Virus record (IMG/VR): IMGVR_UViG_3300042196_000161
Location: 1-32,827 of that record
Reading direction: 5' to 3' (one strand)
Source of the DNA: a virus
Taxonomy: Duplodnaviria; Caudoviricetes
Length of the DNA stretch: 32,827 nt
The notes below the pieces were generated by a model. The model saw only the letters and a list, made by a program, of their open reading frames with translations, was not told where the DNA came from and did not search any database. Position numbers and translations under genes: made by a program. Shown piece by piece: positions 1 to 32,827 of this stretch (within the stretch, counting starts at the first letter, position 1; the number at the start of each line of letters is the position of its first letter).

Positions 1-14
1 TTCCGCTGAGCCAT
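1..14 (-). CDS. 5' start of next gene (truncated by window edge)
   Basis: ATG at 14-12 preceded by GGAGGTG RBS, 2 nt after the stop of the 17..1492 gene. Confidence 0.5.
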
Positions 15-16
15 AG

Positions 17-1492
17 TCACCTCCGATCAGGCCTGCTATCTCCTCGAACGTCAGGTTCTGATTCGTACCCACCAAGGAGCTCGCCGAGTATCTGACCCAA
101 CACCCCGCCCAGCCCACCTTGTTTCTCATCGCGCGTAATCCACAACTGGACCAACTTTTGAAGAGGTAAGCCAGTTGCCTGACTCGCGGCGTTCAAATAC
201 GCCGGGCCAGCCGCGAGATAACGCCCGCCCACATCCGCAGCACCGCCAGCCGCGCCAGCCCGTGCGGTTGGAATCATGCTCGAAATCGTAGCCGCCTTCT
301 GGAATGGAAGGTTCGCCATAACCTGATTTCGTCCCCCACCTCGTGGGAGATTCTGCGATGCGCCTTGCTGCGCCAAGTCAAACTGAGATGCCGTCGAGCT
401 AAACTCCGGACCGAGAGCCTCGGCCATATCGGCTGGGTTCCCGCCCAGCAGACGCTGGTAGTACCTCAGAGCGGAGTCTAGACCGCCACCAGCCTTGGCC
501 CCCGTCTTGCGCGCCTCGCCGCCCGCGAAGGCTCCCTGGTTCGCCAGGAAATAGATGAGGTCCCAGATCGACCGGCCGGCATCGCCTGGGGCCGAGAAGA
601 AATTCGCAGGCTGGCCAGGGAACCCAGCACCAGCTCCGGCAGTGCCACCGCCACCAACACCGCCGGCAGCGCCGCCACCACCACCACCACCACCACCGCC
701 ACCATCGGTAGGATAATCGGCAGGGGCCAAGCGTGGCGCGAAGGTGCCTACATCCACTTCCGGTAAGAGCCCGAAATTGGTGCCTCCTGACTGAGATCCA
801 GGGTATCCTTGCGAGCTGGTCAACTGAGAAATGTACTGGCTCAACCGAGGTTTGGCGCCCGGTCCGCCATCCGACGCGCTGATCGAGCCCCAAGGCGGGA
901 GAATACCACCACCGACATCCTCCATGAGCTTCGGATCGTAGAGACGGGTTGGGGCGCGCGACCGTGGTGGAAGAGCTGGAAGAACTCCGGGAGTCGACCG
1001 TGGGGGAGCTGAAAGAGGCGGTCCGGGAATGCCCGGAGCGTTGGCGCCGCCGGTGGCGGGCAGGCGGGCTGCTCCCGGCAGTGGCGGTGGCGTCAATCCC
1101 ATGCTCGCGAGGCGCGCCCGCGGCGCGTCCATCTCTTGGCCGCTGAGTCCGGCCGCGAGATTCGGCTGGTTCATCGCCAGCCACTCCTGGTAGGTCAGGC
1201 CAGGCACGGTTTGCAGGCGACCCGCCAGGTTTGGATCGGCGGGCACGCCTCCAGGCTTACGCACGTCATAGGCCCCGGCCGCACCGTAAGGCCCATAAAT
1301 GGTCCCGGTGTTGGGGTCGATCCTGGAGCCAGGAGGTGCGAGGAATGGAACGGACCGCTCCCCATGGTTCCCGGCCCGCACCGTGGTCATGGGAAGACCT
1401 TCCCGCTCAGCGTCTCGCCTCATGTTGGCGTAGTCGGTCGGGCTGTACTCGTCCCCAACCCCGGCGTAGATGTCGTATGGATTCGTGGGCAC
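17..1492 (-). CDS. Probable internal virion/DNA ejection (pilot-like) protein, Gly/Ala/Pro/Gln-rich
   Basis: 491-aa ORF with GGAGGTG RBS; low-complexity G/A/Q-rich C-half; lies downstream of the tail nozzle, where podoviruses encode ejection proteins (function inferred). Confidence 0.55.
   Translation of the reverse strand: MPTNPYDIYAGVGDEYSPTDYANMRRDAEREGLPMTTVRAGNHGERSVPFLAPPGSRIDPNTGTIYGPYGAAGAYDVRKPGGVPADPNLAGRLQTVPGLTYQEWLAMNQPNLAAGLSGQEMDAPRARLASMGLTPPPLPGAARLPATGGANAPGIPGPPLSAPPRSTPGVLPALPPRSRAPTRLYDPKLMEDVGGGILPPWGSISASDGGPGAKPRLSQYISQLTSSQGYPGSQSGGTNFGLLPEVDVGTFAPRLAPADYPTDGGGGGGGGGGGAAGGVGGGGTAGAGAGFPGQPANFFSAPGDAGRSIWDLIYFLANQGAFAGGEARKTGAKAGGGLDSALRYYQRLLGGNPADMAEALGPEFSSTASQFDLAQQGASQNLPRGGGRNQVMANLPFQKAATISSMIPTARAGAAGGAADVGGRYLAAGPAYLNAASQATGLPLQKLVQLWITRDEKQGGLGGVLGQILGELLGGYESEPDVRGDSRPDRR
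675..695. repeat. (CCA)7 microsatellite inside a poly-Gly (G11) tract
   Basis: Seen directly; encodes a Gly linker in the 17..1492 ORF. Confidence 0.85.
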
Positions 1493-1495
1493 CGT

Positions 1496-1843
1496 TCACC
1501 TCCAGTTCAAGTTCTGATCGAGCTCCCGCCCGGGCTCGACCCCGTGCTTCTTCCGTACCGCTTCGAGCTTCTGGTTCAGCTCTTTGTTCAAGCGGTCCAC
1601 CTCTGCGGTCACCGCCACAAATTGATTGCCCCCTTGGGACTGGTACCACCGCTCCACAGCCTGGCGGATGGCGGCTTCGATCTGGGCATCGCGCTCCCTG
1701 ACCAATTCCAACTGGCGTTTCTCCAGGATCGCAACACGGGCGCGGACCAGCAGTAAGTCCACCTTCTCCTCCGCACTCAGCGGCGCCGGCTCCCCTGCGC
1801 TGGCCAGAAAGAGAATTGATAAAGCCAACAGGATCACTCGCAT
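1496..1843 (-). CDS. Secreted or membrane-anchored coiled-coil protein (possibly spanin-like)
   Basis: MRVILLALSILFLASA hydrophobic N-terminus followed by a charged heptad-rich helix. Confidence 0.6.
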   Translation of the reverse strand: MRVILLALSILFLASAGEPAPLSAEEKVDLLLVRARVAILEKRQLELVRERDAQIEAAIRQAVERWYQSQGGNQFVAVTAEVDRLNKELNQKLEAVRKKHGVEPGRELDQNLNWR

Positions 1844-1883
1844 ACCTTCATCCTAAGGCAAACACAACCACAATCCAAGCGTC

Positions 1884-2594
1884 TCATATGTGCAGGGCAA
1901 CACAGTAGAGGGTTCCGGTGTGGGCATTCCCCGCATCCTCGTTATAGATGCCGACCACGATGGAACCTGCAACGAACGACTCGATGTGATGGATCCTTAA
2001 GGTTGAGGTGCTCGTTGCTGCTTCCTTGACAGAGCAGACCGGCGTATAGTTGGCATCGGCAAACGCATCCCCACCCCACGTCAGGGTGACCGAGGCGTAG
2101 GTGAGCGCGGCTATGCTGCCTGTGGACACGCTCTGGTGCTTCAGGCCACCACCACTCGCGTCGACGCCGGATTTGACTTTGAGCGAGGCGATTGCCAACC
2201 TATTCGCCCCATCATCCCAGAAGAAGTTTGCGTTATCCTGGGCACAGGCAGTGCCGTTCCAGAATAGAACAGATCCTGCCGTGAATCCCGCCCCACAACC
2301 TGCAAAGGTTGCCGGATCAGTCCATGACATCACTCCGGCGGTCGTTGCCGTCAGCGCGTAGCCGTTCACCGCGGGATTCGCCGCAGGCAGAGTGAGCGAC
2401 AGGTTTGCGGCCAAGGCGTCAGGAGCCTTGATCGCGGTGTAATTCTCCCCACCAGCCGCCAACTCGTAGAACCGGGCCTGTCCAGTCTCGCCGGCGCCGA
2501 CCCCAATCGGACTGTGGATCACGATGGGGATCGAAATGTGCTGCCCCGCGAGACAGCCGACAAGGACTAACGCCAAAAGCAACGCTCGGATCAT
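1884..2594 (-). CDS. Short fibre-like protein with signal peptide or lipobox and C-terminal beta-sandwich (gp53/H-lectin-like) domain
   Basis: MIRALLLALVLVGCLAGQ N-terminus; fibre-type motifs (IKAPDALAANLSLTLP, QDNANFFWD); C-terminus resembles that of the 8236 gene; ATGA overlap with upstream gene. Confidence 0.7.
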   Translation of the reverse strand: MIRALLLALVLVGCLAGQHISIPIVIHSPIGVGAGETGQARFYELAAGGENYTAIKAPDALAANLSLTLPAANPAVNGYALTATTAGVMSWTDPATFAGCGAGFTAGSVLFWNGTACAQDNANFFWDDGANRLAIASLKVKSGVDASGGGLKHQSVSTGSIAALTYASVTLTWGGDAFADANYTPVCSVKEAATSTSTLRIHHIESFVAGSIVVGIYNEDAGNAHTGTLYCVALHI

Positions 2595-3163
2595 GCAATG
2601 TCTCCCAAGCTGAACAGCCGGTAGTAGACGGCCCCCACCCGGCGGAACCTGACGAAACTCAGGCGGTTGGCGGTTCGACCAACGGTGAGCGCATCGACAC
2701 CGTGAAAGTCAGCCGCCCAATTCACCACCCAGGCACCTACGCCATCCTGGGTGTATCGGTACTCGACCTCAGAACCATCGGGAACATCACTCGGGGCGAG
2801 TTCGGTGATGTTTCCTGTCAGGGTCTTTGCGACCTGAAGCACGCCGAGCACCGCGACCCAAGAACCGGGAGGCGAACTCGTGTCGAACCTGTAAAGCACG
2901 CGGTTGGTCGACAGGAAGACGATTGACCCCTCGTAGGCGAGCGTATCGGTCACAATCGGCAGCGTCGTGACAACCGGCAGCACGAATACCGCCGAGACCT
3001 GAGGCCCGGCAGCGGTCTGGACGGTGACGGTTTGGATCTGGCTGGTTGCCCCGGTTTTCTCGTGGATGAGAGAAAAAGCGTATTGCAACGCCGCGCGAAC
3101 CTGGGGATCGGCCTTCCCGTCGAGGCTCGGATAGTAGGGAGCCTGGGTCGGTCTAGCCGCCAT
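2591..3163 (-). CDS. Hypothetical tail-associated protein (190 aa)
   Basis: ATG at 3163 (MAARPTQAPYY) overlaps the end of the nozzle gene; C-terminal YTQDGVGAWVVNW resembles phage fibre-end beta domains. Confidence 0.65.
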   Translation of the reverse strand: MAARPTQAPYYPSLDGKADPQVRAALQYAFSLIHEKTGATSQIQTVTVQTAAGPQVSAVFVLPVVTTLPIVTDTLAYEGSIVFLSTNRVLYRFDTSSPPGSWVAVLGVLQVAKTLTGNITELAPSDVPDGSEVEYRYTQDGVGAWVVNWAADFHGVDALTVGRTANRLSFVRFRRVGAVYYRLFSLGDIA

Positions 3164-6100
3164 AAGAAGGCACCCCCTGTTGCCCGCCACCACCGAACGG
3201 CTTCACGATCCTGTACGGACCTTCGTCGCCCCAGTTCTTCACGTAAACCTCGGCTTCATCCCGAAACAGCCGGAAACCGGCCGAAGAACTGAACTCGAAA
3301 TCATACAACCGGCCCTTGTTCGGTCGAAACATGACATGGCGTTTCTGTTTAACGCCGGCTGTGGCGGCGATCGTGTAGTCCTCCGTGCCTGATTCTGCAA
3401 CGATCCGCAAGGTGACCGCCGACGTCGAGATCAGGGGAACGTAGATGCGGAAGATGTGGCCGAAGCCTTGCAAACCGAGCGAATTGGCGGTAGTCCGCCA
3501 TAGAGTCAGCAGTGGCGGCGCCGGGATAGTGAACCACTCGAAGCCGGTCACGCGCCAGGGATTCGCATCGGTCGGGACCAGCCGGCCGAGGTGGCCGATG
3601 AATTCGGCCCATGTGAACTCCAGCGGCTTCTCGCCGTTGCTGTTCACTGTGAGCGTGATCCCCGTGTCCACCTGGTCTTTCCACACCTCAACGGTTTTCG
3701 CCACGCCGAATGTGTCGACCCAGAGCCTGATTCCGTAGACGTAGGAGTCGACAGCAAGTCCACCCTTGGCGAATGGCTGCCAGTCGATCAGTCGACGCTG
3801 CTGGTCTTCTGGCTTCTGGATATAGGCAAGCTCCCAGGAATGCAGCCGTGGCCCACGTCCGAGCCAAGTCACTTCGAGCGCGGCGTTGCGGACGATCAGG
3901 CCCGCGCCTGAGTTGATGTCGAGCCGGTACTGCGCCCGACCGGAGCCGGTGATTGTTGCCAGGGTGACCGAGCTTTGCTCATCGTCGTACTTGATCAGCG
4001 GCGTCAGGACTTTTCCGCCCGGATCGACGTTCAGTGCCGCGTCTCCGAGAAGCTTCTTCGCGACCGGGTCACCACCATCGTCCGAGAAGGTCCGCACCAC
4101 ACAGGGGATCTCGGCCCCGTCGTCTGTCTCCCCGCCCGCCTTATGGATGTGGCCGTCCAGGGCGCCCAGGAACATATCGTGGACCCCATCGCCTTCCGAC
4201 GAGTAGCGCAGGCCGCCGAGGAGCGGTGGATTCGAGAGGTCGGCGACCCAGCCACGGCCAGGGATGTAAACGAACGTCCGGGGAGCGTTCGCGGTGTCCC
4301 GGTAATCGAAGTAGAGCTTTTCATCGTGGTAGGCCAGGCGCAGATAGTTGCGCTTGGTCATGTCCACCGGGAAGTGCTCGTTCACCTGAATCCCGGCCGA
4401 ACCCTCATGCGGAAACAGCGGGTACAGGTCGTCATCGGTGATCGACTCCGAGGGCCCACCGTCTGTCACGTAGATACCATCTTTCGATAGAAACCAGATC
4501 TTGCCCCCTCCCAAGCACCAGGCGAACCGCGCCCAGAGGCCCCGCCCGCACGCTGTCCGGTAGATCGTCAGAAACCGGCGATCGCCGGTCGGTGACGGGT
4601 AGATGGCATAAAGATGGTCGGAGCTGAAAACGAAGTTTCGGGTGTCATGGACAAAGCCATTCACCAGCGGCTCTCCGGCGCCTTGGGTCACCTCTTGAGT
4701 GAAGGCCTCCGGCGCCGCATCCGCATCGTTGCCTTTCGTCCAGGAGAGAAAACCCGGGTTGCTACTGCCGGCGCAACCATAAAGCGAGCCTTCATGGGGA
4801 CCCCAGACCGCTGGCAGTGCCTGGCCCATGAGGATCGGAGATGGCAAGCTGAAGCTGACGTTTTCTCCGAAACCAGCCGATTCGGTCAGCAACAGCAGGG
4901 TCGCTGTCAGGACGCTGTGGACTACGAACGCCAATTTGTCCACGAAAATCACCGCACCCGGCTTCCAACTGAGGTTGAACTGATCGCCATCTTTCCATTC
5001 GAGAGCGATCCCGGTAACGTTCACATGGCCCTGACGACTGAGATCGGCGAGCGGGAATGGTTGATCCTGATCTTCGTCGAGCAACTCACCGCTCGCCGTG
5101 TCGGTCGGATTGGCTTCGTCGTTGAAGGTCGGGGTGGCGCCGTTCTCCGTGGTCCCCACGTAGCGCCATTCGTTGATCCCGCCACCGAATCGAAATACAT
5201 CTAGTTTGTCCACCTGCCCATCGGGGTGTTGCGTAAGAGTGAGCTTAATTCGTCCCCGCAAGGGTGGGTTGACCTGAGCCAGATTCACCGGCGACGCATT
5301 TGATTTCGCCCCAGTGGCCGAAGAACGCCCCCGGTAGCGGTACTGGAAGGGTAAGGCCGTGCTCGTAAAATCCGGCCCGAAGCCACCCCGAATATAGAGT
5401 GAGTTCACCTGGATGACGGCGTCGGTTCCAGCCGGCGCGTTGGCCACCCGCAACTCGAGGCGGATTCCGACGATATCCTTCAGCGTCCTGGTGCGATCAG
5501 TCCCCACGCGCACCAGATCCGACAGGTGGAAAAAGAGTTCGGAATACTGGTTCGACGCCCCGCGGGGAGAACTCAGATCAGTCAGGCCCCACTGCACGTA
5601 GAAGTAGTTTTTGGTGAATGCCGTAGCGGTGAACACGCCGGCGGATACTGAGTCAGAGGCACAGTCCAGATACAGCGTCGCTTGGGTCAGTTTGGTGTCC
5701 AAGTCGATCTTGAAACTCACGTGGATGTAATCGTCTCGTCCGGTTTGCCGGCCCAGGCCACCGGTCTGCATCCAGGAGAAATCGAGGGTCTTGACTTTCT
5801 GGATCCACCCGAGTTCATTCGATACCTTGAATTGCAGCGTGTCGAGCTCGACGGTTTCACCGGCCGCGTGAGTCAGACCTGTGAACAGCCGAATGCCGGT
5901 CTCCCAGGAGACCGTAACCAAACCGGCCGGGGCGCGGAGGCTGAAGTTCGGATGGTTCCCGGTGAAGAATACGCGCACGCAGTGCTGATCGTCGGGGCCG
6001 TCAATGATGCCGCGCACCCAGACCCGCTCGCTGGTGATTGCATCCGTGATAGCGAGCGGGCTGTTCAGTTGGATCACCGGATCCCAAGTAACGCCGGTTG

Positions 6101-6899
6101 AGGAGTGGCTGAAGGTAATCGTCGCCCAACCGGTTGAGCCCGAGTCGAAGGCAATCCGGCGAACCCGGTTGACGAGCGCCGGCGCCGTCATCACGCGATC
6201 CACGGTGGCGTACTGGGCTGTTCCGCCGCCCTTGTTGATGAGGACCCGCATCCCGGCCTGCCAGGCTTCGGTAATCGCTAGCGTGAAAATGCCCCAGCCG
6301 GCCGCGCCAGTCTCCCACAGCACCGCGACGATAGCGGACGAAGCGGCTCTCGTTTGCAGCGTGATCGCAGATGCCGTTCCGCCAGTCGCCCAGCCGGTCA
6401 CCACGTCCAGTTCTTCCCCGATCGTGTACTGCGGGATCTCTAGAGCAGTCGTGATCTGGTTGGCTGGCGGCGCGATGCCCATATTGCGGGTCAGCCCGGA
6501 CTTCAACTTCCGCATCCGCGATGTCGAGGCCGCATAGACCCAGGTTTCCGGAGAGTTCTCAGGGCGATAGGGTACAAGCGAGAGGGTAGTCCCAGGCCAG
6601 GCGCTATCCCGCTCGGTCGAGATGCCGCCGGAGCTGATCTCGAATAGCTTTGTCCCTGCGCCGGCAACCAGGACGTAAGTCCCGTCGAGGGCGTTCAGCC
6701 TGCGCAGGCTGTGCGCCTCTCCACCCAGAGCTGCTTGAGTGAACTTCGTCAAGCCCTCACGTGCCTCGAAAGTGCCATCGACCAGTGGCCGGACGTTCAG
6801 CAGGCGACGGTAGCGGTCTGGCTGCTGAAGTGTGGCGTCGGAACGAAGCGCCAGTCCCTTGCTGGCAAACGGCCGCGGTTGGCGTTGAAAGTCGCTCAT
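3153..6899 (-). CDS. Tail nozzle / DNA stabilisation protein (P22 gp10 / T7 gp12-like), enlarged
   Basis: 1248-aa beta-rich ORF; N-terminal LLNVRP..DGTFEAREGL and propeller-like segments (GKIWFLSKDGIYVTDG..SESIT); follows the adaptor gene with ATGA overlap. Confidence 0.7.
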   Translation of the reverse strand: MSDFQRQPRPFASKGLALRSDATLQQPDRYRRLLNVRPLVDGTFEAREGLTKFTQAALGGEAHSLRRLNALDGTYVLVAGAGTKLFEISSGGISTERDSAWPGTTLSLVPYRPENSPETWVYAASTSRMRKLKSGLTRNMGIAPPANQITTALEIPQYTIGEELDVVTGWATGGTASAITLQTRAASSAIVAVLWETGAAGWGIFTLAITEAWQAGMRVLINKGGGTAQYATVDRVMTAPALVNRVRRIAFDSGSTGWATITFSHSSTGVTWDPVIQLNSPLAITDAITSERVWVRGIIDGPDDQHCVRVFFTGNHPNFSLRAPAGLVTVSWETGIRLFTGLTHAAGETVELDTLQFKVSNELGWIQKVKTLDFSWMQTGGLGRQTGRDDYIHVSFKIDLDTKLTQATLYLDCASDSVSAGVFTATAFTKNYFYVQWGLTDLSSPRGASNQYSELFFHLSDLVRVGTDRTRTLKDIVGIRLELRVANAPAGTDAVIQVNSLYIRGGFGPDFTSTALPFQYRYRGRSSATGAKSNASPVNLAQVNPPLRGRIKLTLTQHPDGQVDKLDVFRFGGGINEWRYVGTTENGATPTFNDEANPTDTASGELLDEDQDQPFPLADLSRQGHVNVTGIALEWKDGDQFNLSWKPGAVIFVDKLAFVVHSVLTATLLLLTESAGFGENVSFSLPSPILMGQALPAVWGPHEGSLYGCAGSSNPGFLSWTKGNDADAAPEAFTQEVTQGAGEPLVNGFVHDTRNFVFSSDHLYAIYPSPTGDRRFLTIYRTACGRGLWARFAWCLGGGKIWFLSKDGIYVTDGGPSESITDDDLYPLFPHEGSAGIQVNEHFPVDMTKRNYLRLAYHDEKLYFDYRDTANAPRTFVYIPGRGWVADLSNPPLLGGLRYSSEGDGVHDMFLGALDGHIHKAGGETDDGAEIPCVVRTFSDDGGDPVAKKLLGDAALNVDPGGKVLTPLIKYDDEQSSVTLATITGSGRAQYRLDINSGAGLIVRNAALEVTWLGRGPRLHSWELAYIQKPEDQQRRLIDWQPFAKGGLAVDSYVYGIRLWVDTFGVAKTVEVWKDQVDTGITLTVNSNGEKPLEFTWAEFIGHLGRLVPTDANPWRVTGFEWFTIPAPPLLTLWRTTANSLGLQGFGHIFRIYVPLISTSAVTLRIVAESGTEDYTIAATAGVKQKRHVMFRPNKGRLYDFEFSSSAGFRLFRDEAEVYVKNWGDEGPYRIVKPFGGGGQQGVPSYGG

Positions 6900-8233
6900 T
6901 CTGAAACGCTTTCCATGATTTTTTTCGCATCATCCGACTGCCGCGGCCTCTGTTTCTGCTCTTTGGTCTGACGGCTGGTCATGATGTCTTCGAATCCGCC
7001 TGACGCCCGCAACTTCTTATTCACGATCCCGGCCAGATCGAAGAACTGAGTCAACAGGGGCATCGTCGACTGGAATTCCTCACCACCCATCTTGAAGGTC
7101 GCGACGTGCTCGGCGTATCCGATGATGACGTCCAAGTGCTCGCGACCAACCTGCAGAAATGCCCCATCGTGCGCAGGGATTGGCGCGTTGCGAATGACGT
7201 CGACGGTGAGCCCATAGACTCCATCCGGCACATTCGCCAGGCACACAAGATTCTCCCCGGCACTCCCGATGGCTCTGGGCTCGCCAGTGTCGTTCTGCCA
7301 GTTCGGCAACATGGCGTCGAGATCCAGGATGCTGTTAATCCACAAGGGCCGGCCACCGATCTGGGCGTGGATGACGCTTTGTGCAATCTTTGCGAGGCTG
7401 ATGCCAGATTTCCAGCGTGCCTCACAGTACGCGGCACGCGCGGCATCGCGGCTCTCACCTTGCCGGCCGAGCAAATCCGCCAAGGTACCCCATTTGACTA
7501 CCCATGCGTAATCGTCAGGAACGCCCAGCAGGACCCCGGCAACCGGATCGAGGGCAGCCCCGGTCTGAACGCTGACCACATCCAGGGCGCCCTCGTCGAG
7601 GGGCGGCGGGGCAAGCTGCAACTCGAATGGACGCGCGGCTGAGACACTGAAGGCCCGTGGCGTAGCTGGCTCAATTGACCACGTCGGCAGGAAGGCGCTC
7701 AACCCGTGTTCATCTTCCCGCCAGAGATGCTTGTAGACTCCCTCCACGCTCCGCCAAGCCAGCCGGCGCACGTCGATATAGGAATCGGGGATCGTCACCC
7801 GCCCGGCCGGCGGCGCAGAAATCGGCAGCGTCCCATGAGTCAGAATCGTTCCCGTTTCGAGTAGAAACTGATCGCGCCGGCGCTGGAGAGCGGCTACGAG
7901 GTCCGGGAGTGTGAACTGTGTCGATCCCGTCCAGCCCGTTGGGGTCACGGGTTCGAGCAGGTGCGCTTCAAGTTCGGCGACCACATTCCGATCGGTCACA
8001 ACGTTGCCGAGCAACGTCGGCAATTCGGCGCCGAGATCATAGAAGGCGACATTCGCTTGGGTGGGCAAAGCGCCGCGTTCCCGGGAGGAATCCGTTGCCG
8101 CTTGCCATAGCCGCAGACCCTCATACAGAAGCGCGCGGAGCTCGCCCGAGGACCAGAAACTCAGCGAAGGATCACCGAGCCTGGCCGCAACCGCCGCGAC
8201 TGCGGCGGCAAGTGTGGTGTGGGCGTAGGCCAT
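6896..8233 (-). CDS. Head-tail adaptor-like protein (445 aa)
   Basis: Start trimmed to ATG 8233 (MAYAHTTLAAAV..RLGDPSLSFWSSGEL..LYEGLR), a typical adaptor N-terminal helix; immediately upstream of the nozzle. Confidence 0.65.
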   Translation of the reverse strand: MAYAHTTLAAAVAAVAARLGDPSLSFWSSGELRALLYEGLRLWQAATDSSRERGALPTQANVAFYDLGAELPTLLGNVVTDRNVVAELEAHLLEPVTPTGWTGSTQFTLPDLVAALQRRRDQFLLETGTILTHGTLPISAPPAGRVTIPDSYIDVRRLAWRSVEGVYKHLWREDEHGLSAFLPTWSIEPATPRAFSVSAARPFELQLAPPPLDEGALDVVSVQTGAALDPVAGVLLGVPDDYAWVVKWGTLADLLGRQGESRDAARAAYCEARWKSGISLAKIAQSVIHAQIGGRPLWINSILDLDAMLPNWQNDTGEPRAIGSAGENLVCLANVPDGVYGLTVDVIRNAPIPAHDGAFLQVGREHLDVIIGYAEHVATFKMGGEEFQSTMPLLTQFFDLAGIVNKKLRASGGFEDIMTSRQTKEQKQRPRQSDDAKKIMESVSE

Positions 8234-8235
8234 GG

Positions 8236-10341
8236 CTATTCGTGAACCGCCACGCAGTTCAGGGTCCCACTGGCCGCCGCAGCGGTCAGGGCCGCGATGG
8301 TGACCTTGATCGACGCGGCCAGTTTCGTGTTGGTCGAGAGCACGTAGGGCACGTTTGTAGGGTTGTCGATCGTGCAGGTCATCGTGTAAAGCGCATCGGC
8401 GAACGTCGTGTTCCAGGTAATTGTCGAATCGCAGGTGGCCCCGATGGCGGCGGCGGTCGTGCAACTCCCCAAGCGGATGTGCTGGAAGCCAGCCGAGTTC
8501 TTGTAGATCCCCACGGGGATATTCAGGCCATTGCTGTCGATGACCATGTAATTCACAGTGGCCCGCTGTACCCTAAACGCACTGGCGGCGTTCTTCACGT
8601 CGATCACGGCATCCCTGGCGACCGTACCCGTCACTCCCGCCTGCCACAACTCTTGGGCGCCGTTGTCAACCATGCTGCCCGAGAAGGCGGCCGCCGGCGC
8701 GGTGTACCAAGCGAAACCTGTCGACCCGCCGCCCCCGACGTTGACAAACTTGGTGGCGAAGTTGCCGGAGAACAACACGTCGGTCGAAAAGGTGGTGACC
8801 CCGGAACCGTCGATCAAGACCTTATCGGTTCCCTGGTTGCGCAATCGAATTGTCGATCCAGAGTTGACTCCGTCCAGAATCAGATCAGAGTTGATCGCAG
8901 CCGTACCGGCGAAGATTTGGAGGTTGCCGTTATCGTATACACCGGCCTGGGTGGCGCCGCCTGACGTATTCCGCCAGAATAGCCCGGCGCTTCCACCAAG
9001 CACGTTCCAAAGGATCGAAGAGTTCGCGGTCACCTGTAGAGTGACGTCCAGGCGGGCCTCTCCGGTGATGTGATTTTCCAAGCCGATGTCGGTCTCAGTG
9101 GCCCATACCTGGGACCCGCTCGCGTTGTTGGTCACGCCGGCTCCCAGGAAACTGCCGATGACCCGGTTAAACGTGCCCCCTGTAGTCGAACCCGTAGCTG
9201 CCGCCAATTCAAGTGAGATCGTCCCGACCTCGGTTTCGGTCCTGATCGCCACCCAAGTATTGGCGTAGGCTTCGCTTTTGAATTCGGTCGCGTAATGCTC
9301 CGCGTCGATGAGCTCGATGAGGTTCTGATTTCCCTGTTCGAGGTGGAAGCCGATGTACCCGACCTGTGGAGATCCGGAATAGACGATCGCGCCGCCGGTG
9401 AAGGTGCAGGAGTTGAAGCCCCACCCGATATCGGTCGCGGTCATGTAGACCCCCTTGCGGAACTTGCCCTGGATCTGGTTCTGCTCCCACACCAGATAAG
9501 CTCCGAAAGTTGCGTCCGCGGCAGACCCGCCCACCAGTTTCAGCCCGACCTGCTGATTCGCACCGACCGCATAGGCGTTGTTGGTGTAGAGGCGATTATT
9601 CCGTAGGGTGACATAGAGTGACGGGTTGACCTGGATGGCCACGGCACTCGCTCCAGCCCCCGTGATGTCGATCTGGAGATTCTCGATGGTGTGCCGGTAG
9701 GTGAAGGTCGCCGCCGCCTGAACCCCAACCGTAAGAGCTGCGGCGGTGCCCGAGTACGTCAGCGTAGTCGTCGCAAACGATGGCGCAAACAAACGAACAC
9801 CATTTAGCGTGGTCCCAATCGAAATCCCGGTAGCCCCCAACGAGCAGGTTTTTCCGGGTGGGAACGCCACGGCACCCCCCGTTACGATGGCCGCGTCGAT
9901 GGCTGCCTGGATCGCCGCAGCGTCGTTGGTGGCGCCGTCGCATACCGCCCCGTACTTCGGGTCCGTGATATCGAACTGCTGATCGGCGGGATCGAACAGC
10001 ACGTAGTCGCCCAAAGTGAACGGCGTCGGAATTCCGCCGCCCGAGAACCGCACATCGAAGCGGCCGGGATCCGCGTAGAAAAACCACAGGCCCGTGGCCG
10101 CAGCGGTGAACGGATTCGCCTTCGGCGTACCCGCATTGTCGGCGAAAATGCTCGCCAGGTTGGTCGTCCCGGCCTTGTAGACGGTCACCGTGCAAGAGGG
10201 TCGGCTCGCTTGGACTGTCGGGCTGACGGACACCGAGCCGGCGGTAGCGGTGATTCCGCCCTCCTGACACCATCCTTGGAGCTTGTCGCGGCCATGCGCG
10301 AGGCCGGCAAAAACTGCGAAGACGAGTAAGAGCCGTTTCAT
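8236..10341 (-). CDS. Tailspike with pectate-lyase-like beta-helix, preceded by a signal peptide
   Basis: FDITDPKYGAVCDGATNDAAAIQAAIDAA..GGAVAFPPG beta-helix cap motif; N-terminal VTVYKAGTTNLASIFAD..NPFTA..G.WFFYA..GRFDV attachment domain; MKRLLLVFAVFAGLAHG leader. Confidence 0.8.
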   Translation of the reverse strand: MKRLLLVFAVFAGLAHGRDKLQGWCQEGGITATAGSVSVSPTVQASRPSCTVTVYKAGTTNLASIFADNAGTPKANPFTAAATGLWFFYADPGRFDVRFSGGGIPTPFTLGDYVLFDPADQQFDITDPKYGAVCDGATNDAAAIQAAIDAAIVTGGAVAFPPGKTCSLGATGISIGTTLNGVRLFAPSFATTTLTYSGTAAALTVGVQAAATFTYRHTIENLQIDITGAGASAVAIQVNPSLYVTLRNNRLYTNNAYAVGANQQVGLKLVGGSAADATFGAYLVWEQNQIQGKFRKGVYMTATDIGWGFNSCTFTGGAIVYSGSPQVGYIGFHLEQGNQNLIELIDAEHYATEFKSEAYANTWVAIRTETEVGTISLELAAATGSTTGGTFNRVIGSFLGAGVTNNASGSQVWATETDIGLENHITGEARLDVTLQVTANSSILWNVLGGSAGLFWRNTSGGATQAGVYDNGNLQIFAGTAAINSDLILDGVNSGSTIRLRNQGTDKVLIDGSGVTTFSTDVLFSGNFATKFVNVGGGGSTGFAWYTAPAAAFSGSMVDNGAQELWQAGVTGTVARDAVIDVKNAASAFRVQRATVNYMVIDSNGLNIPVGIYKNSAGFQHIRLGSCTTAAAIGATCDSTITWNTTFADALYTMTCTIDNPTNVPYVLSTNTKLAASIKVTIAALTAAAASGTLNCVAVHE

Positions 10342-10342
10342 G

Positions 10343-10792
10343 TTAGGTCCCCGAACAAGCCGCCTGCTGGCTCACCAGTTGGCCTGAGGTGTTGATGCAG
10401 ACGTAGCGGACCCCGGTCGTAGCCTTCTGGGCTTCTATGAACAAGTTAGCTGTCGCCCCGCCGCCCGCATCGCGCAGAAACAAGGACGGATTGACCTGAT
10501 AGACCAATTGGAGCGAGATCGACTTGGGATCTCCACCGGCCGGCCCTAAAATCAGGGAGGTTAACCCGGTTCCAGCAGCGTTGGTGATATTCACGAACCC
10601 ATCGGCCGTCGAAGTCAATTGGGACCGTCCCGACCACCCGATAGCCGAACTGGCTCCGGCGGTCAAGGCCCCATTAACTGTGAAGCTGCCACCGGTGATG
10701 TTGCTCAGGTTGGCGAGATTCGCCTGCTGGGCGAGAAGCGCTCCCAGACCGGCTATCAGGGCCAACGCGATGATTGAGTGATTCGCCTTCAC
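10343..10792 (-). CDS. Secreted fibre-like protein (149 aa)
   Basis: MKANHSIIALALIAGLGALLA|QQ leader; Gly/Thr-rich beta segments; two C-terminal Cys; GTGA overlap. Confidence 0.7.
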   Translation of the reverse strand: MKANHSIIALALIAGLGALLAQQANLANLSNITGGSFTVNGALTAGASSAIGWSGRSQLTSTADGFVNITNAAGTGLTSLILGPAGGDPKSISLQLVYQVNPSLFLRDAGGGATANLFIEAQKATTGVRYVCINTSGQLVSQQAACSGT

Positions 10793-10986
10793 TTCTCGCC
10801 TCCGTTCTTCTGGGTGCCTCTCAACGCTCCCAGTAGGGCGCCGAAGACGCCAACCAGGATGTCATCACCCTTCGGGAGCTTGAGCCAGACCATGGCGATG
10901 CCCAACAGCAACAAGCCGGTGAGGAGCAACACGTGGCCCCCTGGTGTGTCCAAGGTATCGAGCCAAGTCTTCCAGCCTTGCATCAT
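10789..10986 (-). CDS. Small two-TM membrane protein, holin candidate
   Basis: 65 aa, two hydrophobic stretches, basic C-terminus; coupled to both neighbours. Confidence 0.55.
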   Translation of the reverse strand: MMQGWKTWLDTLDTPGGHVLLLTGLLLLGIAMVWLKLPKGDDILVGVFGALLGALRGTQKNGGEK

Positions 10987-11669
10987 TGGATGACCCTCCT
11001 GGCGTTGTTCGTATCGGCTGCGAAGCTGAGCGTGTCCGCAAAATTTGCGAACGCATCGCCGGTCACCCCGGCTCCCGCGTCATACGACACCTGGAAGGTC
11101 CGCGTCCCGTTGCCGCCCCACCCGCCGCCGACGTTGGTAACCTGCACCTCGACCACAATACGGTCACCGACAGCCATCACCGTCGACGTCGGGGCGGCCG
11201 CCGCGATGGCCTTGTTGGCGTTGGTCGTACACTCGGCGCTGGAGGCTGACGTGTGGATCGTGGCGTCGATCCCGCCCTTGGCGCGGCTCCAGCGGTAGAC
11301 GACCATCCGGAACCCGGCGTTCATCGCCGTGGCGCTCTCCAGGCACCCGGCCTGGTAGTCAATGTTCCCGGAGATCGTCACCCCGGCCGATAGCGGAGCC
11401 GAGATGAAGCGCAGGTACTCCCCGCTCCCGGTGGCTGTCTGCTGTGTGCAGGGTGGGGCCGAGGAGGTCGGGGCGAAGGTCTTACTGACCACGCTCGAAC
11501 CTTGTGCAGTGGTCAGCGTGCGCCACGTGTAGGTGTTGGTCCCATTCACGCAGCCGATGCCGCCGCCGGCGGTAGCTGTCCGGCCGAGCACCGAAACGGC
11601 ATCGTGGAGTAGGAGTTTCGTCCCGAAGGCTGGCAGGGTGATGAGCAAGATCAGGAGCAGGCGGCGCAC
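10983..11669 (-). CDS. Secreted beta-sandwich protein (228 aa)
   Basis: MRRLLLILLITLPAFG leader; GGAG RBS; four Cys; Thr/Ser/Gly-rich. Confidence 0.7.
   Translation of the reverse strand: MRRLLLILLITLPAFGTKLLLHDAVSVLGRTATAGGGIGCVNGTNTYTWRTLTTAQGSSVVSKTFAPTSSAPPCTQQTATGSGEYLRFISAPLSAGVTISGNIDYQAGCLESATAMNAGFRMVVYRWSRAKGGIDATIHTSASSAECTTNANKAIAAAAPTSTVMAVGDRIVVEVQVTNVGGGWGGNGTRTFQVSYDAGAGVTGDAFANFADTLSFAADTNNARRVIQ
11035..11051. repeat. Dispersed 17-bp palindrome copy (16/17)
   Basis: TCCGCAAAATTTGCGAA within CDS (encodes FANFAD). Confidence 0.9.
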
Positions 11670-11670
11670 G

Positions 11671-13974
11671 TCAGTTGACTCCCTCGCACTTATAGGTCAT
11701 GGCCACTGTCACGTCGGCCAGGCCCGAGCCTGGCGTCACTGTCACCTTGAAGGCGTCGCCGGCTGCCACCGTAGCCGTGGTGGGCGCCCCGCCCGCGACC
11801 GATTGCGTGCTGGCGTTCAGGGTCACCGCCGAGCCATAGATGTTGGAGGTCGCCGTGCAGTCTCCTGCCGCCGTAGTACACCGGGCGATGTTGTAGGTCG
11901 AGCTCGACCCCGAGGTCGTGTCCACCGAGATCCGGCTGTTCGTGATCGTGCAGTTGGTGACTCCCTCAGGGATCAGGACCCGGGCGGTCTGGGTTCCGCT
12001 GACGACGACGCCCGGCAGGAACCACTGGGCAACGGCGAAGCTCCGGTGGGTGTGATCGGAGCGAGACGCCGTGGTGTCGTCGCCGGCGTTGAACGCCGCG
12101 ATGCCGGCAGATCCAGCGCTCACCAGCGACGCCTTGGCGTTGAAGGTGCTCCAATCGGCGCTGGCCAGGGCCCCCCGGTTGCTGGCGCTCGCGGTTGGCA
12201 GGTTGAAGGCAATGGAGTTGGCGGCATGGGCGATGGCGAAGTCGGTCCCGGTGGTCCCGGTCGAGAGCGTCTTGTGCTCGATTGCCGTCGCCCCGGCATC
12301 GGTCCCCAAGATCTGGTTCGCAGCCCCAAACGGCAACTGAGCCAGGGTCGCCGCGCCGCTCAGGTTCGAGAACCCGGGTTGGGTGCAGGTCGGTGCGGCG
12401 TCTCCATTGAGTGTGCTGGCCCAGGTGTTCGCCCCGCAGGCGCCCACGCCAGAAGCGGCCAGCGATGAATCCACCCATTCGGTTCCGTCAGACTTCAGGT
12501 ACTTGCCCGTGGTCGGGATCGTGTGGAGCGTCCACTTCGGCGTGGCACCGACACCCAGCATGATCCCGCCGCGAGTGACAGCGGCCGCCGTGGTATCGCT
12601 GTGGGTGGCGCTGAGGATGTCGTGGGGGCCACCCCCGCCTCCACCGTCGCCCAGCGCCACCCAGGCCGCGCCACTATCCCGGCATAGCGCCAGTGCGGAG
12701 CCCCCGCCGGCCGTGCAGTTGCCGGCGGCTGAAGCGTCGGTCACCACGGCCAACCGACCCGCCGTCCCGGCGGCGGGCAGCCCGGCAACCGTGTACCCGA
12801 CCAGGACCGGCACGTCGTTGAAGACGACCGTCGTCCCGGAGCCGGTAGTTGCCGAGACCCCCGTCAGGTCGGTGAGTGCCCACACCTCCTGCCCCTGGGC
12901 GATGTTCAACTTCGTCCCAGCGGTCAGGCCGGCATAGCCGGACGCGGCGTCTTTGTTGGCCTGCACCTCGATCGTGGCGTCGGCGTTTGGAAAGGTGAAA
13001 GTCTTAGCAGTGGTGGCGGGTCCCGTCACCTGGAAGAAGGCGTTGTTAGTGCCCCCCCGAGCCGCCGGGAACGTACCGCTGGTAATCTTCGCCGTGTCGA
13101 GACTCGGGATGTCGCCAGTCGCCAGCGTGTCCCAAGCCGGCAGCGCAGAGATAGCGCCGTTGCCCACCTGTCGGAGGAATTGCCGGGTCGTCGTAATGTT
13201 CCCAGCTACCTTGTCCCATGCAGGAGTGGCGTTGCCCGTCAACAGATCGCCCAGGACCGGCGATGCGGCTACCGTGTCGGGATGCGTGGCGCTCAACAGG
13301 TTGTGGTTCGCCCCGCCAGACCCGCACGCCGCCGCCGCGCTCTCCAGGGCGGTCCCGCCGGCGTTCACCTGGACACACCGTCCGCCCGTCCAGGTCGCCT
13401 GGTTAGTTCCTCCACCTGCCAGCCCGAGCGTCCCGGTAGTGTCGAGCGCCAAGTCCACGGATGCACAAGTCGGTGCAGCATCGCCATTCAGGGTCCGGGG
13501 GAATTGATTCGTGCAACCCCCCACGCCAGACGCCGCGCCGGTAGAATCCACCAAGTCCGTTCCGTCGCTCTTGAGATATTTCCCAACGGTTGGCAGGGTG
13601 TGCAGCGTCCACTTAGGGACCGCACCAACACCGATCATCAACGCTCCCCGGGCAACGGCTGCGGCGGTCGTGTCGCTGTGGGTGGCACTCAGGATGTTAT
13701 GGTCGCCTCCCGGCCCCCCAGTACCACCCTGCTGCTCCCACGTTCCATTTATGCAGACCCAGATATTCTGCCCAGCGGCCGCATCTGATTGTGTGTATCG
13801 CCGAGCAAGACCATTGCAAGTACCAGTTGGAGGCCCCACCGCAGCGTAGGGCGAAACCGCCGGCGTCACATTGCTCAGATTCCCGACGTTATGCTGTTGC
13901 CCCCAGCTAATCGCCAGAACAAGGAAGAAAGCCGTTGCCAACTTGGCGATCTGAATTAAGGATCTCATGTTCAT
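11671..13974 (-). CDS. Long tail-fibre-like protein with internal repeats and signal peptide (767 aa)
   Basis: Start trimmed to ATG 13974 (ATGA overlap); MNMRSLIQIAKLATAFFLVLAISWG|QQ; three HxxLSATHxDT repeats; G/A/T-rich; many Cys. Confidence 0.8.
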   Translation of the reverse strand: MNMRSLIQIAKLATAFFLVLAISWGQQHNVGNLSNVTPAVSPYAAVGPPTGTCNGLARRYTQSDAAAGQNIWVCINGTWEQQGGTGGPGGDHNILSATHSDTTAAAVARGALMIGVGAVPKWTLHTLPTVGKYLKSDGTDLVDSTGAASGVGGCTNQFPRTLNGDAAPTCASVDLALDTTGTLGLAGGGTNQATWTGGRCVQVNAGGTALESAAAACGSGGANHNLLSATHPDTVAASPVLGDLLTGNATPAWDKVAGNITTTRQFLRQVGNGAISALPAWDTLATGDIPSLDTAKITSGTFPAARGGTNNAFFQVTGPATTAKTFTFPNADATIEVQANKDAASGYAGLTAGTKLNIAQGQEVWALTDLTGVSATTGSGTTVVFNDVPVLVGYTVAGLPAAGTAGRLAVVTDASAAGNCTAGGGSALALCRDSGAAWVALGDGGGGGGPHDILSATHSDTTAAAVTRGGIMLGVGATPKWTLHTIPTTGKYLKSDGTEWVDSSLAASGVGACGANTWASTLNGDAAPTCTQPGFSNLSGAATLAQLPFGAANQILGTDAGATAIEHKTLSTGTTGTDFAIAHAANSIAFNLPTASASNRGALASADWSTFNAKASLVSAGSAGIAAFNAGDDTTASRSDHTHRSFAVAQWFLPGVVVSGTQTARVLIPEGVTNCTITNSRISVDTTSGSSSTYNIARCTTAAGDCTATSNIYGSAVTLNASTQSVAGGAPTTATVAAGDAFKVTVTPGSGLADVTVAMTYKCEGVN

Positions 13975-14684
13975 GGCAACCTTACCGTGCAAATGGAGAT
14001 CCCGACCGAGCCGCCCGTGAGGAACGTCGCATCGTAGACGGGCGCTCCTGCGAGAGCGCCGAAGGAAGTCGAATCGACCGGGATCGTAAATGTGCCGCCG
14101 CCGGTCACCGTGACTGTCCAACTGCCATTGATCGCCGTCCAGTTTCCGGTTGCTCCGGAGATCGTCACGTGCGCGCCGGTGGCCAACCCATGAGCGGCCG
14201 CAGTCAACTCCACCGGGTTGGCATTGGTGGCGGCGGTGATAGCCACCGAGACGGCCCCGAAATTCCGGGCGGTCGCTGTGAACCGGGCCAGCACGGCGCG
14301 CGCCGCCATGGTCGTCGATTTGAATAGTACCGTGTCCTGAAAAGCGGTGTCAGAAACAGCGGTCACCTCACCAATGCTGAGGGCGAGCGTGTAGGCCGTC
14401 GTGCTGCTCGAATCGCCGACGCTCACCGAGACATCGGTCATCGCTCCGGCCCCATCGGAGAACTGGGCTGAGTGCTTGACCGTCACCGCGTTTATCTTTC
14501 GCCGCGCCAGGAGTGTGAAGAGAGTGACATCCGCCGTCGCGGCCGCTGCCTTGAAGGCTGCGTTGGTCCTGGTGACCGTATACGTGGCGCAGGAAGGCAC
14601 GTTATCCGGCAGACCGTCGACAATGATCTGGGCCTTCAGCCCGAGAGCCAGCAGCAGCCCAAGCGCAAATTTTGCGGATGTCAC
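13971..14684 (-). CDS. Secreted structural protein with inserted FCCH-like beta-barrel (237 aa)
   Basis: GTG 14684 with GAGGAG RBS; MTSAKFALGLLLALGLKA|Q; AITAATNANPVELT...HGLATG..VTISG module. Confidence 0.7.
   Translation of the reverse strand: MTSAKFALGLLLALGLKAQIIVDGLPDNVPSCATYTVTRTNAAFKAAAATADVTLFTLLARRKINAVTVKHSAQFSDGAGAMTDVSVSVGDSSSTTAYTLALSIGEVTAVSDTAFQDTVLFKSTTMAARAVLARFTATARNFGAVSVAITAATNANPVELTAAAHGLATGAHVTISGATGNWTAINGSWTVTVTGGGTFTIPVDSTSFGALAGAPVYDATFLTGGSVGISICTVRLP
14662..14678. repeat. Dispersed 17-bp palindrome copy (15/17)
   Basis: AGCGCAAATTTTGCGGA in the first codons of the CDS. Confidence 0.85.
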
Positions 14685-14694
14685 GATGGTCTCC

Positions 14695-15288
14695 TCAAAA
14701 TGGGATGTAGCTCGCGTAGCATCCATCCCCGTTGTTGGCCGCATCGACGAAGAGCTCCCGAACCGAAAGCGCATTCAGCCCGCCCATGATGGCGGAACTG
14801 ACGGTCTGTCCGGCCGCGAGCTCGACCACCACACCAGCACCGGAGACTCGATCCATGTTCCTGGTGCCCACGAACAGCGTCCCGCTGTTGCCACGTAGCG
14901 CCTGGACGAAGATCGAGTTGGTTTTCTGCCCGAGGATGCCCGAGTTGGCCACAGTCCCAGCGGCCCTCAGGTCGGTGTAGTTGCCGAGCAGGTCCTTGGG
15001 CAGGCTCACTACGCCGCCCGCGACGTAGGCGACCGCGAACACCACGTCGATGACGAAGTTGTTGGCGTCGACCACCTCGACCACCGTGTGGCGACCGTTC
15101 GCTTCGACGGTTCCGGTGACGTCGCTGATAACGGGCGTGTCGCCCACAGCCAGGCCGTGGGTCGTGGATGTGATCTGCACGTTCCCGGTGTAGGGCCCCG
15201 CAACGCGCGAGATGGCGTTGGTCACGGCGGTGACGGCGATGGTGATCTTCCCGAGAGATTTAACGTTTGCGCCCAGTGGCAGGGCCAT
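14695..15288 (-). CDS. Virion structural protein with FCCH-like insert
   Basis: AAGGAG RBS; ITSTTHGLAVGD..VISDVTGTVEANG module; C-terminal VQALRGNSGTLFVG...GVVVELAAGQ jelly-roll-like motif. Confidence 0.7.
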   Translation of the reverse strand: MALPLGANVKSLGKITIAVTAVTNAISRVAGPYTGNVQITSTTHGLAVGDTPVISDVTGTVEANGRHTVVEVVDANNFVIDVVFAVAYVAGGVVSLPKDLLGNYTDLRAAGTVANSGILGQKTNSIFVQALRGNSGTLFVGTRNMDRVSGAGVVVELAAGQTVSSAIMGGLNALSVRELFVDAANNGDGCYASYIPF

Positions 15289-15300
15289 GGCTCACTCCTT

Positions 15301-15561
15301 TTACCGCATCGAATCCTTGCCGTTCATGGCGTCCCCCGGGTCCTTGGGCGGCGTCGACGGGTGGCCGGGGATGTTGACGCTGGTCACCACCGGGGGCCCC
15401 GAGCGGCTGCCCGGGGAGATTGAGCCGAACTGCTCCATCGGGGTCTGGAAGCGATTGCTCCCGCCGCCGACATCCTCCGCCGGCCGCGAGCCATTGACTG
15501 ATCCGTGCGGGTCCGGGGCCGGAAGGTCCATCGGACTCTGAAAGCGATTGGTGCCGTGCAT
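15301..15561 (-). CDS. Small Pro/Gly-rich hypothetical protein
   Basis: AAGGAG RBS; fills the gap between neighbours; duplicated NRFQ(S/T)PM motif. Confidence 0.65.
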   Translation of the reverse strand: MHGTNRFQSPMDLPAPDPHGSVNGSRPAEDVGGGSNRFQTPMEQFGSISPGSRSGPPVVTSVNIPGHPSTPPKDPGDAMNGKDSMR

Positions 15562-15573
15562 CGTGTTGTCTCC

Positions 15574-16521
15574 TTACGCCCACCGAGGTGGGTCATGTGA
15601 TTGAAGGTAGTCGGCGTCCCAACCCAGGGCCGGCTGGCCCTGTAAGACGCCGAACTGCTGGTTGTACAAATTGTCGTCTTCGACCTTGACGCGCTTCAGC
15701 CGGTCCTGATACGAACGGTTCACCTTGCCCATCAGGAACTGCCAGTTCGCATTCTGGAGACTCTGGAAGCGGTCCTTGTTGGCTTCCGCCCACTCGTAGC
15801 CCCGCCACAGCGCCCGGTCCTGGAGCAGGGCGCGGGGCATCGTCGGGGGCAGATCGACCGAGTCCGAGAGATCCGTCCCCAGGCGCTGGTAGAGCGCCAG
15901 GAACCGCCGCCGGGCGGTCGGATGTGGCCACCATTCGTACCGGGGGACGCCGCTCGCGCTGTTGACGTGCGCCGCCAGGCAGAATGGATCGCCCACCGAG
16001 CCCCGCTGCGGATCCAGCAGGTCGATCTCCTGCTTCGTGTAGTTGACCTTGATCCAGCGGCTGTTGACCGGATCGACGATCGACTTCCACACCTTGAAGT
16101 CCGTGACCGGAGCCACCTCGTAGGCTTTGTAGACCTGGTAGGCCGCGCCTGCGGCCGCAGCCTCGTAGTAGGGCTCCGAGAGGGTGATGACGCCAGTCCC
16201 GCTGTTATAGCTCGCGATCTCGTAGATCGGAGCCCCGTTGCCGCCCCTAAAGATCCGGTTGGGGAGATCCGCCGCCACAGCGTCGAGGGCGGTCTTGGCC
16301 GTGGCATCGGCGGTGACGGAAGCGGAATCCTGGGTGAGGGTGACCGACCCGGCGGCGATTACGTCGGGAACCGTGAGGGAGGCGCGGACGGTGAGGAAGC
16401 TCCAGCGATCCTTCTCCGAGCGAATGTCGGACCACGCCTGGAGCACCAACTGCTCGGCCAGCAGCGAGGAGAGCTCGGGCACCATCCCGAGCATGTATCC
16501 GACGTAGTCTCTGAAAGCCAC
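15574..16521 (-). CDS. Head-tail adaptor / tail tubular A-like protein
   Basis: N-terminal helical pair plus RWSFL motif; GDPFCLA..YEWWPHP..ALYQR..DL...DLP adaptor-type motifs; position after the capsid genes. Confidence 0.65.
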   Translation of the reverse strand: MAFRDYVGYMLGMVPELSSLLAEQLVLQAWSDIRSEKDRWSFLTVRASLTVPDVIAAGSVTLTQDSASVTADATAKTALDAVAADLPNRIFRGGNGAPIYEIASYNSGTGVITLSEPYYEAAAAGAAYQVYKAYEVAPVTDFKVWKSIVDPVNSRWIKVNYTKQEIDLLDPQRGSVGDPFCLAAHVNSASGVPRYEWWPHPTARRRFLALYQRLGTDLSDSVDLPPTMPRALLQDRALWRGYEWAEANKDRFQSLQNANWQFLMGKVNRSYQDRLKRVKVEDDNLYNQQFGVLQGQPALGWDADYLQSHDPPRWA

Positions 16522-16530
16522 ATTCTTCCA

Positions 16531-16547
16531 TCCGCAAAATTTGCGGA
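16531..16547. repeat. Dispersed 17-bp palindrome copy (perfect)
   Basis: TCCGCAAAATTTGCGGA occupying most of a 28-bp intergenic gap. Confidence 0.95.
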
Positions 16548-16549
16548 CC

Positions 16550-17470
16550 TCACTCTCCGAAGAACATGCAGCGGAACACGGCCCCGCTCAGGTCCGTACC
16601 AGTGGCCGGCGCCGAGGACGCGCGGTACTCGATCGACACGTCGTTGCCATCCGCCAATGTGTCCAGGTTCACCGTCTGGTTGGTCGTATCGACCAGCCCA
16701 GTGACCGCCAGGTCGGCACCGGTCCGGGTGATCTTCAGCACGTCCGACTCCAGCGGTGTCAGCAGTGGCGTGGGCAGTCCGAGTTTCGACCCGATGCCGG
16801 CGCCGATGTTGAGGGTCGCGGCGGGCAGGTTGGTCACCGTGATCGAAGTCACCGTGTCGAACGGCTTGACGCCGTACTTCAACCGGAACTTCGCGGCCCC
16901 CACGGACTTGTTGCCGGCGGTAGAGGTGAAGGTGATCGTCTCGGTCTGGGCCACGCCCCGGAAAGTTCCCACCACGACGCAACTGGTTACGCCCTCGAAC
17001 AGGTTCAGGGCGCCGCCAGTCGTGTTCTCGATCTGGATCAGGATGTTCCTGGCCACGTCCGGCTGGAGCGCGATGACGAGGGCGCCGGCGACGAGGGTTG
17101 AGACAGCGGCCGAAGTCGAGATCAGATACCCGTTGGTCCCACCGGCAGCGGCGTCGACGTTCTCGGAGCTCGTGTTCGTGGAGCCCTTGATGTCGCCGCC
17201 ACCGGGAACGTAGACCTGAATCCCCCCGCCCCCGGCCTGGACCGTGAATTTCTTGGTCACGTTGTCGTAGGTGGGCTTGTAGTTCTGGCCCAGGGCATTC
17301 CCACCGAGCGGCAGCATCCCTCGAAGGATCTTCAGGCCAATACTGGCCGCTTCGAGAGAATACCCCCCGGCGGGGTAGCTCGCGTCGGGCGTGAGATCGT
17401 ACAGGGTGCAGCGCGTCCGGCCGCCGAGCACATCCTCGGCTTCCTTGATCCTCGTACGCGTCAGAGCCAT
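16550..17470 (-). CDS. Virion structural protein (capsid-associated)
   Basis: GGAGG RBS; DASYPAGGY and C-terminal GTDLSG..FRCMFFG motifs seen in post-capsid phage proteins. Confidence 0.7.
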   Translation of the reverse strand: MALTRTRIKEAEDVLGGRTRCTLYDLTPDASYPAGGYSLEAASIGLKILRGMLPLGGNALGQNYKPTYDNVTKKFTVQAGGGGIQVYVPGGGDIKGSTNTSSENVDAAAGGTNGYLISTSAAVSTLVAGALVIALQPDVARNILIQIENTTGGALNLFEGVTSCVVVGTFRGVAQTETITFTSTAGNKSVGAAKFRLKYGVKPFDTVTSITVTNLPAATLNIGAGIGSKLGLPTPLLTPLESDVLKITRTGADLAVTGLVDTTNQTVNLDTLADGNDVSIEYRASSAPATGTDLSGAVFRCMFFGE

Positions 17471-17482
17471 AGTTCCTCCCGT

Positions 17483-18103
17483 TTACCGTTGCGGCCCCAA
17501 CTGCAACTGGCACAGCGCCTCATCGGCGGTGGTCGCGCCGACCGCTTCGAACAGGCGTCCCACCCACCGCGACAGCTTCGTGGCCGCCGTCCCGAAGGTC
17601 ACTGCGGTCGCATCGGCCAGCACGTCGAACAAGCCGTTGTCCGCATCGAGCCCGGCGATGAGCGCATCGCCCGCGAAGGAAGGCTCCTTCGTCTGAGTCC
17701 CCTTGAACTTGCAGACGACCAAGCCGTCGCCGACGTGGATCCAGCAGTGCTTGCCGTTGCCGGGCGCGCTGATGAACACGCCGGCGATGTTGCCGACGTC
17801 CGGGTCACCCACGGCGTCGACGGTTACCTCGAAATTGGCCTTGTCGCTCCACCGGCAGGCGAGACCACGGGCCGGCGAGGTCGTCACAGTCGTCTTGGTC
17901 TTGACGTACATGTACCGGCCTTCGTACAGCGTGCCGATGGTCGTGTCCGACTTCTTGAGGGCCTCGGGCCGGTTCAGATAGATTTCGGCTCCGAGTTGGC
18001 CAGGAGCCAGACCTGGAGCATCGTTGCCTCCACCGGGGTTGGTGTCCGAGATGGTGTTGAGGTAGAGTGTGCTCAGCCTCACGATATCGGTGTCGAGTAG
18101 CAT
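17483..18103 (-). CDS. Capsid decoration/cement-like protein
   Basis: Directly after the MCP; GRYMYVK, AGVFISA..GKHCWIHVG beta-tulip-like pattern. Confidence 0.65.
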   Translation of the reverse strand: MLLDTDIVRLSTLYLNTISDTNPGGGNDAPGLAPGQLGAEIYLNRPEALKKSDTTIGTLYEGRYMYVKTKTTVTTSPARGLACRWSDKANFEVTVDAVGDPDVGNIAGVFISAPGNGKHCWIHVGDGLVVCKFKGTQTKEPSFAGDALIAGLDADNGLFDVLADATAVTFGTAATKLSRWVGRLFEAVGATTADEALCQLQLGPQR

Positions 18104-18118
18104 CGTTCTCCTCCAGGC

Positions 18119-19228
18119 TTAACTGCTGAAGCCGTACAAGAATTTTCCGAGATGTGGCGCGTGCCCCTGGACGTTGAGCCCGGCCTTGATGTGGCCGACC
18201 ACCCGCGTGTTGCGCTGGCTGGGGATGAACCCGCTGAATCCGAAGGCGAACTCTTCGTCGGTCGAGATCCGCAGCGTGAACGCCTCCGGGTTGATCCAGG
18301 CGAAGACCTCGCCCACGGTGACCAACGTGGCGCCCGGCAGCAGGGATTTCGCGGTCGGGCTGGCCGGCGTGGTGAAGGTGCCCGTCAGGTTCGACCCCAG
18401 GATCGGGTGGTTCTCGCCGTAGACCAGCGACGGCGCGTACTCGTCCTTGATGATCCGGGCGCTCATGAACCTGAAACCGGTTGCGCCCCAGATCGGATCG
18501 CGCTCCAGGTTCTCCATGAACCTCTGCTGGGTCTGCATCCGCTCCAGGCAGTAGGCGAACCCGGCCTTGTTCACGACGCCAAGCTTCGGCTCATCCGGCC
18601 CGCGGGAGGCGTCCTGGTGACTCTCCAGTAGGTGATGGTATTGGATCGACCCCGCGTTGCCGGCGCTGTCACCGAGCCACATGGGCGCCGAGTTCAGCAC
18701 GCCGTTGACGGCGCTCCGCGTCTCACCCCCGTAGGTGGTCGCGATGGTGCCGTCCCACGACGGGTCGGTGCCGTTGTTGAAGCACTCGGACAGGCCGTTG
18801 ATCGCCTTGATTCTCGCGGCGCTCTGACCCTCCCGCCAGATGGCAATCGCCAGCATGGCGTTGATCGTGTTGACGGCGGCGCGCATGTCGGCGTCGAGCA
18901 GAGAGATCAGCGCCAGGGGCCCGGTGTTTTCGACCTGGAGGATTTCCTTGTACTCGGGGATCGCCACGTAGATGTAGCGGGGCTTGAACTGGGTGGCGGC
19001 GAGCACCGGGTTCTTCAACAGGTTGAAGTTCTCGCCCTGGCTGTAGAACCCGCCGTTCATGACGCCGTAGAGGAAGCTCGACCGCATCCCGTTCCCACCG
19101 GCGAACGGCTGGGCGCCCTGCTTGCGCAGGTAGGCCCAGAAGGGCGCACCCTTGAAGACCAGGTCGCGCAGAGCTCTCGGGTAGAGCTCAAATTGTGTGA
19201 TGGCTGACAGCTCGTCGAACTGCGGCAC
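18119..19228 (-). CDS. Major capsid protein (HK97 fold)
   Basis: 369 aa after the scaffold; DLVFKGAPFWAYLR, INGL, GFRFMSARIIKDEYAP motifs; GAGGTG RBS. Confidence 0.85.
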   Translation of the reverse strand: MPQFDELSAITQFELYPRALRDLVFKGAPFWAYLRKQGAQPFAGGNGMRSSFLYGVMNGGFYSQGENFNLLKNPVLAATQFKPRYIYVAIPEYKEILQVENTGPLALISLLDADMRAAVNTINAMLAIAIWREGQSAARIKAINGLSECFNNGTDPSWDGTIATTYGGETRSAVNGVLNSAPMWLGDSAGNAGSIQYHHLLESHQDASRGPDEPKLGVVNKAGFAYCLERMQTQQRFMENLERDPIWGATGFRFMSARIIKDEYAPSLVYGENHPILGSNLTGTFTTPASPTAKSLLPGATLVTVGEVFAWINPEAFTLRISTDEEFAFGFSGFIPSQRNTRVVGHIKAGLNVQGHAPHLGKFLYGFSS

Positions 19229-19284
19229 GTGTCACCTCGCTCGTTCCCCGTCACAACACGCGCCGGCCCCTTGGGGATGGGGAG

Positions 19285-20217
19285 CTAGCGGCTGGCGCCC
19301 GTCTGCTGGCGGGCATACTTCCCGATCCGGAGCGCCTCCACGGCGGCCATGACCGGGTTCTCGGGCGCGCCATTCGCGTCCTTCTTGACAACCAGATCGG
19401 GCACGTGCTCCCAGATCGGACCCGGCTTGAAATCCGGCCGGCCCTGGGAACCAGGTATCGGCCCGGTGGCCACTTCGGTCAGGACCTTCTTCCGTTCGTC
19501 CTCGCGGATCGCATCGTCGTGCTTCTGGACAGCCTGTTGCTGCAACTCCTGCATACGCTCGCCGACCTTGAACCGCTCGGACCACACTTCCTGGACCGTG
19601 CGCCCTTCCTTGCGGGCGGCATCGACCAGCGCCTTCATCGAGAGCGGCTTGTCGGGGAACAACTGCCGGTGGCTCTCCTGGATGTCGAGCAACTCGGGCG
19701 AGAAATTGCCGATGGCCTGGCCCAAGCGGGCGGTTTCCTCTTCCCATTCCTTGCGGGTGAGGAACTGCTTGGGGTCGATGTCGGTCCTGCCGTTCGTGGC
19801 CGGCGCGGCCTTGGTATCGAACCCCACTTCGGTGGGTTTGAAGTCGTACTCCCGCGCTGCTTTCTCCAGCGCGGCTGTGGCGGCGTCGGCGCGCGCTTTC
19901 TCGGCCTGGGCGGCAGCTTCGAGCCTCTGGAGTTCGGCTTCGGAATCGGACTTCCACTTCGCGAGGCCCGCGTATCTGCCGTTGTAGGTCGTCTCGGCCT
20001 TCTTTAGTTCCTCCTCGATGTGTTTCCGCTCCGCCGTGAGTGCATCCATCTGCCGGCTGAATTCTGACTGCCGGAGCACTGAATCACGCACGCGGGCGGC
20101 TACAACATCTTGGGCGAGAACAGTTTCCAGGGCTTTTCGCTGATCCTCCGGGACGGTTACGTCCTTGACGAGATCCGCGATGTAGTCCTTGACCGAGAAC
20201 TCTGTCTGCTTTGGCAT
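19285..20217 (-). CDS. Capsid scaffolding protein
   Basis: Charged coiled-coil with LRQSEFSRQMDAL motif; upstream of the MCP; GGAGGT RBS. Confidence 0.75.
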   Translation of the reverse strand: MPKQTEFSVKDYIADLVKDVTVPEDQRKALETVLAQDVVAARVRDSVLRQSEFSRQMDALTAERKHIEEELKKAETTYNGRYAGLAKWKSDSEAELQRLEAAAQAEKARADAATAALEKAAREYDFKPTEVGFDTKAAPATNGRTDIDPKQFLTRKEWEEETARLGQAIGNFSPELLDIQESHRQLFPDKPLSMKALVDAARKEGRTVQEVWSERFKVGERMQELQQQAVQKHDDAIREDERKKVLTEVATGPIPGSQGRPDFKPGPIWEHVPDLVVKKDANGAPENPVMAAVEALRIGKYARQQTGASR

Positions 20218-20256
20218 TGCTTACCTCCGCCTCCGGCTCATCGCCGGGCCAGCGTT

Positions 20257-20273
20257 TCCGCAAAATTTGCGGA
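20257..20273. repeat. Dispersed 17-bp palindrome copy (perfect)
   Basis: TCCGCAAAATTTGCGGA, intergenic, upstream of the scaffold gene. Confidence 0.95.
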
Positions 20274-20285
20274 CGGGTGCCATCC

Positions 20286-20603
20286 TCAGCCTCTGATGGG
20301 AAGGAAGGGCTGGGAACTACCCGTCTGCGCAGTGCCTACAATCTGCGCCGCGGCTTGGCGGATGGAATTCACCGCCTGACGAAGCAGAGGAGCAACACCG
20401 GGGAACTGCTCGGCGACGCCCATCAGCTCGTTTTCGACCGCGGCCAGGGTTCCAATCATTCCCTCGAAGGCTTGCATCGGTCCCTCGGCACCCATGGGTC
20501 CCATGGCTCCCTGGGCAGGCCCGGCTAGGACAGGGGGAATGTTTGAAGGGGCTGGTTCTGCTCCGCCCCCGTAGGGGGGCATGTTCATCATGGGGGACGT
20601 CAC
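20286..20603 (-). CDS. Hypothetical Pro/Met/Gln-rich protein
   Basis: GTGA overlap with upstream gene (start may be ATG 20591); typical pre-scaffold small gene. Confidence 0.65.
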   Translation of the reverse strand: MTSPMMNMPPYGGGAEPAPSNIPPVLAGPAQGAMGPMGAEGPMQAFEGMIGTLAAVENELMGVAEQFPGVAPLLRQAVNSIRQAAAQIVGTAQTGSSQPFLPIRG

Positions 20604-20770
20604 TTCTTCCCTCCATGACCTTTGACCGCCGCATTGGCGATCCGGACCGCCTTACCTTCGTCCCCGGTGTCGCGCAAGACACGATTCGCGGTCGAAGCCC
20701 ACTGCCGCTGCTTGTGAGGCGTGTCGGCCTTGTGGGTCTTCTCCGTGGCGTCCTTGGCTTTCCAGGGCAT
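20600..20770 (-). CDS. Small basic ChaB-like protein (56 aa)
   Basis: MPWKAKDA..KQRQWASTANRVLRDTGDEGKAVRIANAAV resembles ChaB-like phage proteins; start trimmed to ATG 20770. Confidence 0.65.
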   Translation of the reverse strand: MPWKAKDATEKTHKADTPHKQRQWASTANRVLRDTGDEGKAVRIANAAVKGHGGKK

Positions 20771-20784
20771 GGCGGGTTCGATCC

Positions 20785-20823
20785 AAAACAAAAAGGCCCC
20801 AAGCCGTTGCCGGCCTGGGGCCT
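20785..20823 (-). terminator. Intrinsic terminator
   Basis: AGGCCCCAGGCCG-GCAA-CGGCTTGGGGCCT 13-bp stem (one G.U), GCAA tetraloop, then TTTTGTTTT. Confidence 0.85.
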
Positions 20824-20848
20824 CTGGTCTATGGGCGGTTCCGATTTC

Positions 20849-20879
20849 AGTATAGGAACATTTTCACCCATAGAGTCAA
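20849..20879 (-). promoter_or_regulatory. Sigma70-like promoter with 19-bp spacer
   Basis: TTGACT (20879-20874) N19 TATACT (20854-20849) in an AT-rich intergenic gap. Confidence 0.6.
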
Positions 20880-20881
20880 GG

Positions 20882-20892
20882 AAAATTTGCGG
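20882..20892. repeat. Half-site of the dispersed palindrome
   Basis: AAAATTTGCGG, 2 bp upstream of the -35 box. Confidence 0.6.
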
Positions 20893-20922
20893 CCTTTATC
20901 AAAAAGCGGGCGAAGTGGTCGT

Positions 20923-21138
20923 TCAGGATGGCGCAGGCGAGGGAGAGGAAGCCGTCGAGCAGCATGGTTCTGCTGACTTATCGGCACTTTTCTCGCGCCA
21001 CTCCAGCGGGCGACGGAGGCCGCCCTGGTTGAAGGTCAAGGTCAGCCGGCCGGTCTTCCGGTAGTGGGCGATCCAGGAGATGACCTCTTTGGGGTCGGCA
21101 TCGCTCGTGAAAACGTGTTGGGAGAGGTTAAGCTTCAT
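20923..21138 (-). CDS. Small hypothetical protein
   Basis: ATGA overlap with upstream gene; KTGRLTLTFNQGG motif. Confidence 0.6.
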   Translation of the reverse strand: MKLNLSQHVFTSDADPKEVISWIAHYRKTGRLTLTFNQGGLRRPLEWREKSADKSAEPCCSTASSPSPAPS

Positions 21139-21539
21139 GTACTTTGGGTTGTCAGGTTGGCCAGCGGCTTGTCCAGGCTTGCCTGATCCCAGCCCTTCCG
21201 CTGAAGTCGGTCCAGGACGAAGGCGGCATACGCCTGGGGGTTATTGTTGTCTTTGCTTGGAGCGTAGCCAGCATAGACGCCTGCTTTACCGGCGAAGAAC
21301 TCCAGCGGCGTCAGGCCCCTTTCGATGTTGAGCGTCACCTGCCTCCGTAGGGCATTCCATCCATCCGCAAAATTTGCGAACGAGGCGTAGCCGTGTTTCT
21401 TGGGGTTGTCGCCCCATTCCCGGAGGTTCCCAGGGTTGTGGTTTCGATTGGCCACCGAATCTGGCTTCCAGAAGCCCTCATAACTGGCGATGGCTTCGGA
21501 GATTGTTTCGACGAGTAGGCTGCCGCGAAGTGGTGGCAT
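21135..21539 (-). CDS. Lysozyme-like peptidoglycan hydrolase (endolysin or virion lysin), about 134 aa
   Basis: AIASYEG, RNHNPGNL, GYASF...GWNAL, YAPSKDNNNPQAY motifs. Confidence 0.75.
   Translation of the reverse strand: MPPLRGSLLVETISEAIASYEGFWKPDSVANRNHNPGNLREWGDNPKKHGYASFANFADGWNALRRQVTLNIERGLTPLEFFAGKAGVYAGYAPSKDNNNPQAYAAFVLDRLQRKGWDQASLDKPLANLTTQST
21364..21380. repeat. Dispersed 17-bp palindrome copy (16/17)
   Basis: TCCGCAAAATTTGCGAA within CDS (encodes FANFAD). Confidence 0.9.
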
Positions 21540-21543
21540 AGGC

Positions 21544-23601
21544 TTACCTGGTCTCCGACACCGTCTGCCGCGCACCGCCATCCTTCGTTTCTATATGAGG
21601 TGTCCGCTCGCCCGACGGCGGCCGTCCTGGACCTTGCTGCGGCGTCCCAGCGGCGCCGGCGCCGGCGGCGGCCGGAGGCGGAGCGGCCATGCCCGATGAG
21701 CGGAGGGCGGCGATGGCCTGGAGCGTAGCCGTGAACTCGGACTGGCTCGCGAGCCATGCCCGCCAGCGAGAGATGACGTCCTTGGCATCGTCCGGCGGGC
21801 TGCCGAAGTTGGCAATCTCGAACTTCTCAGCCAGCGTCCAGGGGTCAATCGGGAACCCGGCGCGCCAAAGTTGCATCATGATCATGCGCTGGCTGAGTTG
21901 CGCGATCTGGAGCCCCGAATTCGGTATCCCATCGAACGTGAATTGCTGCGCATACCACCGCTGGCGGTCCGCCGGTGAGCTTGGCGACTGAACCCGGGGA
22001 TCCTGGCCGGGGATGTGGCTCGGCACCAACATGCCCGGATCGAAGTCGAAATCCTGCTTGGTGATCCCGTCCGGCCCCAAGATCGAGAACCGGTGCGGGG
22101 CATCATAGAACTGGAAGAAGTTCGACTTCATCATCTTGAAGAGGTCGGTCAGCCCGGACTCAATGCCCCGTGTGATATCGGTAACCAGCGGCCCGGCAAG
22201 CTGGAGCAGCTTCTCGATCGTCTCGTCGCTCGGGATCTGGTTGGCCTTGGCCACGTTCGACATGTCACGGATGGCCATCAGGTAGTCCATCTCGTTGCGC
22301 AGCGTCTCTAGGTGCTGTTGGATGTGCGGCTCCAGCCGGTAGTATTCGATCGGCAGGAAGGGCTTGACCACGTCGCCCATCGAGAAGTCCACCGGGATGT
22401 GGCGGCCCCCGAACCGTGGATCCATGCGGGACATCGCGGCTTCGCTGACCGAATCCTGGTTGTACTGCATGGAGGCGTTGAGGCGGCCCTGCACCGAGTG
22501 GTCGATACCGCGCATGAGGCGGTTGAAGCTCTTCTGGAGCGGGTAGCCATCCCGAAGCATGCTGAACCCGAGGAACTCCCAAGGCCAATCGTCGGTGGTG
22601 ATCTTCACCAGGGGGACCATCCCGTGCCAGTAGGGGCTGGTGTCGTCATAGAGGATCCCGCTGTTGGTCCATACCACCAGGCGCCGGTTCGGGTAGAGGC
22701 GGATGTCTTCCCATCCGGCTTCCCGCATGATCGGCTCGCCGCCCCGGTAGATGTTGGTCGGGATAGGCTGGCCTTTGTAGGGAACCTCGTAAGCCCAAGA
22801 GCTGCCGGGCTTCCCCATGGCGATCCGCCGGCCGGTCCCGTTCACCGAGGCGTCCATGATGTAGCTGTAGTGGATGTCCACCGTGGGGAACCCGACCTTC
22901 GCATCGTCCTTCTCGCCGCCCAGGATACGGAAGATCAGGGGCATGTTCCGCTGCACCCAGGACACGCCCTTGCGCGCCCACGTCGGCTCGCCGCGGTCGG
23001 GGTGGATCCGGTCGGCGTGAAGCGGATGGAGAGCGCGCGCCAGGTTGATGGGCGTCTCGGCGACCAGAGTGACCATGTAGGCTTTCTGGATGTCGTGATC
23101 GCGCGGGATCTGCGACGGTTTCACGTCCCTGGGGCCGTAGGTGTAGAGCTTAATGTCCCCGCGCCCGTAGGTGCCGAAACCAAGCTCCCAGATCGGCGAA
23201 AGCCAACCCGTGCCCAGGGCAGCCGCCCACTGGAATCCCTTGCGCATCGACCGGTCCGCGAAGGTATCGCGCCACCAGGCGCGCAAGAGGTTGTTCAGGA
23301 CCTCTTCGGTCTCCTTGAACTCCTCGCTGCGGGTCTTGTAGGCCCCCATCAGCCGGAGGTTGGCGACGGTGGCCACCACTTCGCGGATCCCCCGCTTCAG
23401 GCGGTTCGACGCGGCGTCGGAGAGACCTTGGGGAACCTGTTCGAGATCCTCCCCGGCGATGATGTCATAGGCGATGTCCAGATCGCGGTAGGCCCGCTGG
23501 GAGCGGAGGTAGTTGTCCGCGTCCTGGACCTGCTCCCGCAACCAGCCGAGAATCTGCTGCTCGCCCTCCGATGTTGATGGAACTACGTAGCTTGCGCGCA
23601 T
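21544..23601 (-). CDS. Portal protein (P22-like, 685 aa)
   Basis: Start trimmed to ATG 23601 with GAAGGTG RBS; AAALGTGW, LYDDTSPYWHGMVP, PLQKSFNRL portal-type motifs; lies between terminase and scaffold. Confidence 0.85.
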   Translation of the reverse strand: MRASYVVPSTSEGEQQILGWLREQVQDADNYLRSQRAYRDLDIAYDIIAGEDLEQVPQGLSDAASNRLKRGIREVVATVANLRLMGAYKTRSEEFKETEEVLNNLLRAWWRDTFADRSMRKGFQWAAALGTGWLSPIWELGFGTYGRGDIKLYTYGPRDVKPSQIPRDHDIQKAYMVTLVAETPINLARALHPLHADRIHPDRGEPTWARKGVSWVQRNMPLIFRILGGEKDDAKVGFPTVDIHYSYIMDASVNGTGRRIAMGKPGSSWAYEVPYKGQPIPTNIYRGGEPIMREAGWEDIRLYPNRRLVVWTNSGILYDDTSPYWHGMVPLVKITTDDWPWEFLGFSMLRDGYPLQKSFNRLMRGIDHSVQGRLNASMQYNQDSVSEAAMSRMDPRFGGRHIPVDFSMGDVVKPFLPIEYYRLEPHIQQHLETLRNEMDYLMAIRDMSNVAKANQIPSDETIEKLLQLAGPLVTDITRGIESGLTDLFKMMKSNFFQFYDAPHRFSILGPDGITKQDFDFDPGMLVPSHIPGQDPRVQSPSSPADRQRWYAQQFTFDGIPNSGLQIAQLSQRMIMMQLWRAGFPIDPWTLAEKFEIANFGSPPDDAKDVISRWRAWLASQSEFTATLQAIAALRSSGMAAPPPAAAGAGAAGTPQQGPGRPPSGERTPHIETKDGGARQTVSETR

Positions 23602-23612
23602 CTCACCTTCCT

Positions 23613-23629
23613 TCCGCAAAATTTGCGGA
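23613..23629. repeat. Dispersed 17-bp palindrome copy (perfect)
   Basis: TCCGCAAAATTTGCGGA in the 30-bp gap, abutting the portal RBS. Confidence 0.95.
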
Positions 23630-23631
23630 TG

Positions 23632-24201
23632 CTAGTACCGCGCCTTCCCGCCGGTGTCCTGATCTCGCCATGGCAGCCGGTTCGAGCTGTCCACATGGAA
23701 CGGTTCCACGAAGAACACTGGCTCGGCCTGCCGGGAGGTTTCCTGGTTGTTGCGGTCCATGGCCAGTTGGGCGAGATCGCGCCCCTGCACTGACAACCTT
23801 TCATGGCCGACTACGCGCCCTTTATCGTCGCGGATCGGGACCAGCTTTTCACCGCGCATCATTTGGATCAGCTCGGAGCGCATTTCGCGCAGGCTGGCTT
23901 CCTGCGCTGGACCCTCAACATCGGACTGCTGTTGGCGCTCTCGCTTCAGCCGGGCCCCCATCTCGCGCTCGAATTTCTGCACTTGGGCCGAGGTGCTGAG
24001 GGTCACCTTCTCGAATCCCTTGGGGGCCGGGTCCGTGTCACGGCCGGGGAATTTGTACTGGCCTTTGGCGTCGCGGAAGACCACCACGGGTCGGAAGGCC
24101 TGGGCATAGCGTCGGTGTGACGGTATGTGGTCGTCTGGATTGCCGCGACAGAACGGAAAGTCGCCGAGCTGGAGCTTCCTCTTGCAGCGCTTACACCTCA
24201 T
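23632..24201 (-). CDS. Hypothetical protein with N-terminal Zn-finger-like motif (189 aa)
   Basis: ATG 24201 with GGAGGT RBS and ATGA overlap; MRCKRC...FCRG...H. Confidence 0.7.
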   Translation of the reverse strand: MRCKRCKRKLQLGDFPFCRGNPDDHIPSHRRYAQAFRPVVVFRDAKGQYKFPGRDTDPAPKGFEKVTLSTSAQVQKFEREMGARLKRERQQQSDVEGPAQEASLREMRSELIQMMRGEKLVPIRDDKGRVVGHERLSVQGRDLAQLAMDRNNQETSRQAEPVFFVEPFHVDSSNRLPWRDQDTGGKARY

Positions 24202-24338
24202 GGGCGCACCTCCGCGATTAGGGCCTCGACCCTTGGTTTTGATCCTTCGCCCGGGCATGGTCCTTCCAGCCGATTTACGACGAGCGCGCCGGTGATGAAG
24301 CCCAGAAGGAAGATGGCGAGTTGCAGCTTCCGGCTCAT
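24198..24338 (-). CDS. Small single-TM protein (46 aa)
   Basis: TGATG overlap with the terminase stop, GGAGGTG RBS, ATGA overlap downstream; MSRKLQLAIFLLGFITGALVV. Confidence 0.6.
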   Translation of the reverse strand: MSRKLQLAIFLLGFITGALVVNRLEGPCPGEGSKPRVEALIAEVRP

Positions 24339-26479
24339 CAGATCACCTCCGGCATCCAGTCCTGTTTCTCGAACGGCTGGATGATCTTGCGGATCTCCCG
24401 CGCATCGCGGGGCAGATCCTGATACTGGAACTCGGGCTCCCACTCTGCGTACTGCTTCGGTCCGGTATCCTCCTGCATCCGGCGCTGCCCGAACACCGGA
24501 ATCATCGGGCTACGGTCCAGGATATGGAGCGCGTAGAACGCCCAGCCGATCCCGAACACCCGGTCGTCGAACGCGCCCTTCTCGGCCTGGAGCTTCTGGA
24601 GCGTCCCCTGGGCCGATAGGGTTGCCAGTTCCGCGATCAGCCACGGCGAGTCGATGTCGATGAAGTAGTCCTTCACGGCCTTGATGAGCCAGTCGAGCAA
24701 TTCCGAACGGGTGTGAGCGTCCGCACTCGCCCCATAGGTGGCGATGCGGGTTACATCCTGAAGTTTCTTGTTGAGGCGAACCTGGACATGGAATCGCTGC
24801 CAGCCGAGCTTTCGCAGGGCATCCTGGCAGGCCGCGCCGTTCATATTGGTCTCGACGATGGCCTTGGGCTGCCGGAGCTGCCCGTGCTGGCTCACCGTGT
24901 ACAGCAGGCCGAGAGCATGGGCGAGGGGCGCCAGATCGGCGGCACTCACGTAGGGGCTCGCGAATTCGGCGCACTGCCTGGCGACCGTCGACATCGTGGC
25001 CTTGCGGAGCATCTCGATCGCGCTGCGCGCCTGGCCGACGCCATGGCTGGTGTCCGCGCCGAAGCCGTAGTCGCAGTCGGTCTTCGGCCACTCCCAGATG
25101 AAGAACTTCCCGTGCGGGTCGATGGCCGGGTAATCGGCGAACTTCAGCGGCACGAACTCGTAGCGGGCACCCTGGGGCGACTTGACCGGCAGCCGCGGGC
25201 GGTCGTTGTCGAAGTCGCGTTGATCGGGCTGGAGCCGTAGGGGGATCACATCCGGCTTCGCCACCAGGCCCAGGACGGCCTTGGGCTCCTCAGCCTTCTC
25301 CCGATAGGCCGCGATCAGCTCCGCGTCGAAGACGCTCGCCCCGGTCGTCTGGAAGGCCTCCAGGTCGTCCGCCGGCATCTCGCGGTAGAAGGTGTTGAGC
25401 GCCTTCTTTTCGATGTACTCCTGGCGGGTGGTCTCCCAGAACCACATCTGCTCGCGCGGCATCTCCCAGTCTGGCCCCAGTTGCTTGCGCAGCAGGTCAT
25501 TCCGCCGAACGTACGCCTTCGCGCGCTCGGCGTGGCGGTCGGTGAGTCGGGCCGGCTTCCAGTCGGGCGGAATCGGGTGGGCCCGGAGCCAGGCCGGCGT
25601 CGGGTAGATGTCCTGGCCCACGAACCAGGGCAGGAACACCGGCCGCAACCGCGAGGTCCCGAGCGGCCAGCCGGCGACCGACGACTTCCAGGTATCGTGC
25701 CACCAGTCCCCCATGAGTTTGGCCGTTCCTTCGAGGACCAGCATCATCCAGGGCGATTCGTGCATGGCGCGCAGCAGGCCGGAGTCGAGCTTCGACCGGG
25801 GGTCAGGGCAGTCGGGAACCTCCGAGATATGGGCCACCAGCGGCGTCCGGCCACGGCCGAGGTCGGTGTTCTGGTTCAGCCACTGGATCGCCACCGCCGA
25901 GTCCTGGTCGCCGAACTCGATCGACTCGCCCGAGTTGTAGGCGGTCACCCGTGGTTTGAGCCACCAGGGCATGTTGGCCCAGGCGCGCTCCATGATCTCG
26001 GCCATCTTCCCCGAGTTCTCCGGGTCCGACGACGCCACCAAGCCCTGTGTGTGCGGCCAGAAGGTCACCCGGTGGCACACGAAGCCTTCGTACTCAGTTG
26101 TCAACCCGAGCTGGCGGGCCTTCAGGGTGATCAGGGCGATGGCGATCTGCCGCCGCTCATGCTCAGCGAAGATGTCCAGGATAATGCGTTGGGCGACGTT
26201 CAGATCGAGCGGCCGTACGCTGCCGTCCCAAGAAAGGATGGAGTAATAGCGTGGGAAGAAGTACGAAACATCGTGGCGGCAGATGGTGCGCTCGTTCCGG
26301 ATCCACTCGATCTCATCCGGCCGCAGGTCCCGCACCAGCTTTTTCGAGCGGCGGTCCCACAACTTATCAAAATGCTCGATATTCGACCGGCAGTGGTCTA
26401 GCGGGTACCGCCGGGGCCTGAAGCCGAGGTGGGCGGCGGCGCGCTCGATGGCGAGGTCGGAAATTTCGCGGTCGTACAC
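24338..26479 (-). CDS. terL: Terminase large subunit
   Basis: Walker A LKARQLGLTT, Walker B VAHISE, coupling motif LEGTA, nuclease motifs FGADTSHG, VETN, FDDRV. Confidence 0.93.
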   Translation of the reverse strand: MYDREISDLAIERAAAHLGFRPRRYPLDHCRSNIEHFDKLWDRRSKKLVRDLRPDEIEWIRNERTICRHDVSYFFPRYYSILSWDGSVRPLDLNVAQRIILDIFAEHERRQIAIALITLKARQLGLTTEYEGFVCHRVTFWPHTQGLVASSDPENSGKMAEIMERAWANMPWWLKPRVTAYNSGESIEFGDQDSAVAIQWLNQNTDLGRGRTPLVAHISEVPDCPDPRSKLDSGLLRAMHESPWMMLVLEGTAKLMGDWWHDTWKSSVAGWPLGTSRLRPVFLPWFVGQDIYPTPAWLRAHPIPPDWKPARLTDRHAERAKAYVRRNDLLRKQLGPDWEMPREQMWFWETTRQEYIEKKALNTFYREMPADDLEAFQTTGASVFDAELIAAYREKAEEPKAVLGLVAKPDVIPLRLQPDQRDFDNDRPRLPVKSPQGARYEFVPLKFADYPAIDPHGKFFIWEWPKTDCDYGFGADTSHGVGQARSAIEMLRKATMSTVARQCAEFASPYVSAADLAPLAHALGLLYTVSQHGQLRQPKAIVETNMNGAACQDALRKLGWQRFHVQVRLNKKLQDVTRIATYGASADAHTRSELLDWLIKAVKDYFIDIDSPWLIAELATLSAQGTLQKLQAEKGAFDDRVFGIGWAFYALHILDRSPMIPVFGQRRMQEDTGPKQYAEWEPEFQYQDLPRDAREIRKIIQPFEKQDWMPEVI

Positions 26480-26563
26480 ACTAATTTAGTACCTTACTTC
26501 CATAGAAAAACCAAGAACTTACGGAAGCGGCTACGGAATTGATAAAGAATCCTGGCGGTTCTG

Positions 26564-27127
26564 TTAAATCTCCGCAAAATTTGCGGAAACCGTGGGGCGC
26601 TCCGCCATCATCTTGGGTAACAGAGACTGGTTGTTCTGCGCCCCACGGACTTCCTCCGCCGTGGCGGCATTCCATTGCTGCCACAACTCCTTGAGCAAGC
26701 ACTTCTCGATGTACCTCAACGCACGCCGGTGGAGGTGCATTTTCGTCAACTTCGGAGCCTTTTGCTGTTCCAGCGCTTTGCGCTCGCGGTAGAGCTCGGC
26801 GTACTGGCCATTGGCCTTGACGAGGTTATCTCCTACGACGTGCATCACGGCTCGCCTACCTGGTTGGTAGCCGAAGGCTTTGGCGAGTTCCTTGTCTGTC
26901 GTCTTACGCTGGATCTGGCCGTTGACGATCCCAAGGCCCATCCGCTTCCAGAGGCGCGTGGGGTTCCCGTACTCGGAAAGCGGCGCGCCGGCGCTGGCGA
27001 TGATCTGGGCAAGGCTCAGGATGCCGAGTCCCCGTACCGACTCAGCCCAGGCGAGCACCGAAGGCGGAATGGCCGCTTTGGCAACCTTCAACATGCGCTT
27101 CTCCCGGTCTTTCAGGGAGGCGGTCAA
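26564..27127 (-). CDS. IS110 C-terminal/Nop-domain-only protein (TasA-like, no nuclease domain)
   Basis: HhH SVRGLG..SLAQII, YGNPTRLWKRMGL, Y..LY.ERK, HLHRRALRYIEK.LL.ELW; no RuvC/DEDD domain and no catalytic SG motif; start uncertain (27127 TTG, 27094 ATG, or 27228 via frameshift). Confidence 0.75.
   Translation of the reverse strand: MTASLKDREKRMLKVAKAAIPPSVLAWAESVRGLGILSLAQIIASAGAPLSEYGNPTRLWKRMGLGIVNGQIQRKTTDKELAKAFGYQPGRRAVMHVVGDNLVKANGQYAELYRERKALEQQKAPKLTKMHLHRRALRYIEKCLLKELWQQWNAATAEEVRGAQNNQSLLPKMMAERPTVSANFAEI
26571..26587. repeat. Dispersed 17-bp palindrome copy (perfect)
   Basis: TCCGCAAAATTTGCGGA in the last codons of the TasA-like ORF. Confidence 0.95.
26590..26648 (-). ncRNA. 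Candidate single stem-loop TIGR guide unit (tigRNA-like)
   Basis: Perfect 11-bp inverted repeat CCGTGGGGCGC/GCGCCCCACGG enclosing 37 nt: agaACA-accagtctc-TGttacCCA-agatgatgg-CGga. Confidence 0.6.
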
Positions 27128-27228
27128 CGTGGCATACGCTTCGCGCTGCGCGCGATCTGAAACGCCGTCTCCCTATCGCCGTTCGTTTTCTCCAGCGACT
27201 GTATGGTTAGTTTCTTAAGTTCTTCCAT
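27124..27228 (-). CDS. 34-aa ORF, possibly the frameshifted N-terminus of the TasA-like gene
   Basis: ATG 27228 with GGAAAGG RBS; MEELKKLTIQSLEK...; stop overlaps TTG 27127. Confidence 0.45.
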   Translation of the reverse strand: MEELKKLTIQSLEKTNGDRETAFQIARSAKRMPR

Positions 27229-27242
27229 GTAACACGCCTTTC

Positions 27243-27815
27243 CTAGCCCACCTTGTAGGTCCGCAGTTCTTCCGCAAAGATCCTGGGAGAGTTCAGGACC
27301 AGCCGCATCTCCGAGTGCTGCCATCCGTTCGGCCCGATGATGATGAGGCGGTCGGGCCAGGAGTAGTCCCAGGGCGAGGGCTTGTCCTCTTGACCTTTGG
27401 CCTTCCACAGATGCCCGACGTACCGGGTGTCGAAGCAGGCGATGCTGAACTTCGCGAGGTCAAAGCCACTGGACTCCATCGCCCCGAAGACTTCCTCGAA
27501 GCCGTTCGGGTCAACCGCCATCGGCAGATAGTTGATCGTGTAGCTCCTCACGCTGCCGACCGGAAGATCCTTCTCGCGGGTCGGTTCGGACTCGATCAAC
27601 TCGGCACTCGTTCCCGAGTCGGTGGCGAGCAGCTTCCCGTGCTGCAACAGGAAGTCGCGAACCTCCGCTGCATCTTTGCAGTCGATGAAGAACTTGGGCC
27701 GCTTGCCGACCGGGCGAGCGCGCGTGAACGTGGTCGGCTGAGGCGGGTTGGAAGTGACGGGTAACGGCGCCGGACCACCGACCACCGGCCCAGTGAAAAG
27801 ATCCCAGAATCCCAT
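27243..27815 (-). CDS. Hypothetical protein (190 aa)
   Basis: AGGAG RBS; fills the gap between neighbours; no motif recognised. Confidence 0.75.
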   Translation of the reverse strand: MGFWDLFTGPVVGGPAPLPVTSNPPQPTTFTRARPVGKRPKFFIDCKDAAEVRDFLLQHGKLLATDSGTSAELIESEPTREKDLPVGSVRSYTINYLPMAVDPNGFEEVFGAMESSGFDLAKFSIACFDTRYVGHLWKAKGQEDKPSPWDYSWPDRLIIIGPNGWQHSEMRLVLNSPRIFAEELRTYKVG

Positions 27816-27827
27816 GATGGTTTTCTC

Positions 27828-28370
27828 CTATCCCCGCTGCACACGGACATCTTCCAGGTTATCGGCTTCGAGCGAAGGCAACCCTGGAGCTTCCGGCGGC
27901 GGGGTCGTGTTGATCTGTGTGTTGATTTGCTTACGGATCGCCGTAAACGAGTTCGAGGGAACCGGCAGCAGTCCCGCGTGCTTCAGGATCATCTCCCGGT
28001 CCTTAGTGCCCTTCGGGGTCAGGGCATTCTTCACCGTGGCCTGCACCACGCTCGGCAGTTGGAGCCCAAGCGCGAGGCCGGCGAAATCGACGGAGTGTCG
28101 GTGGGCGGCCCGCACCATCTCTGCCAGGAAGTCCTCGGCTGGCTGGTCGACGCTCGCCAGCACTTGGTCGAGCGGAATCGTCCGGCGTTCCTCTGCGGTG
28201 AGCCGATCCCAGACCTGGACCACCTGGCGCATCTTCGAGTCGGGCGACAGCCGGGCGAGCTCGATCAGGTTCTCTTCGCCACCCAGGGCCTGGCAGTACC
28301 GCGAGAGGCCGGCCTCGACCGGGAGCCGGATCGGCCGGATGGCGGGTCTGCGGTCAATCCTCTTCGCCAA
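27828..28370 (-). CDS. Probable terminase small subunit (180 aa)
   Basis: TTG 28370 with AAGGAAGGTG RBS; helical body, DREMILKHAGLLP, N/Q/T-rich tail; upstream of terL (function from position and shape only). Confidence 0.5.
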   Translation of the reverse strand: MAKRIDRRPAIRPIRLPVEAGLSRYCQALGGEENLIELARLSPDSKMRQVVQVWDRLTAEERRTIPLDQVLASVDQPAEDFLAEMVRAAHRHSVDFAGLALGLQLPSVVQATVKNALTPKGTKDREMILKHAGLLPVPSNSFTAIRKQINTQINTTPPPEAPGLPSLEADNLEDVRVQRG

Positions 28371-28614
28371 AGGCCACCTTCCTTGCGCGGTCGATGCTCT
28401 CCTTCGGCAGTCCCATGATCTCCCGTTGCGTGTCCCGCTGCTGCTGCTCCCAGAGGGACTCATTTGTCACTTCGATCACGTCCGACGCCTTCACTTGGCC
28501 GCGGCGGCGGATAGGAGTTGCGGGCTCCGGCGCGATCCGCTCCAGGCAGTCGGCGATCCGCTCCAGAGCCGTCGCGCAGCGGGTGAGGTCGGCAGTGATG
28601 TTGAGCAGGGTCAT
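28354..28614 (-). CDS. Hypothetical protein (86 aa)
   Basis: ATG 28614 in TGATG overlap with the HNH stop; ALERIADCLERIA helix. Confidence 0.65.
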   Translation of the reverse strand: MTLLNITADLTRCATALERIADCLERIAPEPATPIRRRGQVKASDVIEVTNESLWEQQQRDTQREIMGLPKESIDRARKVAFGEED

Positions 28615-29156
28615 CAGGCTACGTGTTTCCAACCCTTCCGCAGGCAAATCCTACTGACACAGAATTGGCTGACTCCAAAAGCGTCCGCTATTGCCTGCTC
28701 GGTCTGTCCAGCCGCCCGGAGGCGGCGAATTTCCAGTACCTGCCCTGATGTCAACTTGGAACTAGGAACGGCCTCGCCCCTCGCATAACCCTCCGGGCGT
28801 AGGCGCCGAGGATGAGCGTCTCCGCGTCGTATGCTCTCAGGATGAGTTCGACTGGAGTGGCGGCAGCCGGTTGCCAATCTCCCTTTCCTTGCCGCATCGC
28901 GGATATTGTCAGTTGTGGTTCCCAGGAACAAGTGATCCGGGCGGCAGCAGGGCGGGTTGTCGCAGTGGTGGCAGATGAAAAGGCCTTCGGGGATCGGACC
29001 ATTGGTCAGGGTCCAGGCAAGACGGTGGGTGCGCCATGCTTTTCTTGCCATCATAAAACTTCCATAGCCATTCTTTCGCCGCAATCCTGCCCAAAGCCAA
29101 CAGGCATCCGTCTTTTGGACTTTCGCCCAGAAATCCGCTGGCGTATTAATGCGCAT
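28614..29156 (-). CDS. HNH homing endonuclease with C-terminal HTH
   Basis: CWLW.G...GYG...HRLAW...GPIP...CHHCDNPPCCRPDHLFLGT..DN; SKLT..QV.EIR...IADAFGVSQ..VSRI. Confidence 0.92.
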   Translation of the reverse strand: MRINTPADFWAKVQKTDACWLWAGLRRKNGYGSFMMARKAWRTHRLAWTLTNGPIPEGLFICHHCDNPPCCRPDHLFLGTTTDNIRDAARKGRLATGCRHSSRTHPESIRRGDAHPRRLRPEGYARGEAVPSSKLTSGQVLEIRRLRAAGQTEQAIADAFGVSQFCVSRICLRKGWKHVA

Positions 29157-29163
29157 CTGTGTA

Positions 29164-29541
29164 TCAGATTGGCATCTGGTCGGGCGAAAAGTCCGCCACC
29201 TCTCCGGTCTTCAACTGCCGTTGGCTCGGCACGACCAGGTTGCTTTCCTCGCGCGCCCGATCCGGCTGGCTGATGACGCCCGAGCCCACGGTGACCCTCG
29301 TCCCGCGTTTGGTCCGCTTCGCCTCCGGATCCACCGGCCCGGTCGGGACGGTCCCAGTCACCTGGGCCGTCTTGGGCTTCTCCAACTCGAAGGCTTCGAG
29401 CTCCACGGTGATGCGGTACTCGGGGTTGATGTACGTCACCGCGTTCGAGAAGTCCAGATGCTCCTGAAGCTCGCGCTCCAGGTGCTTCGCCATGATGACG
29501 GAGAGCTCCCTGCCCGTCAGGGGATTGAACACGCCGCTCAT
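29164..29541 (-). CDS. Hypothetical protein (125 aa)
   Basis: ATG 29541 (MSGVFNPLTG) in ATGA overlap, GAGGGG RBS. Confidence 0.7.
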   Translation of the reverse strand: MSGVFNPLTGRELSVIMAKHLERELQEHLDFSNAVTYINPEYRITVELEAFELEKPKTAQVTGTVPTGPVDPEAKRTKRGTRVTVGSGVISQPDRAREESNLVVPSQRQLKTGEVADFSPDQMPI

Positions 29542-29999
29542 TCGCCCCCCTCGTCGGCCCCGTCCTCGTCGTCGAACTGCAAGACGCTCTGGCTGGCGCC
29601 TTCGATCTCCATCCGGAGGACCGGTTCCTTTTTCTGCTCGGCCACGTAGTTCAGGATGCCCTGCTCGACCGCGACCGTGGCCCGGAAGATGATCGTGATG
29701 GCGCCGCCGGTGTTGGTCAGGACCAGCGACGACAGCTTCCCGGAGAAGGCGACCGGCTCCAGGTCGGGGTGACGGGTGATGACCAGCTTGGCGTCGGGGA
29801 TCGCCAGGCCGAGGTCGAGCTTGCGGAAGGCTCTCGCCGCCGGGTCCTTCTTCCCGTTGTAGACAATATCGTACACTCCCATCTGCTTTGCCAGATCGGC
29901 CGTGAACGGGGCCTGAAACTTGACGCCGAGAGCCACCTGCTCGCCCTTCCAGGCGACACCCGCGCCACGGACAGCAACATCCTGTAGTTGACACTGCAT
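29538..29999 (-). CDS. Hypothetical protein with acidic C-terminus
   Basis: GAGGTG RBS; 153 aa, beta-rich. Confidence 0.7.
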   Translation of the reverse strand: MQCQLQDVAVRGAGVAWKGEQVALGVKFQAPFTADLAKQMGVYDIVYNGKKDPAARAFRKLDLGLAIPDAKLVITRHPDLEPVAFSGKLSSLVLTNTGGAITIIFRATVAVEQGILNYVAEQKKEPVLRMEIEGASQSVLQFDDEDGADEGGE

Positions 30000-30013
30000 T
30001 TGTTATCCACCTC

Positions 30014-30256
30014 TCAGACTGAAAAATCAATCGGCGCTTCGCCGGGCTTCCGCTGGATCTTGGCCTGCATGAAATTCCGGGATAACTCGTAAATCCGGAT
30101 CACAAACCGCTCCTGCGGCCTGCTTTTACCCTTCTCCCACCGACAGACCGAAACGAACGTTGTCCCCAGGCGTTGGGCAAATTGGTGTTGCGTCAGCTTC
30201 ATTTCCCGCCGCATCGACCTGATTGCGTCCCCGGTGAGATCCGACGTGAGTCCCAT
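30014..30256 (-). CDS. XRE/Cro-family HTH regulator
   Basis: IRSMRREMKLTQHQFAQRLGTTFVSVCRWEKGKSRP. Confidence 0.88.
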   Translation of the reverse strand: MGLTSDLTGDAIRSMRREMKLTQHQFAQRLGTTFVSVCRWEKGKSRPQERFVIRIYELSRNFMQAKIQRKPGEAPIDFSV

Positions 30257-30265
30257 GCAGGGCCA

Positions 30266-30305
30266 GATTTATCACAATACAGGAACCGCGTCAATTGTTT
30301 TTTTA
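30266..30305 (-). promoter_or_regulatory. Putative sigma70-like promoter for the XRE gene
   Basis: A-tract, TTGACG (30294-30289), N17 ending TGa, TAAATC (30271-30266); -10 box is non-consensus. Confidence 0.45.
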
Positions 30306-30315
30306 TCAGATTGCC

Positions 30316-30486
30316 CTACGAAGTGATCCGGGATACACGTGCCGCCTTGATGCCGTCCTCTAGCACGACGATTTCGCGGCCCTGGGCGCACTTCCGGCAG
30401 GGGCAGTTCTCGTTCAGGGGTTCGTGCTGAGGAGTACGGGGAACGCCCTTGGGCCAGCCGCGGCGCACGCGGCGCGCCTCACTCAT
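30316..30486 (-). CDS. Small basic Cys/His protein (56 aa)
   Basis: ATG 30486 in ATGA overlap; RRGWPKG, H...CPCRKC. Confidence 0.55.
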   Translation of the reverse strand: MSEARRVRRGWPKGVPRTPQHEPLNENCPCRKCAQGREIVVLEDGIKAARVSRITS

Positions 30487-30719
30487 GCGCCGGAAGCGCT
30501 CGGGGTCCTTCCGCAAATTTTGCGGATGAGGCTGTCCATGTCCATCCATGCCCATCGCCACAGGAACCTCAGATCCCACCGGGAAGGCGGGTGCAGGTTG
30601 TCATCGAGTGTGAACCCGAGGATCCGGGAGTCCATGCCGTCCCGGATCGCCAGCCGACGCTCGCGGGCATCGTCGACCTGGTAGCTGTCAAGCTGCGGGT
30701 GCGGTTGCATACAAACCAT
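30483..30719 (-). CDS. Hypothetical protein
   Basis: Fills the gap and couples to the next gene; start uncertain (30719 or 30710). Confidence 0.5.
   Translation of the reverse strand: MVCMQPHPQLDSYQVDDARERRLAIRDGMDSRILGFTLDDNLHPPSRWDLRFLWRWAWMDMDSLIRKICGRTPSASGA
30510..30526. repeat. Dispersed 17-bp palindrome copy (perfect, central T)
   Basis: TCCGCAAATTTTGCGGA within CDS. Confidence 0.95.
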
Positions 30720-30723
30720 TTTA

Positions 30724-31008
30724 TCATTTCCCTTGGTCTACTTCCGGCTTGCGTTTCAGTTCCCGCAGTTCGGCGGCACGCTCTTTGAGTGTTTTTCTGA
30801 CGATCCTGCTTGCCTGCTCCACGCCCCGCGCCATGGCCTCCAGCAGAAACGGCGCGGCGTCTTCCAGCCGCATGTAGGACTGGGGGAGCAGCACGCCGAT
30901 CCCCGGGCAATCGGGGTCTTCCGCCGTGGCCCCCGGCCCGCGTTCGGCGGCAACCGATAGGAGCAACTGCTCCAGTTCCCGCATGGTCTTCTTACGCGCA
31001 TTGCTCAT
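30724..31008 (-). CDS. Hypothetical helical protein
   Basis: GGAGG RBS, 94 aa. Confidence 0.65.
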   Translation of the reverse strand: MSNARKKTMRELEQLLLSVAAERGPGATAEDPDCPGIGVLLPQSYMRLEDAAPFLLEAMARGVEQASRIVRKTLKERAAELRELKRKPEVDQGK

Positions 31009-31011
31009 GGG

Positions 31012-31521
31012 TCAGTCCTCCAACTCCGGCGGCTCGCCAAAACCGGCCATTTCCGCTGGTCGCATCCCAGCGTATGGGTTCGGAGCGTCGATCTCCGTTC
31101 CGTCGTCGCTGTTGATCTTGCCGATGCGGCGGGTGTGGACGCAATCGGGCGCGGTCTTCGGCTGATCTGACGATTGCACCAGGGAGCGGGCGGCATCGCG
31201 CCGGCGCTTCAGCTCTTCTTCTGAGAGATCCCCGGCTGCCGCTGGGTCGACAGCCGGGGGAGTGGGGCGGGGAACCGGAGACAACGCCCGAGTCGGCCGC
31301 GACTCCGACTCCGGTGTTGAAGGAGGGCTCTCCGGCTCTACCCGCTCCCACAGCTCAGGACGCTCTTCCAGGAAGGCGTCCAGGTCCTCAGTACGATAGG
31401 CTACTCGCCGGCCAAAGCGATAGAAGGCCGGCCCCTGGTTCGCCTCACGCAAGCCGGCCAGCAGCTCGGTGTCGATGCCGAGGTGTTCGGCGGCCTGGGG
31501 CTCGGTGAGCAGCTTCGTCAT
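31012..31521 (-). CDS. Excisionase/MerR-like HTH DNA-binding protein
   Basis: LLTEPQAAEHLGI...GPAFYRFGRRVAYRTEDLDAFLE, followed by a Pro/Glu-rich tail. Confidence 0.85.
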   Translation of the reverse strand: MTKLLTEPQAAEHLGIDTELLAGLREANQGPAFYRFGRRVAYRTEDLDAFLEERPELWERVEPESPPSTPESESRPTRALSPVPRPTPPAVDPAAAGDLSEEELKRRRDAARSLVQSSDQPKTAPDCVHTRRIGKINSDDGTEIDAPNPYAGMRPAEMAGFGEPPELED

Positions 31522-31676
31522 GGCGCCAATGGCCTAGCCGGAGTCGTTTTGGTGTCCTCTGCCGGCCACACGATCTTGAACAGTCGCCCGCAGGCGCCGC
31601 AGCAGCCCTCCGGCTCGGTCGAGACGATCGCGGCGCCGCAAACGCACGTGGTGTGGTACTCGGCCTTGTGTTTCAC
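31518..31676 (-). CDS. Small Zn-ribbon protein (52 aa)
   Basis: GTG 31676 in GTGA overlap; CVCG...CGACG. Confidence 0.6.
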   Translation of the reverse strand: MKHKAEYHTTCVCGAAIVSTEPEGCCGACGRLFKIVWPAEDTKTTPARPLAP

Positions 31677-32683
31677 CCGCGCACCTCTGGGAACTCCCGC
31701 CACTCCCGGCCGTCGAGCAGCGCGCCGGCGGCTTGCTTGCCGACACGGTACATATTCGCTCCATCTTTCTCGATCACTGGCAGCCGCCTCAGATCGTCCG
31801 GTACGGGTTGCGTATCGTCGTGCCACCACTCCCCCCACTGTTTGAAGAAGAACGGCACCCCAGCCACTTGGCACTGGTCACGTACCGCCCGTAACCATTC
31901 GGGGTGCGCCGGCCGGGCGTGGGGGCCGCTCTCGCCGCCGACGATGATCCAATCCAGGAGCGGAATTCCATTTTCAAGGGCAGCGGCTCGCGCCAACTGG
32001 TGGAGTGCTATCGCAGTCTCCTGCGACTTCCCGCGGCGCCCGCTCACCGTGTAGATCGGGATCAGGAACCTCGTAAAGTCCACCGGCCCCAAAGCCGGCT
32101 CGTAACTCACGAAGCGCACCGCCGCCGGGGTCTGGAGCAGCAGGGGAATCCGCTCATCGGCGGTGGCTTGGTCTTCGACAGAGACGCCCAGCCAGATGTT
32201 GGCGAGGGGCCACTGAATTGTGAGCCGATTGGGCTGGCGCTGCTTGATCTCATTCAGCACCCAACCTTCGCGGTGCGTCCATCCAGGCTGCTTTCCATGA
32301 GCAAACCACTTTCGCATCCGCTCCGGCCTCTTAGTGAGGACCTGGAACGTGTGCTGCGGACACAGAGCCATGACGGCGAACACCTTGTCGATGGCCTCAT
32401 CTGGCAGCGCCTCGTGAAACAGGTCGGACATGGAGTTGACGAAGACCCGGCGCGGCTTCTTCCAGTGCAGGGGAGCGGTCAGGCGCTCGGGAATCAACTC
32501 CACCTTGCCGGTCCAGAGGGGTCCAACTGAGGTCAGTTTGACGAAGGGGCCATAGCCAGGCACCCTGACGGCGAACCGCTCGGCATAACAATTCCGGCAG
32601 CCCTCGGACACCCGCGAACACCCCCGCGTGGGGTTCCACGTCTCGTCGGTCCAGGTGATGCCGTGTTCGCCCTGCTGTCCCAT
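31673..32683 (-). CDS. Phage Gp37/Gp68 (DUF5131) family protein, radical-SAM-like
   Basis: ITWTDETWNPTRGCSRVSEGCRNCYA, VFVNSMSDLFH, FQVLTKRPER, WIIVGGESG, FFFKQWG. Confidence 0.93.
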   Translation of the reverse strand: MGQQGEHGITWTDETWNPTRGCSRVSEGCRNCYAERFAVRVPGYGPFVKLTSVGPLWTGKVELIPERLTAPLHWKKPRRVFVNSMSDLFHEALPDEAIDKVFAVMALCPQHTFQVLTKRPERMRKWFAHGKQPGWTHREGWVLNEIKQRQPNRLTIQWPLANIWLGVSVEDQATADERIPLLLQTPAAVRFVSYEPALGPVDFTRFLIPIYTVSGRRGKSQETAIALHQLARAAALENGIPLLDWIIVGGESGPHARPAHPEWLRAVRDQCQVAGVPFFFKQWGEWWHDDTQPVPDDLRRLPVIEKDGANMYRVGKQAAGALLDGREWREFPEVRG

Positions 32684-32690
32684 CAGATAT

Positions 32691-32825
32691 TCACCGTACA
32701 GCTCGAAGGATGCCCCATACTATGGCAACCGTCAGAATGAGGGCCAAGAGGGTCTCCAGGATTTTCACCCACCGTTTCAAGCATTTGACCTCGGCGAGCG
32801 CGTCAGTCAGCCAGGATTCGAGCAC
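32691..32825 (-). CDS. 3' part of a protein with a C-terminal TM helix (probably truncated by window edge)
   Basis: Open frame ...KRWVKILETLLALILTVAIVWGILRAVR* ending 7 nt before the DUF5131 start. Confidence 0.5.
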   Translation of the reverse strand: MLESWLTDALAEVKCLKRWVKILETLLALILTVAIVWGILRAVR

Positions 32826-32827
32826 CT

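Follow-up and report, generated by a model that had tools for sequence, protein, structure and literature searches.

Predicted Sec leaders on the tailspike and neighbouring proteins of a podovirus suggest export before docking on the particle

A podovirus fragment of 33 kb, the whole of which we refer to as the window, encodes a tailspike and six neighbouring proteins that begin with predicted Sec-type leaders, one of them placed directly on a head-binding-type anchor domain. We propose, at odds of roughly two to one (probability about 0.65), that these proteins are exported through Sec, fold with disulfides in the periplasm and dock on the particle at lysis. In the textbook view the cytoplasm is where tailed-phage particles are assembled from start to finish, and phage genes with leaders tend to be classed as lysis or host-modifying functions; an export-then-dock route lies outside that picture, and our literature search found none for tailed-phage spikes.

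Seven genes with predicted leaders

Seven minus-strand genes, starting at 1843, 2594, 10341, 10792, 11669, 13974 and 14684, open with leaders of 16–25 residues that pass from basic through hydrophobic to small residues. The sequence-only reading had placed leaders at these starts, and all seven were chosen as well by a gene caller that weighs only length, ribosome site and start codon, is blind to leaders, and passed over the longer frames available from 14121 and 14774; upstream of 10341 and 11669 the reading frame closes after 30 and 27 bases. A rule-based scorer, a simple rule rather than SignalP, finds signal peptidase I-type features (basic n-region, hydrophobic h-region, small residues at -3 and -1) in all seven leaders and flags eight of the 37 called genes in the window. 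The eighth, 14695–15288, is by its sequence a probable false positive: the hydrophobic run starts only at residue 15 and resembles the opening strand of a conserved domain. This one case might raise the suspicion that the leaders are beta-strands that are hydrophobic by chance, or the product of mis-called starts. Run on internal fragments, however, the scorer flags only 16 of 5252 taken from all called proteins and 12 of 1908 taken from the seven leader proteins, a false-positive rate of 0.3–0.6% at which seven of 37 would arise with P about 3e-9. With starts chosen leader-blind, and leaders present both in 116 of the 150 best relatives and in the deposited annotations of two cultured phages, Tunturi 1 and 2, an artefact is largely refuted and we give it next to no weight.

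With cleavage sites placed by eye, the mature end is Gln in four proteins (2594, 10792, 13974 and 14684), as had been noted from the sequence, and Gly, Arg or Thr in the other three; across the anchor-domain family the +1 residue is mostly Arg or Asn. The six beta-rich proteins, in each of which the sequence-only reading had seen at least two cysteines, have 4, 9, 2, 4, 14 and 2 in their mature forms, and the product of 1843 has none. A lipobox-like LVGC occupies residues 11–14 of 2594, the leaders of the other six genes being free of cysteine. Cysteine density alone is not diagnostic: the leaderless 17483–18103 reaches 1.9%.

The core proteins had been described as leaderless, and the scorer indeed flags none of the window's TerL, portal, scaffold, capsid, two adaptors or nozzle; leaders are confined to appendage-like genes. 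All on the minus strand, like every feature located here, are the terminase large subunit (24338–26479; phrog_5989, E 4e-14; 0/24 family members flagged), the portal (21544–23601; phrog_156, E 1e-18, and a weak PF16510 match; 1/31), the major capsid protein (18119–19228; phrog_9953, E 2e-11; 0/34) and a 1248 aa nozzle-like protein (3153–6899; phrog_3287, E 0.004; 0/18) that is 28% identical to Tunturi 1 gp31. An adaptor-like protein of 445 aa (6896–8233; phrog_399, E 4e-4; 0/23) is the candidate docking site; its label rests on position and this weak match, and it has neither a PDB sequence match nor a significant profile match to the second adaptor-like protein, of 315 aa (15574–16521; 0/32), whose fibre-like inserted domain matches an F2-pyocin side fibre (E 3e-5).

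A leader on a head-binding-type domain

The 701 aa tailspike (8236–10341) is encoded within the podovirus virion module and consists of a predicted 17 aa Sec leader with Arg at the mature end (10291–10341), the anchor domain (residues 19–117; 9991–10287) with Cys25 and Cys50, a beta-helix, and a C-terminal tip with four cysteines that is 32% identical to the C-terminus of 1884–2594. Residues 129–280 match PF12708 (E 2e-8; 34.6 bits against a cut-off of 27), which at the sequence level, the full length not having been folded, supports a parallel beta-helix body; the protein also matches phrog_2234 (tail spike) at E 4e-4. Its mature cysteine count, nine, is odd.

Profile searches with the anchor domain match only the tailspike N-domains of Pan3 (9VYG, 9VYH) and Pam1 (7EEQ), at E 0.0015–0.006. 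The closest fold to its model (pLDDT 92.9) in VIA is 7EEQ (Z 8.1, rmsd 2.8, 82 aligned), practically level with unrelated pilin- and transthyretin-like domains at Z 7.0–7.7; the best Foldseek E is 0.017, and the top matches of both programs are head-binding domains of this kind, those of P22 and Sf6 being matched as well. Singly modest, these signals agree jointly and point to a head-binding beta-sandwich, although by fold alone a general adhesin sandwich would also serve, because the structural match is middling. Modelling two anchor domains in complex with the pair of adaptor-like proteins scored 0.00, a value that, with no controls and no nozzle in the run, counts neither way.

Leaders and cysteine pairs vary together

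Conservation of the leader in homologues is borne out at two levels. A capsid alignment search of viral contigs found 25 loci, where a single-sequence capsid scan gave none. Among anchor-domain proteins of the clade loci, the tailspike leader is kept in 10 of 14, nine of them distinct; among the best 150 representatives of the anchor domain, 116 have a leader and 26 are leaderless, eight unclear cases having been dropped. In the clade-loci alignment all nine distinct leader-bearing anchor domains carry the Cys pair and the three leaderless ones lack it, and among the best 150, found with a search profile that leaned to leader-bearing forms (9/12 rows), the pair is present in 111/116 leader-bearing versus 2/26 leaderless proteins. 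Behind the anchor domain, cysteine density in this set is 1.50% with a leader and 0.45% without, and cysteine number is even in 82 of 104 long leader-bearing proteins as against 8 of 19 leaderless ones. Leaderless forms begin Met-Gln/Glu-Arg/Lys about where the predicted cleavage falls. All six homologues inspected in Proteobacteria phages (24 records matched) are annotated as tail or virion proteins and lack both leader and pair; five of these six leaderless tailspikes still hold 9–15 cysteines. A tree test of leader against Cys pair counts 16 changes on the best tree, two of them forced on supported branches (sign test p 0.5); the link thus rests on only two independent pairs on supported branches.

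Because leaders are conserved, vary together with the Cys pair and accompany mostly even cysteine numbers, predicted export with disulfide folding is well supported. The leaders might instead hold the proteins at the inner membrane, or draw off only part of the pool, cytoplasmic copies (from other starts, or unexported) being the ones built into particles: most leader genes do have alternative in-frame starts, and export is predicted by a simple rule. Against this, initiation at the next in-frame start of 10341, 36 codons downstream, would cost the protein Cys25 and its first strand, proteins staying in the cytoplasm would have no use for the Cys pair and even cysteine counts that track the leader, and small residues recur across relatives at the predicted cleavage site; we consider such a divided pool improbable.

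Anchor-less leader proteins

A recognisable virion anchor, the anchor domain, is found in only one of the seven leader proteins, the tailspike. The largest of the others, a fibre-like protein of 767 aa (11671–13974; leader 13900–13974), has a Gln-Gln mature end and repeated shaft units with 14 cysteines, but no anchor domain; its shaft matches leader- and anchor-bearing fibres of L032 and L019, and its C-domain resembles unnamed viral clusters (score 0.94). Next to it lie two beta proteins, one of 237 aa (13971–14684; leader 14631–14684; Cys32 and Cys232) with a weak FCCH-like insert, whose residues 22–143 share 57% identity with the C-terminal domain of a leader- and anchor-bearing fibre in L015, and one of 228 aa (10983–11669; leader 11622–11669; four cysteines), whose nearest clusters are again unnamed viral proteins (score 0.94). 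Two mini-fibres follow: 10343–10792 (149 aa; leader 10730–10792), with a Gln-Gln mature end and a C-terminal Cys pair, matches the C-terminus of a 621 aa fibre in L034 through residues 99–149 (49%), and 1884–2594 (236 aa; leader, or lipoprotein signal, 2544–2594) has four mature cysteines and the tailspike-like tip. Pfam and PHROGs name none of 1884–2594, 10343–10792, 10983–11669 and 11671–13974. The seventh protein, helical, of 115 aa and cysteine-free (1496–1843; leader 1796–1843), is possibly an exported helper; no homologue turned up among 175 candidates in the protein database, and its 24–25% identity to similar-sized leader-bearing helical proteins of L033 and L034 is too weak for a homology call.

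These anchor-less proteins bear on a second alternative, in which tailspike-derived proteins are exported and never enter the particle but, once lytic growth frees them from the periplasm, act unattached as depolymerases, receptor decoys or superinfection blockers. Several duplicate, as separate proteins, the tip or shaft domain of a fibre, and adsorption could be left to leaderless appendage candidates, namely the insert of 15574–16521, two large post-nozzle proteins in the complete relative L001, and a leaderless 190 aa post-nozzle protein (2591–3163) that by position may be needle- or short-fibre-like and has leaderless counterparts in the same place in L001, L031, L033, L034, G412 and Tunturi 1. 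A free enzyme, however, would not need the anchor domain, which stays 39–54% identical next to the leader even as the regions that follow it are swapped, and in Cellulophaga phage phi18:3 three of the 12 proteins annotated as structural from MS/MS carry a leader followed by Gln. We judge free action unlikely, and docking on the particle the better reading.

Relatives and host

On sequence grounds the window is part of a podovirus distantly related to the cultured Acidobacteriota phages Tunturi 1 and 2, and its host is likely an Acidobacteriota bacterium. Eight of its proteins match Tunturi 1 in the same order at 26–40% identity (TerL 33%, portal 32%, capsid 26%, adaptors 29–30%, nozzle 28%, anchor domain 40%). 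Like the window, Tunturi 1 and 2 (PP887698, PP885685) combine a podovirus shape with a run of leader-bearing, Cys-rich genes (PMC11924767), the leaders lying on gp12, 13, 14, 16 and 17, large spike genes included; they differ in being distant and in having other spike bodies. The main text of the Tunturi paper contains neither 'signal peptide' nor 'mass spectrometry' (PMC11924767). Tunturi 3 and 4 share the host genus but are unrelated to the window, none of whose proteins finds a match in the examined halves of their genomes, and their tail genes are leaderless; with 0/28 scored genes flagged in Tunturi 3 and 0/22 in Tunturi 4 (structural region, first 50 kb of each), leaders imposed by the host were rejected. 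A general host secreted family was likewise rejected, the anchor protein occurring in only 2/401 Acidobacteriota genomes.

Long proteins rich in small residues number 25 in four complete relatives, and 17 of them have a leader; by position the remaining eight are ejection-like (four), post-nozzle (two), capsid-neighbouring (one) and ambiguous (one). Several clade members have no leader-bearing gene in the stretches examined which, together with the leaderless appendage candidates, suggests that export is optional in the clade.

The sequence-only reading had also offered lysogenic conversion, with a prophage expressing the leader proteins as adhesins that are secreted or sit on the cell surface. 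A tyrosine integrase (PF00589) in one of five complete relatives, two loci within bacterial MAGs, the leader-bearing anchor protein in those two Acidobacteriota genomes and the lipobox-like motif of 2594 would all suit it. It is weakened by the lack of PF00589 in the other four complete relatives and of PF07508 in all five, by the clear plaques of Tunturi 1 and 2 and the annotation of an integrase or recombinase in Tunturi 3–5 and not in 1–2 (PMC11924767), by the tight packing of the leader genes between virion genes on the same strand, and by the sequences of the seven leader proteins, in none of which a C-terminal membrane anchor was seen by eye. We rate it marginally below even the divided pool.

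Discussion

In the route that we favour, capsid, portal, adaptors and nozzle would be made without leaders, and the host Sec pathway is predicted to export the tailspike and its six neighbours. Predicted signal peptidase I cleavage would leave the anchor domain starting within 1–2 residues of where leaderless relatives start; disulfides and trimers would form in the periplasm, and the exported proteins would dock on finished particles once the inner membrane fails at lysis, the anchor domain presumably binding adaptor or nozzle in the manner of P22-type head-binding domains. In the weakest step, the five anchor-less beta proteins would attach via another partner or act free. What the sequence-only reading inferred has thus fared unevenly: export with disulfide folding is well supported, through conserved leaders and their link to the Cys pair, and virion attachment is indirectly supported, because a head-binding-type domain directly follows the leader and the leader proteins of phi18:3 are MS-annotated.

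A broader picture, tentative and in our estimate somewhat short of an even chance, is of a large tailed-phage lineage with two compartments, cytoplasmic for heads and tail core and periplasmic for disulfide-locked spikes and fibres with an exported helper, whose products would meet only at lysis; anchor-less fibres would branch off the anchor-bearing spike, co-infecting phages could exchange spikes, or spikes could be gained after release, and the route would have been gained and lost repeatedly, also in Bacteroidota phages. If export and docking hold true, the host-recognition apparatus can use the periplasmic disulfide machinery, completion of the particle is coupled to lysis, Cys-rich genes of unknown function in virion modules are explained, the annotation of host-range genes in soil phages changes, and a way to make disulfide-stabilised fibres is shown.

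Among known systems, pIII of the Ff inoviruses is a receptor-binding virion protein whose leader is cleaved off and whose disulfides form in the periplasm; inovirus assembly, however, takes place at the membrane with no lysis, and pIII is membrane-anchored, whereas the window's capsid is a tailed-phage head built without leaders. Porphyromonas prophage genes combine a Sec leader with Gln at +1 under the Q-rule, described for Bacteroidetes in work that does not mention Acidobacteria (PMC10367356; PMC5837995); these genes, of unassigned function, are read as host-membrane modifiers, in contrast to the virion-region genes of the window. Closer to the window, gp085–gp087 of phi18:3 (Pachyviridae, NC_021794) carry a leader and then Gln on MS/MS-annotated structural proteins, in another lineage, with a Bacteroidota host and 0–3 cysteines; the record is silent on leaders, and the proteins could be co-purified rather than structural. 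The spikes of Pam1, Pan3, P22 and Sf6 fold in the cytoplasm without a leader, and P22 tails can be added in vitro. Pam1 (7EEQ), Pan3 (9VYG), P22 gp9 (2VKY, 8TVR) and Sf6 gp14 (7SG7) share with the window's tailspike an N-terminal beta-sandwich followed by a beta-helix, in a neighbourhood of P22-like portal, adaptor and nozzle; in Sf6, the head-binding domain is bound to tail hub and adaptor (PMC9728967). To this plan the window adds a Sec-type leader and a conserved Cys pair, and because that leader is present and conserved its tailspike would not be a plain member of the P22/Pam1 type, though it may work like one.

Relatives and probable host of the window

The 32,827-base record consists of one virus contig with its genes on the minus strand, among them a terminase large subunit (24338-26479), a P22-like portal (21544-23601) and a major capsid protein (18119-19228). 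A scaffold gene and a small lysozyme-like gene lie between portal and capsid, and the capsid is followed by a pair of adaptor-like genes, then one nozzle-like gene, then the beginning of an ejection-like gene, all on the same strand; the labels adaptor, nozzle, scaffold and ejection are based on position and weak matches. By eye, on the minus strand, 31673-32683 looks DUF5131/gp37-gp68-like, 28614-29156 resembles an HNH endonuclease gene, and 26564-27127 resembles a fragment of a transposase gene. Eight window proteins match those of Tunturi 1, a cultured podovirus of Tunturiibacter, at 26-40% identity with their order kept, and no window protein was matched in the first 50 kb of either Tunturi 3 or Tunturi 4. 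Tunturi 1-3 are reported as podoviruses infecting Acidobacteriota (PMC11924767), and MAGs labelled Acidobacteriaceae and Verrucomicrobiia contain two related loci; the host of the window is likely a member of the Acidobacteriota.

Predicted signal peptides on appendage-like genes

The sequence-only reading had proposed Sec-type leaders on seven minus-strand genes (starts 1843, 2594, 10341, 10792, 11669, 13974 and 14684), four of them followed by Gln. Using a simple rule-based scorer, not SignalP, we find leaders at all seven starts and Gln at four of the seven predicted mature ends. That these leaders are an artefact is very improbable, since a leader-blind gene caller selected the identical seven starts and the scorer, positive for 8 of 37 window genes, accepts 0.3-0.6% of internal fragments; the eighth positive gene, 14695-15288, was judged a false positive. 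The mature forms of the six beta-rich proteins (starts 2594 to 14684) contain 4, 9, 2, 4, 14 and 2 cysteines, and that of the gene starting at 1843 none. When 34 related loci (some of them duplicates) were scored together with the window, 47 of 754 called genes came out positive; for the core families the positives were 0/34 for capsid, 1/31 for portal, 0/24 for terminase, 0/32 and 0/23 for the two adaptors, and 0/18 for nozzle. The leader set is a real, conserved, lineage-wide feature.

The predicted mature ends of 10343-10792 and 11671-13974 both begin Gln-Gln, with Asn-Leu-Ser-Asn a few residues later; this shared peptide may serve for docking or for starting the trimer. Within the run, 10789-10986 (minus strand) encodes a holin-like protein of 65 residues with two hydrophobic stretches and a strong ribosome site. 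An FCCH-like inserted domain is common to 14695-15288 and 13971-14684 (33% identity); 14695-15288, which has relatives in loci L011 and L033, might provide exported fibres with a docking piece in the cytoplasm. The adaptor-like 15574-16521 carries an inserted domain that matches the side fibre of F2-pyocin and also a distal tail protein.

In Tunturi 1 and 2, leaders occur on gp12, 13, 14, 16 and 17 (20, 10, 21, 2 and 32-34 cysteines), whereas the tail genes of Tunturi 3 and 4 are leaderless despite the same host genus, so the trait is a property of the phage lineage and not simply of the host. Four complete relatives carry leaders on 17 of 25 long Gly/Ala/Thr/Ser/Asn-rich proteins (one counted after start correction), the remainder being ejection-like, post-nozzle, capsid-neighbour or ambiguous. 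In the complete L001, a leader-bearing spike is accompanied by two large post-nozzle proteins without leaders, the anchor proteins of L012 and L013 are leaderless, a short leaderless anchor protein in L014 adjoins a leader-bearing fibre, and several loci have no leader-bearing gene within the fetched stretch; export would therefore be optional within the clade. The L014 pair (L014:15623-20213), an anchor protein of 224 residues followed by an anchor-less fibre of 1290, resembles a two-piece fibre split across compartments.

In L003, L004, L005, L006 and L010, clustered glycosyltransferase-like genes of 200-280 residues (by eye) lie 3' of the capsid gene in the slot that others use for the spike, and the fetched stretches hold no leader-bearing spike; virion glycosylation is possible. 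L062:1106-17660 (G412) has five leader-bearing fibre-like genes, of up to 2123 residues and 33 cysteines, two of which start like the anchor domain. Outside the virion module of Tunturi 1, gp78 (L036:25745-26947), annotated 'tail protein', is a proline-rich protein of 400 residues with a lipoprotein-like leader.

The tailspike anchor domain

An anchor domain spans residues 19-117 of the tailspike (8236-10341) and occurs in 14 proteins across the clade loci. In Tunturi 1 and 2, gp12 carries this domain with both cysteines of the pair (Cys25 and Cys50 in the window's tailspike). A PDB profile search (E up to 1) returned five sequences, all Pan3 and Pam1 tailspike N-domains. A model built from 106 sequences (pLDDT 92.9) placed Pam1 and Pan3 at the top in Foldseek (E 0.017), as had a prior nine-sequence model, and VIA-align gave Z of 8.1 for Pam1, 7.1-7.3 for P22 and 7.0 for Sf6, with unrelated sandwiches tying at 7.0-7.7. 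In Sf6 the corresponding domain touches the tail hub and adaptor (PMC9728967). By tblastn the domain was found in 24 phage records, comprising Tunturi 1 and 2 and Proteobacteria phages, mostly in tail or tailspike genes; all six Proteobacteria-phage homologues inspected are leaderless and without the Cys pair, and five of them have 9-15 cysteines beyond the domain. The anchor-less proteins are stand-alone versions of shaft and tip domains that other phages carry within fibres bearing the anchor.

The anchor profile recovered 9128 representatives (E ≤ 0.001), and we analysed the best 150. Leader conservation in homologues, a check suggested by the earlier reading, held for 116 of these; in 26 the protein begins at the domain itself, and eight ambiguous cases were left out. 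The Cys pair is present in 111 of the 116 leader-bearing proteins against 2 of the 26 leaderless ones; for these two the starts may have been mis-called. Among the same best 150, cysteine density beyond the domain is 1.50% with a leader and 0.45% without, and total cysteine number is even in 82 of 104 leader-bearing against 8 of 19 leaderless long proteins. Leaderless N-termini fall at about the predicted cleavage point, and their first cysteine is replaced by Val, Ala, Ser, Thr or Gly. The association between leader and Cys pair is strong across the best 150 of 9128, though the composition of the search profile (9 of 12 rows leader-bearing) counts against it; repeated origin is not proven, a 98-column tree forcing only two independent leader/Cys changes (p 0.5). 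That a cytoplasmic pool of these proteins goes into particles is improbable in our estimate.

Do leader-bearing proteins reach particles?

Cellulophaga phage phi18:3 has 12 genes whose annotation in its record derives from MS/MS proteomics; in three of these products, gp085-087, Gln comes after a leader (0, 1 and 3 cysteines), and the other nine are leaderless. This is the sole experimental hint, and it comes from another lineage. We give a minor though appreciable share to the alternative that the proteins are exported but act as free enzymes or decoys, and consider lysogenic conversion unlikely.

We favour, at roughly two chances in three, the whole predicted route of exported spikes, periplasmic disulfides and docking at lysis. 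Leaders would direct the chains into Sec, cleavage by signal peptidase I would leave an N-terminus resembling that of leaderless spikes, disulfides would be made in the periplasm, and spikes would encounter completed particles once lysis breaches the inner membrane. The anchor-less proteins might be side branches of the spike, attach at another site or work unattached, and the leaderless post-nozzle protein may be a plug or tip made in the cytoplasm. P22 spikes and T4 fibres are added last, and can be added in vitro.

Porphyromonas prophages are reported to carry leader-bearing Q-rule genes of unknown function (PMC10367356). The retrieved text of the Q-rule paper (PMC5837995) has no match for Acidobacteria, nor the main text of the Tunturi paper (PMC11924767) for 'signal peptide', and the literature searched, mostly at the level of titles and abstract openings and with few subscription journals included, announces no exported virion appendages in tailed phages. 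The leader feature fits none of the tailed-phage pathways that we found described; its component parts are of known kinds, and the route, if confirmed, would be new.

Follow-up and report, generated by a model that had tools for sequence, protein, structure and literature searches.

A 5′-truncated tasA gene with a worn guide hairpin in a sediment phage contig: a probable deletion remnant of a stem-loop TIGR-TasA locus

The DNA analyzed here (the window) is a whole linear viral contig of 32.8 kb from a sediment metagenome, about 51% complete. The stretch under study (26564-27228) lies just upstream of the gene for the terminase large subunit (24338..26479, minus strand; phrog_5989, E = 4e−14), which lies directly downstream of the tasA-derived gene described below. 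Beyond the terminase, P22-like portal and major head genes follow on the minus strand, as in the packaging module of a tailed phage. A 190-aa gene with no assigned function (27243..27815, minus strand) has 81% nucleotide identity to copies in 3/3 viral contigs that are otherwise unrelated. This identity ends at the gene borders, and in all three contigs the homologues are located in the tail module, with no tasA nearby. We interpret the 190-aa gene as a recently moved mobile cassette that is separate from the TIGR system. As a lead to relatives of the phage, it pointed to unrelated phages and gave no genome match; searches via the terminase or via TasA alone also recovered no close relatives of the phage. 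A second assembly (depth of about 10) is identical in sequence over 26300-27500. It comes from a run that is probably of the source sample and is not an independent sample, but it indicates that the break described below is not one assembler's error.

The initial annotation had read 26564-27228 as one gene. We found two reading frames there, both on the minus strand: a 34-codon ORF (27124..27228, ATG at 27228) and, in another frame, the last two-thirds of a tasA gene (26564..27127), which encode the end of coiled-coil helix 2, the Nop C-terminal domain, and a coding tail. The tail that follows the conserved ELWQQWN is long, as had been noted, but measures 34 codons and not about 36. The TasA frame is closed upstream by a TAG (27175-27173), is open from 27172, and has no stop or frameshift in what remains of it. 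Its first start codon, a TTG at 27127 that overlaps the TGA of the small ORF, would give a product of 187 aa, and an ATG at 27094, preceded by GGGAG 6 nt upstream, would give one of 176 aa. A programmed frameshift joining the two frames was considered and rejected, as there is no slippery heptamer. The final codons of the TasA frame contain a near-perfect palindrome (26570-26586; 8-bp arms, 1-nt center), followed by an 84-nt AT-rich gap (40% GC) before the terminase gene; the palindrome could be an operator or a late-promoter element. An Rfam search returned chance-level matches only.

The assignment of the protein to a TasA-like family was borne out, since the product models as a Tas Nop fold. 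The model has a pLDDT of 92.5 and is accounted for as a whole by the Nop region. Its best match is TaTasR (PDB 9MTY), both in sequence (phmmer, E = 2e−7) and in fold (Foldseek, E = 4e−6, TM = 0.69); TasH ranks next, and IS110 recombinases rank lower. A profile of 74 sequences of the clade matches 9MTY at E = 4e−25 and TasH at E = 4e−10. A Nop-fold RNA-binding C-terminal domain related to Tas is therefore present, its RNA-binding residues are retained, and the protein keeps 35 of the 41 clade-conserved residues (27 to 41 in other homologues). In line with the initial annotation, Pfam gave no match, and the protein has neither a RuvC nor an HNH nuclease domain. The 187-aa ORF also lacks any Ser-Gly dipeptide, the catalytic-loop motif of IS110 enzymes. 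Because a nuclease domain is absent, the protein is of TasA type. Its nearest homologue (P0002) is 61% identical, and the family comprises 1,514 representatives at E ≤ 1e−30. Homologues P0023 to P0036 (364 to 509 aa) carry long low-complexity N- and C-terminal extensions that resemble translated guide arrays.

These matches bear on the view that the gene is a decayed fragment of an IS110 transposase, next to a hairpin that is there by chance or is terminator-like. PHROG 4285 carries the label "transposase," and IS110 recombinases are among the fold matches. However, TasR and TasH outrank IS110, no RuvC/DEDD domain was found, and Pfam gave no transposase match. Moreover, the N-termini of relatives are disordered, short, or absent, with no RuvC among the homologue sequences inspected; guide units in relatives, identified with a relaxed profile, number 352 sense versus 7 antisense; and no terminator was called at the locus. 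A transposase is thus unlikely, as the initial annotation had argued, and we regard the view of IS110 debris as very improbable and already largely refuted.

One feature had been overlooked, namely, that helix 1 of the coiled coil is missing. The window protein covers only positions 160 to 325 of the 335-position clade HMM, leaving the helix-1 positions (90 to 130) uncovered, and a complete coiled-coil dimerization domain is absent. Helix 1 is covered in 104/104 other homologue ORFs with a closed 5′ end. Of 150 library representatives, 148 have it as well, and the two that do not are the window protein and P0059.

The hairpin reported in the coding tail is real: a perfect 11-bp stem (26590-26600/26638-26648) encloses a 37-nt loop, which parses as claimed. 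Read on the minus strand, the degenerate stem-loop guide (tigRNA) unit (26590..26648, within the coding tail of the tasA remnant) runs from the stem (26648-26638) through AGA, a box C of ACA (26634-26632), and spacer A (26631-26623) into the inner TG-TTAC-CCA (26622-26614), and then through spacer B (26613-26605), a box D of CG (26604-26603), and GA to the closing stem (26600-26590). Perfect hairpins of at least 11 bp with loops of 20 to 60 nt are rare in the 32.8 kb (3 distinct ones, including this one), and the 101-nt region around the hairpin folds at z = −3.8. With the relaxed profile, the unit is the top guide-like site of the contig on both strands (26.4 versus 18.6 for the next). Elsewhere on the contig, the first codons of an HNH gene hold a strict match to CCA-N9-TG-N9-CCA-N9-TG whose stem is weak (match at 29105-29141, minus strand; gene at 28614-29156). 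The clade profile gives it no rank, and it is probably a chance match.

We compared the hairpin with the units of relatives, for which we assembled 63 viral loci and the best 80 of 227 metagenome loci; removal of identical cores left 117 distinct loci. Seventeen genome loci, at least two of which repeat earlier ones, were added later. In the 3′ regions of homologues, where the initial annotation had expected stem covariation and a CCA-N9-TG geometry, the stems do covary, and CCA-N9-TG-N4-CCA-N9-TG units lie on the coding strand, often at the same 3′ position. In the 117-locus set, which includes the best 80 of 227, strict units, defined as CCA-N9-TG...CCA-N9-TG with an abutting stem, are confined to the coding strand. 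With a 4-nt inner gap, 210 distinct strict units were counted in this set, distributed over 70 loci. Of these, 82 precede the core in the stop-to-stop tasA frame, 67 are upstream and 44 downstream, 15 are contained entirely in the 3′ coding tail, and 2 span the stop. Motif hits selected with no demand for a stem show the same strand bias (438 distinct sense versus 17 antisense). In 81 to 94% of them, pairs 1 to 6 outside the boxes are formed, against mostly 28 to 58% when slid, and each pair occurs as five or six pair types.

In intact relatives, the order is upstream gene, guide hairpins, tasA, guide hairpins. A unit begins no more than 60 nt from the last conserved Trp in 30/111 loci, and in 18 of these it is wholly inside the ORF; guides placed in the 3′ coding tail are therefore ordinary for the clade. 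The description of the locus as single-guide is correct insofar as it has one unit, but it does not extend to the design of the system: among 72 relatives with enough flank, 50 carry at least two units, 6 carry one, and 16 have none detected. A second broken copy was seen among the relatives (L166:2890-3650), with a 5′-truncated tasA, an internal duplication, a frameshift, and two guide units downstream.

Against this background, the unit of the window is substandard. It is near the 5th percentile of strict homologue units, and it is absent from the strict scan, being recovered only by the relaxed profile, which allows offsets. Its inner loop, TTAC, is canonical (the fourth commonest in relatives, 14/210). 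Both outer motifs had been called deviant. This holds for box C, as ACA occurs in only 2/352 relaxed units, but CG is tolerated as the last box D (43/352 relaxed units; TG followed by CG in 31/438 motif hits). The two box-proximal pairs are both broken in the window, as in 15/439 motif hits; both are formed in 396/439. Under the published abutting-stem rule, in our own version of it (stem ≥5-13 bp, one edit), the unit fails with a stem length of 1 in both the ACA/9-nt and the CAA/8-nt parses. We interpret the hairpin, from its sequence, as a real guide unit that is worn and has drifted from the consensus.

The neighborhoods of related tasA genes are dominated by one family. Neighbor clustering recovered a gene of about 175 aa, located approximately 1.2 to 2.1 kb before the TasA end, which BLAST detects in 78/117 loci and an HMM in 86/117, 83 of them upstream. 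Where at least 2.4 kb of upstream sequence is available, it is present in 60/70 loci (these counts are for the set that includes the best 80 of 227 metagenome loci), and it also occurs in 15/17 genome loci. Examples are L021:2061-2582, L072:222-722, L098:1743-2288, and MW960032.1 23652-24251, with 80 more loci. Guides are often between this gene and tasA, or within either reading frame. The family has a mean identity of about 22% and an all-helical model (pLDDT 85.8), for which no Pfam, PHROG, or PDB match in sequence or fold was found (best fold Z, 4.5). Weak matches to viral models (A0A2U8UKM3, E = 0.009; Q854P2, E = 0.05) and Atlas matches to viral clusters (0.83 and 0.81) serve only as leads. 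Ten loci without the gene group together as a single branch (support, 94) in a quick tree: L020, L040, L041, L043, L044, L046, L048, L055, L061, and L062. At least L020, L041, L048, and L055 share a different upstream gene of 210 to 300 aa, and several of the ten have longer inner loops (7 to 13 nt) in their guide units. The cultured temperate Rhizobium phage RHph_X2_25 (MW960032.1 22599-25800; L150) carries both the ~175-aa gene (E = 7e−23) and a full tasA, along with six guide units, all with CG as box D and three inside tasA. Its cassette (MW960032.1 23652-25800) is transcribed divergently from a repressor gene.

The upstream gene also suggests an origin for the 34-codon ORF. Among 782 six-frame segments of the window, this ORF is the best match to the upstream-gene HMM (positions 10 to 38; the match is short, 29 residues, with a window-wide E of 0.073). 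Its score of 9.7 bits was reached by 0/5,000 shuffles (4,628 of them reported by HMMER) and falls among the in-sample scores of 63 true fragments, which span −0.8 to 24.8. We regard the ORF as a likely leftover of the 5′ end of the ~175-aa gene found ahead of tasA in relatives. On one side, the alignment to the upstream gene stops near codon 29 of the small ORF; on the other, the TasA match starts with residue 10 of the frame that is open from 27172. The putative deletion junction would thus lie in the zone 27140..27172 (minus strand), which is approximate and not placed to the base. In 64 intact loci, the equivalent points are 613 to 1,594 nt apart (median, 962); no close intact relative that shows the deletion directly was found.

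We propose that the locus is most likely a dead remnant, in which a 5′-truncated, nuclease-less tasA of the stem-loop type and a degenerate guide unit were left by a deletion of about 1 kb. The deletion would have removed the 5′ guides together with the beginning of tasA and the greater part of the upstream gene, whose codon ~30 would have been fused, out of frame, to mid-tasA. Helix 1 of the dimerizing coiled coil would have been lost in the same event. The last guide has drifted from the consensus. Tas proteins dimerize via a coiled coil, as described by Faure et al. (PMC12045711) and in 10.64898/2026.08.11.744272. In the accounts of these two sources and of Xu et al. (10.64898/2026.09.09.750476), a TasA dimer on its coiled coil binds one hairpin guide at the CCA/UG boxes, and the two 9-nt spacers pair with opposite strands of an 18-bp site, so that transcription is repressed without cutting. 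Intact members of the clade presumably act as other TasA proteins do. The product of 176 to 187 aa, in contrast, would likely be unable to form the two-fold scaffold that holds both spacers. Because the loss of helix 1 would remove the dimer scaffold and seed contacts, the module is probably inactive. Several points weigh against a dead remnant: the clean frame with its conserved residues, usable starts, and confident model, the shortness of the upstream-gene match, the lack of a close intact relative among those found, and the incompleteness of the contig. The clean frame and starts fit a recent deletion, but a product may nevertheless be made.

The initial annotation had proposed a minimal, single-guide version of TIGR-Tas. 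In such a working module, a short TasA without helix 1 would bind its embedded, divergent guide and repress a target. This would account for the intact Nop C-terminal domain and starts, as well as for the perfect 11-bp stem and the canonical TG-TTAC-CCA loop, and a compact TasR without a coiled coil is mentioned by Xu et al. (10.64898/2026.09.09.750476). Yet helix 1 is missing in just 1 of 105 5′-closed ORFs, a remnant of the upstream gene lies at the junction, and the unit is near the 5th percentile, with the stem rule failed in both parses. The search for targets was also negative. The best match of the guide in the contig has 4 mismatches, the same as for shuffles, and the "swapped arrangement" that had been suggested as a second search is the reverse complement of the first, hence the same site. 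In viral contigs, the guide has 3 exact matches, all with a 2-nt gap and none ungapped, which we estimate to be about the chance expectation for 18 bases in 2.9 million contigs. We therefore consider a functional minimal module quite unlikely; a deletion best accounts for both the lone unit and the short protein.

Guides of relatives likewise yielded little. Against their own loci with strict units masked, 7/210 matched with at most 3 mismatches, compared with 12/1,050 shuffles, and unmasked relaxed units could explain this small excess. Against all loci, 24/210 versus 22/210 matched with at most 2 mismatches. All six guides of RHph_X2_25 are at chance level in its own genome, and two of the six guides of L157 were searched and have no host match within 2 mismatches. 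The unit of L061 at −1916 matches its own tasA at −312 (relative to the conserved Trp) with 2 mismatches; this is a single self-match among 210 and, alone, is not above chance.

A dead protein need not imply a dead guide. The hairpin might guide in trans with an intact TasA encoded by the half of the phage genome not covered or by another element, or the protein might serve as a dominant-negative sponge for foreign guides. With about half of the genome missing (the contig is ~51% complete), an intact tasA elsewhere is possible, the stem is still perfect, and the RNA-binding C-terminal residues are kept. However, the rest of the 32.8 kb contains neither another tas copy nor a strong unit, changes affect box C as well as the box-proximal pairs, and no promoter-like site was found in 26300-27900. 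We consider a role in trans or as a sponge unlikely, and we retain the deletion remnant as our preferred interpretation.

As to what the remnant derives from, we give about even chances to a two-protein subtype of stem-loop TIGR-TasA that has not been described, with the ~175-aa helical protein as a working subunit. This protein may be an adaptor, a co-repressor, or the missing factor for guide maturation or acquisition. A TIGR system, as described so far, consists essentially of a single protein and an array, and the published accounts (PMC12045711; 10.64898/2026.09.09.750476) pose as questions which factor matures stem-loop guides, how spacers are acquired, and what the natural targets are. 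A gene that travels with tasA is a candidate for these questions, and the cultured RHph_X2_25 is a ready test system. The first paper clustered neighbors at 50% identity (PMC12045711), a cutoff from which a family with ~22% identity may have escaped as too diverged. We consider the upstream gene weightier than the window copy itself, which mainly offers a caution for annotation: a deletion can create an apparent "single-guide minimal TIGR."

The closest known systems to the window locus are the stem-loop TIGR-TasA systems PlTasA (Faure et al. 2025, PMC12045711; structure in 10.64898/2026.08.11.744272), BlTasA, and MbTasA (Xu et al., 10.64898/2026.09.09.750476). The features that had seemed most striking in the initial annotation are already in print, since the text of Xu et al. 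reports that stem-loop arrays may lie within tas (at the 5′ end, at the 3′ end, or internally, and for BlTasA by RNA sequencing), lists CG among the box D motifs, and shows repression by TasA (10.64898/2026.09.09.750476). In comparison with PlTasA, BlTasA, and MbTasA, the window copy is without coiled-coil helix 1 and 5′ guides, its single unit has ACA as box C and unpaired bases between boxes and stem, and its clade has the conserved ~175-aa upstream gene, which is absent from the passages of the TIGR literature searched, where supplements may bear on it; the one partner gene that turned up there is the ParB-like one of dual-repeat loci. The C-terminal domain is matched best, in sequence and in fold, by TaTasR (PDB 9MTY) and SpTasH (PDB 9W03/9W04), but these are RuvC or HNH nucleases with dual-repeat arrays, and the locus has neither such a nuclease nor such an array. 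The TasA-tasParB operons, as outlined in PMC12045711, likewise have a conserved gene operonized with tasA, but there the partner is ParB-like and the arrays are dual-repeat, whereas the clade here has stem-loop units; eight upstream-gene proteins gave no ParB match in Pfam or PHROG, and none is listed in the fold searches. The IS110 bridge recombinases IS621 and ISCro4 have a Nop-like C-terminal fold in common with the window protein, at lower ranks; unlike them, the window protein has no RuvC/DEDD domain or Ser-Gly, and the dual-spacer hairpins are short and not a bridge RNA. Judged by these comparisons, the window locus is a member of stem-loop TIGR-TasA by descent that falls short of it in lacking a complete coiled coil and a canonical unit. 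It does not work in any new way; it is a broken member of a described family.
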